A DNA stretch of 64,000 nt. Origin: an uncultured Akkermansia sp. Its GTDB lineage: Bacteria > Verrucomicrobiota > Verrucomicrobiia > Verrucomicrobiales > V1-33. The number at the start of each line of letters is the position of its first letter. Position 1 is the first letter of the stretch. The translations under genes were made by a program, and so were the position numbers. The stretch spans positions 17,683 to 81,682 of the forward strand of contig CAZFZN010000031.1 in the NCBI GenBank assembly GCA_964523105.1, in the 5' to 3' direction. Of this stretch, positions 1-64,000 are shown piece after piece. The notes beneath the pieces are model-generated. The model saw only the letters and a program-made list of their open reading frames with translations. It was not told where the DNA came from and made no database searches.

Positions 1-1
1 C

Positions 2-1543
2 GACAAGCGCCCCAACGTGCTCATCATCGCGAGCGATTCGCTGCGCGCCGATCATCTTTCCATCAACGGATACCGCCGCCTCACCTCGCCGAACATCGAC
101 GCTCTGGCCAAAGAGTCGGTGAACTTCACCAAATGCTTCACCCCCATAGCGAGCACCGTCGAGAGCCTCACCACCATGATGAGCGGCCAGTATCCGCACA
201 CCCACGGGCTGCAGCACATGTTTCCCAACCGCCAGCAGGTCGAGAAAGTGAGAACCGAAAGTCCCGCGCTGGCGAAAATCCTGCGCGAGCACGGCTACGA
301 CACCGCCGTGATGGGCGACTGGTGCGCCGGGGTCTATGACATGCTGCCCATGGGCTTTGAAAAAGTGGACGCGACCACGTTCGACAACTTCAAGCTCTAC
401 ATGAGTCAGGCGGTCTATCTCGCGCATCCGGTGATGCCGCTCTATTTCGACAATCCGGTCGGCTACTGGCTGTTTCCCAAACTGGAAAGCAGCGCCTTCT
501 TTGTGACGCCTGATGTGGTGACCGACCGCGTCGTGGACCGGCTCGCCGATCAGGCAAAGAGCGAAAAACCCTTCTTCTGGAAGGTCTTCTATTCCTGCAC
601 GCACATCCCCTACAACGCGCCGCCGGAATTCGCAAAGAAGTTCACCGACGCCAACTACAAGGGCGAGCACAAGCACCAGTTCAATTTCGATGTGAACAAG
701 TGGATCGGCACCATCGACATGGCGGACAAATGGAGAACCACGCGCAAAGAGGACGTGGAGCAAATCATAGGGCTCTACGACGGTGGCGTGGCGAAGTTCG
801 ACGACTGCGTGCGCCGCGTGGTGGAGCAGCTCAAGGCGACCGGCCAGTACGAGAACACGATCATTCTCGTCACTTCCGATCACGGCGACGACTTGTTCGA
901 GCCCAACTGCACGTTCGGTCACGGCATCAGCTTCAACGGCGGCGATCAGAACAACAACATCCCCGCCGTGCTGCGCGTGCCCGGCATGACAGACAAAGCC
1001 CGCAGCGTTCCGAAAATCGTGCGCACGCTCGACTTCGCGCCCACTATTCTCGACCTCTGCGGGCTGCCGCGCGACCCGCGCATGGAGGGCGTGAGTCTCC
1101 GCCCCTACGTGGAGCAGACTGCAGAAGACCTCGGGCTGGCCTTCTTCGGTGAAACTTCCTATCTTTTCTGTAAGCGCTACATTCCGGGCGAGAAGCCGCT
1201 CTACAATCCGCCCATGGTCAGCACGACCTTCATCGACGAGACCTTCGACTGCCATTTCGTGCTCAAGGACGAATACCAGCCGCGCATTCTCGAAACCAAA
1301 GAGCGCTGCCTGCGCACGGAAAGGTGGAAGTTCGTCTTCACGCCCGGCGAGCATCGCGACATCAAGCGCCTCTATGACCTTGAGAAAGACCCGCACTGCC
1401 TCAAAGACGTCAGCGCGCTCAATCCGCAGGTCTTTCGCATCATGGACGAACGCCTCATGGCGTGGATGCGGCAGCGCAAGGAGAGCACCATCCCGGAGAT
1501 TTTCCCCGAAGGCGAACCTCTCCCGAACCGGCCGGCCGCGTAA
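2..1543 (+). CDS. Sulfatase-fold hydrolase/transferase (alkaline-phosphatase superfamily); 5' end cut by window edge
   Basis: ORF 17..1543 stays open in frame back to nt 2 (DKRPNVLIIASDSLRADHL). The N-terminal metal-binding motif, TSDHGD and C-terminal LYDLEKDP are typical of the sulfatase fold. Where canonical sulfatases carry C/S-x-P-x-R, this protein reads A-S-T-V-E. Confidence 0.75.
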   Translation, partial: DKRPNVLIIASDSLRADHLSINGYRRLTSPNIDALAKESVNFTKCFTPIASTVESLTTMMSGQYPHTHGLQHMFPNRQQVEKVRTESPALAKILREHGYDTAVMGDWCAGVYDMLPMGFEKVDATTFDNFKLYMSQAVYLAHPVMPLYFDNPVGYWLFPKLESSAFFVTPDVVTDRVVDRLADQAKSEKPFFWKVFYSCTHIPYNAPPEFAKKFTDANYKGEHKHQFNFDVNKWIGTIDMADKWRTTRKEDVEQIIGLYDGGVAKFDDCVRRVVEQLKATGQYENTIILVTSDHGDDLFEPNCTFGHGISFNGGDQNNNIPAVLRVPGMTDKARSVPKIVRTLDFAPTILDLCGLPRDPRMEGVSLRPYVEQTAEDLGLAFFGETSYLFCKRYIPGEKPLYNPPMVSTTFIDETFDCHFVLKDEYQPRILETKERCLRTERWKFVFTPGEHRDIKRLYDLEKDPHCLKDVSALNPQVFRIMDERLMAWMRQRKESTIPEIFPEGEPLPNRPAA

Positions 1544-1570
1544 CGGGGTCGCTGATTGAATCGACGGATC

Positions 1571-1632
1571 GCAGCGTGGACCTCCGGTCCACCCGCATCA
1601 CCCGCTTCATGTGGACCGGAGGTCCACGCTAC
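1571..1632. repeat. Inverted doublet of AGC-headed hairpin units (REPIN/BIME-like); right unit plus T-run probably terminates the upstream gene
   Basis: 1571 GCAGC-GTGGACC-tcc-GGTCCAC 1592, then an 18-nt spacer, then 1611 GTGGACC-gga-GGTCCAC-GCTAC 1632 followed by tttt. The arms are reverse complements except for one base in the head (GCAGC vs GTAGC). Confidence 0.8.
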
Positions 1633-1802
1633 TTTTCCCTGCGAACGCATGCCCCGGCGCTGCCTGAGCGCCGCCCCTTCCCCTGCTTCTTGCGTCCACA
1701 CGCCGCCGGTCCCGCGGCAGAGCACCGCCGGCCGGGATTGCCCGACTCCTCCATTCCAGATTCTTGCTTGAGGTTGTTGAGAATGGTGTATTTTCAGGAA
1801 TT

Positions 1803-2459
1803 ATGAAATCTCTTCCGATTCGCCGCTTGGTGTCCCCCTTATGCGCCCTCGTCGCCTCGCTGCTGACGTGGTCAGCAGCGCCGGCTGCGGCTCAGTCGGC
1901 CAAGCCTGACAAATCCGCCAAAACGTCCGCTTCCAAAGCCGCGGCTGCCAAGACCGGTGCCAAAACATCATCAAAGCCAGGCACTCCGACGAAATTCGAC
2001 CAGCACCTGGCGGCCCACATGAAACTCTTCCGCGTGCTCAGCCACTATGCGGAGGCGCTCTCGGAAGCGAAGGACGCCGCCACGGCGCATGCCGCCGTGA
2101 CCAAACTGGAAGGAATCACCCGGGATGCCATCACCGCCGGGGAGGAAATCGTCAAACTGGGCAAGCCGGACGCTCAGCTGGAAGCCAAACTCGCGGTCAA
2201 TCCCGACCTCAAAATGACTGCGCAAACCGTCGCCGAGCAAACGCGCACCGCGGTCAAATCGCTCGCGGAGAATGCCGAGGTCAAAGCCATTCTCGCTCCC
2301 TCGGTGGAGAACTTTCAGGCGGCGCTCAACCGGGTGCAGGAAGCGGCCGACGAACCATCCGAACCGGCGAAGGAAGCACCGGCGACACCCGCGGCCAAAC
2401 CGGATTCCCCGCAACCCGCCAGCGAAGCGACATCGGTCCCGCCTCCACCGCCGCAATGA
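1803..2459 (+). CDS. Secreted A/K/E/P-rich protein of unknown function
   Basis: ATG at 1803 gives the signal peptide MKSLPIRRLVSPLCALVASLLTWSAAPAAAQ. The body is helical and the C-terminus is proline-rich. Codons are GC3-rich. Confidence 0.6.
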   Translation: MKSLPIRRLVSPLCALVASLLTWSAAPAAAQSAKPDKSAKTSASKAAAAKTGAKTSSKPGTPTKFDQHLAAHMKLFRVLSHYAEALSEAKDAATAHAAVTKLEGITRDAITAGEEIVKLGKPDAQLEAKLAVNPDLKMTAQTVAEQTRTAVKSLAENAEVKAILAPSVENFQAALNRVQEAADEPSEPAKEAPATPAAKPDSPQPASEATSVPPPPPQ

Positions 2460-2523
2460 AAACCCGGCGGCGTCCGCCGGCAAACCTCTCTTGCGCGCTC
2501 CACAGCACGCGCCTTTGAATGAA

Positions 2524-2558
2524 CAGCCGCCCCTCACCGGGCGGCTGATTCTTTTCCC
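2524..2558 (+). terminator. Intrinsic-terminator-like hairpin abutting the lpdA start
   Basis: cagccgccc-ctcacc-gggcggctg (9-bp stem) followed by attcttttcc. The T-run ends about 8 nt before the lpdA ATG at 2564. Confidence 0.55.
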
Positions 2559-2563
2559 TCATC

Positions 2564-3952
<1,389 letters not shown>

Positions 3953-3955
3953 CCT

Positions 3956-3985
3956 GTAGCACGGTCATGCCGTCAGGCTGGCCGT
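3956..3985 (+). repeat. Single GTAGC-headed hairpin unit directly after the lpdA stop (REP-like, possible terminator)
   Basis: GTAGC-ACGGTCA-tgccgtcaggc-TGGCCGT then gcttt. Nearly identical to the units at 41888..41972. Confidence 0.7.
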
Positions 3986-4071
3986 GCTTTCACTGCGTTC
4001 GGACAACTAAACAGGCGCGGACGTGTGAGCGCGGACTTGCTGCGGGCAGAATCGCGGGCATTATCCGTGCC

Positions 4072-4641
4072 ATGAGTGCTCTCGCTGCCCAGAAGTTCAT
4101 CACCGTCGAGGAATACCTCGACGGTGAGCAGCGCGGCGAGGTGAAGCACGAATATATTGGCGGCTCCGTCTTCGCGATGGCGGGGGCTTCCAGGTCGCAC
4201 AATGCCATCGCCGGCAATCTTTACGGAGAGCTTCGCCCGCATCTGCGCGGAGGCCCCTGCCGGGCATACATCGGTGATGTGAAAGTGCGTCTCCTCATCC
4301 GTAAGGTGGACATCTTCTACTATCCCGACCTTGTCGTTGGTTGCGATGAGCGTGATACCGACGAGTATTTCCTGCGCTTTCCGAAACTCATCATTGAGGT
4401 CCTTTCCCCGGCGACAGAGCGCGTGGATCGCCGTGAGAAGCTGCTTAGTTACATTTCGATTCCAACTCTGGAGGAATACGTGCTTGTCGCTCAGGAGACG
4501 CCTGCGGTGACGGTTTACCGGAAGCGCACCGACTGGCAGCCGGAGTCAGTGATCGGGTTGGATGCGGTGCTGCGGCTTGAGAGCGTGGACTTCTCCATCC
4601 CGCTCCGGTTGCTCTATGAGAACGTTGATGGCCTGGTCTGA
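4072..4641 (+). CDS. Uma2-family (DUF820) PD-(D/E)xK endonuclease-like protein
   Basis: Only the last 189 codons of ORF 3250..4641 are credible, because the upstream part overlaps lpdA out of frame. ATG at 4072 gives MSALAAQKFITVEEYL. Family hallmarks are present: xEEY, YYPDLVV, IIEVLSPAT..DR..K and EEYVLV. Confidence 0.85.
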   Translation: MSALAAQKFITVEEYLDGEQRGEVKHEYIGGSVFAMAGASRSHNAIAGNLYGELRPHLRGGPCRAYIGDVKVRLLIRKVDIFYYPDLVVGCDERDTDEYFLRFPKLIIEVLSPATERVDRREKLLSYISIPTLEEYVLVAQETPAVTVYRKRTDWQPESVIGLDAVLRLESVDFSIPLRLLYENVDGLV

Positions 4642-4695
4642 TCTCTGCGGGGATCGCTCGCTTGCCCGCCACCGCTTCACGGAAACAATGGCTTC

Positions 4696-4959
4696 ATGGC
4701 CGCCCGCAATGACCAGCCGCTCACCGGCAGTGCTCTCGTCAAGGAAGTCTGCCGCCGCATCCGGCTCGCGCGCAGCCGCTGGAAGGATCATAACAACGCC
4801 GCCTGCCGCGCCGAGCGGGAGAAGGCACTCGCGCTGTACCACACCCTGACGGATGCGGAGAAGGACCGGATCCCGCAGGAACTCCGCGTGTGGCTCCGCT
4901 ACCGCAGCGAAAAATACTTCGGCCCCGGGCGCACCCCGCCGGGAAGAGGGCGGCGGTAA
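4696..4959 (+). CDS. Hypothetical small basic protein (87 aa)
   Basis: GC3-biased codons and a non-repetitive sequence. No family recognised. Confidence 0.4.
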   Translation: MAARNDQPLTGSALVKEVCRRIRLARSRWKDHNNAACRAEREKALALYHTLTDAEKDRIPQELRVWLRYRSEKYFGPGRTPPGRGRR

Positions 4960-5095
4960 CCCTTATAGCGGGAATGACATGACAGCGGGACGGTGTTCAG
5001 CTTTCAGTTGAGGCCACCGCATGCTGGATAGCCGGAGGTCAAACCCGCGCCACCTGGCGCTGCTCGCCGTTTATTCTGAGAAGGGAAATCGAACG

Positions 5096-5217
5096 ACGGA
5101 TGGACCGGAGGAACACGGACCCTCAGCAAGTTGTGTCCACATGAAACCTCATCCCGCGAGTGAATCCGAATTCATGCGTCAATCCGTGTTGATCGGTGTC
5201 CATTTGGCTCATCGATT
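5096..5217. repeat. Inverted arrays of degenerate ~10-nt tandem units (TCCGTGTNCA family)
   Basis: 5096 acggatggaccggaggaacacggac 5120 faces 5162..5217, which contains atccgtgttgatcggtgtccatttgg. The same unit occurs at 37841..37960. Confidence 0.5.
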
Positions 5218-5478
5218 GAGATGAAGCGTTCGCCTGTTGCCTGCGGTTTTCTCCGCGGCGCTCCGGTTCCCTTCGGCCGGCGATGGTTCCTTTCCTCCCC
5301 ATTTTTCTTTTCAGGTTAAGGGGTTCCGTGACCCGTCCTCTGCAGCGCTGTTGCTCTCTGGAAGACATACAGCCCCGCAGGCGAGGCGGCGAACCAGCCG
5401 TGCCCACGCGCTGCGCCCAGCGACTCTCCCTCTGCACCGCAAGCTTCCCGGCGGGTCGCAGGAACCGGCATCCCGGGA

Positions 5479-6243
5479 TCAGAAGGCCGGCGGGGCCGGA
5501 AAACGGCGGAGGAGGTCTGCCATCAATTCTTCCACGGTGAGCAGCCGAACGCCTTCCGGAGTTTGCCAGCCGGTATGCAGCGGCGCAGGCACGGTGAGGC
5601 GCAGGCCGGCGGCTTTCATCTCCTCCAGCTGCGCGCGCGACATCTCCGGCTGGAGCGTCAGCAGGTCCTTCACCACGACGCGTTTGCCTTCATTGAGCAC
5701 CTGACGCCAGCGGTCCTTGCAGGTCGTCTTCAGCGCCAGCACCGCCAGCTTCTCCGCCGGATGGGCTTTGTTTTCGTAGGCCGCCTGTCCTGGAAGCAGC
5801 ACGTCGGGCCTTACCTTGCCATCCACCGTGGCACTCATTTCAAAGGCGATGCCGCGCTCCCGCAGCAGGTGCTCCACGTGATATTCCAGGCTGTGTCCGG
5901 CACGGGACTTGCGCCGGTTGGTAATCGTCTCCGCGGTTTCCAGAAATTCATCCACACTCGCGAACTTCCGCTGCACCCGGTCGGCACAGACACGCGACTC
6001 GATCGCCCGAAACAGCGCAAACTCGGCTTCGACCCATGCGAGAAGCCGGTCGTCAGCCGGCTGCTTCCTCAATTCCGGAGTCACCTCCGCCACGCCGCGC
6101 CGGGCCAGTTCCGCCATGTCGCGTCCGGACGGAAAGTCGGTGTGCTTTGCCGCTTCCTGCTGCGCCCATGTCTCGTAGTGTCCGCCCGCCGCTCCCCGCT
6201 GGAGGAGCAACCCGAGCAGGAGCACGGCGACGAATCGGAACAT
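5479..6243 (-). CDS. EcoRII-C-domain type II restriction-endonuclease-like protein (catalytic domain only)
   Basis: NRRKSRAGHSLEYHVEHLL, VRPDVLLP, LALKTTCKDRWRQVLNEG and KDLLTLQ..Q.EEM match my memory of the EcoRII C-terminal catalytic domain. The start is uncertain. The first 22 codons (MFRFVAVLLLGLLLQRGAAGG) look like a signal peptide, and an alternative ATG lies at 6117. Confidence 0.75.
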   Translation of the reverse strand: MFRFVAVLLLGLLLQRGAAGGHYETWAQQEAAKHTDFPSGRDMAELARRGVAEVTPELRKQPADDRLLAWVEAEFALFRAIESRVCADRVQRKFASVDEFLETAETITNRRKSRAGHSLEYHVEHLLRERGIAFEMSATVDGKVRPDVLLPGQAAYENKAHPAEKLAVLALKTTCKDRWRQVLNEGKRVVVKDLLTLQPEMSRAQLEEMKAAGLRLTVPAPLHTGWQTPEGVRLLTVEELMADLLRRFPAPPAF

Positions 6244-6389
6244 GGGCCCGAGTATGCCCCGGGCGCGGGCGGCGTCAATTCGCGGATGCAGCCGCCGCCA
6301 TCTTCAGAGGGAACTCCCGTCGGCACCGCGGGAAATTCCGCACAATTGAGCGAGGCAGCCGGAGATTTTCCGATAATCTCTGAGGCACC

Positions 6390-9300
6390 ATGTCTCATCC
6401 GCCCTCCGCAGCACAGCCCAGCCCCGCCACTTCCGGTGATCCGGCGGCGGAGAACTGTCGCGACTGCGGGCAGCCGCTGCCGCCGGGTGCGGCGCAGGGG
6501 TTTTGTCCCCACTGCGTCTTCAAGGAAATGGACGACACCCTGGGCGATGATCCCGCGGCTCTCTTTGAAGCCGTCCCGCTGCGCCACATGGGCGAGTATG
6601 AGTTGCTGGAAATCATCGGCCGCGGCGGCATGGGCACGGTGTATCGCGCGCAACACACGGCCACCGGCGCCATCCGCGCGCTGAAGATGATCTCCGCGGG
6701 GGAACTGGCCTCACCCGCCGCGCGCCGCCGCTTCATGCAGGAAGCCGCGGCGGCGGCCGGTCTGCAGCATCCGAATATCGTCACCATTCACGAAACCGCC
6801 TCTCAGGACGGCATGCCGTACTACGTCATGGATTATGTGCCCGGGCGCACTCTGGCGGATGCGGTGAAGGAAAAGCCGATGCCGCCGCACGCCGCCGCAG
6901 CCTGCATGGCGAAAGTGGCTTCCGCCGTGCAGCAGGCGCACGACCAGGGCGTGCTCCACCGCGATTTGAAACCGTCGAACATCCTGCTCGACCGCATGGA
7001 GGAGCCGCACGTGACCGACTTCGGACTCGCACGGCGGATGCACGGCGACAGTTCCCTGACCGGCTCCATGCAGATCCTCGGCTCGCCCTCGTGGATGTCC
7101 CCGGAGCAGGCTGCCGGCGGGGGCAAGCGGATCACGACCGCGGCCGACATTTATTCCCTCGGCGCGATACTCTATCATTTGCTCACGGGCCGGCCTCCGT
7201 TCGCCGGAGAATCGCCCCAGGCCACACTGCGTCTGGTGACGGATGCCGAGCCGGTCCCGCCGCGTCGCATCGTACCGTCCATTCCCCGCGAACTGGAAAC
7301 GGTGACGCTGAAGTGCCTCGAAAAAAATCCGGCGCGCCGCTACGTCTCGGCCACGGCCCTGGCGCAGGAACTGGAGCGCTTCCTGCAGGGGGACCCGGTG
7401 CTGGCGCGGCCGGTGGGTTTCGCCGGCCGGTGGTGCCGCCGCGCGCGGCGGAATCCCGCCCTGACAACCATGGCGGCGCTGCTGGCTGCCGGTGCGCTCG
7501 GCGGCCTGACGTGGATTCTCCACAGCAATCAGCAACTCCGCCGCAGCGACGCGGACAAGACCACGGTGCTCACGGAAAAGGAGGCGACGCTTGCGGAATC
7601 GCTGCTCTGGCAGGCGGAGTTCCAGCGGCTCACGGGACGTCAGGGTCAGCGGGAGGGCAGCCTCGCCGCCCTGCGCGAAGCGCTTAAACTTCCCCTCACA
7701 CCGGAGCAGCTCGTGCGCGCCCGCAGCGCCGCCGTTTCCGCGCTGGCGCTGCCGGACGCGACCTTCGTGCCGCAGCCGGAACTGCCCGTGCCGGAGCGCC
7801 CGGAACTCGCGGTCGCCAACCGTTATGGCCGGCGCTATGCCTGCGCGACGCCTGACGGAAAAGTCACCGTCGTGGACATTTCCACCGGCAGGGTGGAATC
7901 CGTCCACGATGTCTCGCCAAGAAAAATCGATGCCCTGCTGCACTGGAGTCTCGACGGAAACTTTCTCGCCTATCGCTTTGACGGCACGCGCATCGGCCTC
8001 GTGAGCATGGTGCTCGTCCCGTCGGTCATGAATGCCGATGTCTGGGAGCACCCCCGCGAGGCGCGGGCCAACCAGGTCATCTTCCAGCCCTATACACCGA
8101 ACCAGGCGGTGCGCCCGTGGCGCTTCATGCATCCGGAGAAAAACGGTGACATCGCCGTGCGCGAAGCCATCAGCGGCGTCGTGTACCGCCGCGTGGACTG
8201 CCCGCCGGGGGTTCCGCCGGAATGGAGTGCGCTGGGATATTCCCTGACAAAGAACCTGCTCGCCGCCGCCTCGCGCAGCCGGCGCGAAATCTGCGTCTGG
8301 AACATGGACGCCAGCCCGGAGCAGATCGAATGCATCCTTCCCTGCAGCGCCACCGTGGAGGCTCTGGAGTGGGAGAACCTTGAGAACTGGCTGCTGGCGG
8401 GCGATGAAGAGGGACGCGTCACGGCGTGGAACATCAAGACCCGCAAGCCGCAGGCGGTGTTCGAGGGGCACACCCAGCCGGTCATCAGCATCGTCAGCGG
8501 GGCCACGCACAACTACCGCCACATCTCCTCCTCCACCGACGGCACCATCCGGCTGTGGGACCGCAGCGCACAGCGTCCGGTCCTGACACTTCCCGGGAAC
8601 AGTGTCAGTCTGAGCCTGAACCGCGATGAAAGCCGCGTGGGTCCCGTCTCCCACGACGGAAAAACCGGGTGGTATTCCCTCAAGTGGCCTAACGTGATCA
8701 CGACACTCAATCCGGCGCAGAAATCCGACGGAGTGCGCATGTGCGCGGGCACACCTTTCGGACTGCTGACCGCTTCGCTGACCGGGGAGGCCGCGGTGGT
8801 CTGGAAGACGCGGCCTCCCAGCGGTCATTACATTCTGCTGCCGCACGAGCAGCCCTCCGGCCTGGCCTTTCATCCGGCGGAGGGCAGAAGACTTTTCGTC
8901 GCCGCGGCCGACGGACTGCACTGGCACGACATCGAGCCGCTCGGCAAAGGAACCACCGGCCTGCCGCTGCTCCGCGGCTCCCGGCGGCTGCTCAGCGGAG
9001 GCTTCACAGACGTGGCGTTTCAGCCGTCCGGCACTCTCGCGGCCCTGGTGCGCAGTGAGCCCGCCGTTCTGGAGTTGCGGCACTTGAACATCGTCACCCT
9101 GGAAATCAGCGAGCCCGTGTGGTCCGCCCCCGCGCCGGCCGGCCTGCGCTGTGTGTTTTCGCCGGACGGCAAGTGGCTCGCCGCGGGCGCCCCCGGGGCA
9201 CCGGATGTGAAGATTCTGGAGTCGGGCACCGGATCGCCCGTCGCCTCCCTGGAGGTGCCGCCGCGCCGGGGCAACTGGCTGCCCGCATTCAGCCGCGACG

Positions 9301-9665
9301 GCGTCTGGCTTTGCTGCAGCGGACGCACCGCCCATCTGTTCAAGTGCGGCGACTGGCAAAACGCCGTCCCGCTGCCGGTGCCCGCCAACCAAAGTCAGGG
9401 CCGGGGCTCCGCTTTCATCTTCACCCGCGACAACGACAACTGGATCGCCGTGACCGGCGCCGATGAGGAAGTGCATCTCTTCCGCGTCGCGCATCCGCCG
9501 GAGAAACTCGCGGTGCTCCGCGCTCCCCAGGGCGGCTCCATCGGGTGGCTGACACTCTGCGCCGGCGGCCAAATCTGCGCCGCCGCTCCCCGGGGCGAAG
9601 TCCAGATCTGGCCCATGTCCGTCGTCCGCAACGAAGTCGAGGCGCTGGGCTTGAAATGGAAGTGA
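6390..9665 (+). CDS. Ser/Thr protein kinase with N-terminal zinc ribbon, one TM helix and a C-terminal WD40/beta-propeller region
   Basis: Zinc ribbon CRDCGQPL..FCPHCVF. Kinase motifs GRGGMGTVYRA, HRDLKPSNILL, DFGLAR and SPSWMSPEQ. TM helix ALTTMAALLAAGALGGLTWIL. WD-like repeats (GHTQPV, DGTIRLWD). Confidence 0.9.
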   Translation: MSHPPSAAQPSPATSGDPAAENCRDCGQPLPPGAAQGFCPHCVFKEMDDTLGDDPAALFEAVPLRHMGEYELLEIIGRGGMGTVYRAQHTATGAIRALKMISAGELASPAARRRFMQEAAAAAGLQHPNIVTIHETASQDGMPYYVMDYVPGRTLADAVKEKPMPPHAAAACMAKVASAVQQAHDQGVLHRDLKPSNILLDRMEEPHVTDFGLARRMHGDSSLTGSMQILGSPSWMSPEQAAGGGKRITTAADIYSLGAILYHLLTGRPPFAGESPQATLRLVTDAEPVPPRRIVPSIPRELETVTLKCLEKNPARRYVSATALAQELERFLQGDPVLARPVGFAGRWCRRARRNPALTTMAALLAAGALGGLTWILHSNQQLRRSDADKTTVLTEKEATLAESLLWQAEFQRLTGRQGQREGSLAALREALKLPLTPEQLVRARSAAVSALALPDATFVPQPELPVPERPELAVANRYGRRYACATPDGKVTVVDISTGRVESVHDVSPRKIDALLHWSLDGNFLAYRFDGTRIGLVSMVLVPSVMNADVWEHPREARANQVIFQPYTPNQAVRPWRFMHPEKNGDIAVREAISGVVYRRVDCPPGVPPEWSALGYSLTKNLLAAASRSRREICVWNMDASPEQIECILPCSATVEALEWENLENWLLAGDEEGRVTAWNIKTRKPQAVFEGHTQPVISIVSGATHNYRHISSSTDGTIRLWDRSAQRPVLTLPGNSVSLSLNRDESRVGPVSHDGKTGWYSLKWPNVITTLNPAQKSDGVRMCAGTPFGLLTASLTGEAAVVWKTRPPSGHYILLPHEQPSGLAFHPAEGRRLFVAAADGLHWHDIEPLGKGTTGLPLLRGSRRLLSGGFTDVAFQPSGTLAALVRSEPAVLELRHLNIVTLEISEPVWSAPAPAGLRCVFSPDGKWLAAGAPGAPDVKILESGTGSPVASLEVPPRRGNWLPAFSRDGVWLCCSGRTAHLFKCGDWQNAVPLPVPANQSQGRGSAFIFTRDNDNWIAVTGADEEVHLFRVAHPPEKLAVLRAPQGGSIGWLTLCAGGQICAAAPRGEVQIWPMSVVRNEVEALGLKWK

Positions 9666-9668
9666 GCC

Positions 9669-10736
9669 TCACTCACGCTCGATGACCGAGCGATAGGCTC
9701 CGGAACGCACCGCTGTCGCAAGGGCGGCATGCAGCAGCGATTTTTCCGTCACCGTGCGGTGCACCCGCGCCACCGGTCGCGCGAGGCCCAGAAAGAGATG
9801 CCCTGACGATTCCGCACCTGACACGATTTCCAGCAGGCGCGCCGCGGCGAGGGCTCCGGTCAGCCCGGGAAAAATGAGCACATTGGCACGGCCGGCGACC
9901 GCGCTGCCCGGGGCCTTCAATGCCGCCGCCGCCGGATCGAGGGCCGTATCCATTTCAAACTCGCCGTCGATTTCCATGGCGAGGAATTCACGCCTCGCGA
10001 GATCGCGCGCCATCTCCGTCGCCGCCGCGACGCGCCGGGACACGGCGTCCTGCACACTGCCGCGCGTGGAATGACTGATCATGGCCACACGGGGTTTCGC
10101 TCCTGTCAGGAGCTGCGCCGCCCGGGCCGTCTCGACCGCGAGCATGGCGAGTTGCGGCACGGTCGGTTTGGGAAGAATGGCGCAGTCCGCCAGAAACAGC
10201 GTGCCGTGAATGCCGAGGTCCGGCCGCTGCGCCAGGGTCAGCGGCAGGCAGCTGCCCACGGCATCCGCGCCCGGCAGCCGCTTCAACATGTGAAAAATGG
10301 CGCGATAGAACGCCGCCGGCAGCGTGACGTTGCCGCCCACCAGCCCGTCCGCATAGCCATACTGCAGCATCATCGCCGCGTAATAAACCGGCTTCACCAT
10401 CACGTCAGCGGGCTCGGCGCCTTTCACTTTCCGGTAGCGGCTGATGCGGCGGTAACGCTCGCAGAACAAAGTGAAATCCGCGCTCTGCTCCGGCTCCAGC
10501 ACCCCGATGAACTCGAGTTCGATCTTCAGGGACTTGGCCAATTTCTGAATTTCCGCGCGCCGGCCCAGAAGGATCGGGGCCACGCATTCCAGCCGCACCA
10601 GTTCGGCCGCCACCCGCAGCACGCGCGGATCGTTTCCGTCAGGAAAGACGATGCGTTTCGGGTGACGCCGCAGGTGACGCACCAGCGGAGCGGCAAAGGC
10701 ACCGGCGGCGTCAGGGTTCGAGTGGGTGGAAATCAT
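9669..10736 (-). CDS. Phosphate acetyl/butyryl-transferase family protein
   Basis: 355 aa. RIVFPDGNDPRVLRVAAEL, MISHSTRGS and LIFPGL resemble PTA_PTB family motifs. Confidence 0.8.
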   Translation of the reverse strand: MISTHSNPDAAGAFAAPLVRHLRRHPKRIVFPDGNDPRVLRVAAELVRLECVAPILLGRRAEIQKLAKSLKIELEFIGVLEPEQSADFTLFCERYRRISRYRKVKGAEPADVMVKPVYYAAMMLQYGYADGLVGGNVTLPAAFYRAIFHMLKRLPGADAVGSCLPLTLAQRPDLGIHGTLFLADCAILPKPTVPQLAMLAVETARAAQLLTGAKPRVAMISHSTRGSVQDAVSRRVAAATEMARDLARREFLAMEIDGEFEMDTALDPAAAALKAPGSAVAGRANVLIFPGLTGALAAARLLEIVSGAESSGHLFLGLARPVARVHRTVTEKSLLHAALATAVRSGAYRSVIERE

Positions 10737-10902
10737 GGGGGAGTCCGGGAGCGACCTGTGCCGCCGCGTGCCTGAACCTCAAGCATGAACCCGCCGCTGG
10801 AAAGCACGGGCCGAACAGCGCCCGCAGACGTGGGCATGGACACGGCGGCGCCCGGGCGGTAATCGCCCCCTTCCCCCCGCAACCCTCAGCCATCCTTCTC
10901 TC

Positions 10903-11880
10903 ATGCACCGCCCGCTCGTCTTTTTGTTCGCCGCCCTTTCGGTATCACTCTCCGCTCAGGAACCCGCGCGCCCGGCCACTCCCGCAAAGCCCGCGCCGGC
11001 CGCCAAACGCCAGCCGCCGAAGAATCCGCCGCCGGCGCAGGCGAATGTCCCGTACGGCGACCACGCGCGCCAGGTGCTCGATTTTTGGAAAGCCGAAACC
11101 AAAGAGCCGGCCCCGCTGCTCTTCTTCATCCACGGCGGCGGCTGGCAAAACGGCGACAAGGCCGGGATCGCCGTCGCACCCTATCTGAAAGCGGGCATCT
11201 CCGTCGTCTCCATCAATTACCGCTATGTGCAGCAGGCGAAGGAGGCCGGAGTGACGCCTCCGGTGAAGGCCCCGCTGCACGACGCCGCCAGAGCGCTGCA
11301 GTTCGTCCGCAGCAAAGCGGGCGAATGGAACATCGACAAAAAGCGCATCGTGGCCAGCGGCGGCTCGGCCGGCGCCTGCAGCAGCCTCTGGCTCGCCTTT
11401 CATCCTGACATGGCCGATCCGAAAAGCGCAGACCCCGTGGCCCGGGAATCCACCCGCCTGTGGGGTGCCGGCGTGACGGGTGCCCAAACCACGCTCGATC
11501 CTCACCAAATGCGCGAATGGACGCCCAACAGCCGTTACGGCGGACACGCTTTCGGATTCACCGGCGACAAGGAGAAAGGCATTTCGCAGTTCGAGGAGTT
11601 CCATGCCAAACGGGACACCGTCAAAGAGTGGATCGCCGAGTACTCGCCCTATGCGCACGTCAGCGCGGATGATCCGCCGGTCTATTTGCTCTACAACGCG
11701 CCGCCCGCCCCCGGCAAGGAGGAGAAGGATCCCACGCACACCGCGAATTTCGGCGTCAAGCTGCAGGAGCACTGCCAGGCCAGCGGGGTGAAGTGCGAGC
11801 TGCGCTATCCCGGCGCCCCCGATGCCCCGCATGCTTCCACCACGGCGTGGATCATCGAACGGCTCAAGGCCGCGGAGTAG
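10903..11880 (+). CDS. Secreted alpha/beta hydrolase (esterase/lipase-like)
   Basis: Signal peptide MHRPLVFLFAALSVSLSAQE, oxyanion motif HGGGW and nucleophile elbow GGSAGA. Confidence 0.8.
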   Translation: MHRPLVFLFAALSVSLSAQEPARPATPAKPAPAAKRQPPKNPPPAQANVPYGDHARQVLDFWKAETKEPAPLLFFIHGGGWQNGDKAGIAVAPYLKAGISVVSINYRYVQQAKEAGVTPPVKAPLHDAARALQFVRSKAGEWNIDKKRIVASGGSAGACSSLWLAFHPDMADPKSADPVARESTRLWGAGVTGAQTTLDPHQMREWTPNSRYGGHAFGFTGDKEKGISQFEEFHAKRDTVKEWIAEYSPYAHVSADDPPVYLLYNAPPAPGKEEKDPTHTANFGVKLQEHCQASGVKCELRYPGAPDAPHASTTAWIIERLKAAE

Positions 11881-11889
11881 TCAGGGCGG

Positions 11890-13092
11890 TCAGTTCTTTT
11901 GCGCGGCTTCCGCTTTGTCAGGGATCACCGCCGCGCAGGCCCGGCGCACATATTCCTCGTACGCCCAGTCGCCGCTGGCACCGGTCTGACGTGTGATCAC
12001 CAGATCGAGTCCGGGCACGAAGGCGATGATCTGGCCCCCGCTGCCGGGCTTGGATCGGGCGTCTGCGGGAATCCCCTCCCCGCTGCGCCCGCTCGCAGGA
12101 TCGTGCCGCGCGGGAAGTTCCCAGCCGTGGGAGAAAACCTGCGGATTGAGCTTCCAGCGCATCTCAGGTGTCTTCACTGCATGCGTCGGAGCGGCCGTCT
12201 CCCTGACAAACCATTCGGGAATCACCTGGCGATCGCCCCAGCGTCCGCCGCGGAGCATGCAATAACCGATCCGCGCGAGGTCCCGCGCCGGCATGCCGAG
12301 CCCGTGCGAGGGATGGCGCCCGTACTTTTCGCCGCCCTGGTAATATTGAAACCACCAGTGCCCGATGCCCAGCGGCTTGAACAGCGCCTCGACGGCGAAC
12401 TCATCGTAAGGTTTGCCGGTCACCGTTTCGCAGACCAGTGCCGCATGCGCCAGCGCATGGGTGGAATATCCGCAGCCCGTGCCGGGATCGAAAGCAAGTT
12501 TCTGCGTGCGCGGGTCGCCGCTGTGGCCCAGAATGTATTCCCACGTGCCGTCGTTGGGGGCGCCGGTGGCCTCCGGACAAATCCCGGACGTGTGATTGAA
12601 CAGCTGCTTCACCGTGATCTGCGCTTTTCGCGGATCGCTCAGCGGCTGCGCCCACGGAATGAAATCGAACGCTTTGTCCTCGAACGTCATCCGGCGCGGT
12701 GTGCCGCCCTGCCGGCTTCGTTCCGAAGCGATGGCCAGCACGGTCGCGCAGACCGCCTTCGAACAAGAGGCCACCCGGCGCGCATCCGTCACCGCACTGT
12801 TGCCGCGCTCCACCTCCAGCACGATGAACCCGCGGCGGATCACCACCGCGGCGAAGGGGCGGTGGTCCGACTGCAGCAGCCACTCCCGCAGTGACGCGAG
12901 CTTCCGCGGATCCATGCCGGCGAGCGACTCGATATCCGTTTCCGCTTCGATCCTGCGCCAGCCGCCCTGCGCTTCCGGCGGAGGAAAATATCCGTCAGGG
13001 CTTCCGTCCTGACGCTTCGCAGGCTCCGCGGCGGCGGAGGTGAGCAGGCCCAGCGACAGCATCGCCGGCAACAGTAACGAGAGAGAATTCAT
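11890..13092 (-). CDS. Serine hydrolase, beta-lactamase/transpeptidase-like family
   Basis: Signal peptide MNSLSLLLPAMLSLGLLTSAAA and the S-x-x-K motif SCSKAV. 400 aa. Confidence 0.8.
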   Translation of the reverse strand: MNSLSLLLPAMLSLGLLTSAAAEPAKRQDGSPDGYFPPPEAQGGWRRIEAETDIESLAGMDPRKLASLREWLLQSDHRPFAAVVIRRGFIVLEVERGNSAVTDARRVASCSKAVCATVLAIASERSRQGGTPRRMTFEDKAFDFIPWAQPLSDPRKAQITVKQLFNHTSGICPEATGAPNDGTWEYILGHSGDPRTQKLAFDPGTGCGYSTHALAHAALVCETVTGKPYDEFAVEALFKPLGIGHWWFQYYQGGEKYGRHPSHGLGMPARDLARIGYCMLRGGRWGDRQVIPEWFVRETAAPTHAVKTPEMRWKLNPQVFSHGWELPARHDPASGRSGEGIPADARSKPGSGGQIIAFVPGLDLVITRQTGASGDWAYEEYVRRACAAVIPDKAEAAQKN

Positions 13093-13134
13093 GGCGCGGG
13101 ATAAAACTGAACGCAGCGCCGGCGGATCATCGGA

Positions 13135-13962
13135 TCAATGCTCCAGCGGCACGCCGCATTGCTGGCAAAAACGCGCCCGGGGATCGTTCTCCTCCCAGCC
13201 GCATTCACGGCATTTCCGGAACGGACCGCGCCGGCTCATCTCGCGCCCGATTTCCCAGGTCATGATTCCGGTGGGCACGGCAATGATGGCATAGCCGGTG
13301 AGCATGATGACCGACGCCATCATTTTTCCCAGCACGGTGACCGGCGCCACATCCCCGTAGCCCACGGTGGTCAGGGTAACGATGGCCCAGTAAATCGACT
13401 GCGGGATATTGGTGAAACCCGGATTCACCTCCTGCTCGATGACATACATGACTGTGCCCTCCACCAGCACCAGGGTCATAACCGCGCACAGGAAGACCAG
13501 AATTTTGCGCCGGCCGGCCTGCAGGGCATTGAGCAGCACATTCGCCTCGCCCGCATACTCCGCGAGCTTCAAAATCCGGAACATGCGCAGCAGGCGCAGG
13601 ACGCGGAAGGTCATCAGGTAATGAGTGCCGGGCAGCAGCAGTTCCAGATAACTCGGGAGAATGGAAATGAGGTCCACCACTCCGAAGAAGCTCCTCGCAT
13701 AGCGCCAGCGCCGCCGCACCACCCACAGTCGCGCCGCATACTCGATGGTAAAGAGAATGGTGAATCCCCATTCCAGTGAACGGAACAGCGCCCTGTGCGG
13801 TCCGCTCAGTTCACTCACGCTGTCCAGCATCAGCGTGAGCACGCTCAGCAGAATCAGCACGATGAGTATGATGTCGAACAGGCGGCCGGCCCGGGTGTCG
13901 GAGAGAAAAATGACGCGCCAGAGCTTTTCTCGGCGGGGATTGCTTTCAGGTGCGGCAGGCAT
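13135..13962 (-). CDS. Voltage-gated-type K+ channel (6TM) with C-terminal zinc ribbon
   Basis: S4-like RVLRLLRMFRILKL, selectivity filter TTVGYGD and C-terminal CRECG..(11)..CQQCG. Confidence 0.85.
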   Translation of the reverse strand: MPAAPESNPRREKLWRVIFLSDTRAGRLFDIILIVLILLSVLTLMLDSVSELSGPHRALFRSLEWGFTILFTIEYAARLWVVRRRWRYARSFFGVVDLISILPSYLELLLPGTHYLMTFRVLRLLRMFRILKLAEYAGEANVLLNALQAGRRKILVFLCAVMTLVLVEGTVMYVIEQEVNPGFTNIPQSIYWAIVTLTTVGYGDVAPVTVLGKMMASVIMLTGYAIIAVPTGIMTWEIGREMSRRGPFRKCRECGWEENDPRARFCQQCGVPLEH

Positions 13963-14101
13963 GGAACAGCGGAACGATCAGAAAGAAGGGGAGACCCTCC
14001 TCCGGTTATACTTCCGGGGATGATCCCTCCTGCCAATCTTTATCTTCCATCCGTTTCCCCGCCGGCGCGCCGGGCGTCCGGACAGTTGCGCGGCGGCACG
14101 C

Positions 14102-14470
14102 TCAGGACATGGACTTCGCGTAGTCGATCATGCCCTGAAAATCGACGACCACCGCGGGCTCCTCGCCGACGGTCCATGCGTCGTGACCGGAGGGCAGCAG
14201 GGAAACGTCCCCGGGCCGGCAGTCGAATTCCGAGCCGTCATCCATCACGACGTGCAGCACGCCGGAGACATGATACTGAAAATGCGGGGCTTCGCAGCTC
14301 CTGGTTTTGGCGATCGGCTGCACGGATTCGGCCCAGCGCCAGCCGGGCTCGAAAACGGCGCGCCCGATGGTGGCCCCGCCGATGTTGATGAGTTCAAGGC
14401 GGCCTTTGGGAAACTCGCGGACCTCGTCCGGTTTGTTGAAATTCTTCAGTTCGACGGTGTTCATGGGCAC
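14102..14470 (-). CDS. Cupin-domain protein
   Basis: 122 aa with the small beta-barrel pattern (HFQYHVSGVLHVVMDDGSEF..PGDVSLLPSGHDAW). Confidence 0.75.
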   Translation of the reverse strand: MPMNTVELKNFNKPDEVREFPKGRLELINIGGATIGRAVFEPGWRWAESVQPIAKTRSCEAPHFQYHVSGVLHVVMDDGSEFDCRPGDVSLLPSGHDAWTVGEEPAVVVDFQGMIDYAKSMS

Positions 14471-14700
14471 GGAGCGGCATTTTGTGTGGATTCCTTGATG
14501 CGTACGCCCGGGACCTCGGCGGGTCCGCCGACAAGGCTGCGGCGGACGGGGATGGCAGCGTGTTTACCAATTTCGGACCCGGGGCGCAATTCAATTTCCG
14601 GCCGAATCCAGCGGCTGGACGGCAGGTCGCTGGTCTGCGCATTCCCGGAACTTGATATTCGGCGGCGGATGCTCACAATGCGCCTGCTCCGCCGGTTGCG

Positions 14701-15699
14701 GTGCCCACCACCATGAAAAAAATTCTCCCTGCTCTTCTCGCCGGCATCCTTTTGGGCGCCGGCGGCGTTTTTCTCTGGGCTCATGCGCGGGACGTGCGCG
14801 CGGGTGCCGATGCCGCAGAGGCTGCAGCGCAGCACAAACGCGACATGGATGCCCTGCGCCGTCAACTGGCGGGCGAACGCAGCACCGCCGCTTCACTGCG
14901 CCGTCAGCTGGCCGACTCCGGCGCGGATCAGCGGCCCCTGGAGCCGAATCAAATCGACATCCAGCGACTGCTCAATGACGCGCGCCCGCTCATGAAAAGC
15001 CTCGCCATTATGTTCGACGGCGAGCGCAAAAAGATGGCGGAGCGCCTGATCCGCGGCATCGCCGAACGTCTCGCCGAAGACATGGGCCTGACAGAGGAAC
15101 AGACCGCAGACATGATAGCGCACTTCATGAAGCTCGACGAGGAGAACTTCGCGAAAATCATGGCGATGCTCGACCGTCCCCTCACCATTCTGGACGTCTT
15201 CAGCGCCATGAAGGACATGGACCCCACGAAAAACATGGACGCCTACGTCGCAGCCAAACTGACACCGGAGCAGAAGCTGGCATGGGACAACCGGAAGCTG
15301 GAGTCGAAGGCCCAGCAGATCGAGCGCACCGCCAACTGGCAGCTGCGCCGCATGGAGCGCCTGAATCTGGACGAGACGCAGAAGGATCAGGTGTTCGACA
15401 TTCTGGTGAAGACTAATCCGCAGTACGACGCCAGCCTCGCCGTGGAGGGTCTGAGCGAAGAGGCCGGCACCTTCGAAGCCGGAAAGAGTCAGGACGAGGC
15501 CATCGCCGCGGTGCTGCGCGAAGATCAGCTGGCGGAATACCAGGCCATTCAGGAACGCCAGCAAACCGAACGCAGACGCTGGTCGGACGCCCTGGGCGGT
15601 TTCGACCCCATGCAGTTCTTCCAGGGCATGAACGGGATGAGCGGATTCGGCGCCGGCTTCGGCGGCATGGGCGGGCGCGGGCGACGCGGCGGCCGCTGA
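14701..15699 (+). CDS. Membrane-anchored coiled-coil protein with a G/M/F/R-rich tail
   Basis: N-terminal TM helix KKILPALLAGILLGAGGVFLW (the start may be ATG 14713). The body is helical. The tail reads GMNGMSGFGAGFGGMGGRGRRGGR. Confidence 0.6.
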   Translation: MPTTMKKILPALLAGILLGAGGVFLWAHARDVRAGADAAEAAAQHKRDMDALRRQLAGERSTAASLRRQLADSGADQRPLEPNQIDIQRLLNDARPLMKSLAIMFDGERKKMAERLIRGIAERLAEDMGLTEEQTADMIAHFMKLDEENFAKIMAMLDRPLTILDVFSAMKDMDPTKNMDAYVAAKLTPEQKLAWDNRKLESKAQQIERTANWQLRRMERLNLDETQKDQVFDILVKTNPQYDASLAVEGLSEEAGTFEAGKSQDEAIAAVLREDQLAEYQAIQERQQTERRRWSDALGGFDPMQFFQGMNGMSGFGAGFGGMGGRGRRGGR

Positions 15700-15999
15700 G
15701 CGTCGAACACCCGGAGCAGGCGAAATTACGCCGGCAAGGCCTGCGCCGGCAAGGCCTGCGCCGGAAGCCGCAGCAGGGCCGTCCCGGTCTTGTCGTTAGG
15801 CATGACCAGGTCCAGACGAGGACGGCCTTCGTGCGGTTCCTTTTGGTTCTCGTGCGCCATCCCTCGTGCGCCGGAGCTTTCGATAATTTCGCGTGCCGTG
15901 CCCCGGGGAAGCGACATGATGTCCCCGAATTTGTCCGTGAATATCCGCCCGCTCCGCGCGTCTCTGCCGCGGGAAATAACGCCCGCCCTCCTCCGCTCC

Positions 16000-18525
16000 A
16001 TGAACTCCCGCCTCCTCCTCAGCCTTGTTCCCCTGGCAGGTATGCTGCTTGCCGGCTGCGACAAACCCCAGCCCCGGGCCACGGCTCCCGCGAGTCCTCC
16101 CCCGGCTGAAGCACCAGCCCCGCCGCCGGCCGCACCCGCTGAACCGGATCAGCGGCTCGCGGATCAAATCAACGACATGCAGGACCGTCAGGCGGAACTG
16201 CAGCGCCAGATCGATGAGGAAAAACTCGCGCGCCTGGAAGCCGAGATCGCCCGGGAGCGCGACCTGCTGGAAAAGGACCGCGAAGCATGGCGGATGGAGC
16301 AGGAACTGGCGGATGCCAAAGCAGCCGCCGAAGCCGCCAGGGCGGACGCTGCGGCCGCAGCCCCGGCTCAAACGGGCGGCGACGCGGTGCAGCCGGTGTC
16401 TGCTGCGACGGGCAACTACGACTATCAAACCTTCTACGACGATCTCGCCCCCTACGGCGCATGGTATGATTCGCCGGAATACGGCTACGTCTGGCAGCCG
16501 TCGGTTTATGTGGGCGACACCTCATGGCGGCCCTACACGGTCGGATCGTGGGCTTACTGCGACGCGGGCTGGACGTGGTGCTCGGACGAGCCGTTCGGCT
16601 GGGCCACCTATCACTACGGACGCTGGGCGCGCTGCCGCAACCGCGGCTGGATTTGGGTGCCCGGGGATGTCTGGGCTCCCGCATGGGTGAGCTGGCGGCG
16701 CAGCGACAGCCATGTCGGCTGGTGCCCGCTGCCGCCGGAAACGGTTTATCACCGCAATGTCTCGTGGGGGGCCACCGTGGACACCGACTGGGGGATCGCT
16801 TCCTCCATGTACATCTTCATGCCGGTGCGGCATTTCGACCGGCCCGTGCTGCGCTACTGCGAACCCGCAGCGGTCAGCTTCCAGATCTGCGCCAACACGG
16901 TCAACATCACCAACATCTACTGGCAAAGCGGCCGGGTCCACTGCGGCGGTCCGAAGTACGACTGGATTCGCGGCCACGTGCAGCGCCCTGTGCCGCAATA
17001 CACGCTCGCATGGGACGAGAGCCGCCCCGGGCACGGTCGTCCGGCACACCGCATGGAGAAGAACCGGCTGCACGTCTTCGCCCCCAAAATGGATGTCCCG
17101 TGGAACCGCAGCCTGCAGCCGCGCTCCAAAACCGCGCTGCTCGGCGAAACGGAATTCGTCCGCGCGGAAGGCGGCCTCCCGCAAAAATCCCGGGAACAGT
17201 TCCGCAGGGAAAAAGCCAGCCGCCAGCAGGCGGTGGAGTCCGACAAATCGGCTCGCCTTGTCATGGAGCGCCAGCAGCGCCTCCGCGACATGGAGAAGTC
17301 CCGCGCCACGCTGGCGGCCGAGGCTCAGAAGTCGGCGGAGACGGCCGTCACCGCCCCCGCCGGCCCGGCCCGTCCTGACAAATTTCCCGGAAAGTCCGGC
17401 CGGGTGCCCGCCGGCCCGCAGCCGCAAAAGGAGGGCGACGCTGCCAAACTTCAGCCCGTGACTCCCCCTCAGCCGGAAATTGCGGTTTCCGAACCCCGTT
17501 CCGGTGGAAAGACCTCCGCCCCTTCCACACGCCTTGAGGAATTGCGGCGGCAGAAGGGAGCGGAGCCGGCCGTTGCGCCGCAGGCTCCCGCAGCAGACGC
17601 CGTTGCATCCGAAAATCAGCGCCTCGCGGCTGAAGCCGCCACGCGTGAGGCCGCCGCCCGGGCCGATGCCAAGACCGCCGGCGACCGCACCCGCATGGAA
17701 TCTCTGCGCCGCGAGCGTGACGAAGTCGCAAAGCAGGCCGCAGCGCAGCGCGCCGCCGTCATGGAAGAGCAGCAGAAGCGCGCCGCTGAAACCGCCGCCC
17801 GCAATGCAGCCGCAACGCGCGAACTGGAAAATCAAAAAGCACAGCGCGCGCAGCTCGAAGAGCAGCGCCGCCGCACCGATGCCGCCAAAGCGCAGGCGGA
17901 TGCCCGGGGCGCCACTGCCAACGAAAAGGCGCGCCGCGACAGTGAAGCGGCGACGAGGGAGCGCACGAAAGCCGCGATGGAGGATCGGCGCCGTCAGGTG
18001 GAGGAAACCCGCGCCGCCCAGTCCCGCGCCGAAGCCCAGCGCGCCGAACTCGAAAATCAGCGCCGTCAAACCGAAGCCGCCCGCGCCGCAGACCAGGCAA
18101 ACCGTCAGCGCGAAGCGATCGAACAGCAGCGCCGCGCCGCTCAGGCCGAGGCCGCACGCGAAATGCAGCGCCGCGCCGCGGAGGAAAATGCCGCCCGCCA
18201 GCGAGAGGCCATGGAACAGCAGCGCCGCGCCGCCCAGGCCGATGCCGCCCGCGAAATGCAGCGCCGCGCCGCGGAGGAAAATGCCGCCCGCCAGCGCGAG
18301 GCCATGGAACAGCAGCGCCGCGCCGCCCAGGCTGACGCCGCCCGCGAACAGCAGCGCCGCGCCGCGGAGGAAAATGCCGCCCGCCAGCGCGCCGCGATGG
18401 AGCAGCAGCAGCAGCAAGCCGCCCGGGAAAGCGCCCAGCGCGAAGCCATGGACAAAGCGCGCCGCGCCTCGGAGGAATCCGCGCGCCGTCAGTCCGAAGA
18501 CCGCGGCGGCCGGCGCGGGAAGTAG
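16000..18525 (+). CDS. Lipoprotein with a W/Y-rich central domain (DUF6600-like) and a long R/A/E/Q coiled-coil tail
   Basis: ATG 16000 gives MNSRLLLSLVPLAGMLLAGC (lipobox). The central region reads YGAWYDSPEYGYVWQP..GWATYHYGRWA..GWIWVPG. The tail carries 3 x 93-nt repeats. Confidence 0.75.
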   Translation: MNSRLLLSLVPLAGMLLAGCDKPQPRATAPASPPPAEAPAPPPAAPAEPDQRLADQINDMQDRQAELQRQIDEEKLARLEAEIARERDLLEKDREAWRMEQELADAKAAAEAARADAAAAAPAQTGGDAVQPVSAATGNYDYQTFYDDLAPYGAWYDSPEYGYVWQPSVYVGDTSWRPYTVGSWAYCDAGWTWCSDEPFGWATYHYGRWARCRNRGWIWVPGDVWAPAWVSWRRSDSHVGWCPLPPETVYHRNVSWGATVDTDWGIASSMYIFMPVRHFDRPVLRYCEPAAVSFQICANTVNITNIYWQSGRVHCGGPKYDWIRGHVQRPVPQYTLAWDESRPGHGRPAHRMEKNRLHVFAPKMDVPWNRSLQPRSKTALLGETEFVRAEGGLPQKSREQFRREKASRQQAVESDKSARLVMERQQRLRDMEKSRATLAAEAQKSAETAVTAPAGPARPDKFPGKSGRVPAGPQPQKEGDAAKLQPVTPPQPEIAVSEPRSGGKTSAPSTRLEELRRQKGAEPAVAPQAPAADAVASENQRLAAEAATREAAARADAKTAGDRTRMESLRRERDEVAKQAAAQRAAVMEEQQKRAAETAARNAAATRELENQKAQRAQLEEQRRRTDAAKAQADARGATANEKARRDSEAATRERTKAAMEDRRRQVEETRAAQSRAEAQRAELENQRRQTEAARAADQANRQREAIEQQRRAAQAEAAREMQRRAAEENAARQREAMEQQRRAAQADAAREMQRRAAEENAARQREAMEQQRRAAQADAAREQQRRAAEENAARQRAAMEQQQQQAARESAQREAMDKARRASEESARRQSEDRGGRRGK
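18121..18399. repeat. Tandem 93-nt (31-codon) repeat x3 inside the lipoprotein CDS
   Basis: Units at 18121..18213, 18214..18306 and 18307..18399 encode EQQRRAAQA(E/D)AARE(M/Q)QRRAAEENAARQR(E/A)AM. Only a few substitutions separate the copies. Confidence 0.9.
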
Positions 18526-18557
18526 GCGGTGGACCGCCGCACTCCGCCTCCCGGAAT

Positions 18558-19259
18558 TCAGCGAACCGTCACTGCCGCGGCCGCCTCTCTGCCCTGACGG
18601 CTCGCGTAAAGATCGCTGAGCATTTCCTGGAGTCGTTTGCGGGCGTTGAACAGCCGGCTCATGACCGTGCCGATGGCACAGCCCACCGTGTCCGCGATTT
18701 CCTGATAGGACAGTCCCTCGATTTCCTTCAGCAGGATCACCGCCCGGTGCTCTGGACTGAGTCTGTCGAGGGCCTCCCGAATACGAACTCCGATCTCCTG
18801 ACTCACCATCGCGCGATCCGGCGCGGGAACAGGCCGCGGAGCGGTCGGAGCACCGGCGGCGGGGACACTGCCCAGCTCGTCATTGAACTCGGCCCCGCTG
18901 AATTTCTTCTTCCGGATGAGATCGATCACCGCGTTATTCGCGATCCGGCAGAGCCATGTGAAGAATTGCGAGCGGCGCTCGAAATTTCCCAGATTGCGCC
19001 ATGCTTTGATGAATACCTCCTGCGTGATGTCCCGCGCGTCGGCTTCATTGCCCAGCATGTTCATCGTCATGCCGTAAATGCGCCCGCGGTAGCGCGTCAC
19101 CAGCGTCTCAAACGCCTTGTGGCAGCCGGACTGCGCCTGCGTGACGAGGGCTTCGTCATGCTCCTCGCCCGCTTCAGTCACCGCTCCCTCCAACGCCGGC
19201 ACCGCGACGGCGGGATCGTCATCGGGGCATGTTGGAACCGGCTGAATTGGGTGACTCAC
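18558..19259 (-). CDS. ECF-type sigma-70 family RNA polymerase sigma factor
   Basis: Region 2 (DITQEVFIKAW, FFTWLCRIANN) and the region 4 HTH (LSYQEIADTVGCAIGTVMSRL). Confidence 0.88.
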   Translation of the reverse strand: MSHPIQPVPTCPDDDPAVAVPALEGAVTEAGEEHDEALVTQAQSGCHKAFETLVTRYRGRIYGMTMNMLGNEADARDITQEVFIKAWRNLGNFERRSQFFTWLCRIANNAVIDLIRKKKFSGAEFNDELGSVPAAGAPTAPRPVPAPDRAMVSQEIGVRIREALDRLSPEHRAVILLKEIEGLSYQEIADTVGCAIGTVMSRLFNARKRLQEMLSDLYASRQGREAAAAVTVR

Positions 19260-19403
19260 GGGGCGGGGGGATGCGCGACCTTATGAACGGTGCCCGCCCA
19301 GGCAAGGCGTGATTGAACCGGCCCCGCAACCGCACTGACGGAAATCCCGGCGGCCCGGGAGAATGCCGCGCTCCGTCAAAACGGCCCCGCGCGCCCTCAC
19401 AAA

Positions 19404-22040
<2,637 letters not shown>

Positions 22041-22562
22041 TCAGCCGTCCACCGGTTCCGCCGGGCCGGGGAGAATCAGCTGGTGGAAATCCAGATCGAG
22101 CCAGCGGCCGAACTTGAAGCCGGCGTGCCTGATGGACGCGCAGTGCGTGAAGCCGAGGCTGCGGTGCAGCGCGGCGCTGGCCGCATTGTCCGCGTCGATG
22201 CCGCCGATCATCACGTGATAATCCTGCGCCGTCGCCGCGGCGATCAGTTCCTCCATGAGCCGCCGTCCCACGCCGCGCCCGCGAAAGCGCCGGTCCACAT
22301 AGACGGAATGCTCGACCGAGTATTTGTAGGCCGGCCACGCGCGGAACGGGCCGTAACTCGCAAAGCCCGTCAGTTCTCCCGGCTCATTCTCCAGACCGAT
22401 GACCGGGTAACGGCCTGACGCTTTGGCGGCGAACCACGACTTCATGAACTCCATGGTGCGCGGATGATAATCATAGAGCGCGGTGGAGTTCAGAATCGCC
22501 TCGTTGAAAATGGAGAGGATGGATTCCGCGTGTCTGTCGAAGGTGCAGTCAACGCGTGTCAT
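22041..22562 (-). CDS. GNAT N-acetyltransferase, phosphinothricin-acetyltransferase-like
   Basis: 173 aa. The acetyl-CoA motif is VYVDRRFRGRGVGRRLMEELI. Confidence 0.85.
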   Translation of the reverse strand: MTRVDCTFDRHAESILSIFNEAILNSTALYDYHPRTMEFMKSWFAAKASGRYPVIGLENEPGELTGFASYGPFRAWPAYKYSVEHSVYVDRRFRGRGVGRRLMEELIAAATAQDYHVMIGGIDADNAASAALHRSLGFTHCASIRHAGFKFGRWLDLDFHQLILPGPAEPVDG

Positions 22563-22780
22563 GTCAGTGGTGGTGAGACGTTTGCCGGGGATCGGGGGTG
22601 TGCCGGGCCGGCGGCAAAGTCCGTGCGCCCGGCAGCAAGCCGCAACAGGTTTCTGACGCTCCTTGCAGGGCGCAGTCCATGCTGGAAGCCGCGCACACCA
22701 GGGAGGCGGCGACGACAGTGTTCGCCGGTGCCAGGAATGCCAACGCGGCTGCCGGTTATCCTCAAAAGAGCAATGGTTTT

Positions 22781-22912
22781 ACAGGAGGGAACAGAGGAAA
22801 CAGAGAAGCAATGAGTTGCAGGGAAACATCCATTCACCCGCCGGGTGAATTCGGCGCGCGGCCCGTTTCGAGCCCAGCTTCCTGAGCCTCTGTTACCTCC
22901 GTTGCCTCCTGT
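22781..22912. repeat. Palindromic element: inverted arrays of ~9-nt tandem units around a ~78-nt core
   Basis: Left array is acaggaggg-aacagagga-aacagagaa. Right array is cctctgtta-cctccgttg-cctcctgtt, matching 21/24 as a reverse complement. The core holds a perfect 19-nt palindrome ATTCACCCG-C-CGGGTGAAT at 22832..22850. Confidence 0.65.
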
Positions 22913-23353
22913 TCAAACTCATACCGGTTTTCAGGGTTATGAATGGAGCACCACTTTCTCTCACATTCTTCGCAGTCATGCAGGCCCCGGCTATCCCGTG
23001 GGCCGGACGTTTTCCAATTGGCACGACGCGGACCCCGCGGCCGCGATGACGTGGCGGCAGTCGCCGGCCGACCCCGTGCGGCGTACGCAGGCCCTGTTCA
23101 ATGTTATCGCCGCTGGCAGGGCGGGCATCTCCCTCATCCCCAGGTCCGAAGAGCGAATAGCCCTCGCGGTGGAATCTCTGCGCATGGCTTTTGAACCAAG
23201 GGAATGAGAACGTCCCGTTCATCCGCCGCTCCATTTGAGGCCCGACGTGGATTCAGCAAGCTTGCGGCACGAAATCCCCCCCGGGAGTGCCCTCCCCCGT
23301 TTGCGGCGGGAATATCCCTGGCCCGGTCATGCAGCGCACCGCTATCGCCTCGC

Positions 23354-25837
23354 ATGAGCACTGTTCTTCGCACTCTCACACTCCTCGCCCTCTCAGTTCC
23401 CGCCGCCGCGGCGCCCGAGGCGTTTGAAATCGGACCCGACCGGCTGGCGGATTTGCCGAAAGGCAAGGAAGCGGACGGGATCATCGGGGACTTCGTGATG
23501 CGCAGCGATACGGTGGAGCTGACCATCAGCGGCAATCTTCCGGAGCGTCGCGCGAACATGAGCACGTTCTACGGCGCGGACGGCGTCACGCCGGGCTGCC
23601 TCTACGATCTTTGTGCGCGCGGGTCGGCGAATGACCAGATCACTGTCTTCACGCCTGGCAATCAGCGCGGACCGGTGACCTGGGTGCGCATCACCAAAGA
23701 CGGCAGGGACGGCGAGGCGGAAATTGAGACCGTGACCACCGCGGCGAACAACAAGGGCCTCTACAAACGCCATGCCTGGCGCCTGCGCGACGGCCGGAAC
23801 GGCGTGGAGGTGGAAACGACGCTGCGCAACGAATCCGCCGCGGCCATGACCGTGCCGGCGGATGACAAGATTACCAACTTCCCCTCCAACGGCAGCGACG
23901 GTCCGTATTTCTGGACGGCCAGCGTGGACCCGCGCGACAAAGCGGGCTACGCTGTCGAGCCGATCCGCGGCGACGCGAAGCTCGCGCCCGGAGAAGAGAA
24001 AAAGTGGACGCGCTTCCTCGCGGTCGCCTCCTCACCCGCCGCGGCGCTCGGCCTTCTGCGCGAGCAGAAAGGCGGCGCGGGCCGCGTCAGCCTGACGTTG
24101 AAGGGGCCGGACGGAAAACCGGTGACGACGGCGACGGTCGTGGTGGTCAACGGCGGCAAAGAAGCGCCGGCATGGCCTGACAAGGACGGCAAGGTCGTCT
24201 TCGCCGTCGCGCCCGGCTCGCCCGAACTGCGCATCACCGATCACGGCCGCGCGCCGGTGAAGTTCACGCTGCCCGTCGCGGCCGGCCAGAACGCGGAACG
24301 CGAAGTCTCCCTCGGTGCGCCGGCGGCGGTCGTCTTCAACATCACTGAGGACGGCTCCGGCCGTTCCCTGCCCTGCAAGGCGCAGTTTCTGCCAAAGGAG
24401 GGAACTCCGAAAGTGGACCTCGGCCCCAACAACCGCGCCCACGGCTGCGTGGACCAGTGGCATTCGGAGAACGGCAGCTTCACCGTGCCGCTCGCGCCGG
24501 GCAGTTACACGGTCGTGGTGACGCGCGGGCCGGAGTATTCGCTCATCCGTCAGGAAGTGACGCTGGCCGCCGCGCAGCAGGTGGAGGTAAAGGGCGTGCT
24601 GAAGCGCGTGGTCGATACCACCGGCTGGGTCGGCACCGATTTCCACAACCACAGCACGCCCAGCGGCGACAACACCTGCGGCACCGACGACCGCATCATC
24701 AATCTCGCCGCCGAGCACATCGAGTTTGCACCGACCACGGAACACAACCGCCTCTACGACTGGGCACCCCACATTGAGAAGCTGCAGCTGAACGAGTTCC
24801 TCTCCACCATCACCGGCATGGAACTCACCGGCAACAATCAGCACCTCAACTGCTTCCCGCTCACGCCGGAGCCAGGCAAACAGAACAGCGGCGCGCCGGT
24901 GTGGAACTTCGATCCGCGCATCTCCGCCATCACGCTGCGGGACTGGCAGAAGCCGGATCCGGACCGGTGGATTCAGGTGAACCATCCTGACCTCCAGCGC
25001 GTCTTCAATGATGCCGATGCCAATGGCGAAAAGGACCGCGGCTATTACGGCGTCACGCAATACGTGGACGCCTGGGAGATCGAGAATTTCATCGATCCGG
25101 GAATTCTCTCCGACGCTCCGTTCCGCATCGTGGAGAACGCACCGGGCAGTCCGCGCACGGTGCGATTCCAGCGCGAGTTCATTTACCTGCAGCTGCTCAA
25201 CCAGGGTCATCGCCTCGTAGCCACCGCCGTGGCCGATGCGCATACTGTTCACGGCAACGGCGCGGGCGCATGGCGCGTCTATTTGCCCTCCGGCACCGAC
25301 GAGCCTGCCAAAATCGACTGGCGGGAAATGTCCCGCGCCACCAAAGCCGGCCGCGGTGTGCTCAGCACCGGGCCGTTCCTCACCGTCACCGCCAACGGCC
25401 AGCCGTCAGGCTCGGAAATCAAGTCGGAGGGCAAGCCCGTAACCCTCAAAGTGCGCGTGCAGTGCACCGACTGGCTCGACATTGACCGCGTGCAGATTCT
25501 GGTGAACAGCCGGCAGCCGAAGGAGCTGAACTTCACGCGCCAGACGCACCCGGACCTCTTCGGAAGCGGCACGGTGAAGTTTGACAGGGAGATTCCCGTG
25601 GAGCTGAAGGAGGACGCGCACCTCATCGTGGTCGCGCTCAATTCCGCTGGCGATCTCAAGCAGTGGTTCGGCACCAGTTCGCAAAAGGACCTCAAGCCGC
25701 AGGCATGGACGAATCCGACCTATGTGGACGTGAACGGCGACGGCTTCAAAGCGAACGGCGACACGCTCGGGTTCGACATTCCCACGACGAAGATGACCGT
25801 GGAAGAGGCGCAGCGCATCCTGCAACTGGCGCATTGA
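23354..25837 (+). CDS. Secreted PHP/CehA-McbA-like metallohydrolase-domain protein
   Basis: ATG 23354 gives the signal peptide MSTVLRTLTLLALSVPAAAAP. The N-terminal half is beta-rich. Central FHNHSTPSGDN..TEHN metal-ligand-like motifs are present. Confidence 0.6.
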   Translation: MSTVLRTLTLLALSVPAAAAPEAFEIGPDRLADLPKGKEADGIIGDFVMRSDTVELTISGNLPERRANMSTFYGADGVTPGCLYDLCARGSANDQITVFTPGNQRGPVTWVRITKDGRDGEAEIETVTTAANNKGLYKRHAWRLRDGRNGVEVETTLRNESAAAMTVPADDKITNFPSNGSDGPYFWTASVDPRDKAGYAVEPIRGDAKLAPGEEKKWTRFLAVASSPAAALGLLREQKGGAGRVSLTLKGPDGKPVTTATVVVVNGGKEAPAWPDKDGKVVFAVAPGSPELRITDHGRAPVKFTLPVAAGQNAEREVSLGAPAAVVFNITEDGSGRSLPCKAQFLPKEGTPKVDLGPNNRAHGCVDQWHSENGSFTVPLAPGSYTVVVTRGPEYSLIRQEVTLAAAQQVEVKGVLKRVVDTTGWVGTDFHNHSTPSGDNTCGTDDRIINLAAEHIEFAPTTEHNRLYDWAPHIEKLQLNEFLSTITGMELTGNNQHLNCFPLTPEPGKQNSGAPVWNFDPRISAITLRDWQKPDPDRWIQVNHPDLQRVFNDADANGEKDRGYYGVTQYVDAWEIENFIDPGILSDAPFRIVENAPGSPRTVRFQREFIYLQLLNQGHRLVATAVADAHTVHGNGAGAWRVYLPSGTDEPAKIDWREMSRATKAGRGVLSTGPFLTVTANGQPSGSEIKSEGKPVTLKVRVQCTDWLDIDRVQILVNSRQPKELNFTRQTHPDLFGSGTVKFDREIPVELKEDAHLIVVALNSAGDLKQWFGTSSQKDLKPQAWTNPTYVDVNGDGFKANGDTLGFDIPTTKMTVEEAQRILQLAH

Positions 25838-25874
25838 GCCGGGCAGTTCAGTTAAGTCGCAGCCGGGCAGTGCC

Positions 25875-25949
25875 TTAGCAAGGCCGTCCCGGCCTTGAGA
25901 GCAACCACCGTATCGGAGCGAAACGACAAGGCCGGGACGGCCTTGCTAC
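25875..25949. repeat. Inverted doublet of AGC-headed hairpin units between convergent genes
   Basis: 25875 TTAGC-AAGGCCG-tcc-CGGCCTT-g 25897, then a 29-nt spacer, then 25927 c-AAGGCCG-gga-CGGCCTT-GCTAC 25949. A degenerate single unit (GCAGC-AGGGCCG-tcc-CGGTCTT) lies at 15770..15792. Confidence 0.8.
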
Positions 25950-25991
25950 GGGCGCTCGCGGCGTCCGGCGGCAACTTTTCAGATTACCGCT

Positions 25992-27134
25992 TTAAGCAGA
26001 CCGGCGCAGTAGTTTCGCCGCGACGGCCGAAAGCAGCAAGGCACCGAGCAGCACTGCGCTGCACGCCGCCGTGAACCGGAGAAATTTCTCCGCCTTGCGC
26101 GCCGGCACCGCGACCATCCGAGGCTCGCTAATCACTCGCGTGGGACGCAGGACCACACCCTCGCGGATTCTCAAATCCTCTGCCTCCATGCGCAGCTTTT
26201 GCAGCAGGGCGAGGGCGCTGTCATAGCGCACCTGGGCGGCATCCAGTTCCGAGCGGTTGAGCAGGCGCAGGTCTTTTTCTTTGACCGACTCCGCGGCGAG
26301 CGCGGCATACTCCTCCAGCGCCGCCTTCAGGGCCGCCTGCTCCACCGCAAGCGCCGCTTTCGCAGGATCGGCTTCCGGCGTCGCTTTGAGGCGCGCTTCC
26401 AGCATCACCAGATCGGCGCGCGACCTGGCGAGCCTGGCTGAGAATTCCGCGGCCTGCTGTTCGGCAGCGGCCACTTCGGCGGGCATCAGGGCGTGCCTTC
26501 TCATGAGATCGTTGCGCTCAAGGCGCGCTTTATCCACGGTGACGACCTGCAGATTGATCCTCGCCTCCAGAGCCTGGCTGAAGCGGCGGGACCGGTCCAT
26601 CGCCACATCGATCAGGTCTTCGTGCAGCGCCTGCGCCAGAAATCCGGCCTGCGCCGCCGGTGATTTGCGGTGTTCATGAACGGTAATGGTCAGATGCGGG
26701 CCGCTGAGACTGACTTCCGTATGCTTTGCGAGCGCCTCCCGCGCATCATCCGCCAACTGCGGCTCGGCGGTGCCGCCCAGCTTTACCGCCCGGCGCAGCA
26801 CTTCACCGGAAGTCACCCGCGCCGCGTGGGCCTGCATCTCCGCCTCCGAATTCTGTTCGAGAAACTCCACCACCACGCGCCCGGCCTCCTCCTTCGGTTC
26901 CAGCCAGCGCAGGGTGCCGAAGCTCAACGCGCACACGAGCGCGAGCAGGAAGACCAGAAACGGAATGCAGCCGCAGCGTTCCCTGCAGCGCGGAGGAACC
27001 GCGGGAGCGGCGGCAGCGGCCACGGGAAGCGGCGGCGGGGGTTGCGGATTCATAACCGGGGGAGCCTGGCAGGTCGCTCCCCTGACCGGAAGAACAAAAT
27101 GCCCCCCCGGCGAACGGAGAGGCCCGCCTGCCAC
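25992..27134 (-). CDS. Two-TM coiled-coil membrane protein (polysaccharide co-polymerase-like topology)
   Basis: TM helices near the N-terminus (IPFLVFLLALVCALSF) and at the C-terminus (AACSAVLLGALLLSAVAA) flank a long helical A/E/L/R region. The start could be ATG 27053. Confidence 0.55.
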   Translation of the reverse strand: MAGGPLRSPGGHFVLPVRGATCQAPPVMNPQPPPPLPVAAAAAPAVPPRCRERCGCIPFLVFLLALVCALSFGTLRWLEPKEEAGRVVVEFLEQNSEAEMQAHAARVTSGEVLRRAVKLGGTAEPQLADDAREALAKHTEVSLSGPHLTITVHEHRKSPAAQAGFLAQALHEDLIDVAMDRSRRFSQALEARINLQVVTVDKARLERNDLMRRHALMPAEVAAAEQQAAEFSARLARSRADLVMLEARLKATPEADPAKAALAVEQAALKAALEEYAALAAESVKEKDLRLLNRSELDAAQVRYDSALALLQKLRMEAEDLRIREGVVLRPTRVISEPRMVAVPARKAEKFLRFTAACSAVLLGALLLSAVAAKLLRRSA

Positions 27135-27151
27135 GAAATGAATTAGGCCGC

Positions 27152-27649
27152 CTAGCGGACTTTTTGCACAGCAGGCAGCAGCAGCCCTATCAGGATGGCG
27201 ATGATGGCGATGACCACGAGTCCCGGCGGACGGTTTGCCGCATCCTCAAAACGCCCGGTGCTGGAGACGACGGTGCCGTCGCTGAATTCCACGGAATCGC
27301 GCCACGAAAAATGAATGCCGCCGGCACCCTCGGCATCCGCGTCCATGGTCGCGATTCCCACCAGGAGATCGCCGTTGGCGGCTTCAAAAACAACAGGGCC
27401 GGCGCCATGCAGAGCGGTGGATCCCTCTCCCGGAACAAATTCGACTTCGCCGGTGGCGGTGAACCGCCCCAAATGCGAGGCGGTTCCAGTGATGGAAAAT
27501 GGCGACGGCCCCTCGGCTGAGAAATCGATGGTGCCCTGCCAGTTGTGCAGTTTGACGGCTGATTTGCCGTATGACGACGTGGTCGTTGCCGTGAAGAACG
27601 CGCAGACCGTAATGAGCGCGACGATTTGCCTCCAGAGTGATGTTTTCAT
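27152..27649 (-). CDS. Secreted beta-rich protein ending in a pseudopilin-like hydrophobic segment
   Basis: ATG 27649 gives [19 protein letters not shown]. The C-terminus [23 protein letters not shown] is followed immediately by TAG GCG GCC TAA. Confidence 0.6.
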   Translation of the reverse strand: [165 protein letters not shown]

Positions 27650-27814
27650 GGTGTGGCGATTTGGTTGGAGTGCGGTGATAAGGGATTTCGGCGACAAGTG
27701 TCAAGCTTTCCATTTTCTTCCCGGGCGGCCGACAGTGCGCCCCGCCGCCCGAATCCGGAACGAATGGAGCATCCGTGTTTGACGCCGCTCTCTCCTCACG
27801 TTGAATGCCCCGCC

Positions 27815-29122
27815 ATGAAATCGCTCCCCCTCACATTTGCCGCCATTCTCTTCTCCGTCGCCACGCTCCCCGCCGAGGACTGGCCGCAATGGCTCGGGCC
27901 GCGCGGTGATTCCTCATGGAACGACACCGGACTGGTGACGAAGTTTCCCACGGACGGGCCGAAGGTGCTGTGGCGCGCGCCGGTCGCTAACGGCTACAGC
28001 GGACCCTCCGTGTCCGGCGGCAAAGTGTATGTCATGGACTACCAGGTGACGACCGGCAAAGTGGACGCCAACGCCTCGGCGCGCACGAAACTGACCGGCA
28101 AAGAGCGCGTGCTTTGCTTTGATGAAAAGACCGGCAAGGAACTCTGGTCGCACGGTTACGACTGCACCATCAATCTGAGTTTTCCCAACGGCCCGCGCTG
28201 CACTCCGGTGGTGAGCGGCGGCATGGTCTTTGCGCTGGGAGCGGAGGGACACCTCAGCGCGCTGAGCGCCGGGGACGGGAAAGTGGTTTGGGAGAAGGAA
28301 CTGAAGTCGGCATATAAATGCGAGTCGCCCATGTGGGGCTACGCCGCGACGCCGCTGGTCAGAGACGGTGTGCTCTACACGCTCGCCGGCGGCAAAGGCA
28401 GCGCCGTGGTGGCGCTCGACACGAAAACCGGCAAGGAAATCTGGCGCGCGCTGGACACGAAGGACATCGGCTATGCGCCGCCGGTGTGGACCAAACGCGA
28501 CGGCAAAGACGAACTGCTGGTATGGCACAGCGAGTCGCTCAACGGTCTCGATCCCGCGAACGGCAAGGTGCGCTGGAGCCAGCCGTTCGGCACTTTCTAT
28601 GGCATGTCCATCATGGCCCCGCGCGTCACTGCGGACGGCATCTTCATCGGCGGCATCATTGCCAAGTCCGCGCTGGTGAAGCCTGGCGACGGCAAAGCGG
28701 AACTGGTGTGGGAAGGCACGCCAAAACTGGCACTCGCGCCCAAGAACGGCACCCCCCTCGTGGTCGGCGAGCATGTTTATGGCTGCGACATGGATGGCGA
28801 CCTGCGCTGCTTCAAGTCGGCGACGGGTGAGCGGCTCTGGTCCACCCTCGACGTGCTCAGCGGCAAAAAAGTGAACAGCGGCACCTTTTTCATGGCGCGC
28901 ACGCCGCAGCAATGGGTGCTCTTCAATGACGACGGCGAACTCATCCTGGCTGACCTCAGTCCGTCAGGCTACAAAGAGAACGCGCGCGCCAAAATCCTGA
29001 GCGCCGACACGCCCTCCATGGGCGGCCGCACCGTCGTCTGGAGTCACCCCGCCTTTGCCAACCGCTGCGTCTTCGCGCGCAATGACAAGGAACTGATCTG
29101 CGTCTCGCTCGCGGCGGAGTAA
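27815..29122 (+). CDS. Secreted PQQ-like beta-propeller repeat protein (BamB-like fold)
   Basis: ATG 27815 gives MKSLPLTFAAILFSVATLPAEDWPQW. Repeated G.vy....dg.l.al....G..vW blades are present. Confidence 0.8.
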   Translation: MKSLPLTFAAILFSVATLPAEDWPQWLGPRGDSSWNDTGLVTKFPTDGPKVLWRAPVANGYSGPSVSGGKVYVMDYQVTTGKVDANASARTKLTGKERVLCFDEKTGKELWSHGYDCTINLSFPNGPRCTPVVSGGMVFALGAEGHLSALSAGDGKVVWEKELKSAYKCESPMWGYAATPLVRDGVLYTLAGGKGSAVVALDTKTGKEIWRALDTKDIGYAPPVWTKRDGKDELLVWHSESLNGLDPANGKVRWSQPFGTFYGMSIMAPRVTADGIFIGGIIAKSALVKPGDGKAELVWEGTPKLALAPKNGTPLVVGEHVYGCDMDGDLRCFKSATGERLWSTLDVLSGKKVNSGTFFMARTPQQWVLFNDDGELILADLSPSGYKENARAKILSADTPSMGGRTVVWSHPAFANRCVFARNDKELICVSLAAE

Positions 29123-29124
29123 AA

Positions 29125-29183
29125 GTGGTCCGCACAGTCTCTGTGCGGTTGGGCTCCACCGCACAGAGGACTGTGCGGACCAC
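29125..29183. repeat. Inverted doublet of hairpin units filling the gap between convergent genes
   Basis: 29125 GTGGT-CCGCACAG-tctc-TGTGCGG-t 29149, then an 8-nt spacer, then 29158 a-CCGCACAG-aggac-TGTGCGG-ACCAC 29183. There is a one-base indel in the loop. Confidence 0.8.
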
Positions 29184-29189
29184 CCTGGC

Positions 29190-30173
29190 TCACACCACGC
29201 ACCGCGGGCAGTGCTCCACCCAATGACCAGGCGTCAGTTCAACATACGGAGGCCGTTCGTTTACCAAAGGTTCGCCCGGAGCATCCACATTCCGCGGGCA
29301 GAAGCGGCAGCCGGGCGGCATTTTGTCGAGTGATGGCACCATGCCTTCGATGATCGGGAGCCGCGTCCGCGGCGTGCTGTCGAGCCGGGGAATGCTGGCC
29401 AGCAGCCCGCGGGTGTAGGCGTGGCGGGGATGGCCGAACAGTTCCGTAGCGGCAGCCCGCTCCACGATGCGCCCCGCATACATGACCACCACTTCATCGC
29501 ACATCTCCGCAATGACGCCGAGGTCGTGCGTGATGAGCAGCACGCTCATGCCCATGCTGCGCTGGAGGTCGCGGATGAGGTCCAGGATCTGCGCCTGCAC
29601 GGTGACATCGAGGGCGGTGGTCGGCTCGTCGGCAATGAGGAGCGAGGGATTGAGCGCCATGGCGATGGCAATGCCGACGCGCTGGCGCATCCCGCCGCTA
29701 AGCTGGTGCGGATATTCATGCACCCGAATGTCCGGCGCGGGAATCTGCACGCGGCGCAGCGCTTCGATGGCTTTGTCCTGCGCATCGCGGGCGTTGAGAC
29801 CCAGATGGAGGCGGAAGACTTCGGCGACTTGACGCCCCACGCGATGGACTGGATTGAGCGAGGTCATCGGCTCCTGGAAGATCATGCCCATGCGGTGGCC
29901 GCGGAGCTTCCACATTTCCTCCTCCCCGGCCTTCACGAGGTCGCGGCCGTCGAAATGAATACTGCCTCCGGTGATGACGCCGCTCGGATAGGGCAGCAGG
30001 CGCATGACACTCATGGCGGTGACGCTTTTGCCGCAGCCGCTTTCTCCGACGAGGCCGACGACTTTGCCGCGCGGCACGGAAAAGCTCACGCCGTCCACGG
30101 CGGTGACGCGCCCGGCGTCGGTGTCGAAGGCGACGCGCAGGTCTTTGATGTCGAGCAGCGGGGCCTCGCTCAT
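29190..30173 (-). CDS. ABC transporter ATP-binding protein (OppD/DppD type)
   Basis: The start [14 protein letters not shown] overlaps the upstream stop as ATGA. Walker A GESGCGKS, signature LSGGMRQR, Walker [13 protein letters not shown]. Confidence 0.9.
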
Positions 30174-32179
30174 GCGTCCTTCTCCTTCCATTGGTCGTAC
30201 GTCAGGATCTGCGGCGGGAAGGTGCGGCCCTCCTTCATGGCGCGCTGGGTTTCCTCCTTCATCTTCGTGTCTATCCAGTAGAGGTGAAACTCCTCCCAGT
30301 CGCGGCTGGTGCGGGCATTGAAGCCTTTGGGAAAACGCATCCAGCGCCAGTGGGCTACGCGGTAGTAGTCCTGCACCCACGCGGGCACGAAGGCGGCGTC
30401 ATCGTGGAGCCACGCCATCATTTCGCGCGCCAGACGCACAATCTCCGGCATGTTGTCGGCCTTCTCGTAGGCTTCGATGAGCGCGTCCAGTTCCTTGCTC
30501 GCGGTCATGGTTTCGTTGTTCGTATCCGTCTTGATGCTTCCGTCCTCCTTGTAGGCGTTGGAGCTGTGCCACGTCTCGCGGAAACGCGGATACAGTTCCA
30601 CTGAGACGTTTTTGGCTCCAAACGAAAGATCGTGCTTCTTCTCATCGGCCTTCTTCCACGCGGCGGTCTGTTCAATGATTTCCAGGTTGAATTCGACGCC
30701 CGCTTTGACGGCTTCCTTCTTCAGAATGGTGAGCACATCGGCGAACATCTTGTAGCCGGTGGTCATGGTGAACGACAGACGCTCCTGCTTATCATTCACA
30801 AAGATGCCGTCCGGCCCGCGCTGCGTGAACCCGGCCTGAGCAAAGAGTTTTTCCGCGGCGGGGATGTCGAAGGCGCGGGCCTTGATGCCGGGGAAGGTGA
30901 CTTCCGGGTAGCCGTCGCTGCTGGTCTGCATCCGCGTGGCGTCGCCTTTGAAGACTTCGCGGATGGCGAGGTCCCAGTTCATGGCGTGCTGGATGCCCTG
31001 ACGGATAAGTTTTTCCTTCAACAGCGGGCGCGAGCAGTTGATGCTGAAGCCCCACGTCACGCGCGGGATTTGATTGTAGAAGAGCACCTTCTCGATGTAG
31101 CCCTTCGCCACCTCCGGCGCGTCGTGCGGCAGCTTGCGGTGCCAGTAGTCGGACAGTCGCATGGTGAAGATGTCCAGCTCCCCTTTGCGGAAGACCTCGA
31201 AGGCCTTGTTCATGTCGCGGATGGTCACGAAACTCATGCGGTCCACGTTGTAGCGGTAGCGCATGTGCTTCCGGTCCGCGGCCCACCAGTTCGACACTTT
31301 GGTGAGGAGAATGCGGCGGCCTTTGTCCACGTTTTCCGGGCGCACTTCGTAGGCGCCGGTGGTGGGCTCGAATTTCCACTGATACACGTCCTGCCAGTCG
31401 TCGGCGAGTTCGAGATAGAAGTGAACCGGCACGGGCCGGACGCTGGTGGCCTTGTAGAGCAGGTCCGGCTTCTTGTCGCGCATGGAAATGGCGATGGTGA
31501 GATCGTCGAATTTCGTGATCCGCGTGAAGGTGTCAGTGTAAAACTGCTGATACCACAGATCGGCGGTGTAGTTGCACCGCATGAAGTAGAAGCAGAACAG
31601 ATAGTCGTCGGCGCGGACGGGCACGCCGTCACTGAATGTCGCGGCGGGATCGAGCTTGAAGTAAATGGTGCGCCCGTCGGGATCGAAGGCCCACTTTTCC
31701 GCCAGCTCGGCATACCACTGGAAGTTGTCCGGGTGCTGACTGGCCAGTTTCATCGCATTGGCATCGAGGATGTATTTGCGGAACGCACCGCTGGCATCCG
31801 GGCCGATAAACCGCAGCGTGCGCGCGAAGTCGGGCATGTAATGGTAATACGTGCCACCCTTCTTCGCGGCAGGGTCGCCGAATTCCGGCACGTTCGCGCC
31901 GTCCTCCCATTTCAAATCAGCGGGCACTTTGTCCGGCGTGGAGAAGATGAAGAAGTCCGGATAGCGGCGGAAGAACTCCATTGCCTCGTCCGGCAGCGGG
32001 GCGCGCTCGGCTTTGTAATTGAACGGGCGCTCGTTACGGCGGCAGGCGGAGAGCGCCGCGGCGGCGGCTCCGGCGCTGAGTTGCAGCGCCCGGCGGCGGG
32101 AGAGCGTGGCCCGGGCTTCCAGCCCGAAGGAGGGAGACTGCGGGCTGGAAGCCTGAGCCACTGTCTGGTCAGCGTTCAT
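30170..32179 (-). CDS. ABC transporter substrate-binding protein, family 5 (peptide/opine type), unusually large
   Basis: The start MNADQ is followed by [19 protein letters not shown] (a twin-arginine-like signal plus lipobox). About 670 aa. ATGA overlap with the upstream permease stop. Confidence 0.8.
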
Positions 32180-33237
32180 CGGTAGGTGGTGAATTTGCGC
32201 GGATCGTAGGCCTCGCGCACGGCTTCGCCGACAAAGGTGACGAGCAGCAGCACAGCGACGAGGCCGCTGAACGCCGAGAGCACGATCCACTCTGCGTCTT
32301 TGTTATCGAGGCCCACCTGGAGCATCTCGCCCCAGCTCGGCGTAGGGCGCGGCAGGCCGAAATTGAGGAAATCCAGCGCTGTCAGCGCCGTGATGCCCGC
32401 GGCGACAGTGAACGGCAAAAAGGTGACAAGCGTGGAGATTGTGTTAGGCAGGATGTGGCGGAAGATGAGCCGCAACGGCCCCGCGCCGGCGAGCCGCGCT
32501 GAGGCTACATAGTCGCGCGCCTTTTCCTTGAGCGTGGCCGTGCGGAGGAACCATGCTTTCGTCGTCCACGCGAAGATGACCATGATGAACAGCAGGATCA
32601 GGATGCGCGGAGCGGTGCCCACATCCGCAGGAACGAGCGAGATGCCGATCATGACGATGTAGAGGAACGGGATGTTGGCCCAGATTTCCACGATGCGTTG
32701 ACCGATGAGGTCCACCGCGCCGCCGAGATAGCCCATGAGGCAGCCGATGACGATGGCGACGAGCATGGTGAGCAGCGTGTAACTCAGGGAGAAGAGGATG
32801 ACGTTTCGGAATCCATAAACCATGCGCGAGAGCACATCGCGCCCGGTGACATCGGTGCCCAGCCAGTGCCGCCGCGCGCCATCGGGCGGCTGCGGATGGC
32901 TGACGCCTTCGCGGAAGTCGCTGTCCTGCGGTCCCCAGGGGATAAGCGGCATGAGCACCCAGTTGCCCTGATCCTCCGTTTTAAAGCGGTCCTGCAGCGC
33001 GCGGTAGTTCGTCTCGTACTTGTAGCTCTCACCGAAGGTCTCGCCGGGAATGATCGCGCCGTAGGTGGGGAAGTAAGTCTTGCCCTCGTAGCGCACGAGC
33101 AGCGCGCGGCCGTTGACCCACAATTCCGCCAGCAGGGCCAGCACAATGAGCAGCACCAGCAGAACGAGCGACCAGTAGCCCCGCTTGATGGAGCGGAAGC
33201 GCTGGAGGCGTTTGCGGGTGAGCGGGTTGAGCGGCAT
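32176..33237 (-). CDS. ABC transporter permease (OppC/DppC type)
   Basis: ATG 33237 gives MPLNPLTRKRLQRFRS. Six TM helices and the EAA-like loop (ASARLAGAGPLRLIFRHILPN). Confidence 0.85.
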   Translation of the reverse strand: MPLNPLTRKRLQRFRSIKRGYWSLVLLVLLIVLALLAELWVNGRALLVRYEGKTYFPTYGAIIPGETFGESYKYETNYRALQDRFKTEDQGNWVLMPLIPWGPQDSDFREGVSHPQPPDGARRHWLGTDVTGRDVLSRMVYGFRNVILFSLSYTLLTMLVAIVIGCLMGYLGGAVDLIGQRIVEIWANIPFLYIVMIGISLVPADVGTAPRILILLFIMVIFAWTTKAWFLRTATLKEKARDYVASARLAGAGPLRLIFRHILPNTISTLVTFLPFTVAAGITALTALDFLNFGLPRPTPSWGEMLQVGLDNKDAEWIVLSAFSGLVAVLLLVTFVGEAVREAYDPRKFTTYR

Positions 33238-33241
33238 GGGA

Positions 33242-34534
33242 TCAGTCGAAGCGCACGCGCGGGTCCACCATCGCGACGAGGAAGTCGCTGAGGATATTCC
33301 CGAGCAGCATGAAGAGAGCGGCAATGGAAACCGTGGCCATCACGATGGGATAGTCGCGGTCCACGATGGACTCGAAGCCGAGCAGGCCGAGGCCATTGAT
33401 GTCGAAGACGCGCTCAATGAGGAACGAGCCGCCGACGAAGGCGGAGAGGGCAAAGCCGAGATTGGTGGCGATGGGAATTAGCGCATTGCGCAGCGCATGG
33501 CCGGTGACGGCTTTGTGATACGGCACGCCTTTCGCCACCGCGGTGCGCACGTAGTCGGCGGCGAGATTGTCCATGAGCTGGTTCTTCATCAGCATGGTGA
33601 GAAAGGCGAACGCGCCGATGAGGTAGCAGCACAGCGGCAGCACGGTGTGGCGCGCGATGTCCTTCACCTTCCCCCATGTGCCGAGGTCGGTGAAATTGTA
33701 GCTCGTGAGCCCGCCGGTGGGGAACCAGTCATTGCGCACCAGCCAAGAAGTCGCCAGCAGGGCGGCGAGCGCATACCCGGGAATGGCGTAGCCGCCGAAG
33801 ATGAGCGACGACGAGACGTTGTCCTGCCAGCGCCGGTGTTTGAGCGCTTTGAAAATGCCGAGCGGAATGCTGATCAGATAGCTGACCAGTAGCGTGAGCA
33901 CGGCAAAGTATATCGTCGTCGGCCAGCGCGCGAGAATCACATCCAGCACCGGCTCGCCGTAGCGGAAGGACTTGCCGAAATCCCCCTGGAGCACGCCGTT
34001 GAAGCGCTCGCGGTAGATTTCCACCTTCTCGATCTTCGGCGGAGGCGGGGCCGCGGGGTCAGCGGGCACCGGTGCAGCGGCTTTGGGTTTCGTTTCCGGC
34101 ACGCGCCATTTCCAGGTGTCGTTCGGTTTCCCGTCAGGATTGAGCACTTCAAACTTCCCCGGCCCCAGCCGCTTCACCAGCAGCGGCTCCCGCGGACCCG
34201 GCGACCGGACACGCAGTTCGTTCTCCTTCTCGCCAAATTCGATGCGCTTCCGCTGATCCGCATACGGCCACACGCCCAGCCACGCGAAGTAGCCCTCCAC
34301 CGGACCAATATCCAAGCGATAGGTGACCTTGAGCTGCTCCAGCTGATCCTCGGAAAGCGCCTGCTGCCCGCCCGGCCCCGTGCTGGCGCCGCCATCTCCT
34401 GCTTTGCGCATTTCCGCGAGCCGCTGTTCCATCGGGCCGCCGGGCACGAAGCGCGTCAGCAGAAAGACGACGAGCGTGACGCCAATGAGCGTCGGCGGGA
34501 TGAGCAGAAAGCGGCGGAGGAAATACGATCGCAT
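33242..34534 (-). CDS. ABC transporter permease (OppB/DppB type) with a large insertion in the first periplasmic loop
   Basis: N-terminus MRSYFLRRFLLIPPTLIGVTLVVF. An EAA-like loop (YVRTAVAKGVPYHKAVTGHALRNA). More than 130 extra residues follow TM1. Confidence 0.85.
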   Translation of the reverse strand: MRSYFLRRFLLIPPTLIGVTLVVFLLTRFVPGGPMEQRLAEMRKAGDGGASTGPGGQQALSEDQLEQLKVTYRLDIGPVEGYFAWLGVWPYADQRKRIEFGEKENELRVRSPGPREPLLVKRLGPGKFEVLNPDGKPNDTWKWRVPETKPKAAAPVPADPAAPPPPKIEKVEIYRERFNGVLQGDFGKSFRYGEPVLDVILARWPTTIYFAVLTLLVSYLISIPLGIFKALKHRRWQDNVSSSLIFGGYAIPGYALAALLATSWLVRNDWFPTGGLTSYNFTDLGTWGKVKDIARHTVLPLCCYLIGAFAFLTMLMKNQLMDNLAADYVRTAVAKGVPYHKAVTGHALRNALIPIATNLGFALSAFVGGSFLIERVFDINGLGLLGFESIVDRDYPIVMATVSIAALFMLLGNILSDFLVAMVDPRVRFD

Positions 34535-34555
34535 GGTCCGTGGCTGCTCGGTTCC

Positions 34556-37096
34556 TTACTCCCGCCCCCCCTGGGGATCGAAGTCCATGGGAATGCGGAA
34601 GGCGGGGAAGTCCTTCAGCGTCAGGCTCAGCAGGACGCCCCATTCCTGCTCCTCGCGGTGGTCGCGGATGATGGCGCCGACCGTGGCGACCCAGCTGGTG
34701 AGGTCGCGGTGGACGCTGTATTGCTGGGTTTCGAGGGTGCTGTCGTCCATCTCAAAGCGTTCATAAATGCTGACGCCCCATTTGTCAGTGAGCCGGGCGT
34801 AGGCGTGGAAATCGAGCAGGCTGCTGTCCTCGAATTCCGGGTGGTCGTTGAGCGTGCGGTGCCCGATGCTGAATTCCATGCTGTCGGTGGGCATGAAGGC
34901 GGCGCGGGTGTTGAACTCGGTGAAGTTGCCCATGCGGTCGCTGATGGGAAACTGCGCGCCGACATCGAACTTCATCCACGGCACCGGCTGCCACGCGATG
35001 TCCTGGTAGAAATTGGAAAAGTCGCGGTCGTATTCGGGGTCTTCGATGAAGGCGTCGATGTAGGTGTTGGCCGTGAGCCAGTTGAAGGTGGCGCGGTCGC
35101 GTTTCGTCTGAAGACGGTTGGCGACGCCGAGGCGCACGAGATTCCAGTCGCGCAGGCTGTCGAGAGCCGTCCAGTTGCTCACTTCCAGCGGGCGCGGGCG
35201 CGTGCTGGGCACCAGGGTATCGATGCCAAACCCCGCGCCGAGATCGTCGGCACTGACATACGACCAGTTCACATAAGGCTGCACGATGTGCCGCAGCCCG
35301 TCGAGGCCCAGCTTGGGATTCACCACGCCGTCATAGACGCGCGAGAACTTCGCGGAGGCGTCGAGTCCGGCGGAGAACAGGAAGCGCGAGTGATCCAGCG
35401 GCTCCACGCCTTCGATGCTGGAGTAATTCGTGAATCCGGCGCCCATGCGCGGCGTCAGGGTCACGGCGCCGTCGTGCCAGCGGATCGGGTAATAGACTTC
35501 GCTCCAGGTGTGCGAGCGGTTGAAGCCGGGATTGATGAGGCTGGCGCGCAGGCTGTCGAGCCGCGCAGCATTCGCGGGGCTGCCGGGATCGGGGCCGGCT
35601 TCGATGAGGGCGATTTCCGTGAGAATGGCGCGCTCGGCGTCGTCGCTCATGCGCTCCTCCAGCACGCCGAAGCTCGTGGAGCCGCTGTAAAACAGCCCCG
35701 TATTCCAGAGCGGCTGCCTGACAAAGTCGAGCGCCAGCTCCGGCAGCCGGGTGTCGGTCTCGTAGAAGTCATTGAAGTGGAACCGCCCCCAGAGGCTGAG
35801 TTCGCCGCGGTCGTGCTGTTTGATGAGCGCGATGGTGTTGTCCGGCTGCGGGTCGTTGCGGAATTCGTTCTGGAAAAAGTCCTCGTAAAAGAACGCGTCG
35901 CTGATCTTGTTCAGGTCCACGTCGAGATAGAAATCATCCTCTTTCGGCGAGGGCAGATAGACCCGGTGCTGCAGATTGACGCGGTAGCGGCTGTTGTCCA
36001 CGTCGAGGCGCGGGCGGGTGTCGCCGCTCGTGCTGGTGGTGGGCGAATCGTCGTAGAGCCAGTAAAACTTGAACTTCCCGAACTTCGACGAGCGAGGAAA
36101 CCGCCGCGTCTCCAGGTCCAGACCGCCGCCGGCGCCGCGCCGGGAATATAAGTCGAAGTGCCACTTCGCGACCGTGTGATCGCCCACGGCCGTGGTGTAT
36201 TGATTGAGCAGGAAGGCGCCGAGATTGCTGCGGTATCCCGGCAGCACCATGTAGGCGAATTCTTCGTCCAGCGGCTGCGAAAGCTTCGGCAAATAGAACA
36301 CCGGGGTGTCGCCGGCATAGACCTTCAGTTTGCTGAAGACGACTTTGTCGCCGGGATAAAGACTGATCTTGTCCGCCGTGATGCGATAGCCGGGATGGTC
36401 GCTGTCGTGCGTGGTGAACTCCGGCACGTCGAAATTGACCACGGAAAGATCGCGGTCGCCTGAGGCATTGACGCGCGCCGCCTTGAAAAACAGCGGCTCC
36501 ATGCTCGTCCGCATGCCGGAGGCGTCGAGGTGCCGGCTGTCCGTGTTGTAGGTCGCATTGTCGCCGCGGTAGATCATGCCCTCGCGGTAAATCGCGACAT
36601 CGCCCATGAAACGCAGCACGCCGGTTTCGGACTCATACTCCGCGCTGCCGGCAAAAACCTCCATGCCGTCCGCCTCAAAATGCAGCATTCCGCTGCGCGG
36701 CTTGATGACCGCCTTGCCGTCCTTGTAACTGAGATCGCTGCTGTCAATCCGCAGGTCGCTGATGGCGTCGAGTTTTTCCAGCACCTGGTCGAGGCGCGAA
36801 AGCCGCGTCCTCGTGCCTGTGGACAGCGCTGCGGCGTCGGAGGGCAGCTGCGGGAGCTTCGTTTCCAGCTCTGCCGGCAGGGGCGACTCCGCCGGCACCG
36901 GCGACGGCTTCTCCGGCGCAGGAATCATCGGCCCGGGCTCGAGCAGTGAAGGCTTCTCCGGCTCCGGCACCGGCGGCGGCACGGGAGCCGGCGCATCCGA
37001 CGGCGGCGGCACCGGAGGCGGCGCTGGAGTGTTCTGCGCCATCGCGCCGTCCGCACTCAGGGCGGCGGTGAAAAAGAGCAGCAGCAGGCGCTTCAT
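34556..37096 (-). CDS. lptD: LptD/OstA-family outer-membrane LPS-assembly protein (probable)
   Basis: Signal peptide MKRLLLLFFTAALSADGAMA and a P-rich linker. An OstA-like N-terminal segment (FEADGMEVFAGSAEYESETGVLRFMGDVAIYREG) is followed by a large aromatic-rich beta-barrel-like C-terminus. Confidence 0.6.
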   Translation of the reverse strand: MKRLLLLFFTAALSADGAMAQNTPAPPPVPPPSDAPAPVPPPVPEPEKPSLLEPGPMIPAPEKPSPVPAESPLPAELETKLPQLPSDAAALSTGTRTRLSRLDQVLEKLDAISDLRIDSSDLSYKDGKAVIKPRSGMLHFEADGMEVFAGSAEYESETGVLRFMGDVAIYREGMIYRGDNATYNTDSRHLDASGMRTSMEPLFFKAARVNASGDRDLSVVNFDVPEFTTHDSDHPGYRITADKISLYPGDKVVFSKLKVYAGDTPVFYLPKLSQPLDEEFAYMVLPGYRSNLGAFLLNQYTTAVGDHTVAKWHFDLYSRRGAGGGLDLETRRFPRSSKFGKFKFYWLYDDSPTTSTSGDTRPRLDVDNSRYRVNLQHRVYLPSPKEDDFYLDVDLNKISDAFFYEDFFQNEFRNDPQPDNTIALIKQHDRGELSLWGRFHFNDFYETDTRLPELALDFVRQPLWNTGLFYSGSTSFGVLEERMSDDAERAILTEIALIEAGPDPGSPANAARLDSLRASLINPGFNRSHTWSEVYYPIRWHDGAVTLTPRMGAGFTNYSSIEGVEPLDHSRFLFSAGLDASAKFSRVYDGVVNPKLGLDGLRHIVQPYVNWSYVSADDLGAGFGIDTLVPSTRPRPLEVSNWTALDSLRDWNLVRLGVANRLQTKRDRATFNWLTANTYIDAFIEDPEYDRDFSNFYQDIAWQPVPWMKFDVGAQFPISDRMGNFTEFNTRAAFMPTDSMEFSIGHRTLNDHPEFEDSSLLDFHAYARLTDKWGVSIYERFEMDDSTLETQQYSVHRDLTSWVATVGAIIRDHREEQEWGVLLSLTLKDFPAFRIPMDFDPQGGRE

Positions 37097-37169
37097 GCAG
37101 AGTCGGCGGAGGGGAGGGAGTTTGCGGAACTAAAGGAGTTCCGGGCAAATTGCAAACTCCCGCTCCACG

Positions 37170-37793
37170 TCATTTCCAGCCGCGCACTTTGCAGTGGACC
37201 ACCGCCACCTGGCCCATGTAACTCTGCGCCGGCGCGAGCGCCGCGGCCTGGAGCATGTGATCCTTCGCCTCCGCGGTCTTTCCGAGCGCTTCAAAATAGA
37301 GCCCGAGGTAGAGATGCGCATACATTTGCTGGCTCTTCACCGCGCCTTCGGATTTCCCCTCCTTCGCCTCCGCAGCCTTGAGCACCGCCTCCGGGCTTCC
37401 TGTTCCGGCAAAGAGCGCGTGAATCTCCTTCATCGGCACCCGGGGGTCGCGCGTGATAGGAATGAACACCTTGCGCGCCGCATCCGGGCTTTCCAGCTTC
37501 GACACGCACAGAAAGTGCCACACCGCGTTCTCCACGTCCTCACTGTTCACCTTCTGATGCACCTCGAACTGCTCCCGGCCGTCCTTGTAGCGCTCCGCAT
37601 AATACAACGCCAGCCCGCGCTGCCAGTGCCCCGGCAGCGACGCCGGATCCTCCTTCACCTGCGCATCCCACTCCACCAGCGCCTCCTTCATTTTTCCGGC
37701 AAAGAAAAACTCCACGCCTTTGGAGAAGCGCGTGGATGCCTCCTGCGCGAATGCAGCGGCGGCGGTGAGGAGAAGGGCGAGCAATTTCATCAT
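37170..37793 (-). CDS. Secreted TPR-like helical-repeat protein
   Basis: ATG 37793 gives MMKLLALLLTAAAAFAQE. The helical repeats show TPR-like A/Y/L spacing. Confidence 0.6.
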   Translation of the reverse strand: MMKLLALLLTAAAAFAQEASTRFSKGVEFFFAGKMKEALVEWDAQVKEDPASLPGHWQRGLALYYAERYKDGREQFEVHQKVNSEDVENAVWHFLCVSKLESPDAARKVFIPITRDPRVPMKEIHALFAGTGSPEAVLKAAEAKEGKSEGAVKSQQMYAHLYLGLYFEALGKTAEAKDHMLQAAALAPAQSYMGQVAVVHCKVRGWK

Positions 37794-37840
37794 GACACCG
37801 GCAGCGTAGCGCACCGGGCTCGATGAAAAGAAGAAAACCG

Positions 37841-37960
37841 CGGATGGACACGGATGGACGCCGCTGCAAGGCACCGCCTTCCCCATCCCTCCCGCCCCGC
37901 CGCTTCCTCCTTTCCTCTCAGACAAAAGTATCCGTGTTCATCCGTGTCCATCCGTGGTTC
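37841..37960. repeat. Inverted arrays of 10-nt tandem units flanking a pyrimidine-rich 70-nt spacer
   Basis: 37841 cggatggaca-cggatggacg 37860 faces 37931 tccgtgttca-tccgtgtcca-tccgtggttc 37960. The element lies in a divergent promoter region. Confidence 0.7.
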
Positions 37961-37975
37961 TTGAACTCCTCACTC

Positions 37976-38200
37976 ATGCCTACCCGACCCAATCCCGTCC
38001 TCACCACCGGCACCCTGCTGCGCCGGCACGGGGAACGCACCTGGATCACCGCACTGCCCAACGGCGCGGAAACGCTCGCCCATGTGCCCACATGGAAGCT
38101 CGACTCCATGCCCCCGCTCCATGAAGGCGACCGCGTCCGCCTGGAGATGACGCAGTACGATTTCTCCATCGCGCGCCTTTCCGGGAAGGCGGAGGGCTGA
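37976..38200 (+). CDS. Divergent IF-1-like S1/OB-fold protein (74 aa)
   Basis: GTLLRRHGERTWITALPNGAETLAHV..GDRVRLEMTQYDFSIARL aligns by eye with IF-1 ([44 protein letters not shown]). It lacks the basic KMRKNYIRI stretch. Confidence 0.55.
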   Translation: MPTRPNPVLTTGTLLRRHGERTWITALPNGAETLAHVPTWKLDSMPPLHEGDRVRLEMTQYDFSIARLSGKAEG

Positions 38201-38317
38201 GCGGCGCATTTCAGGCCGCCAGGTTCCGGCCTCCCGCCGCCGCCGGGAGAGTTCCCGCATCCTTTCTCTTGCCCTGCCCGTCCAGCCTGCCACCGTCGCC
38301 CGCAACCAACACGACCA

Positions 38318-39250
38318 ATGGCGTTTTTCAAAAAGCTGTCACTCAAGGGCTTTGGAGAGAAGAAAAAGGACATGCCGGAAGGGCAGTGGCACAAGTGCCC
38401 CTCCTGCAAGGCCATGCTCCATGAGATCGAGCTGGAGGAGAACCTGCGCGTCTGCCCCAAGTGCGCGCACCACAATCCGCTCGATTCCGCCGCCCGCGTT
38501 CTGTCGCTGGTGGACGACGGCTCATGGGATCCCCTGGATACGCACCTTCGCTCGCAAAATCCGCTCGGCTTCAAGGCCTACAAGGAAAAGGTGGCGGCGA
38601 ACATGGCCAAGACCGGTCTCAATGAAGCCGTCGCGACCGGACGCGCCGCCATTGCCGGTCATCCGGTCACCCTCGGCGTCATGGACTTCCGGTTTCAGGG
38701 CGCCAGCATGGGCAGCGTGGTGGGAGAAAAAATCACCCGCGCCATCGAGACGGCCACGGCGGAAAAACGCGCCAGCATCATCGTCTCCGCCAGTGGCGGC
38801 GCCCGCATGCACGAAGGCATTCTCAGCCTCATGCAAATGGCCAAAACCAGCGGCGCCCTCGCCCTGCATCACGAAGCCGGACTCCCGTTCATTTCCGTCC
38901 TGACACATCCCACCTTCGGCGGCACCACCGCCAGTTTCGCCACCCTCGGCGACATCATTCTCGCCGAACCCGGCAGCATCATCGGATTCGCCGGCCCGGT
39001 GGTCATCCGTGAGACCACGCACCAGAAACTGCCGCCGGGATTCCAGACCGCCGAGTTCATGCTCCAGCACGGACTGGTGGACCGCATCGTCTCCCGCCAC
39101 GATTTGCGCCCGGCCATCGCCTCGTTCCTCGACTACTTCATGCCCGCACCCGTGCACCGCGGCGCGCCCGCGAAAAAGAAGACCGCTCCCGTGCCGGCCG
39201 CGCCGAAGGACGAGCCGGCCCCGCAGCCGGAACCGGTGGCGCACTCGTGA
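38318..39250 (+). CDS. accD: Acetyl-CoA carboxylase carboxyltransferase subunit beta
   Basis: Zinc ribbon CPSCKAML..(14)..CPKCAHH followed by a carboxyltransferase domain, with a P/A-rich tail. Confidence 0.93.
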   Translation: MAFFKKLSLKGFGEKKKDMPEGQWHKCPSCKAMLHEIELEENLRVCPKCAHHNPLDSAARVLSLVDDGSWDPLDTHLRSQNPLGFKAYKEKVAANMAKTGLNEAVATGRAAIAGHPVTLGVMDFRFQGASMGSVVGEKITRAIETATAEKRASIIVSASGGARMHEGILSLMQMAKTSGALALHHEAGLPFISVLTHPTFGGTTASFATLGDIILAEPGSIIGFAGPVVIRETTHQKLPPGFQTAEFMLQHGLVDRIVSRHDLRPAIASFLDYFMPAPVHRGAPAKKKTAPVPAAPKDEPAPQPEPVAHS

Positions 39251-39273
39251 GCATCCGGAGTGCCGCACTCGCC

Positions 39274-39876
39274 ATGCCCGCGAAGCGCCCAGCCGACACT
39301 GTTTCAGCCGCCGACAGCCCGGATCCGGTCACCCGGCACTTCGGGCAGCGGCTCAAGCACCTGCGTCAGGAGCGCGGCTGGTCGCTGGAATCACTCGCCG
39401 GCAGCAGCGGCGTGAGCCGCTCCATGCTCAGTCAAATCGAGCGCCGGCAGGCGAACCCCACGCTCGCCGTCACGCTCCGCATCGCGCGCGCCTTCGGCCT
39501 GTCGCTCGGCGAACTCGTGGAGGCGCCGGGCGCTTCGCCGCAGATCAGCGTCATCCGCTCCGCCGACCGGGCCTATCACTATCATTCCGATGACGCGTGC
39601 GACATCCGCACGCTTTCGCCGCTGCACCTCGAAAAGGATGTGGAATTCTACGAGGTGCGGCTGAAGCGGGGCGGCGCCCTGCGCAGCGCGCCGCATTTTC
39701 AGGGCACCAGTGAATATCTCACCGTCTCCGCCGGCAGCGTCCGCGTGGAGAGCGGCGGCGATTCGGAGATCCTCAGCGCCGGAGACTCCGCGAGCTACCG
39801 CGCCGACGTGCCTCACGCCATCGTGAACAACGGAGCGGAGGAGGCCGCGCTCTACCTGGTGGTCATTTACCGCTGA
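39274..39876 (+). CDS. XRE-family HTH regulator with C-terminal cupin domain
   Basis: HTH LESLAGSSGVSRSMLSQIERRQANPTLAVTLRIARAFG, with cupin strands at the C-terminus. A GTG at 39247 is an alternative start overlapping the accD stop. Confidence 0.85.
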   Translation: MPAKRPADTVSAADSPDPVTRHFGQRLKHLRQERGWSLESLAGSSGVSRSMLSQIERRQANPTLAVTLRIARAFGLSLGELVEAPGASPQISVIRSADRAYHYHSDDACDIRTLSPLHLEKDVEFYEVRLKRGGALRSAPHFQGTSEYLTVSAGSVRVESGGDSEILSAGDSASYRADVPHAIVNNGAEEAALYLVVIYR

Positions 39877-39903
39877 GCGCCGCGCTTCGAAAAGCCCGCG
39901 GCG

Positions 39904-41874
39904 ATGACGGAACGATTACAAACGGACCGTTGTGCGAAGCCCCTGCCCTGCTCTCTTGTTCCTCACCGCATGCCACTACCCGCCGCTTCATGGAAACCCG
40001 CCGCTCTGCGCGCCGCCGTTTGTCTGCTGCTTTACATCGCCGGCTGGCTGGCCTCGTGGTTCAGCGGGGAACCGGCCGCCGTTTGGGTCTTTGCCGCGGC
40101 CTGCCTGCCCGGAGCGTGGGGCCTCATGTTGGAAAGCTGGCAGGATCTGATTTCGCGCCGGCTCGACATTCATTTTCTCATGCTCGCCGCAGCCGTGGCC
40201 TCCGCGGCGCTGGGGCACTGGCAGGAGGCCGCGCTGCTGCTCGTGCTTTTCTCCGGCTCGGAAGCGCTCGAAGCCTACGCCAATCACCGCACCGAAACGG
40301 CGCTCGCCTCACTCTTTCACGACACGCCCCGCACGGCCCTGCGCGTCATGCCGGACGGCACGGAACAGGAATTCCCCGTGGATGAACTCGCTCCCGGCAT
40401 GACCATCCGCATTCAGCCGGGACAACTGGTGCCCGTGGACGTGCGCATCACCGCGGGAGAAAGCGAGTGCGATGAAAGCAGTCTCACCGGCGAGGCCATT
40501 CCCGTCGGCAAATCCCCCGGTGCGGAAGCACTCGGCGGCGCGCTGAATCTGTCAGGGCTGCTCACCGCGGACGTCGTGCGCCCCGCTTCGCAAAGCGCGC
40601 TGCAGCAGATCATGGCGCTCATCCGCGACGCTCAGGGCAGGAAGGCGCACGCGCAGCGCTTCACCGACCGGTTCGGCACGGGATACACGGCGCTGGTGCT
40701 CATCGGATGCACGGCGCTCTTCCTGTTCTGGTGGCTGGGGGCCGGACTGCCGGCCTTCCGCGACAACGGCGGCACGGCCAGCGCCTTTCGCCGCGCCATC
40801 ACCGTGCTCATCGTCGCCTCCCCGTGCGCGCTCGTCCTCAGTGTGCCCTCCGCCATTCTCGCCGCCATCGCCCGCGGCGCGCGCATGGGCGTCATCTTTC
40901 GCGGCGGCTCCAGCATCGAGGATCTGGCCCGCGTCAATGCCATCGCGCTCGACAAAACCGGCACCCTGACGACCGGCGAACTTCAGGTGGAGGAGGTTCA
41001 CACCTACTCCGGCGAGGAAAACGCCCTGCGCCACGCCGCCTTCAATCTCTCACGCCAGAGCACCCATCCGCTCTCGCGCGCCATTGTCAGGAAATTCACC
41101 GCCGGCGCCGTCGTCGAGGAGCCGCAGGGTTTCACCAACGTCCCCGGCAGCGGCGTCAGCGGCCAGCTCGGCGGCGGCGAATGGCGTCAGGGCAAACGCT
41201 CCTGGATCGCGGAGTTCGCGCCCCATTTGCCGGATGAAGACAGCGCGGAGCGCGCGCCCGTGCACAGCGAAGTCTGGATCGCCGGACCCGGCACCACCGG
41301 CTGCCTTTGGCTGCGCGACCAGCCGCGCACCGGCGCCAAGAACCTGCTCGATCAAATGCACGCCGGCGGCATCCGCACCATCATGCTCACCGGCGACCGC
41401 CCCGCCGCCGCTCAGGCCGTGGCCAGCCTCACCGGTGTTCAGGAAGTTCACGCCGGACTTCTGCCCGGCGATAAAACCGAAATCATCCGCCGCCTCCAGA
41501 AGGAAGGCCGCCACGTCGCCATGGTCGGCGACGGCGTCAACGATGCCCCCGCCCTCACCGCCGCTCACGTCGGCATCGCCATGGGCCTGCGCGGCAGCGA
41601 CGCCGCACGCGAACAGGCCGACCTCGTGCTCGCGCGCGACCGCCTCGATGCCGTGCTCGACGCATGGCACCTCAGCCGCCGCGCCGTCCGCATCATGCGC
41701 CAGAACATCGGCGTCGCCCTCGGCATGGCCGGCGGCATGGTCATTGTCAGTATCGTCACCGAAATCCCCCTCTGGCTCGGCGTGCTCACCCACGAAGGCA
41801 GCACCGCCGTCGTCGTGCTCAACAGCCTGCGCCTGCTGCTGTCCGGAACGGTGCGCCGGAACCTGCCAGGCTGA
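39904..41874 (+). CDS. P1B-type heavy-metal ATPase, P1B-4-like (no N-terminal metal-binding domain)
   Basis: DKTGTLT, MLTGD and GDGVNDAP. The TM metal site reads SPC (ASPCAL) rather than CPC, and the last TM carries HEGSTAVVVLNSLRLL. Confidence 0.88.
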   Translation: MTERLQTDRCAKPLPCSLVPHRMPLPAASWKPAALRAAVCLLLYIAGWLASWFSGEPAAVWVFAAACLPGAWGLMLESWQDLISRRLDIHFLMLAAAVASAALGHWQEAALLLVLFSGSEALEAYANHRTETALASLFHDTPRTALRVMPDGTEQEFPVDELAPGMTIRIQPGQLVPVDVRITAGESECDESSLTGEAIPVGKSPGAEALGGALNLSGLLTADVVRPASQSALQQIMALIRDAQGRKAHAQRFTDRFGTGYTALVLIGCTALFLFWWLGAGLPAFRDNGGTASAFRRAITVLIVASPCALVLSVPSAILAAIARGARMGVIFRGGSSIEDLARVNAIALDKTGTLTTGELQVEEVHTYSGEENALRHAAFNLSRQSTHPLSRAIVRKFTAGAVVEEPQGFTNVPGSGVSGQLGGGEWRQGKRSWIAEFAPHLPDEDSAERAPVHSEVWIAGPGTTGCLWLRDQPRTGAKNLLDQMHAGGIRTIMLTGDRPAAAQAVASLTGVQEVHAGLLPGDKTEIIRRLQKEGRHVAMVGDGVNDAPALTAAHVGIAMGLRGSDAAREQADLVLARDRLDAVLDAWHLSRRAVRIMRQNIGVALGMAGGMVIVSIVTEIPLWLGVLTHEGSTAVVVLNSLRLLLSGTVRRNLPG

Positions 41875-41887
41875 TTCCGTTGCGGCA

Positions 41888-41972
41888 GTAGCGCGGGCAT
41901 GGCGCAGCCTGCCCGTGTTCGCTCCCTGCCTCGGAAAACAAACGCGGCCAGCCTGCGGCATGACCGCGCTAC
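41888..41972. repeat. Inverted doublet of GTAGC-headed hairpin units (same family as 3956..3985)
   Basis: 41888 GTAGC-GCGGGCA-tggcgcagcc-TGCCCGT 41916 and 41944 GCGGCCA-gcctgcggca-TGACCGC-GCTAC 41972. Confidence 0.75.
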
Positions 41973-42033
41973 AGTTTGAAATGACAAAACCATGACACTT
42001 CCCGCCCCGGGGATGTCTATGGTAAGCAGCACC

Positions 42034-45000
42034 ATGAAAACGATCCTTCGTCTTCTCACCCTCACCGCGCTCATGGCCGGTCCCCTTGCCGCACAGAGCA
42101 ACCCGCCCGCCAGTGCGGCACCGCCCTCCGCCTCCGACCTCAACACACTACTCCGCGACGCCCTCTTTGAAGAAGAGGCCAACCGCGACCTCACCAAAGC
42201 CGCCGCCGGCTACGAGGCCCTCCTCGCCAAATGGAACGAGCAGCGCCAGGTCGCCGCCGCGGCGCTGTTCCGCCTCGCCGAAGTCCGCCGCAAACAGGAC
42301 CGCAAGGACGACGCCATCAAACTCTACCAGCGCCTCGTCACGGAATTCCCCGATATCGACCCGCAGGCCCGCCTCGCCCGGGAAAACCTCACGGCCCTCG
42401 GTGTGAAGGAACCGGCGGCCGGGACAGCACCCCTGCCCTCCGACCCGGAGGAGGAAAAAGAACTCCGCCGCCTCATGATGCTGGTGGAAAACAGTCCTGA
42501 CAAGGTCCTTGAGCCGGTGCCCTGGCCGGAATCCGGAGTGAAGGACGGAAAGATCGGCGCGCTCTCCAATGCCGCCATGCGCGGCTGGACCAAAGTCGCC
42601 GCCTTTCTGGTGGAGCATGGCGCCGACCCCAACATCACCCGTAACATGGGCGGCCCTCCTCTCTACGCCGCCGCCGCCAACGGTCACAAAGCCATCTGCG
42701 AACTCCTCCTCGCCAAGGGCGCGAGGATAAACACCGCCAGCGCCGCCCTCGGCAATGCCATCGCCGACAATTACACCGCCGTCGCGGAACTGCTCATCGC
42801 CAGAGGTGCAGACATCAATGCGGACACCACCGTCAACCTTGATGAGACCAACAAAAAAGTCTGGCTCGAACTTACGCCACTGGCCATCGCCATATCTAGA
42901 GATAACAAGTTCTGGATTGACAGGCTGCTAGCCCTCAAAGCCGATGTCAATGCCGCTCCTAACGGCCAGCACATGACTGCGCTCCATGTCGCCGCGTGGA
43001 AAGGCAACCGTGTCGTCCTCCAGAAACTGCTGGACCTCGGAGCCAATCCGGACGCACCCGATGATCTCCTTGAATCCAGGGCGGAGCTCCGCAGTCCATC
43101 TACAGACGCCGCAGGCTGGCGTGCCCTGCACTACGCCGCCACCGATACCGGCATGGTCGAAGCTTTGCTCAAAGCGGGTGCCAATCCCTCCCTCGCCGAC
43201 AGCAACGGCCTTACTCCGCTCCACATCGCCTGCCTGCGCGAGAAGCTGGACTGCGTGAAACTGCTCCTCGCCGCCAAATCCGATGTGAATGCCCGGGGCA
43301 CCGTGCGCCGCACGCCCAACAACATCCCTGATTTCACTGACAACACGCCCCTCCACATCGCGGCCACCACGGCCAATACCGCCATCATCGAGGCCCTCCT
43401 CGCCGCAGGTGCCAATCCTAATCCCCCCGTTGCCGAGGGTCAGAAAACGAAGACGCCGCTCGCTCTCGCGATGAACGCCGTTGTTTTGGACAATACCAAA
43501 GGCTCCTCCGCCATCGCCGCGCTGCTCAAGGCCAAGGCCGATCCCAATGGCACGCCCAACTACAGTCCCGTGAGACTCGCCACCGGAATCCAGGACAAGG
43601 TGTTGCGCGAAACCGTCCTGACCATGCTGCTCGATGCCGGCGCCGACATCGAACTCGCGATCCGCGAGGCTCCCGCCGACGTCCGCGTCCCGCTCCTGCG
43701 CAACCACCGCTACCCGCAGCTCGCAGACCTGCCGCAGGTCACCCTGACTTATCCCGTTTTCGCCTTCGAGTCGATCCTGGAGAAAAACGAACCCGGCGAA
43801 CGGCCGCAGCCGCAAACCCTGGCTTCCCTGATGCTGACATGGCACGAGAACGGCGGATGGTTCCGCAACAACCCGCGGCTGGAGAATGCGAACTGGATCG
43901 TGCCGGACTGGTCCCTGCTCCGTCTGTGGCGCCGCGGGGCAGACGGTAAATTTGCAGTCACGGAAATCGCCGTGCAGCCCGGCGCGGAGTTTCCCGCCCT
44001 CCAATGGGGCGACGTCCTGGAGGTTGTCTCCAAAGACTGGGACACCCCGCCGCCCGCAGAGGCGCAGCACCGGCGTCTCACCATCCGCGCTCCGGCGACG
44101 CATGAAAACGGTCTCACGATGGCGGCCCACGCCGCTTTTTCCTCCGTCTGCACCGCGCGCATCACGTTCAAATGTGACGGCTTTACCAAAGACCTCACGC
44201 TCCGCGGCATCCTGCGGACCTACGATCCCCTCAGCGGCGAGGCGCCCCTGCTTCCCGTGAGCCAGCTCGTCCGCCTCCTCGCCGGCCCGCGGCCGGGCAC
44301 TGTCCACATCCAACACGGCAATGCTACGGTGGTTTTCCACAACCGGGACAAGAACATCAGCTATATGGATGACGGCGGGGTCATCACCTTCACGCCCGAC
44401 AAGCCCGATGCCAGCAACCTCCGCGTTTCCCTCCGCGTCACCGGACAGCCCGGCGTCTGGCAAACCTACGGTCCCTCCCAAAGCGTCTCGCTGCTCCAGT
44501 TCCTCAGCGAATTTTACCGCGCCCTCTCGCCGCAGCTCCTCGTCCCCGGCACCGGCCCCGACGCCGACGCGACCACCATGGCGGAACAAATCAAAGCTCT
44601 CAACGCCGACGGAATCGTCGCCAATCTCATTGCCAGCGCGGAGAATCCCTCCGGCTGGCCCTACCTTCCCTGGCCGGACTGGAGGGGCGTGAAGGTGCGG
44701 CGGGTGAAAGCGGATGAACCCAAAGTCACCGAAACCGCTGAGGGAAAAACGGTGCACCACTCCCTGGGCACCCCTACATGGGGCGAACCCGAATCCTTCG
44801 ACCTCCTCGCCGCCATGAAGTCCCTCACTCAGGACAGTACTCCAGACGACGCCCGCAAGTTCGACACTATCCTCAACCCTGGCGACGAAGTCGAACTCCC
44901 CCTGCTCAAGGATCACCCCGCCGGTCCCTGGCCGGGCCTGGATGAAGCCGCGTGCCGCCTCTTCATCAAAGCCCTCACGGCCAAAGTCACCGTCACCGAC

Positions 45001-45414
45001 CCGGATGGCCGCTTCCACCAGGCCACACTCCAGTGGCTGCCCCCGCGCTGGGTGCCCACCGCCGCCGGCGTCCTGCCGATTCCGGACGGCGCGGCCACCG
45101 GCGGGCGCGTCCACTGGATCCGCGCGCTCCAGTTTGTGAAATCCGCCGCCCCCGGCATGGAGCCGAACAGCGTCCAGCGCGGGGAGGAATTCGTCGTGGA
45201 CCCCAAACAAACGGACCCCGCCGATGTTTTCCTCCGCCCCGGCGACCGCATCATGCTCCGCCCCGCCGCGCGGCCCAGTCTCAACCAGATCCCAACTCCC
45301 GCCCCCCAGGGGCACGCGACCGAAGGTTCCCATTCGCCCAACCCGCCCCCGGCCACCAACTCGCCCCCTCAGTCCCGGAAACGAGTCGTCCTGCCGCCCA
45401 GTTCCCCGCAGTGA
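42034..45414 (+). CDS. Large secreted TPR + ankyrin-repeat protein with a ~700-aa uncharacterised C-terminal region
   Basis: ATG 42034 gives MKTILRLLTLTALMAGPLAAQ. TPR-like helices are followed by at least 8 ankyrin repeats (TPLHIAA, GA.PN, LL..GAD.N). The remainder has no recognised domain. Confidence 0.8.
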   Translation: MKTILRLLTLTALMAGPLAAQSNPPASAAPPSASDLNTLLRDALFEEEANRDLTKAAAGYEALLAKWNEQRQVAAAALFRLAEVRRKQDRKDDAIKLYQRLVTEFPDIDPQARLARENLTALGVKEPAAGTAPLPSDPEEEKELRRLMMLVENSPDKVLEPVPWPESGVKDGKIGALSNAAMRGWTKVAAFLVEHGADPNITRNMGGPPLYAAAANGHKAICELLLAKGARINTASAALGNAIADNYTAVAELLIARGADINADTTVNLDETNKKVWLELTPLAIAISRDNKFWIDRLLALKADVNAAPNGQHMTALHVAAWKGNRVVLQKLLDLGANPDAPDDLLESRAELRSPSTDAAGWRALHYAATDTGMVEALLKAGANPSLADSNGLTPLHIACLREKLDCVKLLLAAKSDVNARGTVRRTPNNIPDFTDNTPLHIAATTANTAIIEALLAAGANPNPPVAEGQKTKTPLALAMNAVVLDNTKGSSAIAALLKAKADPNGTPNYSPVRLATGIQDKVLRETVLTMLLDAGADIELAIREAPADVRVPLLRNHRYPQLADLPQVTLTYPVFAFESILEKNEPGERPQPQTLASLMLTWHENGGWFRNNPRLENANWIVPDWSLLRLWRRGADGKFAVTEIAVQPGAEFPALQWGDVLEVVSKDWDTPPPAEAQHRRLTIRAPATHENGLTMAAHAAFSSVCTARITFKCDGFTKDLTLRGILRTYDPLSGEAPLLPVSQLVRLLAGPRPGTVHIQHGNATVVFHNRDKNISYMDDGGVITFTPDKPDASNLRVSLRVTGQPGVWQTYGPSQSVSLLQFLSEFYRALSPQLLVPGTGPDADATTMAEQIKALNADGIVANLIASAENPSGWPYLPWPDWRGVKVRRVKADEPKVTETAEGKTVHHSLGTPTWGEPESFDLLAAMKSLTQDSTPDDARKFDTILNPGDEVELPLLKDHPAGPWPGLDEAACRLFIKALTAKVTVTDPDGRFHQATLQWLPPRWVPTAAGVLPIPDGAATGGRVHWIRALQFVKSAAPGMEPNSVQRGEEFVVDPKQTDPADVFLRPGDRIMLRPAARPSLNQIPTPAPQGHATEGSHSPNPPPATNSPPQSRKRVVLPPSSPQ

Positions 45415-45448
45415 CCCCGTGCGGTTCATGTGAGCCTGGTCCCATTCG

Positions 45449-47374
45449 ATGAAACCCGTCCGCTTTTGGCCCCTGGCCACCGTCATTATCCTGCCCGTGC
45501 TCGTGCTGGCGGCGGCTTCGGTTTATGGGCTCATCCAACGCGGGAAGGCCACGCGGGTCGAAGCCGCCGCGCAGTGCCGGATCGAGTATGTGGATTCCCT
45601 CTGGGGCAATGTTTGGGGTGAGGCTGTGGAGGCGTCGCCGCGGGTGGTGCTTTACGATGACCCGCCGCGGCCCCGCGAGAAGGTGCCGTTCCCAGGCGGG
45701 CTCTTGGACCTGGATGACGGCCCCTTTCCCACGCCGGAACAGCAGCGGGAAGGCGAGTCGCGGCTGGACAAGGCCGTGACGGAAAAAGACCTCGCCGCCC
45801 TGCGCAGCCTCATGGAGGAAAAGGATCACGCTCCATGGTTCACCGCGTCCGGCATTCCCATCCCGGCGCTCGCCGCATGGCACTGGATCCAGACCAGGCT
45901 GGACGCGCCGGCCTCCATTCCCCCCGCGGATGTCGCGCTGGCAGTGCGCGTGCTGACGGTGGAGGCACCCTCGGTGCTCACCACGACGCTGCTGGATAAG
46001 TTGTCAGCGCATTTTCCCGACGCGGTCGCCGAGGGACGCCGCGTCTGGCAACTCATGGAAGTGCGGCGCGCCGCCTTTCGCCGCACCTCGCCGCTGCGAT
46101 ACCGGCGGGGCAACGGCGCCTACGGCCCTCCCCAGGTCGTGCCCCTGCCTCACAATTCCCTGGAAGTGACCGGCCTGCCGGTGGACGAAGTGAAAAACCG
46201 CTGGCCGGGCCTGATCTGGACGGGCCGGCAGCGGCCGCTAACGTTTGCCCTCGTGATGCCCGGCCATCGTGGCGAGGAACGCGTGCTGCTGGAGGCGGAA
46301 CTGCACGCCGCTGCGCGCACCCTGGCCGAAAAGTCCGTGCCCCTGCTGCCGCCCTGGGCGACCGCCGGTGTGACGCTGAAGCCGGAGAGTTTCATCCGCT
46401 CCGGCATTCGCCTGCCGGAAATCCCGCTGGGCACGGAAGTCGGCCAGCCCCTGACAACGCGCGAGAGCAGCCTCTGGACGGTAACCGCCGGCGCGAAGGA
46501 GAGAGGCGCGATTTTTAAAGACTACGAGCGCCTCGTGCTGTGGGCCGCTGCCTTCATCCTCACCAGTCTGCTCACCGCCCTGCTCGGCCTGCGTTACATC
46601 CGCCGAACGCTGCACAAGGAGCGCCGCCTGGGAGAGATGAAGAGCCAGTTTGTCAGCAGCGTGAGTCATGAACTGCGCGCCCCCATTGGCTCCCTGCGCC
46701 TCATGGCCGAGGGACTGGCCAGCGGCAAAGTGTCAGGCAAAGCCGCGGACGAATTCCACCGCCTCATGGCCGGCGAAGGCGCGCGCCTTTCCTCACTCAT
46801 CGAAAACGTGCTCGACTTCGCCCGCATCGAACAGGGCCGGAAGCAGTATCACCTGGCCGAAACCGACGTGGCCGCGCTGGTGCAGGACGCCGTGAAGCTC
46901 ATGCAGCCGCAGGCTGAGGCGCGCGGATTGAAGATCACCTGCGAGTGCGCGCCACTGCCTTTCATTCCGAAAGTGGACGCCGGCGCCGTGCAGCAGGCGC
47001 TGATCAATCTGCTCGATAACGCCATAAAATTCTCGCCGGCCAACGTAGCTCGACATTCCAATGTCGAGTCGGGCGCGGACTCGACATTGGAATGTCGAGC
47101 TACAATCCACGTCCGCCTCGCTCCTGACGCCCCGGGGTGGTCCCTCTCAGTAACCGATCAGGGCGGGGGCATCCCGGAAGAGGAACACGCCCGCATCTTC
47201 GAGCGCTTCTACCGCCTGGGAAATGAACTGCGCCGCGAAACCACCGGCACCGGCATCGGTTTGGCCATTGTGAAGCACATCGTCGAAGGCCACGGCGGTC
47301 GCGTGAGGGTGCAGTCTGAAATGGGGAAAGGCAGTGAGTTCAGAATGGAGTTCACACAAAAGGCTGAAGGCTAA
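45449..47374 (+). CDS. Sensor histidine kinase (two TM helices, ~340-aa periplasmic domain, HisKA + HATPase_c)
   Basis: H-box SHELRAPI, N-box LLDNAIKFSP, G-boxes DQGGGI and GTGIGLAIV. Confidence 0.9.
   Translation: MKPVRFWPLATVIILPVLVLAAASVYGLIQRGKATRVEAAAQCRIEYVDSLWGNVWGEAVEASPRVVLYDDPPRPREKVPFPGGLLDLDDGPFPTPEQQREGESRLDKAVTEKDLAALRSLMEEKDHAPWFTASGIPIPALAAWHWIQTRLDAPASIPPADVALAVRVLTVEAPSVLTTTLLDKLSAHFPDAVAEGRRVWQLMEVRRAAFRRTSPLRYRRGNGAYGPPQVVPLPHNSLEVTGLPVDEVKNRWPGLIWTGRQRPLTFALVMPGHRGEERVLLEAELHAAARTLAEKSVPLLPPWATAGVTLKPESFIRSGIRLPEIPLGTEVGQPLTTRESSLWTVTAGAKERGAIFKDYERLVLWAAAFILTSLLTALLGLRYIRRTLHKERRLGEMKSQFVSSVSHELRAPIGSLRLMAEGLASGKVSGKAADEFHRLMAGEGARLSSLIENVLDFARIEQGRKQYHLAETDVAALVQDAVKLMQPQAEARGLKITCECAPLPFIPKVDAGAVQQALINLLDNAIKFSPANVARHSNVESGADSTLECRATIHVRLAPDAPGWSLSVTDQGGGIPEEEHARIFERFYRLGNELRRETTGTGIGLAIVKHIVEGHGGRVRVQSEMGKGSEFRMEFTQKAEG
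47045..47103. repeat. Perfect 59-nt doublet of GTAGC-headed hairpins embedded in frame in the kinase CDS
   Basis: 47045 GTAGCTCGACATTCCAATGTCGAGTC, then gggcgcg, then GACTCGACATTGGAATGTCGAGCTAC 47103. The 26-nt arms are exact reverse complements. Confidence 0.9.
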
Positions 47375-47445
47375 AGGCTGAGGTATGAAACCTCCGATGC
47401 GCGCTCCTTTCAGCCTTCAGCCTTCATACTTCATACTTCATACTT
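47360..47445. repeat. Inverted heptamer arrays (AAGGCTG)x3 / (CAGCCTT)x2-3 followed by (TTCATAC)x3
   Basis: 47360 aaggctgaaggctaaaggctgagg, then a 22-nt loop, then 47406 cctttcagccttcagcctt, then ttcatac x3 ending 6 nt before the response-regulator ATG. Confidence 0.7.
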
Positions 47446-47449
47446 TCCC

Positions 47450-48136
47450 ATGCGCCTCCTCATCATCGAAGACGAACTGCCCATGCGCACCGCGCTCTGC
47501 GAGACTCTCACCGCCGAGGGTTACAAAGTGCGCAGCGCCGCCGACGGCGAGGCCGGCCTCCAGCGCGCCCTCACTGAAGAGCACGATCTCATTCTCCTCG
47601 ACGTGATGATGCCGAAGCTGGACGGCTACGCCCTTTGCCAGGAACTCCGCCGCCGCGGCCGGAAGACGCCCGTGCTCATGCTCACCGCCAAAGGCCAGGT
47701 GGACGACCGCGTGAGCGGCCTCGACGCCGGCGCCGACGATTACCTGGTGAAGCCCTTCTCCATGCGCGAACTCCTCGCCCGCGTGCGCGCCCTGCTCCGC
47801 CGCGCCGAACGCGCAGACGCCGCCCCTCCGTTGCTGACGCTGGGCGACACCGTGGTGGATTTCGTGAAACAGACCGCCCGGCGCGGCAGTCAGGCGATCG
47901 AGCTTTCCCAAAAGGAATTCGCCATGCTCCGCCTCATGGCCAGCCGGCCCGGCGAGGTCATCAGCCGAGAGACCTTCCTGGATGAAGTCTGGGAATACAA
48001 CGCCTGGCCGACGACGCGCACCGTGGACAATTTCATTGCCGCCCTGCGCGCGAGAATCGAGCCCGACCCCGAGCGCCCGCGCTACATCGAGACCGTGCGC
48101 GGCACCGGTTACCGGCTCGCGCCGGGGAAGCCATGA
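47450..48136 (+). CDS. OmpR-family response regulator
   Basis: Receiver domain (LLDVMMPKLDG, LTAK) plus a winged-helix output domain (VRGTGYRL). Confidence 0.93.
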   Translation: MRLLIIEDELPMRTALCETLTAEGYKVRSAADGEAGLQRALTEEHDLILLDVMMPKLDGYALCQELRRRGRKTPVLMLTAKGQVDDRVSGLDAGADDYLVKPFSMRELLARVRALLRRAERADAAPPLLTLGDTVVDFVKQTARRGSQAIELSQKEFAMLRLMASRPGEVISRETFLDEVWEYNAWPTTRTVDNFIAALRARIEPDPERPRYIETVRGTGYRLAPGKP

Positions 48137-48148
48137 AGCTGTCAGGGT

Positions 48149-49375
48149 TCAATGCGCGGGCAGTTCCAGCATCGGGGCCTTGCCCGTGGCGGGGCGCGTG
48201 AACTTTTCCCCGTACTTGGTGAAGCCCTCCACGAATCCGCCGTGGCTGAGGAAGAACTCGCCGTTCTCCATGCCCATGAAACGGTCGAGGCGCGCGGCCT
48301 TGCCGGTGCCGTCGTGGCTGAATCCGGCCTCGGTGAGTTCGATCCATTTGCCCTCACTCGTCTGAATCCACTGATTGCCGTAGCGAGCCTTGCGCAGGAG
48401 GTGGCCGTTGGAGCCTCCGAAGTTTTCGCTGAAGGAATACAGCCCGCGGAGATGCTTGCCGTCCTTCGGCGCCCGGAAGCTGGCAATGAGCATCCACACT
48501 TTCTTCTCCGGATGCCACCAGTAGCCGCTGTAGTCGGTGAAGGTGCCATCCACTTTGGCGGTGACGACGAACCGCTGCAGTTCGCCGGTCTTCCACATAT
48601 ATTTGAGATGACTGTGCCCGCCGGTGCCTTCGTTGCCGAAGACGCTGGCGTGAACACCTTCGCCCTTCGCGAGCAGCTTGGTGTGATTCTCCTCCTTCAC
48701 CGTGCTGCGGTCTTTGGCGTCGCCGCCTTCTGCCGCATCCCAGACCGAGAAAATGATCCGGCGCTCGCTGGTGCTGTTCACCTGCATGCCAAAGTAGCCG
48801 CGGGAGAATCCCGTGGCCATGTAGTAAGTGTACACCGGCTCCTCCAGGCCGGTCATTTCGCAGTAAAACGCCTGAACCTCCGTTTTGTCAGGCACCGGAT
48901 AAAAGAGATGCACGCTGGCGGCATTGCGGCGCGGATCGGTGTTGAAGTGCGCGCCCTCCGTCGCGGGACCGTCGAGCACCAGGGCGAGGATTTCACCGGC
49001 CGGCGCCGGCGATTGGAGCGTGAACTTTTGATAGCCCGGCTGCGGGATGTCGAAAATGCCAAACTTCACCGTAACTTCACCGCTACCCGAGGCCTCGGCT
49101 TCGGCGGACTTGCCGGCCAGGGTGAGCTTGAACTTCACCGGCTGCGCCGTGCCCTCCGGCAGCGAGACGACGATGGCCGCGTCAAGTTTGCCGGACTTTT
49201 TCAACTCGCCGAACCACAGCACCGACTGTTTCGCGTCCTTCCATCCGGTGACCCCGCGCTCCTTGTGAACGCGCAGCGCATCGAAGTCAGGCGCCCCATA
49301 CGCGGTGCAGCCAGGGACGCGGAGTTCGGCTTGTGCGGTAAGAGTGAAACTGAGGAAGAACAGAGAGCGGAGCAT
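48149..49375 (-). CDS. Secreted DUF5077/DUF3472-like protein
   Basis: Signal peptide MLRSLFFLSFTLTAQA. The C-terminal half (YYMATGFSRGYFGMQVN..WDA) resembles my memory of DUF3472. Confidence 0.6.
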   Translation of the reverse strand: MLRSLFFLSFTLTAQAELRVPGCTAYGAPDFDALRVHKERGVTGWKDAKQSVLWFGELKKSGKLDAAIVVSLPEGTAQPVKFKLTLAGKSAEAEASGSGEVTVKFGIFDIPQPGYQKFTLQSPAPAGEILALVLDGPATEGAHFNTDPRRNAASVHLFYPVPDKTEVQAFYCEMTGLEEPVYTYYMATGFSRGYFGMQVNSTSERRIIFSVWDAAEGGDAKDRSTVKEENHTKLLAKGEGVHASVFGNEGTGGHSHLKYMWKTGELQRFVVTAKVDGTFTDYSGYWWHPEKKVWMLIASFRAPKDGKHLRGLYSFSENFGGSNGHLLRKARYGNQWIQTSEGKWIELTEAGFSHDGTGKAARLDRFMGMENGEFFLSHGGFVEGFTKYGEKFTRPATGKAPMLELPAH

Positions 49376-49439
49376 GCCTGTTCATTACGCCCGCAAGCCG
49401 CGGTGGAAAATGCCGCCACTGATGCTTTTTCGCGGACCC

Positions 49440-49514
49440 GGAGCGTGGAGTTGCACTCCGCCCAAAGAAACCCGCGAACCAATGCCGCCCCGGCGGAGTG
49501 CAACTCCGCGCTCC
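49440..49514. repeat. Inverted doublet of AGC-headed hairpin units
   Basis: 49440 GGAGC-GTGGAGT-tgc-ACTCCGC-c 49462, then a 29-nt spacer, then 49492 g-GCGGAGT-gca-ACTCCGC-GCTCC 49514. Confidence 0.75.
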
Positions 49515-49517
49515 ACA

Positions 49518-50966
49518 TCAAGCCAGCAAATCCCGCGCGATCTTCGCCTCCTCCGTCGGCCCGATCAGCCGATTGTTCAGCCCCTGAAACGGGAAGCTGA
49601 GGCTGTAGGGATTGAGTCCACACTGGTGCAGCAGCGTGGCCTGGAGGTCGCGGATGGTCACTTTGCCGTCCACCACGTGATAGCCGAATTCATCGGTCAG
49701 TCCGTGCAGCGCGCCGGCCTTGAAGCCGCCGCCGGCAAACCACATGCTGAAACTGTGCGGATGGTGATCGCGCCCGAGGAAGGTGCTGCCGCCGCGGGCT
49801 TCGTTCATCGGCGTGCGTCCGAACTCACCGCCCCAGACGACGATGACTTCATCGAGCATCCCGCGCTGCTTGAGATCCTTCACCAGCGCGGCGCTGGCCT
49901 GGTCCACCTCTTTGCACTTCTTTGGAAAGGCATTCATCAGGTCATCGCCCGCGCCGGTGCCGTGGATGTCCCAGCCCCAGTCGAACAACTGCACGCAGCG
50001 CACGCCGCGCTCCACCAGGCGCCGCGCCAGCAGGCAGTTGTTGGCGAAACTTCCTTCGCCCGGCTTCGCGCCGTAGAGGTCGAGAATGTGCTGCGGCTCC
50101 TTTTTGATATCGAACGTCTCCGGCACGCTGACCTGCATGCGATAGGCGAGTTCGTACTGCTCGATGCGTGTGAGCGTCTCGGGATCGCCAAACGCCGCGG
50201 CCTCGCGCTCATTGATCGTTTTCAGCGCATCCAGTGTGGCGCGCCGGCTTTCGCGACTCATGCCCGGCGGATTATTCGCATACAGAATCGGCTCGCCGGT
50301 GGTACGGCACTGCACACCTTGATAGACGCCCGGCAGAAACCCGCTGCTCCACACACTCTTGCCGCCCGTGGGGTCGGTGCCGCCGCTGAGCAGCACCACG
50401 AAGCCCGGCAAATCCTGATTGAGCGATCCCAGCCCGTAGGTGAGCCAGCTTCCAAGCGACGCGGAGCCGGCGCGCATGTTGCCGGTGAAGAGAAACAACT
50501 CCGCCGGCGCATGGTTGAACTGATCGGTCCACATGCCGTTCACCATGGTGATGTCGTCCGCGATGGACGCCATGTGAGGCACCTGCTCGCTGAACCACGC
50601 CCCCGCCGGGCCGTGCTGTTTGAAATTGTAGGGCGAGCCCAGCATCTTCGGTACGCCTTTGATGAACGCGAAGCGCTGGCCCTTCAAAAACGTGTCCGGA
50701 CACGGCTGCATGTGCAGGCGTTTCAGCTCCGGCTTCCAGTCATAGAGATCCAGCACCGGCGGCGCTCCGCTCATGTGCAGATAGATAATGGCGCGGGCCT
50801 TCGGCTTTGCCGGGGCCGGACGCGGCGTCATCGGATTCTCCGCCGCGGTGGCTCCTCCCATGAGCGAATGCAGCGCCATCCCGCCGAGGCTCAGGCCGGT
50901 ATTGGCCAGAAACTGCCGGCGTGTCGCCGCACGGGCAAGATGGAGGCGGGGAGAATCGGGAATCAT
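49518..50966 (-). CDS. DUF1501 (sulfatase-fold) protein with Tat-type signal
   Basis: ATG 50966 gives MIPDSPRLHLARAATRRQFLANTGLSLGG. GRDHHPHSFSMWFAGGG is typical of DUF1501. Confidence 0.85.
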   Translation of the reverse strand: MIPDSPRLHLARAATRRQFLANTGLSLGGMALHSLMGGATAAENPMTPRPAPAKPKARAIIYLHMSGAPPVLDLYDWKPELKRLHMQPCPDTFLKGQRFAFIKGVPKMLGSPYNFKQHGPAGAWFSEQVPHMASIADDITMVNGMWTDQFNHAPAELFLFTGNMRAGSASLGSWLTYGLGSLNQDLPGFVVLLSGGTDPTGGKSVWSSGFLPGVYQGVQCRTTGEPILYANNPPGMSRESRRATLDALKTINEREAAAFGDPETLTRIEQYELAYRMQVSVPETFDIKKEPQHILDLYGAKPGEGSFANNCLLARRLVERGVRCVQLFDWGWDIHGTGAGDDLMNAFPKKCKEVDQASAALVKDLKQRGMLDEVIVVWGGEFGRTPMNEARGGSTFLGRDHHPHSFSMWFAGGGFKAGALHGLTDEFGYHVVDGKVTIRDLQATLLHQCGLNPYSLSFPFQGLNNRLIGPTEEAKIARDLLA

Positions 50967-51121
50967 GGAACGGGAATACGCGGGCAAGGTGCCGGTCTTT
51001 TGCCGGAATGCACGGGAATCCGGCCCGGAACGGAACATGTGAGCGCGTGGACGAAACACCTTGCCAACGCCCCGACCGCGCAGAGAATCCGCCCGCATTG
51101 TTCGAGTCCCCAAGTCCCTTT

Positions 51122-52138
51122 ATGTCAGACACACTCTCCTCTCCCCTGCCCGCCGACGACGTGGCAGCCATTGATCAGCTTCGCTCCTCCTACAGTAAGC
51201 TCACCGCAGAACTCGGCAAGGTCATCGTCGGCCAGCAGGCGGTTATCGAGCAGCTCTGTATCTGTCTCTTCGCCCGCGGCCACGCCCTGCTCATGGGAGT
51301 TCCCGGTCTGGCCAAGACGCTGCTCATTTCCAAGCTGGCGGAAACGATGTCGCTGCAGTTCAGCCGCATTCAGTTTACGCCGGACCTGATGCCGATGGAC
51401 ATCACCGGCACGGACATTCTCCAGGAACTACCGGGCGGGAAAAGGCAGTTCGAATTCGCCAAAGGCCCCGTCTTTGCGAACATCGTCCTCGCCGATGAAA
51501 TCAACCGCGCCCCCGCCAAGACGCAGGCTGCGATGCTCGAGGCGATGCAGGAACATCGCGTCACCGTCGCCGGCCGCACCTACACCCTGGACTCGCCGTT
51601 CTTCGTGCTGGCGACGCAAAACCCCATCGAACAGGAGGGCACCTATCCGCTGCCGGAAGCGCAGCTCGACCGCTTCATGTTCATGATCGGCGTGGACTAT
51701 CCGAGCCGCGATGAGGAAATCGCCATCGCCAAGAGCACGACCGGCGTGAGCATGCCGAAGCTGGAGCACGTGCTCGACGGAGAACGCGTGCTGGCTTGTC
51801 AGGATCTCGTGCGCCGGGTGCCGGTGCCGGATCACATTTACAGCTTCGCCGTGGACCTCGTGCGCAAGACACGCCCCGCCGGAGCTGAGGCGCCGGAATG
51901 GCTCAAGCCGCTCGTCGGCTGGGGCGCCGGCCCGCGCGCCGTGCAGTATCTCGTGCTCGGCGCCAAAGCCCGCGCCGCGCTGCTCGGCAGTTACATGGTG
52001 CGCATGGAGGATATCGTCGCCGTGGCCGAGCCCGTGCTGCGGCACCGCGTGATGACGACGTTCACCGCGCAGAGCGAAGGCGTGGACAGCATCGCGGTGG
52101 CGAAGCGCCTCGTCGAAGAATTGCGTAAAGAGGGATAA
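51122..52138 (+). CDS. MoxR-family AAA+ ATPase
   Basis: ATG 51122. Walker A GVPGLAKT, Walker B LADEINRA, and VLATQNPIEQEGTYPLPEAQLDRF. Confidence 0.92.
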   Translation: MSDTLSSPLPADDVAAIDQLRSSYSKLTAELGKVIVGQQAVIEQLCICLFARGHALLMGVPGLAKTLLISKLAETMSLQFSRIQFTPDLMPMDITGTDILQELPGGKRQFEFAKGPVFANIVLADEINRAPAKTQAAMLEAMQEHRVTVAGRTYTLDSPFFVLATQNPIEQEGTYPLPEAQLDRFMFMIGVDYPSRDEEIAIAKSTTGVSMPKLEHVLDGERVLACQDLVRRVPVPDHIYSFAVDLVRKTRPAGAEAPEWLKPLVGWGAGPRAVQYLVLGAKARAALLGSYMVRMEDIVAVAEPVLRHRVMTTFTAQSEGVDSIAVAKRLVEELRKEG

Positions 52139-52168
52139 GCGACTAACCCGCCTCAAAGCGATCCCCAT

Positions 52169-52278
52169 CGTCCTCGTTCTCGTCCTCGTTCTCGTCCTCG
52201 TACTCGTCCTCGTTCTCGTCCTCGTTCTCGTCCTCGTACTCGTCCTCGTTCTCGTCCTCGTTCTCGTTCTCGCCCTCG
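52169..52278. repeat. Hexamer array (CGTCCT/CGTTCT/CGTACT), about 18 units with a 36-nt higher-order period
   Basis: Begins 30 nt after the moxR stop and ends 46 nt before the four-helix-bundle gene ATG. Confidence 0.9.
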
Positions 52279-52324
52279 AAACCCGACTGCACGGAACGCC
52301 CCCAATACCTCGCCTCGCCACGAC

Positions 52325-52726
52325 ATGCCCTCTCCTCGATATCAATTCGATCACGAGAAACTGGACGTGTACCAGTGCGCGCTCCAATTCATCACCCGGG
52401 TCACGGCTTTGTTCGCAGAACTCCGCTCATCAAGAATTCCCCAGCTTAAGGAAGTCTGTGACCAACTGGACCGAGCTTCCATTTCCGTCGTCCTCAATAT
52501 CGCAGAAGGAAACGGCAGACGTGCCGGTCAGGCGCGCGCCAGGTTCTTCGACGACTCCCGGGGTTCGACGACCGAATGTGCAGGGTGCCTTGATGTTCTG
52601 GTGGCGAAGGGAGCGTGCGCGGCTAAGCGTATTCAGGAGAGCAAGGAACTCCTTCTGCGCATGGTGGCAATGCTAACCAAACTTGTGGAGCGATTCGATG
52701 GAAGCACGAGAAAGGAGGAGCGATGA
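52325..52726 (+). CDS. Four-helix-bundle protein (23S rRNA intervening-sequence protein family)
   Basis: LDVYQCALQF, QLDRASISVVLNIAEGNGR and FFDDSRGSTTEC match the family pattern L.vyq.A, Ql.RA..Si..NIAEG.gr, F...a.GS..E. Visibly less GC-rich than its neighbours. Confidence 0.85.
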   Translation: MPSPRYQFDHEKLDVYQCALQFITRVTALFAELRSSRIPQLKEVCDQLDRASISVVLNIAEGNGRRAGQARARFFDDSRGSTTECAGCLDVLVAKGACAAKRIQESKELLLRMVAMLTKLVERFDGSTRKEER

Positions 52727-52777
52727 ACGGCAGCGACCAGCGTGAATCCCGGGGGCTTGGACCGCTGTTTGCGTTTT

Positions 52778-52805
52778 CGAGGACGAGCACGAGGACGAGG
52801 ACGAC
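52778..52805. repeat. Short inverted copy of the hexamer array (GAGGAC/GAGCAC)
   Basis: cgaggacgagcacgaggacgaggacgac is complementary to the left array over about 26 nt, with one mismatch and one G-U. Confidence 0.8.
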
Positions 52806-52838
52806 TATGTTCCCGCGTGAACCCCTGACCCAACGCGC

Positions 52839-53747
52839 ATGAAAACCGCCGCCACATTCCTGGACAGCAAAGTCCTTTCCCGCCTGCTCGCGCTGCCGCT
52901 CAATGCGCGCCAGGCGATGATTGGCGGCGTCTCCGGCCGGCACCGCAGTCCCATCCGCGGGTCGTCCATCGAGTTCTCGCAGTATCGCAAGTACGTTCCC
53001 GGCGACGACACGCGCCGGCTCGACTGGCGGACGTGGGGGCGCACGGACAGGTTCTACATCAAGGAATTCGAAGCCGACACCAACCTGCGGCTGGCACTCA
53101 TCGTGGACGCCAGCGGCAGCATGGGTTTCCAGCCTGCGGGTGCGAACGAAACACGGCTCGACTTCTGCCGTAAACTCGCAGGCACGCTCGGCTATCTGGC
53201 CGCGCAGCAGGGCGATGCCGTGGGCCTGTGGGGCGTGGGCAAGGACCACCGCCAGAAACTCCCGGCCAAACGCGGCGCCTCACATTTCAAACTCATCCTC
53301 GATCAGTTGTCCTCGCTGGAGGCGAAAGGCGGCACCACGATTCTGGAATCCATGCACGAAGCCGCCGAGCAAATCGCGCAGCGCGCGCTGGTGGTCATCG
53401 CGTCGGACTTCTTCGTCGAACCCGCGACGCTGAAACACGCGCTCCAGCACCTGCGCTTCCGCAAGCACGACGTGGTGCTGTTCCATGTGCTCGATCAGGT
53501 GGAGCTGGACTTCACCTTCGACCGCCCGGCGCGTTTTGTGGACATGGAGGGCGGCGAGACGCTGCTGGCGGATCCTTCGCTCATCGCGCGGCGTTATCGC
53601 GAAGTCGTGAAGAAGTTCATGGCCGAGTTCGACGATGTCATCCGCACCACCGGCGTGGATTATCACCGCGTGCTGATGAAGGAGAATTACGAAGACGTGC
53701 TCGCCAAATTCCTCCTCGCCCGCCTGCAAAGCAAAGGCCGCCGCTGA
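52839..53747 (+). CDS. DUF58 protein (vWA-like MoxR partner)
   Basis: GSSIEFSQYRKYVPGDDTRRLDW and LIVDASGSM are DUF58 hallmarks. Confidence 0.9.
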   Translation: MKTAATFLDSKVLSRLLALPLNARQAMIGGVSGRHRSPIRGSSIEFSQYRKYVPGDDTRRLDWRTWGRTDRFYIKEFEADTNLRLALIVDASGSMGFQPAGANETRLDFCRKLAGTLGYLAAQQGDAVGLWGVGKDHRQKLPAKRGASHFKLILDQLSSLEAKGGTTILESMHEAAEQIAQRALVVIASDFFVEPATLKHALQHLRFRKHDVVLFHVLDQVELDFTFDRPARFVDMEGGETLLADPSLIARRYREVVKKFMAEFDDVIRTTGVDYHRVLMKENYEDVLAKFLLARLQSKGRR

Positions 53748-53795
53748 GGGCCAATTACCGTTTTGAAAACCGGACCCGCCATCTATTTTGCAGCC

Positions 53796-54299
53796 ATGAC
53801 AACTCCGACTCTCACCTGGGAAGCGATCTGCGCCGACCGCTCGCTGCGGGACTTGCCGTACAAGATCGAGACCAACCGCTTCAACCAAATCATCATGAGT
53901 CCTGCATCAGGCTGGCACGGCCATTGCGAATATGAAGTCGGCAAACTGCTGGAGCAACGGCTGCCGGGCGGAAAAATCATTCAGGAGTGTCCGGTGCAGA
54001 CTGTGGATGGAATCCGCGTAGCGGATGTCGCCTGGATGTCGCTGCAACGCTGGCAGCCGCTGCGCAGATCGGTGGCATTTCCCGTGGCGCCCGAGGTCTG
54101 CGTGGAAATCCTGTCGCCCTCCAACTCCCGCGAAGAAATGCTGGAGAAAATGCAGCTCTACTTCGCCAAGGGTGCTCAGGAGGTCTGGCTTTGCGATGAA
54201 GACGGGAAGTTTGAGTTCTTCTCCGCCGTCAGTGCGCCCCATGCCCTGCCTCATTCTCAACTGTGCCCTGACTTTCCGCAGAGCATCAAGCTGGATTAA
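53796..54299 (+). CDS. Uma2-family endonuclease-like protein
   Basis: ATG 53796. VADVAW, PEVCVEILSPSNSREEMLEKMQLYFAKGAQEVWLCD fits the Uma2 PD-(D/E)xK core. Less GC-rich than its neighbours. Confidence 0.8.
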   Translation: MTTPTLTWEAICADRSLRDLPYKIETNRFNQIIMSPASGWHGHCEYEVGKLLEQRLPGGKIIQECPVQTVDGIRVADVAWMSLQRWQPLRRSVAFPVAPEVCVEILSPSNSREEMLEKMQLYFAKGAQEVWLCDEDGKFEFFSAVSAPHALPHSQLCPDFPQSIKLD

Positions 54300-54320
54300 G
54301 GTGCCCTCGGTCCCCGCCGC

Positions 54321-56381
54321 ATGAGCTTTCTCGCCCCCATACTCCTGTTCGGTCTGCCGCTCGCGCTGCTGCCGGTGATCATTCACCTCATTCACCTGCT
54401 GCGGCGGCGGCAGGTGAAGTGGGCGGCGATGATGTGGCTGATGCTGGCGCAGCGGATGCACAAGGGGCTCTCGAAGCTGCGGCAGTATTTGATCCTGCTC
54501 TTCCGCGTGCTCGCCATTGCGGCGATTATTTTTGTTATCGGCCGTCCGCTCGCGGGCGGATTGCTGGGGCTCACCGGCGGCGCGCCGGACAGTGTGATCA
54601 TTCTGCTCGACCGCAGCGCCTCGATGGAGCAGCAGCTGCTGACCACCGGTGTGAGCAAGCGCGAGGCGGGTCTGCAGAATCTCTCCGCCGCCATCAAGGA
54701 CGCTTACGGCAAGCGCTCCAGGCTCGTGCTCATCGACAGCGCCACGCTCCAGCCCGTGGCCCTGGAGAAAGCGGAATCGCTGCCCGATGTGCCCCAGGCC
54801 GGCCCCACGGACACGGCGGCGGACATTCCCGCGATGCTGCAGGCGGCGCTCGATTACATCACGACAAACCAAACGGGCCGCACCGATGTGTGGCTGGTGA
54901 GCGACCTGCGGCAGTCCGACTGGAATGCCGCGGGCGGGCGCTGGGCCGGGCTGCGCGGGGCATTCGCATCGCTCCAGGGCGTGCGGTTCCAGGTGCTCGC
55001 CTATCCGGAGGACCAGCCGTCGAATCTCGGCGTGACGGTGGAAAACGTCACGCGCCGGGAGTCGGCGGACAAAGCGGAATTGCTCATGGACATCCGGCTG
55101 CAGCGCGAAGCGCCCGCCGCGGAGGCGTTCCATGTACCGCTGCGCGTGGTGGTGAACGGCGTGAGCAGCGAGTTGAAGGCGAATTTCAAGGGCACGCAGG
55201 TCGTGCTCCAGGCGCAGTCCATTCCCGTCGACAAATCGACGAAGCGCGGCTGGGGCCGCGTGGAGTTGCCGGCCGACACCAATCCGGAGGACAACGTCTT
55301 CAATTTCGTCTTCGATGAGCCGCCGGCGCTGAAATCGGTGATCGTGACGGACAAAGGCGAAGTGTCAGGCCCGCTGCTGGCGGCGCTCAGTGCGCCGGCG
55401 GATCCTTCGCGCAAATACGAAGCCTCCGCGCTGCCCGCGGCCCGCGCCGCCGAGATCCCGTGGGAACAGACGGCGCTCATCCTTTGGCAGACGCCGCTTC
55501 CTGACAAGGAATCCGCTGTGGCCAAACAACTCGAAGCGCATGTCGCCGCCGGACGCTCGCTGATCTTTCTGCCGCCGGATACGCCGGATGACCGCGAGTT
55601 CGCCGGCGTGCGCTGGACGCAGTGGCAGACGGCGCCGTCGGGCAAACAGGTGCTCGCCGAATGGTGGCGCAACGACACCGGCCTGCTCACCGCCACACGC
55701 GCCGGCTCCGCCCTGCCCGTGGGTGAAGTGGAGGTGCAGCGCTGGTGCGGCATCCAGGGCGAGCACTCGCCATTCGCCCGCCTGAGTGAGGATGCCGGAA
55801 AAGCCCCCCTGCTGGTGCAATCCGCGCGCGATGCGGGACACGGCGCATTTTTCCTGACCACACTTCCCGGCCCCGGCAGCAGCAGCCTGGCGCGCGACGG
55901 AGTCGTGCTCTTTGCCATGCTCCACCGCGCGCTCAATGCCGCCGCCGCCTCGCTCGGCAATGCCCGGCAGCGCCTCGCCGCCGCCGGCGCCGTGGATGCG
56001 CCTGACAACTGGGCGCGCCTGGACCTCGAGAACCCGGAAAGCGTGCTCCCGCTCGACCGCCCGCTGCGCGCCGGAGTGCTGCAGCGTCCCGGAGCCTCCA
56101 GCGACAAGCCGGACCTGCTGACCGCTCTCAACCGCCCGCCCGGTGAAGATGCCCCGCAGGTGCTCGGCAAAGCCGCGCTGGATGAACTCTTCGCCGGCCT
56201 CGACTGGCGGCTGCTGGAGCGCACGCTGGAAAACGAGAAGAGTCTTGTCAGCGAAGTCTGGCGCACGTTCCTCTGGTGCATGGCTGCGGCCATCGTCATG
56301 GAAGCCCTGCTCTGCATGCCGGGACGCCGCACGGCCGCCGCCCGCAAAGCGGAGGTGAGCCGGGACGCAGTTCCCGCCTGA
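54321..56381 (+). CDS. BatA-N-terminal-domain (double-TM) membrane protein with a vWA-like region
   Basis: N-terminus MSFLAPILLFGLPLALLPVIIHLIHLLRRRQVKW, then VIILLDRSASM, and a C-terminal TM helix. Confidence 0.8.
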   Translation: MSFLAPILLFGLPLALLPVIIHLIHLLRRRQVKWAAMMWLMLAQRMHKGLSKLRQYLILLFRVLAIAAIIFVIGRPLAGGLLGLTGGAPDSVIILLDRSASMEQQLLTTGVSKREAGLQNLSAAIKDAYGKRSRLVLIDSATLQPVALEKAESLPDVPQAGPTDTAADIPAMLQAALDYITTNQTGRTDVWLVSDLRQSDWNAAGGRWAGLRGAFASLQGVRFQVLAYPEDQPSNLGVTVENVTRRESADKAELLMDIRLQREAPAAEAFHVPLRVVVNGVSSELKANFKGTQVVLQAQSIPVDKSTKRGWGRVELPADTNPEDNVFNFVFDEPPALKSVIVTDKGEVSGPLLAALSAPADPSRKYEASALPAARAAEIPWEQTALILWQTPLPDKESAVAKQLEAHVAAGRSLIFLPPDTPDDREFAGVRWTQWQTAPSGKQVLAEWWRNDTGLLTATRAGSALPVGEVEVQRWCGIQGEHSPFARLSEDAGKAPLLVQSARDAGHGAFFLTTLPGPGSSSLARDGVVLFAMLHRALNAAAASLGNARQRLAAAGAVDAPDNWARLDLENPESVLPLDRPLRAGVLQRPGASSDKPDLLTALNRPPGEDAPQVLGKAALDELFAGLDWRLLERTLENEKSLVSEVWRTFLWCMAAAIVMEALLCMPGRRTAAARKAEVSRDAVPA

Positions 56382-56484
56382 CGGACCGCCTCTGCGGCTC
56401 CATCGATTGCGGTTCCAGGTAATTCACCGGCGGAAGGTGAACCGGCTCGCGGCAGATTTCTGCCTTCCTGATTCAGGGGAAAGT

Positions 56485-56670
56485 CATGGCCCGGACGGGC
56501 CATCAGATTCAGCCCACGGCAGCTTCGCTGCCGTGGGATAGCTTTCTGTGAACTCCCGCGCCCCGGAGCGGGCGCCAGAGACTTCTCCGGATGCCCTCTC
56601 GCGCCCGCTCCGGGGCGCAGGATATGACACCAACGCCCCCACGGCAGCCGGGCTGCCGTGGGCTGAATCT
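56485..56670. repeat. Composite nested palindrome (three hairpin-unit types)
   Basis: ATGGCCC-gga-CGGGCCAT. Outer pair: agattCAGC-CCACGGCAGC-ttc-GCTGCCGTGG (56505..56537) and CCACGGCAGC-cgg-GCTGCCGTGG-GCTGaatct (56638..56670). Inner pair: GCGCCCCGGAGCGGGCGC (56558..56575) and GCGCCCGCTCCGGGGCGC (56601..56618). Confidence 0.75.
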
Positions 56671-56764
56671 CCTGACCCTCCGGGCCAGTCGCCAAACCCT
56701 GCGCATTCTACTCACGAACTGTCTGTGAAACTGTTCGCCCGGACCCGGCTTGACCGGGTTTGGA

Positions 56765-56803
56765 CAAACCAAAACCGCCGGCCCGTGGTGCGGACCGGCG
56801 GCA
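56765..56803 (-). terminator. Intrinsic terminator of pnp
   Basis: The minus strand reads GCCGCCGG-uccgcaccacgg-GCCGGCGG followed by UUUUGGUUUG, about 30 nt after the pnp stop. Confidence 0.65.
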
Positions 56804-56834
56804 ATGCGATTTCTTACCTGCGTTAATCCCCAGA

Positions 56835-59123
56835 TCAGTCGCGGCGTTCGCGGCGCGGGCCGCGCGGGCCACGGTCGCGGGGACCACGGTCCCGGCGTTC
56901 GCCGCGGTCATCGCGGGGCGGGCGGCCTTCGCCGTCGCCGCCGCCTTCGCTGGGACTGTCGCCGGAAAGGCTTTCGACAAGTTCGCCCGGGGTTTGGCCG
57001 CCGGCGAGTTCGCGCTCGCGGTCTTTGAGTACGGCTTTGCGGCTCATCTTGACGCGGCCCTTGTCGTCCACTCCCACGCACTTGGCGGTCACGATGTCAC
57101 CGGTTTTGACGACGTCTTCGGTCTTGTTGACGCGGAAGTCGGCGAGTTCGCTGATGTGGATGAGTCCGTCGCGGCCGGGGAAGATTTCCATGAACGCTCC
57201 GAAGTTCGTCGTGCTGACGACGCGGCCCGTGTAGAGCGCGCCCACTTCGGCTTCGGCGAACATGTTCTTGATCATCTTCAGCGCGATGTCGAGGCTCTCC
57301 TTCTTCACCGCGTAAATGTGGACGGTGCCGTCGTCCTCGATGTCGATCTTCGCGCCGGATTCGGCCTGGATGCCTTTGATGTTTTTGCCGCCGGGGCCGA
57401 TGAGTTCGCCGATGCGGTCCGGCGGGATCTTCGTGCTTTCGATGCGCGGGGCATAAGGGCTGAGCTCCGTGCGCGGGCCGCTGATGGCGGCGTTCATGGT
57501 CTCCAAAATCTGGAGACGGCCGGCTTTGGCTTTGTGGATGGCTTCCTCCAGAATGCTGAGCGGAATGCCGGGGAGCTTGAGATCGAGCTGATAGCCGGTG
57601 ACCCCGTTGGTGGTGCCGCAAAGCTTGAAGTCCATGTCGCCGAAGTGGTCTTCGCTGCCGAGGATATCGATCATCGTCAGGTAGCGCTTCATTTTCTCGG
57701 ACTCATCGAACTCACTGACCAGACCGACGCTGATGCCGGCGACGGGAGCGGTGAGCGGCACGCCGGCGGCGAGCAGCGCCATGACGCCGGCGCAGGTGCT
57801 GGCCATGCTGGTGGAGCCGTTGGACTCCATGACTTCGCTGCTGACGCGGACGGCATAGGGAAAATCCTTCTCCGTCGGCATGACGGGGAAGATGGATTTC
57901 TCCGCCAGAGCCCCGTGGCCTATCTCCCGGCGATTCTGCCCGCCGAAGCGTCCTGTTTCTCCGACCGAGAAGGGCGGGAAGTTGTAGTGCAGGAGGAAGC
58001 GCTTGCTGTCCTCACCGCCGGTGTAGTTGTCGAATTCCTGGGCTTCATCCAGAGGAGCGAGTGTAACGAGGGCCATCGCCTGGGTTTCGCCGCGGGCGAA
58101 CAAAGCGGAGCCGTGCACGCGCGGGAGAACATCCACTTCCGCGGTGAGCGGGCGGATTTCGTCGAGGCCGCGGCCGTCGCAGCGGTGCTTCTTGTCGAGG
58201 ATGCTGATGCGGAAGGCTTTCTTCTGGAGGTAGTCGAAGGCCTGACTGATCTCGAACGCACCGGCGTCGGGATACTTCGCAAGGATGGCGGCTTTCACTT
58301 CCTCCTTGAGTTCGCCGATGGCTTTGGCGCGGGCGGTTTTGCCGGGCGTGTAGATGGCGGCCTCAATGCGGCTGCCGGCGACTTCGTAGGCGACTTCCAG
58401 CAGTTCCTGGCGGGCGCTGAGAATCTTGTACTCGCGCACGGGTTTGCCGCACTTCTCGCGGAGTTCCTTTTGGGCGGCGATGAGCGGCTGCACGGCGGCG
58501 TGGCCGAAGTGGAGGGCCTTGATGAATTCTTCGTCCGGCACTTCAAAGGCGTCGCCTTCGATCATGATGACTTCGTCCTCGCTGCCCACGTAGATGAGAT
58601 CGAGGTCGCTGTCCTGACGCTGCGTGTGCGTCGGGTTGGCGACGAATTCTCCATTGATGCGGCCCACGCGCACGGCGCCGAAGGGCTTGGCCATCGGCAG
58701 ATCGGAGAGATACACCGCGGCGCTGGCGCCGTTCATGGCGAGCACATCGGAGTCATTCTCCCCGTCCGCGGCCAGGAGCAGCGCGACGATCTGGGTGTCG
58801 TAGAAATAACCTTTCGGGAAGAGCGGCCGCAGCGGACGGTCCGTCATGCGGCAGGTGAGGATTTCCTTTTCCGTCGGGCGGCCTTCGCGTTTGAAATAAC
58901 CGCCGGGGAAACGGCCCGCGGCGCTGGCTTTCTCTTTATACTCGACGCTCAGGGGGAAGAAATCCTGACCGTCTTTGAGATTGGTGGACGAAACGGCGGT
59001 GACGAGGACGACGGTTTCGCCGAGGGTCACAGTGACCGCGCCGTCTGCGAGACGCGCGATCTTTCCGGTTTCAATGATGATGTTGCTCGAGCCGACCTGG
59101 CTCGTGGTTTTGTGGATGCTCAT
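56835..59123 (-). CDS. pnp: Polyribonucleotide nucleotidyltransferase (PNPase) with an R/D/G-rich C-terminal tail
   Basis: 762 aa. Two RNase PH domains, a KH domain (GPGGKNIKGIQ) and an S1 domain (GRVVSTTNFGAFMEI), then a ~60-aa tail ending in RPPRDDRGERRDRGPRDRGPRGPRRERRD. Confidence 0.95.
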   Translation of the reverse strand: MSIHKTTSQVGSSNIIIETGKIARLADGAVTVTLGETVVLVTAVSSTNLKDGQDFFPLSVEYKEKASAAGRFPGGYFKREGRPTEKEILTCRMTDRPLRPLFPKGYFYDTQIVALLLAADGENDSDVLAMNGASAAVYLSDLPMAKPFGAVRVGRINGEFVANPTHTQRQDSDLDLIYVGSEDEVIMIEGDAFEVPDEEFIKALHFGHAAVQPLIAAQKELREKCGKPVREYKILSARQELLEVAYEVAGSRIEAAIYTPGKTARAKAIGELKEEVKAAILAKYPDAGAFEISQAFDYLQKKAFRISILDKKHRCDGRGLDEIRPLTAEVDVLPRVHGSALFARGETQAMALVTLAPLDEAQEFDNYTGGEDSKRFLLHYNFPPFSVGETGRFGGQNRREIGHGALAEKSIFPVMPTEKDFPYAVRVSSEVMESNGSTSMASTCAGVMALLAAGVPLTAPVAGISVGLVSEFDESEKMKRYLTMIDILGSEDHFGDMDFKLCGTTNGVTGYQLDLKLPGIPLSILEEAIHKAKAGRLQILETMNAAISGPRTELSPYAPRIESTKIPPDRIGELIGPGGKNIKGIQAESGAKIDIEDDGTVHIYAVKKESLDIALKMIKNMFAEAEVGALYTGRVVSTTNFGAFMEIFPGRDGLIHISELADFRVNKTEDVVKTGDIVTAKCVGVDDKGRVKMSRKAVLKDRERELAGGQTPGELVESLSGDSPSEGGGDGEGRPPRDDRGERRDRGPRDRGPRGPRRERRD

Positions 59124-59178
59124 GTGTTGCTTTCTTTGTTTTGTGTTTTGGAAAGCGGGCAGCCGGACTTCGGATGAA

Positions 59179-59244
59179 GTGTTCAGTTTTCAGATTTCAG
59201 TTTTCAGATGCACGACCTGAAGACTGAAACCTGAACACTGAAAC
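59179..59244 (-). promoter_or_regulatory. Long imperfect hairpin in the pnp 5' leader built from inverted heptamer arrays
   Basis: The minus strand reads (GUUUCAG UGUUCAG GUUUCAG UCUUCAG) gucgugcau (CUGAAAA CUGAAAU CUGAAAA CUGAACA). It lies 56-121 nt upstream of the pnp ATG and downstream of the rpsO terminator. Confidence 0.5.
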
Positions 59245-59265
59245 CTCCGGCGGCCCGCCGGGATA

Positions 59266-59301
59266 ACGCAAAACCCCGCCACGGCTACAACCGGGCGGGG
59301 T
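59266..59301 (-). terminator. Intrinsic terminator of rpsO
   Basis: The minus strand reads CCCCGCCCGG-uuguag-CCGUGGCGGGG followed by UUUUGCGUU, about 36 nt after the rpsO stop. Confidence 0.7.
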
Positions 59302-59336
59302 CAGCGTAAGTTTTCATGCGGTCATTCCGTCGGGAA

Positions 59337-59594
59337 TTAGCGGCGGAGACCGAGGCCCTTCACGACCTTCTGGTAGCGTTCGGGGGCGGTGTTTTTGAGA
59401 TAATCGAGGAGCCGGCGGCGCAGGGCCACGAGCTTCAGGAGACCGCGGCGGGACGAGAAGTCCTTCTTATGCCCGCCGAGGTGCTGGGTAAGATGATTGA
59501 TGCGCGCCGAGAGGCACGCGACCTGATAATCAGCACTGCCGGTGTCGTTGGGGTGCTGTTTGTACGCGTTCGGATCGATGGTATTTTGAGTCAT
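59337..59594 (-). CDS. rpsO: 30S ribosomal protein S15
   Basis: ATG 59594 gives [58 protein letters not shown]. Confidence 0.93.
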
Positions 59595-59854
59595 ATTCCT
59601 TGTGGGTTGTTCAGCAGCCGGCGTCATCTGACGCGCCGCTCCTTATCCTTCCCTTGGGATAAGTGCCGCGAGCCGTGCCACACATCGGGGGATGCGCAAC
59701 TGGGTTTTTCTGGGGGGTGACCATCCTGGTGTCCCGCTCCCCCTCCATCGGTTAACACCCCGTACCGGTGAATTCAGACGTCCTCAATCCATGAAAAGCC
59801 ATTGGACACACTCTGACCAACCCTCCATGATCGCGCCGGTTCCCTTCCCCCTTC

Positions 59855-62359
59855 ATGCAACTGACGTATCTCGACCCGCTGTGGTGGCTGCTCGGTCTTC
59901 TCGTCCTGGCTGCGGGATTCTATTTCACGCTGGTGGACCGGCCGCGGCGGCTGATGCTGGGGTCGTTCGTCCTCCGGGCGCTGGCGGTAATTTTTCTGGT
60001 GCTGGCGCTGTGCCGCCCAGGCTGGATGCGGAAGGTGGACGACGTGCATGTGGTCTTTCTGGTGGACGTGAGTCAGAGCGTGGACTTGAAAGCGGCGCGC
60101 GCGGCGGTGGATGAGGTGAATGCCGGGATCACGAAACTGGAGCGCGGGGATTCGCACACGGTCTTCGCCTGCGGCAACGGCGTGCGGCTGCGCGAGACGG
60201 AGAATCTGGCCAAGGAACTCGATGCCTGGCAGCAGGGGATCGCAGACGATGAATTCCGCTCCGCGACGCGGCTTGCCGATGCCGTGCTCACGACGCGCCT
60301 CGCGTTTCCCGCGGGTAAATCGCGCCGCCTTGTCCTCCTGACGGACGGTCAGGAAACCCACGGCAGCATCGCGGCCGCCATCGAAACGCTGAAGCGCGAA
60401 AATGTGGACGTGGTCTGGAAGAAACTCAGCGGCCTGACGGATCCGGAGGCAAGTATCGTGAGCGTGGAGCCGAATGTGCCCGCGGCCTTTGCCGGCGAAA
60501 TGGTGCGGCTGCGCGTACGCATGGCGGCGAATCAGGAAATGGGCGGCGTGGTCCGCATTCTCAGTCAGGGCGTAAAGGTGCTGGAGAAACCGGTGAGCCT
60601 CGGACCTGACAAGGACAACACGGTGGAGTTCGACGTGCCCATGACCGTGACCGGCACGTCGCTCTGGCAGGCGGAGCTGATTCCGGACAAGGATCACTTC
60701 CCGCTCAACAATCAGGCCGCCGCGACCATCGAAGTGACCGGCAAGAGCCGTGTGCTCGTCATTCACAAAACCCCGAAGGAGATGCGCGGCATCTCGCGCT
60801 CGCTCCAGGAGCAGGAGTTCGATGTCGATGTGCGCGGCGAGAACGGCCTGCCGGACAGCATGGACGCGCTGCTGGCCTTCGATGCCGTGGTGCTCGCGGA
60901 CATTCCCGCCACCAGCGTGAGCACGCGGCAGATGGGGCTGATCAAAAGTTACGTGCAGGACTTCGGCGGCGGCCTGGCCATGCTCGGCAGCGAGAATTCT
61001 TTCGGGCTCGGCGGCTATTACAAGACGCCCATCGAGGAGGTGCTGCCGCTGGTGAGCCGCTTTGAGAAGGAAAAGGAAAAGCCGTCGCTCGCGCTTGTGC
61101 TGGTCATCGACAAAAGCGGCAGCATGGACGGCCTGCCGATCCAGATGGCGCGTCAGGCGGCCAAGGCCAGCGTGGAGCTTCTCAGCCCGCAGGACCAGAC
61201 GGCGGTGATCGCGTTCGATGGTGAACCTTATCTCGTCAGCGACCTGCGCCGGGCGTCGGAAAAGGACGGCATTCAGGCGGCGATCGATACCATCGACAGC
61301 GGCGGCGGCACCGACATGTATCCCGCCATGCAGCAGGGGAAGCAGCTCCTCGACAATTGCTCCGCCAAGATCAAACACATGATCTGCCTGACCGATGGCC
61401 AGACGGAGGACCGGGGCTTTGCGGAATTGACGCAGGCACTCGCCGACAGCGGCGTCACGGTCAGCACCGTGGCCCTTGGCGATGGCGCGGCGGCGGATTT
61501 GCTGCAGCAGATCGCGGAAGTGGGTAAAGGAAGATTTTACGCCGCGCAGGATCCGGCGAGCGTGCCGCAGATTTTCACGCGCGAGACGATGCAGGCCAGC
61601 AAAAGCGCCATCAAAGAGGATGTCTATGCCCCGGTGGTCATCAGCGAGCATCCCATGATGTCAGGCTACGATGACAATCTGCCGTCATCGCTCGGCTATG
61701 TGATGACCGAAGCCAAGCCGGTGACGCAAACCGTGCTCGCCGCCGAAACCGGTGATCCGCTGCTGGCCGTGGGCCGTTTCGGACTCGGACAGGGCCTTTG
61801 CTTCACCAGCGACCTCACGGAAAAATGGGGCGGCGAATGGCTCGCATGGGACGGCTGCGGGAAGTTCTGGGCGCAGGTGCTGCGCTCGATTTTAAGACCG
61901 AAGAACATCCAGGGCATGGAAGTCCGCAGCATGGTCGTGAACGACGAGTGGACATTCGATATCCGCCGCCGGGAGCCTGACGGCACGCCGGTGAACAACA
62001 TCCAGTGGGACGCCAAAGCAGTGGACGAAAACAGCGCCGAGACGCCGATCACGGTGAACGAAGCCGGCCTCGGCCGCTACACCGCCAGCGTGCCGCTCGC
62101 GGGAAAACAAAAGCTTACCGTGCGCCTGCGCGACGTGGAGAACGGCAAGCTCAAGGTGCTGCACTACAACCGCCCGTCGCCGTCGGAATATCGACTCGGC
62201 CAGGCGGTGCCGCCGGCGCTCGCCGCCGCGCCGGAGTTTTCTCCACCGGCGGTGCGCGAGAACATCACACCCGTGGAAACGCGCCGCAGCCTTGAACCCT
62301 GGTGCTACTTTGCCGCCCTCGCGTGTGCGCTGGGCAGTATCGTGCTGCGGCGGGTGTGA
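59855..62359 (+). CDS. Multi-vWA-domain membrane protein (Bat-like)
   Basis: N-terminal TM pair. Two vWA MIDAS-like motifs (VVFLVDVSQSV and LVLVIDKSGSMDG). C-terminal TM helix. Confidence 0.8.
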   Translation: MQLTYLDPLWWLLGLLVLAAGFYFTLVDRPRRLMLGSFVLRALAVIFLVLALCRPGWMRKVDDVHVVFLVDVSQSVDLKAARAAVDEVNAGITKLERGDSHTVFACGNGVRLRETENLAKELDAWQQGIADDEFRSATRLADAVLTTRLAFPAGKSRRLVLLTDGQETHGSIAAAIETLKRENVDVVWKKLSGLTDPEASIVSVEPNVPAAFAGEMVRLRVRMAANQEMGGVVRILSQGVKVLEKPVSLGPDKDNTVEFDVPMTVTGTSLWQAELIPDKDHFPLNNQAAATIEVTGKSRVLVIHKTPKEMRGISRSLQEQEFDVDVRGENGLPDSMDALLAFDAVVLADIPATSVSTRQMGLIKSYVQDFGGGLAMLGSENSFGLGGYYKTPIEEVLPLVSRFEKEKEKPSLALVLVIDKSGSMDGLPIQMARQAAKASVELLSPQDQTAVIAFDGEPYLVSDLRRASEKDGIQAAIDTIDSGGGTDMYPAMQQGKQLLDNCSAKIKHMICLTDGQTEDRGFAELTQALADSGVTVSTVALGDGAAADLLQQIAEVGKGRFYAAQDPASVPQIFTRETMQASKSAIKEDVYAPVVISEHPMMSGYDDNLPSSLGYVMTEAKPVTQTVLAAETGDPLLAVGRFGLGQGLCFTSDLTEKWGGEWLAWDGCGKFWAQVLRSILRPKNIQGMEVRSMVVNDEWTFDIRRREPDGTPVNNIQWDAKAVDENSAETPITVNEAGLGRYTASVPLAGKQKLTVRLRDVENGKLKVLHYNRPSPSEYRLGQAVPPALAAAPEFSPPAVRENITPVETRRSLEPWCYFAALACALGSIVLRRV

Positions 62360-62463
62360 AGCATTTTGCGGATTATTTTCCTTTTCCTGTCCTCCGGGCG
62401 CTCCGCCGTTCGTCATCAGTAGTCCGGTGTATTCGACCAGCCACCGAACCAGCACATCCCATC

Positions 62464-62892
62464 ATGAAAACCATCATTCAGCCCTATCTCTTCTTTGGCG
62501 GCCGCTGCGAAGAGGCCCTCGAATTCTACAAATCCGCCATCGGAGCCAAAGTGGACATGGTAATGCATCACCGTGACAGCCCTGACAAGCCGCCGCCCGG
62601 CATGCTGCAGCCAGGCTACGAAGACAAGGTGATGCACGCCTCCTTCCACGTCGGCGAAAGCCTCATCATGGCATCCGATGGCTGTGGCGGGGGCGCGAAC
62701 TTCGGCGGCTTCTCGCTGTCACTGAGCCTGCCGACGGAAGCCGAGGCGCAGCGCGCCTTCGCGGCTCTGTCCGCAGACGGCAAAGTCACCATGCCGCTGA
62801 TGAAAACCTTCTGGTCGCCGTGCTTTGGCATGCTGGAGGACAAATTCGGTGTCGGCTGGATGGTCACCGTGTATGCTGAGCACGCGCCGTGA
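62464..62892 (+). CDS. VOC/glyoxalase-fold protein (PhnB/YjdN-like)
   Basis: ATG 62464 gives MKTIIQPYLFFGGRCEEALEFYK..FWSPCFGMLEDKFGVGWMV. Confidence 0.85.
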   Translation: MKTIIQPYLFFGGRCEEALEFYKSAIGAKVDMVMHHRDSPDKPPPGMLQPGYEDKVMHASFHVGESLIMASDGCGGGANFGGFSLSLSLPTEAEAQRAFAALSADGKVTMPLMKTFWSPCFGMLEDKFGVGWMVTVYAEHAP

Positions 62893-62935
62893 ATTTCACC
62901 GCCCCCGGACAACAACACCAACCCGCCCGCATCCC

Positions 62936-63298
62936 ATGGCTCAATACATTGACGGATTCGTCCTCGCCATTCCCAAAGCCAAACTGGCCGACTACAAAAA
63001 GCTCGCCACCAAAGCGGGAAAAATCTGGCGCAAGCACGGGGCACTCGAGTATCGCGAATGCGCACTCGATGACCCTGACGCGACGGGCATGATCGCCTTC
63101 CCCAAAATCGCGAAGGCGAAAGAGGGCGAAACCGTCATCTTTGCCTATGCTGTGTTCAAGTCGCGCAAGCATCGCGACGCGACGAACAGGAAAATCATGG
63201 CCGACAAAGAGCTGGCCGCGATGTGCGACGACGCAAAGCGCATCGTGAACTGCAAACACATGGCCTACGGCGGCTTCGAGGCTATCGTCAGTCTCTGA
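62936..63298 (+). CDS. DUF1428 protein
   Basis: ATG 62936 gives MAQYIDGFVLAIPKAKLADYKKLATKAGKIWRKHGALEY..MAYGGFEAIV. Confidence 0.85.
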   Translation: MAQYIDGFVLAIPKAKLADYKKLATKAGKIWRKHGALEYRECALDDPDATGMIAFPKIAKAKEGETVIFAYAVFKSRKHRDATNRKIMADKELAAMCDDAKRIVNCKHMAYGGFEAIVSL

Positions 63299-63321
63299 CG
63301 CTGCTTCCACGAGGCTGGCAA

Positions 63322-64000
63322 TCAGTCCTCCTCTCCGCGTTTCAGCCGCATCCAGGCGCGGGCCTGTTTGTGAACCTTCTTCCATTCGTGGCGCTGCTCG
63401 CGGGCGATTTTCGGGCTGGCCTTGCGCGCGGCGTAAGCCTGCTCGCGCTGCAGTTTGAGGTAACTCTGCCAGCGGCCGAAGTCGAGCGATCCATCATCCA
63501 GCGCGGCCTGGATGGCACAGCCGGGCTCGGAGTGATGCGAGCAGTCGCGAAAGTGGCAGCGCGCGGCGATGCTCACCACGTCCGCGAATGTGCTGTCGAT
63601 GTCGGCCGCGTCCGGGTCCCACAACTGCAGTTCGCGCATGCCCGGAGTGTCGATCACCAGCGCGCCGGAGGGCGTGACGATAAGTTCGCGGTGCGTCGTG
63701 GTGTGCCGTCCTTTGCCGACGGCGTCGCTGATGGCGGCCGTGACCATGCGGCTCTCGCCTAGCAGACGGTTGATGAGGGTGGATTTCCCCACCCCGGAAG
63801 AGCCGAGCAGCGCGAGGGTGCGGCCCGGCCTCAGCAGGAAATCGAGCGCCTCAAGGCCCTCGCCCCGCGCGGCACTGAGTGCGATCACCGGCACGCCGCA
63901 GGCAATGGCCTCCACTTCGGCGCGCAGCGAGGCGGCGTCCGGATGCAGGTCGGTCTTGTTGAGCACCACCACCGGCTCCGCGCCGCTCTCCCGCGTGGCC
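63322..64000 (-). CDS. rsgA: Ribosome small-subunit-dependent GTPase A (C-terminal part; 5' end beyond window)
   Basis: VVLNKTDL, GSSGVGKSTLIN, DTPGMRE and the zinc motif CHFRDCSHHSEPGC. The frame stays open to nt 64000. Confidence 0.9.
   Translation of the reverse strand, partial: ATRESGAEPVVVLNKTDLHPDAASLRAEVEAIACGVPVIALSAARGEGLEALDFLLRPGRTLALLGSSGVGKSTLINRLLGESRMVTAAISDAVGKGRHTTTHRELIVTPSGALVIDTPGMRELQLWDPDAADIDSTFADVVSIAARCHFRDCSHHSEPGCAIQAALDDGSLDFGRWQSYLKLQREQAYAARKASPKIAREQRHEWKKVHKQARAWMRLKRGEED

Follow-up and report, generated by a model that had tools for sequence, protein, structure and literature searches.

GTAG-tagged REPs have been described in the PVC superphylum, and the text of the survey by Di Nocera et al. 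2013 (BMC Genomics 14:522, PMC3733652) calls Opitutus terrae "highly enriched" in them. As that text has it, several GTAG families reside together in the O. terrae genome, they form both head-to-head and tail-to-tail dimers, and their heads include degenerate versions such as the GTGG of GTAG-20. The repeats are described there as preferring the space past genes, between convergent as well as same-direction pairs, and their heads as supplying stop codons. The same account credits O. terrae with the largest number of in-frame intragenic REP copies and with RAYT genes that are flanked by repeats.

Work on other hosts has addressed the enzyme and the abundance of its substrates. Binding and cleavage of REPs on single-stranded DNA have been demonstrated only for TnpA_REP of E. 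coli, where the GTAG is essential, being needed for cleavage (Messing et al. 2012, PMC3479197). In the text of Bertels et al. 2017 (PMC5581495), abundant repeats accompany only RAYT groups 2 and 3, and a term search of that text met with no mention of the PVC phyla.

Here, we describe paired hairpins in a 64-kb stretch of Verrucomicrobiales DNA (hereafter, the window). We conclude, with a probability of roughly 85%, that these doublets are GTAG-tagged REPs arranged as heads-outward dimers, i.e., non-autonomous elements of the REPIN/BIME type, residing in a Verrucomicrobiales chromosome.

Eight hairpin doublets in a housekeeping region

The window is chromosomal, has a G+C content of 64%, and carries ordinary housekeeping genes; these encode a sulfatase, a lipoamide dehydrogenase-type oxidoreductase, an oligopeptide ABC transporter, a P-type ATPase, an ankyrin/TPR protein, a two-component system, a DUF1501 protein, a BatA-like protein and PNPase. 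The doublets, which we assign to stem families F1 to F8, are given below together with a degenerate single unit and the gene that hosts F3; z values refer to folding.

1571 to 1632, no strand assigned: F1 doublet, 28 nt past the sulfatase stop codon (1543), z -8.7; arms GCAGC-GTGGACC-TCC-GGTCCAC and GTGGACC-GGA-GGTCCAC-GCTAC, 18 nt apart, heads outward, 100% complementary
15770 to 15792, plus strand: degenerate single F2 unit GCAGCAGGGCCGTCCCGGTCTTG, sharing 20 of its 23 positions with the focal unit
25875 to 25949, no strand assigned: F2 focal doublet, flanked by the stop codons of two convergent genes (25837 and 25992), z -8.7; arms TTAGC-AAGGCCG-TCC-CGGCCTT-G and C-AAGGCCG-GGA-CGGCCTT-GCTAC, 29 nt apart
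29125 to 29183, no strand assigned: F6 doublet, filling the 67 nt that separate the stop codons (29122 and 29190) of two convergent genes, z -10.4; arms GTGGT-CCGCACAG-TCT-CTGTGCGG and an inverted copy ending ACCAC
32106 to 32161, no strand assigned: F8 doublet, where the stop codon of an ABC permease gene (32176) meets the 5' end of a minus-strand SBP_bac_5 gene, z -6.9; arms GTGGC-CCGGGCT-TCC-AGCCCG and an inverted copy ending GCCAC
41888 to 41972, no strand assigned: F7 doublet, in the gap from the stop codon of the P-type ATPase gene (41874) to the start of the ankyrin gene (41992), z -4.8; both outer ends GTAGC, arm hairpins of 6-7 bp with loops of 10 nt, arms 84% complementary
45449 to 47374, plus strand: sensor kinase gene (HisKA/HATPase_c) that hosts F3 and is intact
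47045 to 47103, no strand assigned: F3 doublet, inside the histidine kinase ORF 45449-47374, z -11.8; arms GTAGC-TCGACAT-TCCA-ATGTCGA-G and C-TCGACAT-TGGA-ATGTCGA-GCTAC, 11 nt apart, 100% complementary
49440 to 49514, no strand assigned: F4 doublet, ending 3 nt from the DUF1501 stop codon, z -7.5; arms GGAGC-GYGGAGT-TGC-ACTCCGC and an inverted copy, spacer 29 nt
56505 to 56670, no strand assigned: F5 doublet, flanked by convergent genes for a BatA-like protein (stop codon at 56381) and PNPase (stop codon at 56835); arms TCAGC-CCACGGCAGC-TTC-GCTGCCGTGG and an inverted copy 100 nt off, the loops differing (TTC, CCG)

The heads point outward (tail-to-tail) in all eight doublets, and in six of them at least one head is GTAG or its known variant GTGG: GTAGC stands at 1632, 25949, 41888/41972 and 47045/47103, and GTGG at 29125 and 32106. 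The exceptions are the doublets at 49440 (GGAG) and 56505 (TCAG). Because the F4 head, GGAGC, is not GTAG, membership of this family in the REP system is uncertain; that of F5 is doubtful, because it too lacks a GTAG head (TCAGC). The F5 arms enclose another inverted repeat (56554-56622), to which they are unrelated. The units are 21-29 nt long, with perfect stems of 7-11 bp and loops of 3-4 nt, F7 (6-7 bp, 10 nt) being the exception. Whole doublets measure 56-166 nt, end in terminal inverted repeats and have no coding capacity; at the gathering score, Rfam covariance models matched nothing anywhere in the window.

Six of the doublets are intergenic, one is in frame within the kinase gene and one lies at the 5' end of a gene. 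Five are found 3-125 nt past stop codons; the gene pairs around three of these are convergent, and those around the other two run in the same direction. Within the minus-strand SBP_bac_5 gene, F8 has an in-frame reading of 19 residues, which is followed by a twin-arginine signal (SRRRALQL). The single F2 unit sits in the gap behind an ORF ending at 15699, where it adjoins a 15-nt tandem repeat, CGCCGGCAAGGCCTG (15726-15765).

A sequence-only reading of the window had reported six of these doublets, all of which are present with the head, stem and loop it described, as is the degenerate unit at 15770-15792 with its 20/23 match. It was also correct that in two doublets one arm departs from GTAGC (GCAGC at 1571, TTAGC at 25875). 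Of its six families, only three have GTAGC, the others having GGAGC, TCAGC and GTGGT, and its range of 7-29 nt between arms fails at 56505-56670, where the distance is 100 nt. The doublet at 47045-47103 is not located at a gene end, being in frame inside the histidine kinase. The doublets at 41888-41972 and 32106-32161 were absent from that reading.

Doublets and heads, not hairpins as such, exceed expectation

We compared the window with 100 dinucleotide-preserving shuffles of itself, defining a perfect hairpin as a stem of at least 7 bp with a loop of 3-6 nt. In this comparison, hairpins per se were at expectation (30 in the window vs 27.7 +/- 5.7 in the shuffles), and three more specific features lay far above it: same-stem doublets within 200 nt (five vs 0.05, maximum 1), GTAG-headed hairpins (four vs 0.21, maximum 2) and the string GTAGC-N7-TCC, whose count of five (vs 0.64 +/- 0.77) was reached by no shuffle. 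Units of F2, with up to three mismatches allowed, numbered three in the window and none in the 100 shuffles. When folded as single-stranded DNA, the seven doublets so treated formed long hairpins, with z from -4.8 to -11.8.

Two families are dispersed among other genomes and metagenomes

The focal unit, GTAGCAAGGCCGTCCCGGCCTTG, was sought among species-representative genomes with the pattern TAGCAAGGCCGNNNCGGCCTTG and recurred in at least 98 genome stretches, nearly all of them from the PVC superphylum. The hosts among the matches listed include Verrucomicrobiaceae, Verrucomicrobiales MAGs, Kiritimatiellae, Victivallales and Lentisphaerae. Positions that the pattern left free were also conserved: among the 131 units in the matches listed, the nucleotide before TAGC was G in 95%, and the loop was TCC in 65% and TCT in 31% (96% together). 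Viral contigs yielded no matches to F1 or F2.

In these other genomes, again among the matches listed, F2 occurs mainly as tandem arrays of one orientation, the spacers being duplicates of each other; inverted pairs with heads out are present and pairs with heads in are absent. A CRISPR-like nature of the arrays was considered and rejected: the in-array "spacers" are mutual copies and the period varies from 40 to 118 nt between arrays, so that, judged by their sequences, the arrays look like local tandem duplication rather than transposition.

The F3 unit, GTAGCTCGACATTCCAATGTCGAG, was found in at least 120 metagenome stretches. Among the matches listed, 214 of 258 units (83%) belong to heads-out doublets, with spacers of 4-79 nt. 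As many as 101 of 107 spacers are distinct sequences, which means that the majority of doublets did not arise recently by copying of one another as whole units; in one subfamily, comprising about twenty doublets, a related 21-nt spacer is shared, most other spacers being unrelated. Single MAGs, e.g., C1_MAG_00061 and RUG12186, supply tens of the F2/F3 stretches.

The remaining families are sparser. F8 (GTGGC-CYGGGCT-TCC) was found again in one other genome, and F1, F4, F5, F6 and F7 had no second copy in the 1.67 Mb of related DNA that was fetched; that these five are repeat families is assumed from the head-and-loop grammar. Within the 64-kb window itself, F2 is visible as three units and every other family as one doublet.

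Empty sites and the ends of the inserted segment

The order ATPase, ankyrin, kinase, regulator, DUF5077, DUF1501 is common to related genomes, and orthologous gaps could be compared. In the ATPase-ankyrin gap of one relative (L105), GCGGCA is directly followed by GACAAATGACAAA, whereas the window reads GCGGCA, then GTAGC...85 nt...GCTAC, then AGTTTGAAATGACAAAA; the absent segment is therefore bounded by the heads. The DUF5077-DUF1501 gap of another (L106) measures 64 nt and lacks the doublet found at 49440. With the kinase site discussed below, empty orthologous sites number three (41888, 49440 and the kinase site). No flanking direct repeats indicative of target-site duplication were found at any doublet; at 41888, for example, GTAGC...GCTAC is preceded by GCGGCA and followed by AGTTTG.

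These observations bear on the possibility, which we consider unlikely, that the doublets are transcript-end structures (terminators or stabilizing 3' hairpins) that evolved locally and do not belong to mobile families, the likeness of their heads being coincidental. Such an origin would suit the five of eight doublets lying 3-125 nt past stop codons, three of them between convergent genes, the strong folding of all doublets tested, and the five families without a second copy in 1.67 Mb; REPs are, moreover, known to affect mRNA stability and termination, as the introduction of PMC3479197 relates. However, identical 23-24 nt units of F2 and F3 stand at hundreds of unrelated loci in other genomes, the head and loop are conserved across families and far above shuffles, one doublet is inside coding sequence, and doublets are absent from orthologous gaps. 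Nor do the doublets resemble Rho-independent terminators, in which a hairpin is followed by a T run: T-tracts are lacking, TTTT occurring only after 1632, and a terminator scan of 25000-33000 called none of the three doublets there (25875, 29125, 32106), its total of sites equaling the shuffle expectation. A role at the RNA level would be compatible with mobile REP dimers, but by itself leaves the origin of the doublets unexplained.

A RAYT-like transposase is flanked by F3

In five independent contigs (L187, L169, L186, L202 and L230), F3 doublets flank a Y1 transposase ORF on both sides. The last of these, a locus from an NCBI MAG, has an exact F3 unit on either side, and the TAG stop codon comes from a GTAG head. 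The conserved ORF encodes a protein of about 250 aa with the HUH motif PNHVHV and the stretches WQTESFDRIVR and YIANNP. It matches Pfam PF01797 (Y1_Tnp) with 30-33 bits (cut-off 23), and its best NCBIfam match is REP_Tyr_transpos, at 52.6 bits (equivalog cut-off 80) vs 20.5 for IS200. The transposase has 1944 homologues at E <= 1e-10, some named RayT by their source and some from Prosthecobacter. Several of the homologues bear the JGI label "type I restriction enzyme R subunit", which conflicts with their Y1 transposase domain.

The repeats beside more distant homologues vary in the stem. Homologues at 56% and 64% identity are flanked by TCGATTT-TCCA and TCGACTT-TCCA; in Prosthecobacter fusiformis (L231) the unit is GTAGC-TCGATTT-TCCA-AAATCGA, in which head and loop are unchanged and the stem changes are compensatory. 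A homologue of 47% identity (L234) is flanked by GTAGG-TTGGGAC-TCC-GTCCCGAC, and one of 33% identity (L235) by GTAGG-CCTCACGC-TCC and GTAGC-CATCACGC-TCC.

We searched the window and the F2 loci for RAYTs by motif regex and by phmmer, the latter with ten published RAYT/TIRYT sequences and with the PVC RAYT. Neither method found a Y1 transposase or RAYT inside the 64-kb window, and none was found near F2 in about 700 kb around 173 units (about 100 genome loci). One short contig (L021), which has two inverted F2 units 1 kb apart, was considered as an F2 REPtron and rejected, having no RAYT; it carries phage-like genes (DNA-binding and peptidoglycan-hydrolase-like proteins) beside a tRNA-like stretch. 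The published O. terrae RAYT, Oter_2468, used as a query, retrieved a small family of 25 proteins. As the enzyme of the window families, a small RAYT of this type was rejected, since a member of the Oter_2468 family (L108) is flanked by a different GTAG REP, GTAGGGCTCGAGCTTGCTC; by these sequence comparisons, small RAYTs of the Opitutus type form a minor family apart, which has a GTAG REP of its own.

A second alternative is that the doublets derive from ordinary IS200/IS605 elements, as relics or as palindrome-associated products, served by a multicopy TnpA, possibly with TnpB, and not by a domesticated single-copy RAYT. The flanking enzyme does fall within PF01797 too and below the RayT equivalog cut-off, and many homologues are on very short contigs, as repeated genes in assemblies tend to be. 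Still, the RayT model outscores the IS200 model (52.6 vs 20.5 bits), and the protein has the WQxxxxD(R/H) and YIxxNP motifs of the published RAYT alignment. The RAYT in each of the four long loci (L230, L231, L233 and L234) has housekeeping neighbors and no adjoining tnpB, and the repeats carry a REP-type GTAG head. We therefore regard an ordinary IS200/IS605 origin as very improbable. Least probable of all is that the doublets are MITEs, with a DDE-type transposase recognizing the terminal inverted repeats and the internal hairpins being incidental: element sizes of 56-166 nt, terminal inverted repeats, absence of coding capacity and presence/absence at orthologous sites would all fit, but there is no target-site duplication around the doublets, each arm is a hairpin with a GTAG foot, arms are also found singly and in same-orientation arrays, and the gene flanked by F3 is a Y1/HUH transposase, not a DDE enzyme.

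The attribution to a REP/BIME/REPIN-RAYT system, which the sequence-only reading had offered, is thus supported by GTAG/GTGG heads in six of eight doublets, by the dispersal of F2 and F3, by the RayT-like gene between F3 copies and by the three empty sites.

An ancestral insertion maintained within a histidine kinase

Within the histidine kinase, the F3 doublet is translated in frame as VARHSNVESGADSTLECRAT, at a site between the N-box helix and the next beta-strand. In an AlphaFold model of the protein (mean pLDDT 80.5), residues 533-547, at the insert site, are predicted to be coil, with pLDDT below 50. The exact protein is also on record from an NCBI contig and from two Logan assemblies (ERR2586216 and ERR2586217). 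Those relatives of the kinase whose source is named belong to Verrucomicrobiales, Akkermansiaceae and Luteolibacter, and in most orthologs the site has no insert. A kinase from a soil metagenome (L003) has an F3 doublet with the same spacer as in the window and an in-frame 6-nt deletion of the second loop, while the kinase of L105 carries, a few codons from this site, a unit of the F8 family (GTGGC-TCGGGCT-TCC).

Separate insertions of F3 in the window and L003 kinases were rejected: their common spacer, T..GGCGCGGA, is absent from 107 other F3 doublets, and the two copies therefore descend from one ancestral insertion. Between these genes the doublet is identical at 51 of 53 positions (96%), in contrast to 72.5% for 240 flanking coding positions (P = 9e-6). 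Candidate explanations for the extra conservation are (i) selection on a DNA or RNA hairpin, or (ii) homogenization from other copies. The kinase offers a clean example of a mobile palindrome turned into a lasting part of a protein.

A common head and loop on differing stems

The sequence-only reading had also proposed that differing stems share one head and a TCC-type loop, and this holds well beyond the window. In a survey of 1.7 Mb of PVC DNA from which F2 and F3 had been removed, the loop began with TCC in 87 of 271 GTRG-headed perfect hairpins (32%, with 24 distinct stem cores) vs 2.7% of 4194 others, an association with an odds ratio of 17 (Fisher P = 7e-57) in which stem variants of F2 and F3 (AAGGGCG, TCGACTT) remain and the hairpins are not mutually independent. 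The contrast is so large that we take the combination of a common head and TCC-type loop with differing stems to be a real property of the group.

In E. coli, TnpA_REP binds the GTAG base-specifically and does not contact the loop (PMC3479197), whereas the conserved loop of the PVC units suggests a mode of recognition unlike that of the E. coli enzyme. The RAYT clade associated with F3 is the longer one, at about 250 aa; roughly 60 residues are inserted behind its first strand. We tentatively put forward, as a possibility that is more speculative than our other conclusions, that this clade might read a two-part code, the GTAG(C/G) head and the TCC(A) loop, and be largely indifferent to the stem, so that one transposase could mobilize many stem families. 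If true, such a code would account for eight differing stems under one grammar in 64 kb, and would break with both the Pseudomonas picture of "one RAYT, one REPIN family" and the E. coli picture in which the loop is not contacted. The arms would then be held uniform via continued RAYT-dependent copying or gene conversion, and this arm homogenization would account for the 96% identity of the kinase copy vs 72.5% for its flanking codons.

For REP dimers of this kind, we postulate the following course of events. A single-copy RAYT (Y1/HUH, IS200/IS605 superfamily) would, to judge from its family, bind the folded hairpin on single-stranded DNA. It would read the 5' GTAG head base-specifically and, in the PVC clade, probably the TCC loop too, and would cut and rejoin at the hairpin foot, the GTAGC...GCTAC segment being copied or moved without target duplication. 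Stems would be free to drift because recognition is carried by head and loop, and drift by compensatory change could give rise to many stem families under one grammar. By analogy with REPs elsewhere, doublets past stop codons may fold once transcribed and serve as 3' hairpins, and a copy landing in a tolerant surface loop of a protein could persist in frame.

Comparison with known systems

With these elements, the REP/REPIN-RAYT system gains concrete sequences from Verrucomicrobiales and reaches across much of the PVC superphylum, and one family is tied to a specific RAYT clade with about 1900 detected homologues. Constant head and loop with free stems make a simple hypothesis for RAYT substrate recognition. 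Doublets of this type also account for unusual hairpins between genes and for breaks in the assembly of PVC MAGs, and they can give stop codons, and perhaps start codons, to adjoining genes.

The closest described relatives are the O. terrae REPs, GTAG-17 to GTAG-20 (PMC3733652). As described in that paper's text, they share with the present elements the phylum, a GTAG head on a 6-9 bp stem, several families per genome and the GTGG variant, and form dimers, with spacers of 20-100 bp in O. terrae. Further likenesses in that description are placement past coding regions, dimers translated in frame (20-30 amino acids in theirs), RAYT genes flanked by repeats and a head that supplies the TAG stop codon. 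For Verrucomicrobia, GTAG REP dimers of several families, heads reading GTGG and REPs translated in frame are thus already known from the text of PMC3733652, and the elements here fit that description feature by feature; the sequence-only reading was right that several stem families are present together, and overstated the case in calling this unusual, given the O. terrae precedent in the same text. The differences are that the stem families here appear to be others, that the host belongs to Verrucomicrobiales and not Opitutales, and that the RAYT associated with F3 is longer (about 250 aa) and only distantly related to Oter_2468. New here are the families themselves, their wide spread among PVC bacteria, the connection of one family with a longer RAYT clade, the quantitative head-plus-loop rule and the conserved insertion in the kinase.

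Like the REPINs of Pseudomonas fluorescens SBW25 (PMC3116915, PMC5581495), the doublets are inverted REP pairs that form a long hairpin, are non-autonomous and, in the case of F3, flank a RAYT, and one F3 subfamily keeps its 21-nt spacer, as expected of a doublet that replicates as a unit. Unlike in SBW25, most F3 spacers are mutually unrelated, eight doublets of differing stems are found within 64 kb where SBW25 has a few abundant families, and the associated RAYT clade is from PVC bacteria. With the REP/BIME elements of E. coli (PMC3479197), they have in common the 5' GTAG at the hairpin foot, the inverted REP/iREP pairs and a Y1/HUH enzyme. The E. coli REPs, however, are 35-40 nt long and imperfect, with a bulge that is essential for binding (PMC3479197), whereas the stems here are perfect over 7-8 bp and conservation across families extends to the loop of 3-4 nt. 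Finally, the kinase insertion resembles the Rickettsia palindromic elements (RPE) in being a palindromic repeat that is translated in frame, leaves its gene intact and is accommodated in a surface loop; RPEs, as the text of PMC3733652 presents them, are CGTC-tagged or longer and belong to Alphaproteobacteria, whereas the element here is a GTAG REP dimer.

REP doublets within and beside genes

A histidine kinase gene of the window carries a REP doublet that is translated in frame, giving a disordered loop of 20 residues in the protein. Related sites were found in the kinase genes of two other lineages:

Window 47045-47103, within ORF 45449-47374: in-frame REP doublet
L003 (soil metagenome) 3303-3358: related site, second lineage
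L105 (locus from another genome or metagenome) 11500-11566: related site, third lineage

The second lineage retains the window's insertion, including the same spacer; between these two kinases the doublet is 96% identical and the codons on either side of it 72.5% identical. At almost the same kinase position, the third lineage has a REP element of another family.

Another doublet, with GTGGC heads, adjoins the start of an SBP_bac_5 gene:

Window 32106-32179, minus strand: GTGGC-headed doublet and SBP_bac_5 gene start

On one side it has the stop codon of an ABC permease gene, on the other the stretch for the SBP_bac_5 protein's twin-arginine signal. The only plausible start codons are the ATG at 32179 and the GTG in the repeat's own head, so that the signal peptide's first residues appear to come from the repeat itself.

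At the genes for the RAYT transposases (Y1/HUH transposases of REP elements) of three independent genomes, the TAG stop codon comes from the head, GTAG, of the REP unit that lies downstream:

L230 10739-10741: RAYT stop codon
L233 10772-10774: RAYT stop codon
L234 10808-10810: RAYT stop codon

Many members of this RAYT clade (among them the homologues P0147, P0151, P0154, P0157 and P0207) are labelled “type I restriction enzyme R subunit”, a label that comes from JGI and, in Prosthecobacter fusiformis, from NCBI, and is apparently an annotation error that has spread between records. Most of the clade is found on contigs about 1 kb long, which is what assemblies broken at the flanking repeats would give.

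The AAGGCCG-stem family in other genomes

In other PVC genomes, this family (F2) forms tandem arrays of units in the same orientation, with a period of 40-118 nt and with the spacers repeated as well:

L020 7056-7223: F2 array or heterodimer
L072 2591-2966: F2 array or heterodimer
L043 11-144: F2 array or heterodimer
L033 2263-2402: F2 array or heterodimer
L058 52-227: F2 array or heterodimer

A rumen MAG holds F2 heterodimers with a compensatory stem variant, AAGGGCG-TCCC-CGCCCTT. On a 1.7-kb contig binned as Saccharibacteria (L021 1-1742), two inverted F2 units surround phage-like genes and a 3' end that resembles a tRNA; the contig probably stems from a prophage or integration site of a PVC bacterium and was put in the wrong bin. 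Within the window, a 15-nt tandem repeat (CGCCGGCAAGGCCTG, about 2.5 copies, 15726-15765) lies directly upstream of the degenerate F2 unit, with which it shares the CAAGGCC half-stem.

Other inverted repeats

A second kind of inverted repeat, made of tandem 5-6 nt units (CTGAAN, AAGGCT, GCACTGA) and lacking a GTAG head, occurs at the junction of kinase stop and regulator start in several genomes, and also upstream of the PNPase gene:

Window 47360-47424 and 59175-59242: tandem-unit inverted repeats
L106 2196-2270: same
L107 about 1915-1940: same
L003 3619-3678: same

L106 and window 59217-59250 have CTGAAACCTGAACACTGAAACCTCCG in common. Nested within the spacer of the doublet at 56505-56670 is a G+C-rich hairpin (CGCGCCCCGGAGCGGGCGC), present as an inverted repeat (56554-56622); one element may have inserted into another. 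A divergent intergenic region holds a 28-nt inverted repeat at 37834-37961, its arms separated by 72 nt, with direct repeats of CGGATGGACA and without a GTAG head; it may be a regulatory site.

Follow-up and report, generated by a model that had tools for sequence, protein, structure and literature searches.

A sensor histidine kinase gene in the window (the whole 64-kb stretch of DNA that was analysed) carries, within the part encoding its ATP-binding domain, a perfect palindrome that leaves the reading frame open. This raises the question what kind of element the palindrome represents, how it entered a coding sequence and what it means for the encoded kinase. The initial annotation proposed a REP/REPIN-type element that had landed there as a single block. 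From the comparisons reported here, we consider it roughly 80% probable that the block is a tail-to-tail dimer of a GTAG-headed REP, here named REP-A, inside the coding sequence of the sensor kinase.

Host kinase and palindromic block

The REP host gene (45449..47374, + strand) is an open reading frame of 641 aa, in which the Pfam domains HisKA (residues 397-463) and HATPase_c (510-636) were found with match values of 4.2e-26 and 8.9e-14, respectively. Despite the insert, the H-box, N-box, G1, F and G2 motifs are all intact, and the residues H407, N524, D570, G572, G574, F584, G600, G602 and G604 are invariant across 109 homologues. Judged from these sequence features, the kinase otherwise looks functional. 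Its closest solved relative is HK853 (2c2a/6azr, E ~1e-38), and the AlphaFold model of the kinase has a mean pLDDT of 88.2. The gene of the cognate OmpR-type response regulator (47450..48136, + strand; Pfam Response_reg and Trans_reg_C) follows downstream in the same orientation, and orthologous loci keep the gene order Ank/TPR - kinase - regulator - DUF5077.

Starting at 47045, the block reads GTAGCTCGACATTCCAATGTCGAGTC / GGGCGCG / GACTCGACATTGGAATGTCGAGCTAC and ends at 47103. It is a palindrome of 59 nt, the two 26-nt arms of which are 100% reverse complements with 7 nt between them, exactly as initially annotated. Each arm had also been proposed to be a hairpin by itself, which could be confirmed: one arm folds as ssDNA into an 8-bp hairpin of -7.4 kcal/mol (z = -7.3), and its stem of 8-9 bp with a loop of 2-4 nt lies within the ranges given for GTAG-type REP stem-loops (stem 5-13 bp, loop 2-20 nt). 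As RNA, the whole block forms a 26-bp stem of -50.7 kcal/mol (z = -10.6), a stability reached by 0/200 shuffled sequences. When up to 3 mismatches were allowed, the arm matched nowhere else in the 64-kb window, and 0/100 dinucleotide shuffles matched. Rfam returned only sub-threshold, miRNA-like hairpin matches for the block, hence a known structured RNA was rejected as its identity.

The insert is located between the N-box and the first beta-strand of the ATP-binding domain. The N-box helix codons LLDNAIKF (47009-47032, + strand; modelled helix 511-528) are directly followed by the native loop codons SPAN (47033-47044, + strand), whereas the strand IHVRL (47105..47119, + strand), at which orthologues keep the pattern E-[IV]-x-[IV]-x-L, lies immediately 3' of the insert. 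The block starts on a codon boundary at V533 and encodes the peptide VARHSNVESGADSTLECRAT; its sole stop, the TAG within the GTAG head, is out of frame. The placement between N-box and strand, the codon boundary and the out-of-frame TAG had been stated correctly in the initial annotation. The surface loop that it suggested looking for by domain modelling appears as a low-confidence coil (531-550, pLDDT ~58) between helix 511-528 and strand 551-560 (pLDDT 96), which starts at the last two insert residues, A551 and T552, and continues through IHVRL. In the two independent Logan assemblies ERR2586217 and ERR2586216, the gene and its insert are 100% identical over 3.2-3.9 kb; hence, the insert is not an artefact of one assembly.

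The REP-A repeat family

The REP-A unit consists of a GTAG head and a hairpin with a 9-bp stem and measures 24 nt, with a core of 20 nt. In the kinase gene, the left unit (47045..47068, + strand) comprises the GTAG head and the 20-nt core CTCGACATTCCAATGTCGAG, i.e. 24 nt or 8 codons, which read VARHSNVE. It is followed by a spacer of 11 nt, TCGGGCGCGGA (47069..47079, + strand), which we interpret as native loop and which together with base 47104 gives S G A E after both units are excised. The right unit (47080..47103, - strand) is inverted; its 24 nt, CTCGACATTGGAATGTCGAG plus CTAC, split a Glu codon (GA|...|A) and are read as (D)STLECRA(T). Both units bear the GTAG head, and they are arranged tail-to-tail, with the heads pointing outward.

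We counted at least 172 exact copies of the 20-nt REP-A core; at least 119 genome stretches matched it, nearly all of them titled Verrucomicrobiota, and among the matches listed single MAGs such as WRPG01 and JAXDQW01 carry REP-A on dozens of contigs. In the source organism, the kinase doublet is the only REP-A doublet seen within the 64-kb window. The head bases G, T, A and G are kept in 165, 162, 159 and 164 of 168 copies (95-98%), while the flanks of these copies display only a weak preference, for C in front of the head (58%) and for T or A behind the core (89%). In its canonical form, a doublet reads GTAG-core, unique spacer, core-CTAC. Pairs within 90 nt were tail-to-tail in 94 cases vs. 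head-to-head in 6 among the matches listed, and no spacer sequence recurs among the 94. A sub-family found in L018 and L106 is the exception, since its doublet recurs as a unit, the 11-nt spacer and the flanks being conserved.

For 18 of the 94 doublets, an open frame runs through and extends for at least 100 codons to either side. Besides the kinase, at least 8 in-frame doublets lie in other Pfam-domain proteins, and two DUF1553 proteins (L022 and L083) bear them at one common site. The outer lengths of the in-frame doublets fall into all three classes (modulo 3 = 0, 1 and 2 in 6, 7 and 5 cases), which contradicts the initial idea that the kinase doublet survived through a length that is a multiple of three; it is the single unit that corresponds to an exact number of codons. 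At three other orthologous REP-A sites, the arms are identical at 141/144 positions (~98%), compared to 84% for the spacers and 86% for the flanks. The same arm conservation was found at intergenic sites, hence it represents a property of the family rather than of the kinase gene.

The association with a transposase could be observed in other genomes. Y1_Tnp genes flanked by REP-A units or arrays were found in L030 (2436-3182, 34.5 bits) and L035 (5223-6026, 28.1 bits), both above the Pfam cut-off of 23. Their best NCBIfam match is REP_Tyr_transpos with 59 and 66 bits, which is below the equivalog cut-off of 80. In L030, a GTAG head provides the stop codon of the RAYT-like gene. A tblastn search of the 64-kb window found no RAYT gene. 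The other GTAG-headed doublets of the window are intergenic and have the same architecture as the kinase doublet, as had been noted initially, with different stems.

Comparison with orthologous kinases

The distance from the N-box to G1 (F528 to D570) amounts to 41 residues in the window kinase, compared to 23-25 in most of 28 orthologues and in ~60 of 109 homologues. Accordingly, most orthologues are without the inserted segment; L130 and L131 represent the empty site, which reads SPANAE in orthologue P0006. The initial annotation expected a clean 20-aa gap in an alignment with orthologous kinases. In the HMMER alignment with HK853, the insert falls into two gaps, one on either side of a stretch, 'gads', that is aligned to the native loop.

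The kinase core of L001 is 79% identical to that of the window. This locus contains the same two REP-A units at the same junctions and has the 11-nt spacer in common with the window. The arms are identical at 42/42 positions in the two sequences, compared to 58% identity at third codon positions and 79% in the kinase core (P ~5e-5). Perfect arms had been taken as an argument for a recent event. This does not hold, given the shared units and junctions of L001 and the family-wide arm identity of ~98% vs. ~86% in the flanks. As far as these sequences tell, the insert is probably old. A near-identical insert occurs in JGI and ENA contigs of another lineage.

Other relatives have different sequences in this part of the gene. 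L006, with a kinase core 86% identical, carries a doublet of a different family, REP-B, the right unit of which is placed at the same junction (GA|G ATC), and L004 (89%) has another hairpin at the insert site. L007 contains two tandem GTAG doublets in the next loop. In L003 and L005, a segment of 12-13 aa is found at the insert site; it is not palindromic (z ~0), and MAFFT aligned it to REP-A with scattered matches only. A neighbour-joining tree calculated from 28 full-length kinases had little resolution (bootstrap values of 51% or less around the window sequence), hence we judged relatedness by the nucleotide identity of the kinase core and not by the tree. L001 and the uninserted L131 are equally close to the window group. 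A metagenome scan for the N-box codons followed by the REP-A head returned the L001 contig only and no further lineages for dating. When 83 aa spanning the insert were used as query, a protein search yielded 8 short kinase fragments, 0 of them with the insert; as it missed even P0001 and P0012, this search was uninformative.

Insertion history and alternative explanations

The initial annotation treated the block as one insert of 60 nt, the deletion of which should restore the usual spacing. The palindrome itself comprises 59 nt as stated; this number is not a multiple of three, and 60 is only reached with the neighbouring base. If the whole 60 nt are deleted, F528 and D570 are separated by 21 residues, i.e. 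fewer than the usual 23-25. In contrast, once 47045-47068 and 47080-47103 are taken out, the sequence reads A N S G A E I H V R L, with the conserved Glu and a spacing of 25 restored. Moreover, the spacer codons GGC GCG GA+A match those of the empty site in L131, GAC GCG GAG (D A E), at 7/9 bases. Excision of two units also rebuilds the Glu codon in L001 (REP-A) and L006 (REP-B), with a remaining loop of ~30 residues in L001 and of 27, near normal, in L006. Comparable results were obtained for other proteins with REP-A doublets. In the glycerol kinase L076, compared with 3g25/2dpn, the loop has 7 residues when the spacer is kept vs. 6 in the native proteins, and 1 after removal of the whole block; in the DUF1553 protein L022, compared with the uninserted L012, the numbers are 9 vs. 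11, and 2 after whole-block removal. The de-REPed loops are hence near native length, though inexact (+2 aa vs. L131, +1 in the glycerol kinase, -2 in DUF1553). Taken together, we think that the block probably consists of two separate 24-nt units, with 11 nt of native loop sequence between them. The 11-nt spacer common to the window and L001 was considered as proof of a single insertion event; this argument was dropped, as the spacer matches native codons.

Alternatively, a single REPIN-like doublet of 59 or 60 nt, including its spacer, could have transposed between AAC (N532) and ATC (I553) and survived as a multiple of three. In Pseudomonas, REPIN replication involves the complete doublet (Bertels and Rainey 2011, PMC3116915), the REP-A doublet of L018 and L106 recurs in this way with its 11-nt spacer and flanks, and whole-block removal is self-consistent in leaving 21 residues in the window and L006 alike. 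However, this model requires an additional base, 0/109 homologues have a spacing of 21 residues while 25 is common, and the conserved Glu before the strand would be absent. The match of the spacer to the native D-A-E codons of L131, the missing enrichment of in-frame doublets for lengths that are multiples of three and the 94/94 different tail-to-tail spacers also argue against one compound insertion, which we therefore regard as unlikely. Another possibility is that REP-A reached the same two positions in the window and in L001 by separate, recent events of targeted insertion, e.g. beside an older REP relic or a sequence feature of the loop. A source would always be at hand, as REP-A is widespread; the REP-B unit at the exact right junction in L006, the hairpin in L004, the tandem doublets in the next loop of L007, the common site in the DUF1553 proteins and the proximity of the uninserted L131 to the window group are all consistent with such targeting. 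Nevertheless, the flank preference in 168 copies is weak, a chance double strike on both junctions is unlikely, and REP-A is conserved at orthologous sites in other genome pairs, which makes independent gains rather doubtful.

The hairpin could also be kept for a role at the DNA or RNA level, for example RNase III cleavage or ribosome stalling at the 26-bp mRNA stem, which would set the kinase:regulator ratio. The very stable stem, the regulator gene just downstream and the strong arm conservation (42/42 between the window and L001; 141/144 at the three other orthologous sites) can be cited in favour. But the closest relatives, L004 and L006, carry unrelated sequences at the site and most orthologues none, which speaks against a conserved kinase-specific function of the insert; the arms are equally conserved at intergenic sites, and no Rfam family matched. 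We consider a selected role of this kind very unlikely. Finally, assembly errors or template switching can yield perfect palindromes, so that a chimeric assembly, or a palindrome that arose locally without a mobile element, had to be considered. With identical sequences in two independent Logan assemblies, a near-identical insert in the JGI/ENA contigs of another lineage and an arm that equals the consensus of a family with >170 copies, this explanation is practically negligible.

Relation to known repeat systems

In-frame dimers of GTAG REPs are common in Verrucomicrobia, and their occurrence, including one case in a sensor kinase, is already published; the kinase described here is a further example. 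Di Nocera, De Gregorio and Rocco (2013; BMC Genomics 14:522, PMC3733652) catalogued intragenic copies of GTAG-tagged REPs, with the highest numbers in the verrucomicrobium Opitutus terrae; dimers or grouped repeats, encoding 20-30 aa, made up more than 50% of the intragenic copies. In the S. maltophilia sensor histidine kinase Smlt4296, a GTAG-7 dimer occupies aa 589-612, and Xanthomonas recB genes contain different REPs at about the same site (PMC3733652). Like REP-A, these repeats have a GTAG head by a stem-loop of 6-9 bp and form inverted tail-to-tail dimers with variable spacers. They are associated with RAYTs; for REP-A, the association is with the RAYT-like genes of L030 and L035. The REP-A stem CTCGACATT/AATGTCGAG is absent from the REP-encoded peptides listed for O. 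terrae and other species (PMC3733652), therefore REP-A is regarded as a further GTAG family. That a unit can be exactly 8 codons long and that a dimer spacer can consist of resident coding sequence, as proposed here for REP-A, is not stated in that study.

REPINs and their RAYTs (Bertels and Rainey 2011, PMC3116915; PMC3337134; bioRxiv 10.1101/2021.07.10.451892) resemble REP-A in the inverted REP pair that forms a long hairpin; the single-copy RAYT flanked by the same REPs and the long persistence in lineages would be further likenesses. However, REPINs are by definition doublets whose conserved spacer is replicated along with the arms, and they lie almost exclusively outside genes, whereas REP-A has 94 unique spacers, a native-looking spacer in the kinase and a sizeable share of doublets in frame inside genes (18/94). 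Hence, the initial assignment is retained with regard to a REP-type element in a coding sequence, but not with regard to REPINs. The 'peel and paste' transposition of IS200/IS605 elements (TnpA Y1 HUH, PMC6006769) recognises sub-terminal hairpins on ssDNA and inserts seamlessly without target duplication. This fits the clean gain of 24 nt, although the REP-A unit differs in having one hairpin and no gene.

Rickettsia palindromic elements (RPE) are similar in behaviour only. RPE-1 elements of ~100-150 bp are confined to Rickettsia and have no GTAG head, and we know of no RAYT partner of RPE, whereas REP-A has a unit of 24 nt, a doublet of 59 nt, a GTAG head and verrucomicrobial hosts. RPE, which Ogata et al. 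reportedly described in 2000, are said to be palindromic selfish DNA lying in frame in functional protein genes, to which they add surface peptide segments.

Proposed mechanism and implications

In the favoured reading, REP-A would be a non-autonomous repeat, presumably mobilised in trans as ssDNA by a REP-associated tyrosine (HUH/Y1) transposase. Two units of opposite orientation would have landed 11 nt apart in the DNA of the loop that connects the N-box helix to the first beta-strand. Since each unit is exactly 8 codons long, each insertion would preserve the frame, and no target duplication would be produced. Thereby, 16 residues would be added, VARHSNVE before and STLECRAT after the native S-G-A-E loop, which would give a longer, probably disordered surface loop. 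Such an insert may well be near-neutral for the protein, and its arms appear to have been actively maintained since an old insertion.

For annotation, this means that a 16-20 residue oddity in the ATP-binding domain of a kinase can represent selfish DNA, as opposed to a sequencing error or a new domain. With regard to REP biology, the locus provides a clean natural experiment: at a single loop of orthologous kinases, two diverged lineages have the same REP pair, a third has another REP family and a fourth another hairpin, while most others have nothing. It can be used to ask whether REP dimers are two unit insertions around host DNA, whether occupied sites attract more REPs and how the arms stay identical over long divergence. 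A more far-reaching reading is that REP-A units are frame-neutral 8-codon cassettes, which insert as inverted pairs around resident DNA, and that occupied sites are re-used or overwritten by other REP families. We consider this generalisation improbable at present. If true, it would imply REP-guided targeting by RAYTs and also some mechanism by which arm identity is preserved between lineages diverged by ~20%, possibly a modulating effect of the 26-bp mRNA stem on the expression of the kinase-regulator operon. The sites concerned are those with REP-A in the window and L001, with REP-B at the same right junction in L006 and with the other hairpin in L004.

A palindromic insert in the ATP-binding domain of a sensor kinase

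The palindrome at 47045-47103 (GTAGCTCGACATTCCAATGTCGAGTC / GGGCGCG / GACTCGACATTGGAATGTCGAGCTAC) consists of 26-nt arms, 7 nt apart, for which the repeat finder gave 100% complementarity. It lies in frame from a codon boundary in the sensor kinase ORF at 45449-47374 (641 aa; HisKA 397-463, HATPase_c 510-636), which is followed by an OmpR-type response regulator, and its codons correspond to residues 533-552, after the N-box and ahead of the strand IHVRL. The arm-based palindrome described in the initial annotation is real, as the window sequence and two independent Logan assemblies agree on an identical kinase gene and insert; the 60-nt block proposed there indeed starts on a codon boundary, but the palindrome measures 59 nt. 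Folded as RNA, the block gives a 26-bp stem (-50.7 kcal/mol, z = -10.6), and a single arm forms an 8-bp hairpin as DNA (z = -7.3). When three mismatches were allowed, matches to the arm were found at just two sites in the window, the palindrome's own arms, and in 0 of 100 shuffles; hence, this search gave no second REP-A copy in the window.

The expected clean gap at the insert site appears in most sequences of an alignment of 28 orthologues, whose orthology is backed by gene order (Ank/TPR protein, kinase, regulator, DUF5077). Between F528 and D570, the window kinase has 41 residues, vs 23-25 in 59 of 109 homologues. In the AlphaFold model (mean pLDDT 88.2), the insert is predicted as a coil of low confidence (531-550, pLDDT about 58) between helix 511-528 and strand 551-560 (pLDDT 96), which is consistent with the surface loop considered initially; in HK853 (2c2a), the best-matching solved relative, the native loop is SKKDAPDKY. 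All catalytic motifs are intact according to domain search and homologue alignment. The REP-A pair is thus an insertion in a tolerant loop, and it is probably neutral for the kinase protein. About 40% of the homologues in alignment A2 (n = 109) carry additional segments between N-box and G1, for the most part in the hairpin that follows the first strand. Many of the segments are repetitive or seem to derive from palindromes, such as TSNLEPR x3 (P0073), SVEAT x3 (P0089) or SVECRVSS...PRPSTL (P0090). In this group of kinases, this region of the ATP-binding domain thus seems to collect repeat insertions generally.

The REP-A family and its putative transposases

Scanning of 185,579 representative genomes with the 20-nt core CTCGACATT-SS-AATGTCGAG identified at least 119 stretches, and the titles among the matches listed are nearly all Verrucomicrobiota (Limisphaerales, Chthoniobacter, Verrucomicrobiaceae), with a few odd labels. 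The labels 'uncultured Klebsiella sp.' and 'Akkermansia muciniphila' look doubtful for REP-A-rich MAGs (e.g. L008, L021, L029, L022, L030); these MAGs contain many REP-A copies together with planctomycete/verrucomicrobial-type proteins (DUF1553, PSCyt). Among the 168 co-oriented copies in the matches listed, the head bases 5' of the core are G (165), T (162), A (159) and G (164), and T or A directly follows the core in 89%. The commonest layout is GTAG-core, spacer, core-CTAC, i.e. tail-to-tail with the heads outward; at least 94 such pairs (up to 2 mismatches) have spacers of 11-55 nt, no spacer sequence recurs among the 94 pairs listed, and 6 head-to-head pairs occur among the matches listed. 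At one orthologous site, locus L057 (4236-4308) has a full doublet, whereas L024 (6901-6929) has a 28-nt single hairpin with heads at both ends (GTTG-core-CTAC), which looks like a doublet collapsed by slippage between the two cores.

In two genomes, REP-A units or arrays flank a gene for a protein of 248-267 aa (L030 2436-3182, region 2100-3420; L035 5223-6026, region 4880-6060). Both proteins score above the Pfam cut-off for Y1_Tnp, and their top NCBIfam match is the REP-associated tyrosine transposase (RAYT) model, at a score below the equivalog cut-off. In L030, four tandem REP-A units about 92 nt apart precede the gene; the last of them stops 8 nt short of the ATG, and a GTAG head provides the TAG stop codon. 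The 64-kb window has no RAYT gene. In the genomes scanned, the repeat shows the defining features of GTAG-type REPs, in two of them together with putative RAYTs, and the initial recognition of a REP-type element within a CDS was correct.

GTAG REP families with tail-to-tail dimers and variable spacers were defined by Di Nocera et al. (2013, PMC3733652), who listed intragenic REPs, in greatest number from Opitutus terrae, more than half of the intragenic REPs being dimers or grouped repeats encoding 20-30 aa. Their list includes a dimer within Smlt4296, a sensor kinase of S. maltophilia, and they noted that different REPs occupy roughly one position in Xanthomonas recB genes. Hence, in-frame GTAG REP dimers, including a sensor-kinase case, are already published, while the REP-A peptides are absent from the tables of that study. 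REPINs are characterized by a conserved spacer and extragenic location, and the window element shows neither; Rickettsia palindromic elements behave similarly, but the window element is outside that family. Specialists may take some interest in the unit length of 8 codons, in a spacer that is probably native, in the repeated use of a single loop by several palindromic elements and in the way the arms are conserved.

Probably two units around a native spacer

With its GTAG head and 20-nt core, a REP-A unit spans 24 nt, the length of 8 codons. Excision of 47045-47068 and 47080-47103 gives GCC AAC TCG GGC GCG GAA ATC (A N S G A E I) and brings back the Glu before the strand, in the pattern E-[IV]-x-[IV]-x-L of most close orthologues; the window codons GGC GCG GAA match GAC GCG GAG at the empty site of the orthologue L131 in 7 of 9 bases. 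The F528-D570 spacing then becomes 25, a typical value. In contrast, deletion of all 60 nt, initially thought to restore the usual spacing, leaves 21 residues, found in 0 of 109 homologues. HMMER placed the central part of the insert against the loop of HK853, leaving gaps on both sides. The Glu codon is also rebuilt by two-unit excision in the orthologous kinases L001 (GA|G) and L006, the latter carrying a different REP family with its right unit at a junction identical to the window's. Two unrelated genes give a similar picture. In the glycerol kinase L076, the loop has 7 residues with the spacer kept and 1 without it, compared to 6 in solved glycerol kinases, and in the DUF1553 protein L022 it has 9 vs 2, compared to 11 in the uninserted L012. 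These comparisons suggest, with a probability of about 0.65, that the insert would represent two 24-nt units around a native spacer rather than one 60-nt block, although the loop lengths after removal of the units are near native, not exact. Some doublets of the family do spread as whole units, as a composite repeat recurs whole at L018 43-101 and at L106 4358-4416 and 4484-4542, comprising a variant unit whose stem carries a compensatory change (ACTTT/AAAGT), an 11-nt spacer and a REP-A unit; both the spacer and the flanks are conserved.

Survival of the kinase insert had been ascribed to a doublet length divisible by three. However, the outer lengths of doublets within long open frames are 0, 1 and 2 modulo 3 in 6, 7 and 5 cases, and the Pfam-confirmed in-frame doublets measure 75, 78, 81, 64, 70, 62 and 68 nt, with 59 nt in the window kinase. 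Therefore, the frame is not preserved by doublet length; its preservation follows from the 8-codon unit.

Age of the insertion and re-use of the site

The perfect arms had been taken as a sign of recency or strong structural constraint. Yet L001 (protein P0012), whose kinase core is 79% identical to the window's (third codon positions 58%), has both units at the same junctions, with 42 of 42 aligned arm positions identical (probability about 5e-5 at 79% identity) and a spacer matching at 9 of 11; its right unit has an in-frame loss of 6 nt in the hairpin loop, and three additional codons come after the unit. At three further orthologous site pairs, the arms are identical at 141 of 144 positions, the spacers at 84% and the flanks at 86%. 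Arms that stay identical while flanks diverge argue for maintenance, not recency, in agreement with the very long persistence of REP populations (bioRxiv 10.1101/2021.07.10.451892), and the insertion in the kinase is probably old.

No further carriers of the insert were found in a metagenome scan. Among the closest relatives, this kinase site varies: it holds a 12-aa insert forming another hairpin in L004 (89% identical; z = -3.7), a REP-B doublet in L006 (86% identical; z = -9.9) and a segment of 12-13 aa lacking palindromy in L003 and L005, and it is empty in L130 and L131. In L007 (P0017), two tandem 85-nt GTAG-headed doublets (GTAGAGGGCGACGTTAGGAGACC...GGTCTCGTTACCTCGCCCTCTAC) are located in frame in the next loop, after strand EIVISL, and P0018 has one copy. 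The kinase tree is unresolved; there may have been one old gain, later replaced by other elements at this loop, or repeated targeted gains. Two DUF1553 (PSD1) proteins, encoded on different contigs of one MAG (L022 5906-5974, L083 453-481), each have a REP-A doublet behind the YRQ/YRR motif, in both at one shared position, a second case of site re-use or shared ancestry within a coding sequence.

Other inverted repeats in the window

Four intergenic heads-outward doublets, at 1571-1632, 25873-25951, 41888-41972 and 49440-49514, have GTAG-like heads (GTAG, GCAG, TTAG, GGAG). The initially noted likeness to such doublets holds for head and layout, while their stems are entirely different from REP-A. 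Like REP-A and REP-B, the doublets at 1571-1632 and 25873-25951 have a TCC-type loop when the head is at the 5' end; this similarity suggests several REP families with a common head and loop and differing stems. A doublet of the REP-B family seen in the L006 kinase loop (GTGGC[CT]CGGGCTTCCAGCCCG...) is located at 32101-32166, possibly in the N-terminal part of the ORF at 30170-32290 (minus strand), or it may be intergenic if the start is further downstream. Unrelated in sequence to REP-A are a nested inverted repeat at 56497-56678, with 41-nt arms around a second 34-nt pair, and a long-range one at 37836-37959, with 24-nt arms 76 nt apart. Finally, an inverted repeat of short AGGCTGA-like tandem motifs (AAGGCTGAAGGCTAAA / TTCAGCCTTCAGCCTT) at 47360-47424 covers the stop codon of the kinase gene, ahead of the response regulator gene, and resembles a terminator or attenuator; there are comparable motif-built palindromes at 59178-59239.

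Follow-up and report, generated by a model that had tools for sequence, protein, structure and literature searches.

Why are moxR and the gene for its DUF58 partner held apart at this locus, and what is the gene that lies between them? The two partners are normally adjacent, as the initial annotation of this DNA stated: they follow each other directly, with a gap of 4-92 nt, in 38 of the 80 related loci from metagenomes. In the window, by which we mean the whole 64-kb stretch that was analysed, they are separated by 700 nt, and this gap contains a small four-helix-bundle gene that is read from the same strand as both neighbours and is bracketed by two inverted arrays of hexamers (Table 1). The initial annotation likened the arrangement to the intervening sequences (IVSs) of 23S rRNA and viewed it as a possibly mobile cassette living in an mRNA operon. 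The origin and function of rRNA IVSs and of S23p proteins have been an open question since about 1990. To our knowledge, function in the S23p/four-helix-bundle family is known only through Avd, its relative in diversity-generating retroelements (DGRs), and we know of no ligand for the family.

Organization of the moxR-DUF58 gap

Table 1. Features of the moxR-DUF58 gap and of the host genes on either side (positions are those of the window)
Feature	Position	Strand	Evidence
moxR, AAA_3 MoxR ATPase, upstream host operon gene	51122..52138	+	Pfam AAA_3, E=3.5e-63
Left (5') arm, pyrimidine-rich hexamer array, rule TCNTNN	52168..52281	+	Tandem Repeats Finder, complementarity
Leader, left arm to start codon	52282..52324	+	Sequence
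Four-helix-bundle gene (23S rRNA intervening-sequence protein / S23p / Avd-like), 133 aa	52325..52726	+	PF05635
Right (3') arm, purine-rich hexamer array CGAGGA x4.5, rule NNANGA	52775..52807	+	Tandem Repeats Finder, inverted-repeat pairs I1-I22
DUF58 (vWA-like MoxR partner), downstream host operon gene	52839..53747	+	Pfam DUF58, E=1.2e-43

The gene between the two partners is the only member of the PF05635 family in the window. A scan of the moxR-DUF58 gap for promoters and terminators identified no sigma-70-like promoter and no terminator-like site, and an Rfam search of positions 51900-53000 returned zero matches. The neighbouring genes within ±8 kb encode ankyrin, histidine kinase, response regulator, DUF3472, DUF1501, MoxR, DUF58, Uma2, BatA, PNPase and vWA proteins. 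The moxR orthologues in related loci share 77-92% identity.

Both arrays described in the initial annotation were recovered by Tandem Repeats Finder. The left array proper occupies 52168..52272 (period 12, 8.8 copies, 94% matches, 105 nt), its period being made of two hexamers, TCGTCC/TCGTTC, with TCGTAC variants. Complementarity of the left arm to the right arm extends to 52281, and the inner boundary of the left arm reads CCTCGAAA. The right array proper is 27 nt long (52778..52804), and the inner boundary of the right arm is TTTCGAGG. The two arms can pair over 27 nt with 93% complementarity in six registers, and over 30 nt with 90% complementarity in the innermost register, which joins 52252-52281 to 52775-52804. 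Read from the sequences, the 27-nt register has two non-Watson-Crick positions, one of which is the G·U pair that had been noted at the outset. An IVS is expected to have a terminal complementary stem that encloses the element, and the termini of the element in this gap are complementary in this way.

When the full 700 nt are folded, the structure of minimum free energy has the right arm paired with the left array, and this fold is only modestly better than those of shuffled sequences (z=-2.1). The spacer-to-spacer duplex has a predicted energy of -94.6 kcal/mol, as compared to -60.8±6.1 for shuffled partners, and the left array alone has no self-structure (z=+0.27). At any moment no more than 27-30 nt of the left array, out of its 105 nt, can be engaged in pairing. 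This left array is the longest among the 80 loci compared (102 nt in that comparison; median 24) and has probably expanded to 105 nt by slippage. Hexamer arrays of the TCNTNN/NNANGA type are found in the 64-kb window at the moxR-DUF58 gap only.

The cassette protein belongs to the S23p family and is conserved

The 133-aa protein matches PF05635 with E=2.1e-18 (66.9 bits, cutoff 33.8) and TIGR02436 with 60.8 bits (cutoff 24), scores that place it in the family to which the initial annotation had assigned it. Its AlphaFold model (pLDDT 90.4) has four helices, at 10-33, 41-63, 68-94 and 100-132. In a Foldseek search the model aligned with 2GSC (TM 0.70-0.83), with 2RLD (TM 0.73-0.90) and also with Avd (4DWL/8UB7), and the predicted fold is a four-helix bundle like those of XCC0516 and BT_0352. 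A phmmer search of the PDB also found 2GSC (E=3.9e-6). Five-chain assemblies are present among the solved relatives (2GSC, 2RLD and 4DWL), and Avd is bound to RNA in the DGR ribonucleoprotein 8UB7. A homopentameric toroid is attributed to the family by Lin et al. 2006, as that work is cited in PMC4990558. From the five-chain relatives we infer that the cassette protein is probably a pentamer as well.

The kinship with Avd, which extends from family and fold to the five-chain assemblies of solved structures (PDB 4DWL, 8UB7), raises the question of whether the gene encodes the Avd accessory protein of a DGR. We consider this extremely improbable. No reverse transcriptase was found within ±8 kb or, at 10 other loci, among the 20 neighbouring ORFs that were tested. 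Unlike the surroundings of DGR Avd, those of the cassette have no template/variable repeat (TR/VR) pair; the repeats are inverted hexamer arms, and the cassettes reside in unrelated operons.

Among orthologues of the cassette protein, dN/dS ranges from 0.03 to 0.11, and the protein is under purifying selection. Its EGNG and RGS-TE motifs are invariant. The ORF has a GC content of 0.56 and a GC3 of 0.61, as compared to a GC3 of 0.82 and 0.825 in its neighbours. The lower GC remarked on in the initial annotation is a constant property of these genes: in all 31 of the 31 occupied loci, cassette GC3 falls below that of both neighbours. PADLOC returned no match for the four-helix-bundle protein. 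We also considered a protein-level reason for the right array and rejected it; the C-terminal tails that result from reading through the array use all three frames (SRTRTRT, EDEDEDE and GRGRGR).

Matched hexamer arms flank the gene across phyla

The comparison set consisted of 82 loci, from many bacteria, encoding relatives at 44-82% identity. If the arrays belong to the gene, as first suggested, its relatives and paralogues should be flanked by inverted short-tandem-repeat arms too, and almost all of them are. At 77 of the 82 loci (94%) the gene has complementary flanking arms whose score exceeds the 95th percentile of 426 controls with shifted geometry, a proportion that applies to the best-matching subfamily (at least 44% identity for the 80 genome loci) rather than to all of PF05635 and that does not count independent events, because about 20 of the loci are orthologues of one junction. 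The opposite picture, paralogues or same-junction genes standing without arrays, was not seen. The observed arm complementarity score had a median of 24.3, as compared to a mean of 11.3 and a maximum of 20.1 in the shifted controls. Cognate arm pairs had a median score of 22.25, non-cognate pairs one of 11.0 (p=2e-25), showing that the arms of one cassette match each other and not the arms of other cassettes. Orthologues at 80-82% identity have kept both arms with differing copy numbers. The package occurs in Verrucomicrobiota, Planctomycetota, Lentisphaerota and some other phyla. A literature search, which had little reach into subscription journals, found no papers describing the arms, and the operon-dwelling package of gene plus arms has apparently been undescribed until now.

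The arms obey a common rule. TCNTNN or its complement NNANGA fits 96 of 97 independently detected period-6 arrays across phyla, with positions 1, 2 and 4 of the hexamer fixed (T, C and T) and positions 3, 5 and 6 variable, so that the unit type differs by locus (TCGTCC, TCGTAA, TCTTAA, TCTTGC and others). Arrays are typically 3-5 units long, with a median of 27 nt, and their number falls sharply beyond five units (25 arrays with 5, 4 with 6). RNase III requires only double-stranded RNA. Because it does not need a fixed T-C-N-T, pairing alone is an incomplete account of the arms. The simplest cause of the invariant T-C-N-T would be a sequence-specific binder with a six-base register, and such a binder of hexamers could be the cassette protein in its putative pentameric form.

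Taken further, the same observations permit a reading in which the hexamers serve first of all as regularly spaced binding sites of a protein ring, most likely a pentamer of the cassette protein, each subunit taking one hexamer much as TRAP reads spaced triplets, and in which the complementarity of the arms is secondary; the outcome would be autoregulation or formation of a ribonucleoprotein. We find this reading possible but on the whole doubtful, and it is compatible with the explanation by an IVS-type stem. It is consistent with the fixed bases, with the usual 3-5 units and the drop beyond five, with the five-chain relatives and the RNA-bound complex of Avd, and with the strong conservation of the protein. 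The unit type also follows the protein clade, a correlation that is not independent because unit type follows host GC content and phylogeny too. The match between a pentamer and five hexamers is numerology so far, the mutual complementarity of the arms is left unexplained, and there are hairpins for which this reading has no protein, namely ORF-less ones of the same hexamers and others built of heptamers or decamers.

These ORF-less hairpins of the cassette hexamers occur in tandem around the cassette at one locus (L048) and also at three others (L063, L054 and L072). Arm order is reversed at 10 of the 77 loci, where the purine-rich arm lies upstream; 7 of these 10 cassettes are co-oriented with both neighbours. 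Scored symmetrically, the arm mismatches comprise 33 G·U and 37 A·C. A purely sense-RNA stem should tolerate G·U preferentially, so the near-equal counts argue against such a stem and provide no signature favouring sense-RNA pairing over an inverted repeat at the DNA level; the reversed arm order likewise counts against the RNA reading. The strand-symmetric mismatches, both arm orders and the ORF-less hairpins are consistent with arms that act as DNA, either as terminal inverted repeats or as hairpin/cruciform recombination sites mobilized in trans by a recombinase of host or foreign origin (MITE/attC-like). The ORF-less hairpins would then be empty sites or non-autonomous copies, and RNA pairing would be incidental. 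We judge this DNA-level explanation to be unlikely. The ends of the arms tell against it: the outer ends are ragged, with varying copy number, and the inner ends are the conserved ones.

History of the cassette at the junction

The junction is occupied at 25 metagenomic loci with both flanking genes in view and at 15 genomic loci, and at 2 more metagenomic loci the gene lies upstream of DUF58 with moxR out of view. Orthologous cassettes are found at the junction in lineages with DUF58 only ~70% identical, which rules out a recent insertion here; the cassette has long resided between moxR and DUF58. Empty sites, which the initial annotation had proposed to look for in relatives, exist alongside decayed ones. 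Between the sister lineages L102/L106 and L101 the difference is the entire cassette together with its arms, and in the single and therefore weak comparison of L102 with L101 the filled/empty boundary had no target-site duplication. What is left of decayed cassettes is either the left arm with roughly 17 codons from the start of the gene (L104, L107) or a solitary right-type array (L116). In hosts whose MoxR and DUF58 are 98% identical, the cassettes share only 63-65% identity and differ in their arm units, and the allelic replacement reaches ~40 nt into DUF58. Cassette exchange is deduced here from pairwise identity and dN/dS contrasts, NJ trees of the 130-aa protein being weak. The arms and the ORF are thus inherited, lost and exchanged as one unit.

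Presence or absence of the whole unit with its arms, and replacement of the whole cassette at one site, would also be produced by an element that moves as DNA. The boundary without a target-site duplication does not fit this explanation, and the ~40-nt replacement into DUF58 resembles homologous recombination via the flanks, not a site-specific insertion at the arm ends.

Long residence invites a further interpretation, that the gene encodes an accessory subunit of the MoxR-DUF58-BatA system and that the repeats are ordinary intergenic microsatellites. The retention of the gene beside diverged DUF58 genes at so many loci and the purifying selection on it are consistent with such a role, as is a distant MoxR/DUF58 pair (L033) that also has a four-helix-bundle gene between the partners. 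We nevertheless rate it as very improbable, since moxR and DUF58 do without the gene in the 38 related loci in which they are directly adjacent, and the same junction holds a toxin-antitoxin-like pair (L122/L123) or unrelated ORFs (L144, L087) elsewhere. Close homologues with the same arms reside in other operons too, E2/E3, RND and ABC among them, hosts that are nearly identical have exchanged alleles, the GC3 of the gene is always under that of its neighbours, and arrays accompany 94% of the homologues in this best-matching subfamily whatever their context. Chance microsatellites were considered as a source of the arrays and rejected on genomic context and recurrence. The DUF58-BatA gaps of relatives, inspected for array hairpins, contained no arrays and had other small ORFs instead.

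Cassettes in unrelated operons

The four-helix-bundle gene is co-oriented with its upstream neighbour at 67 of 80 loci. The sites include MoxR/DUF58, E2/E3, HlyD/AcrB, ABC ATPase/permease and OEP/multicopper oxidase pairs, showing that cassettes lie co-oriented in the short spacers of co-transcribed operon partners. At 10 other loci the flanking ORFs are metabolic or transport genes. A family member has been reported between cmr3 and cmr2 (PMC3936711), and the family is listed among CRISPR-linked domains (PMC10910872). A cassette that settles in operon spacers accounts for such "association" with unrelated systems, of which cas operons are an example (PMC3936711, PMC10910872), and the association with cas operons may be hitch-hiking rather than function. 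Annotators who meet operon partners ~0.5-0.7 kb apart in the phyla named above should bear in mind that the gap may hold nothing more than a cassette of this kind.

The scatter of related cassettes over many unrelated operons again agrees with mobilization at the DNA level, as does the published hypothesis that IVSs are remnants of transposition (PMC4990558). Machinery and vehicles for it were not found. There was no transposase or integrase within ±8 kb or among the 20 neighbours examined, a search of viral contigs yielded six pattern matches, of which none was a relative, and tblastn against plasmids gave no match. The IVS-like, possibly mobile cassette of the initial annotation is therefore retained in part: whole-unit replacement, loss and dispersal are borne out, and transposition is not, given the absence of a transposase, a target-site duplication and viral or plasmid copies.

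Several classes of small element share some of these properties. Repeated intergenic hairpins with ORF-less tandem copies, as at L048, recall REP/BIME and MITE sequences, and a promoterless ORF that is co-oriented with upstream transcription, and would depend on it, recalls integron cassettes. Unlike these elements, the cassettes have no RAYT, transposase or integrase nearby (±8 kb here, and 20 flanking ORFs at 10 other loci), and their arms are simple hexamer arrays, which distinguishes them from REP/BIME, MITE and attC sequences. Terminal inverted repeats such as those of IS and MITE elements are present, but as tandem arrays with ragged outer ends. The cassettes differ further from those of integrons in having arms on both sides of the ORF, not a single 3' attC, and in occurring as single copies in ordinary operons, with no cassette array and no intI.

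Resemblance to ribosomal intervening sequences and proposed mechanism

ORF-bearing IVSs have been described in the 23S rRNA of Leptospira, Coxiella burnetii, Brucella and Xanthomonas (PMC4990558). In Coxiella the terminal stem of the IVS measures 28 bp and is cut midway by RNase III; the loop carries an S23p ORF in sense orientation, the GC content is below that of the genome, and the 5' end has heptamers repeated in tandem with a copy number that varies (PMC4990558). In stem, S23p ORF, low GC and tandem heptamers, the analogy with IVSs is closer than was first proposed. Like a 23S rRNA IVS, the cassette encodes a PF05635/S23p protein in the sense of the host transcript, within the loop of what is here a predicted stem, ~28-30 bp in length, between terminal complementary sequences. 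It likewise has a 5' arm of copy-variable short tandem repeats, with units of six bases where those of Coxiella have seven, lies inside a host transcription unit with no promoter of its own, is lower in GC than its host, and is distributed sporadically, with horizontal exchange followed by vertical maintenance. It is unlike a 23S rRNA IVS in that it resides between protein-coding genes, not in helix 9, 25 or 45 of 23S rRNA, and in that its arms are regular hexamer arrays under the TCNTNN rule. Purifying selection on the cassette protein is strong; the S23p of Coxiella, by contrast, is decaying and apparently untranslated (PMC4990558). Removal from the precursor RNA by RNase III, with no religation, is a mark of rRNA IVSs and a prediction for the cassette.

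We favour, with a confidence somewhat above even, an IVS-type promoterless cassette that is transcribed by read-through, whose arms form a stem in the operon transcript, that is released by RNase III, and whose arms are read by a binder of T-C-N-T. Read-through from the host operon would supply the cassette transcript, in which the two arms would form ~27-34 bp of stem and leave the ORF in a ~460-nt loop. This predicted stem-loop topology is that of an ORF-bearing 23S rRNA intervening sequence. By analogy, the arm stem is probably a substrate of RNase III. Cutting of the stem would turn the cassette mRNA into an RNA of its own with paired ends, and the same cut would separate the flanking cistrons, so that the insertion would be tolerated inside the operon.

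A more far-reaching proposal, which we offer as speculation and think rather unlikely, is that these cassettes are the free-living, operon-dwelling form of elements so far known only as ORF-bearing rRNA IVSs. A pentameric four-helix-bundle protein would read the hexamer arrays on either side of its gene, with each subunit, in the manner of TRAP, taking one UCNU or ANGA unit, and would in this way control formation of the stem, excision by RNase III and possibly the spread of the cassette. If this is true, one ancestral activity, the binding of structured or periodic RNA by a protein ring, would be common to rRNA IVSs, standalone S23p genes and DGR Avd. For the S23p family, the (UCNUNN)n / (NNANGA)n repeat is a defined candidate ligand. 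The dozens of natural variants, with built-in compensatory changes, make the stem hypothesis directly testable.

A second array-built structure is present in the window. The rpsO-pnp intergenic hairpin (59178-59246) consists of inverted heptamer arrays, has a folding z of -6.2 and is conserved in relatives; Rfam returned only sub-threshold miRNA-like matches for this pnp-leader hairpin. The corresponding rpsO-pnp leader stem is cleaved by RNase III in E. coli and S. coelicolor (PMC5029454, PMC10126417), and the array-built hairpin at this position supports the existence of array-built RNA stems in this organism. The predicted cassette stem resembles the rpsO-pnp leader stem in being a long, near-perfect stem in a polycistronic transcript. 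The leader has a short loop and regulates its host gene, unlike the cassette stem, which would enclose a complete foreign ORF of ~400 nt. Other array hairpins in this genome, built of heptamers or decamers, stand without a cassette protein.

A four-helix-bundle gene framed by complementary hexamer arrays

The initial annotation had described a repeat array, a 133-aa gene of lower GC content than its neighbours and an inverted copy of the array in the 700 nt that separate moxR from the DUF58 gene, and all three were found there. The pyrimidine-rich left array has a 12-nt period composed of two hexamers, TCGTCC/TCGTTC, with TCGTAC variants. Its predicted pairing with the purine-rich right array also held: the two are complementary over 27 nt at 93%, available in six registers, and the innermost register (52252-52281 / 52775-52804) pairs 30 nt at 90%, ending in CCTCGAAA…TTTCGAGG. 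The arrays pair with each other in the predicted fold of the gap, and the spacer-to-spacer duplex is about 5.5 sd stabler than with shuffled partners. The moxR-DUF58 gap yielded no Rfam match, nor any site resembling a promoter or a terminator. Within the 64-kb window, arrays of TCNTNN/NNANGA hexamers are confined to the four-helix-bundle gene locus.

The GC3 of the ORF is 0.61, as compared to 0.82 for both neighbours. Its assignment to the 23S rRNA IVS-protein family is carried both by score and by fold: the AlphaFold model is a four-helix bundle (pLDDT 90.4) whose nearest solved structures are XCC0516 (2GSC), BT_0352 (2RLD) and the DGR protein Avd (4DWL, 8UB7).

Coordinates of the features discussed, in the window unless a locus is named
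Feature	Position	Strand	Remarks
93-nt tandem repeat	18102-18409		3.3 copies, 92% matches, GC-rich
Decamer-array hairpin	37836-37959		CGGATGGACA x2 then ATCCGTGTNC x2.7
Histidine kinase	45449..47374
Perfect inverted repeat	47045-47103		26 nt, 7-nt spacer (GTAGCTCGACATTCCAATGTCGAGTC / GACTCGACATTGGAATGTCGAGCTAC)
Heptamer-array hairpin	47360-47445		AAGGCTG x3 then TTCAGCC x2 + TTCATAC x3
Response regulator	47450..48136
moxR	51122..52138	+	first gene of host operon
Left array, pyrimidine-rich	52168..52272		period 12, 8.8 copies, 94% matches
Four-helix-bundle ORF	52325..52726		133 aa; PF05635 E=2.1e-18; TIGR02436 also matched
Right array, purine-rich	52778..52804		CGAGGA x4.5
DUF58 gene	52839..53747	+	700 nt from moxR
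Uma2-family gene	53763..54299	+	between DUF58 and BatA
BatA gene	54321..56381	+	after Uma2-family gene
Nested inverted repeats	56497-56678		41-nt arms (85%) and 34-nt arms (85%)
pnp	56835..59123	-
rpsO–pnp intergenic hairpin	59178..59246	-	minus-strand RNA; inverted heptamer arrays, UUCAGNN vs NNCUGAA units
rpsO	59337..59627	-
ORF-less hairpins, L048	1837-1925, 2268-2480, 2935-3400		loops 25-60 nt
Reversed-arm cassette, L033	2501-2866		between MoxR and DUF58
Low-GC segment, L087	~1792-2195		in junction
Small ORF pair, L122/L123	~1574-2192		in junction
~190-aa ORF, L144	~1493-2201		in junction

Arms are matched within each cassette across related loci

A protein search returned 2131 relatives, of which Verrucomicrobiaceae and Prosthecobacter-like genomes supplied the nearest, and a scan with one genome per species yielded 80 loci (44–66% identity), mostly from Verrucomicrobiota, with others from Planctomycetota, Lentisphaerota and a small number of further phyla. 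Arms were scored by the best gap-free complementary match that a segment within the 300 nt preceding the start makes with the sequence around and beyond the stop; 426 placements of identical geometry at other positions in the loci served as controls. Arms flank the gene in relatives as they do in the window: 94% of 82 loci score above the controls' 95th percentile (observed median 24.3; control mean 11.3, maximum 20.1). The arrangement is genuine and far from random. Best arms measure 34 nt at the median, with a median of 463 nt between them. Arms match far better within their own cassette than across cassettes (median 22.25 vs 11.0, p=2e-25), which is covariation at the scale of the whole arm.

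Nearly all arms consist of tandem hexamers. When period-6 arrays near four-helix-bundle genes were detected with no motif presupposed, 96 of 97 obeyed (TCNTNN)n or its complement (NNANGA)n. Hexamer positions 1, 2 and 4 are invariant and positions 3, 5 and 6 variable, the units including TCGTCC, TCCTAC, TCGTAA, TCTTAA and TCTTGC among others; in one exceptional locus, L028, the arms are heptamers. An array usually comprises 3–5 units (median 27 nt). The window's left array, expanded by slippage on one side, is longer than any other among the 80 loci. As RNA it is ~105 nt, C-rich, G-poor, untranslated and without self-structure (z=+0.27), with ~27 nt pairable at once; its composition resembles a Rho-utilisation site, and it might exert polarity on downstream genes. 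Five loci (L020, L029, L034, L046, L055) carry an internal sense TCNTCN array in the 3' part of the ORF, read as poly-Ser, ~15 codons ahead of the right arm, where an alternative local hairpin could form. Many homologues have a C-terminal [LIV]RE[DE]xxxY motif directly before the array, which is missing from the window's clade.

Cassettes sit between operon partners

The gene and its upstream neighbour are co-oriented in 67/80 loci, and the distance to both neighbours is usually tens of nucleotides, both by crude gene calls. Pfam searches of flanking ORFs placed cassettes inside classic operon pairs: E2–E3 of 2-oxoacid dehydrogenase (L006, L038), HlyD-type adaptor–AcrB (L060), ABC ATPase–ABC-2 permease (L081) and OEP–multicopper oxidase (L021), in addition to further pairs. 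In Pleurocapsa, the 23S_rRNA_IVP gene that separates cmr3 from cmr2 was taken in its original description as a Cas-associated function (PMC3936711). Hairpins of cassette-type hexamers also occur without an ORF (L048, L063, L054, L072). In a Lentisphaerota MAG (L048) some eight of them surround the four-helix-bundle gene in tandem, one being located inside an HsdM-like open frame or at its end, which suggests that genes may accommodate such hairpins in frame.

History of the moxR-DUF58 junction

The junction accounts for 15 of the genome loci. We surveyed 80 metagenomic loci related through DUF58: the cassette lies between moxR and DUF58 in 25 and upstream of DUF58, with moxR out of view, in 2; the gap holds other content in 7, and the upstream end is outside the locus in 8. 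The empty sites that the initial annotation had proposed to look for exist, with moxR adjoining DUF58 (gap 4–92 nt) in 38 loci, and there are also remnants: two loci (L104, L107) keep the left arm, approximately the first 17 codons and a residual piece of the right arm, and one (L116) a right-type array alone. In a MoxR+DUF58 tree, occupied loci fall in several ingroup clades, and empty loci form the outgroup and are also nested within occupied clades. Presence or absence of the entire cassette, with its two arms, distinguishes the sister lineages L102/L106 from L101; the boundary falls ~10 nt past the moxR stop and just ahead of the DUF58 start, with no target-site duplication. A recent insertion at the window's junction was not borne out, the cassette being an old resident.

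In two host pairs with nearly identical flanks the cassettes have diverged (L095/L110: MoxR 97.9, DUF58 98.3, cassette 62.9% identity; L013/L096: 98.5, 98.6, 64.6%), whereas other equally close pairs have cassettes 90–100% identical. The arms of divergent pairs differ as well (TCGTCC-type vs TCCTCC/TCTTCC-type), and the sequences diverge all the way from the moxR stop up to ~40 nt inside DUF58. Relative to flank dS, cassette dN is several times higher in these pairs (dN 0.30–0.32 at dS 0.27–0.64) than in vertically related pairs (dN 0.05–0.17 at dS 0.3–2.3), and therefore entire cassettes were exchanged, homologous recombination via the flanks being the probable route. A dN/dS of 0.03–0.11 among members of a cassette lineage indicates that the protein is functional. 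GC3 is lower than in both neighbours at 31/31 occupied loci. The window's clade (its own cassette and L001–L004; 80–82% identical) stands apart from the main junction group in a weak neighbour-joining tree.

The junction is also a favoured site of other small insertions: a low-GC segment beside a CGTCCTCGTC trace (L087), a toxin–antitoxin-like small ORF pair, by eye an addiction-module antitoxin and a RelE/ParE-like toxin (L122/L123), and an unrelated ORF, lipoprotein-like by eye (L144). The L033 cassette, in which the arm order is reversed, separates the members of a distant MoxR/DUF58 pair (43% and 32% identical, respectively), which suggests that the corresponding junction of a MoxR operon, paralogous or distant, was occupied independently.

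Likeness to rRNA intervening sequences and rival roles of the arms

Arms and ORF form a single evolutionary unit, co-oriented inside operons, in which arm complementarity is maintained and the four-helix-bundle protein conserved. The Coxiella IVS has a 28-bp terminal stem cut by RNase III at mid-stem, an S23p ORF in the loop in sense orientation, tandem heptamers in the 5' arm region whose number varies among strains, and a GC content lower than the genome's (PMC4990558). The cassette resembles rRNA IVSs in topology, content and evolutionary behaviour, but it is located outside rRNA, the location that defines them. A diversity-generating retroelement was rejected (no RT within ±8 kb in the window or among 20 ORFs flanking cassettes at 10 other loci), as were a conventional IS or MITE (no transposase in that set of genes, no target-site duplication in one occupied/empty comparison) and an integron cassette. 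We found no publication describing PF05635 genes as framed by inverted hexamer arrays or as cassettes embedded in operons, within an incomplete coverage of the literature.

The window contains another array-built stem, between rpsO and pnp (~31 bp, dG -47.9, z=-6.2), with a terminator-like hairpin nearby at ~59270-59300. This TTCAG/CTGAA array hairpin is kept in relatives with 78–91% identical S15; in Haloferula (S15 69%) the hairpins are not array-built. Its position matches that of the RNase III-cleaved pnp leader stem of E. coli and S. coelicolor (PMC5029454, PMC10126417).

The cassette is best read as a putative IVS-type element outside rRNA with a predicted RNA processing step. It would be transcribed by read-through from the host operon, its arms would pair in the transcript into a ~30-bp stem with the ORF in the loop, and RNase III would cut the stem, parting the cassette RNA from the flanking cistrons. 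We infer these steps because of the close parallel with ORF-bearing rRNA IVSs, because the stem is long enough for RNase III and because the rpsO–pnp hairpin is an internal analogue. The IVS-like reading of the initial annotation is largely borne out by the tests proposed for it, but pairing leaves the conserved hexamer rule unexplained.

Three observations do not fit a pure RNA-stem model. Arm mismatches comprise 33 G·U and 37 A·C under symmetric scoring, so the arms bear no sense-strand RNA signature. The purine-rich arm is upstream in 10/77 loci, 7 of which are still co-oriented with both neighbours, and recombination between the arms cannot produce such a flip. T-C-N-T is invariant, and RNase III does not require it. 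These misfits keep alive a role of the arms at the DNA level, as a hairpin or terminal repeat, and also putative periodic recognition of the hexamers by a protein. The latter is an attractive candidate, consistent in addition with the five-chain rings formed by the solved relatives, with the presence of Avd in an RNA-bound complex and with arrays seldom exceeding five units.

Other repeats in the window

A heptamer-array hairpin (dG -32.5, z=-4.6) occupies another operon-partner junction, the 75-nt spacer between a histidine kinase and its response regulator; a perfect inverted repeat lies within the kinase reading frame. The decamer arrays pair into a stem of 24-30 bp that closes a C-rich loop of 76 nt (dG -57, z=-7.1), and a similar ATCCGTCC-type mini-hairpin fills the otherwise-empty moxR-DUF58 junction of L086. 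Nested inverted repeats lie just past BatA, and the 93-nt tandem repeat is probably a coding repeat. The Uma2-family (PD-(D/E)XK-like) gene (GC3 0.70) has no flanking arrays and gave weak PADLOC matches to candidate system PDC-S03. It is inserted between genes that overlap by 4 nt in many relatives; in others, the DUF58-BatA junction holds 200-1500 nt of different small ORFs.
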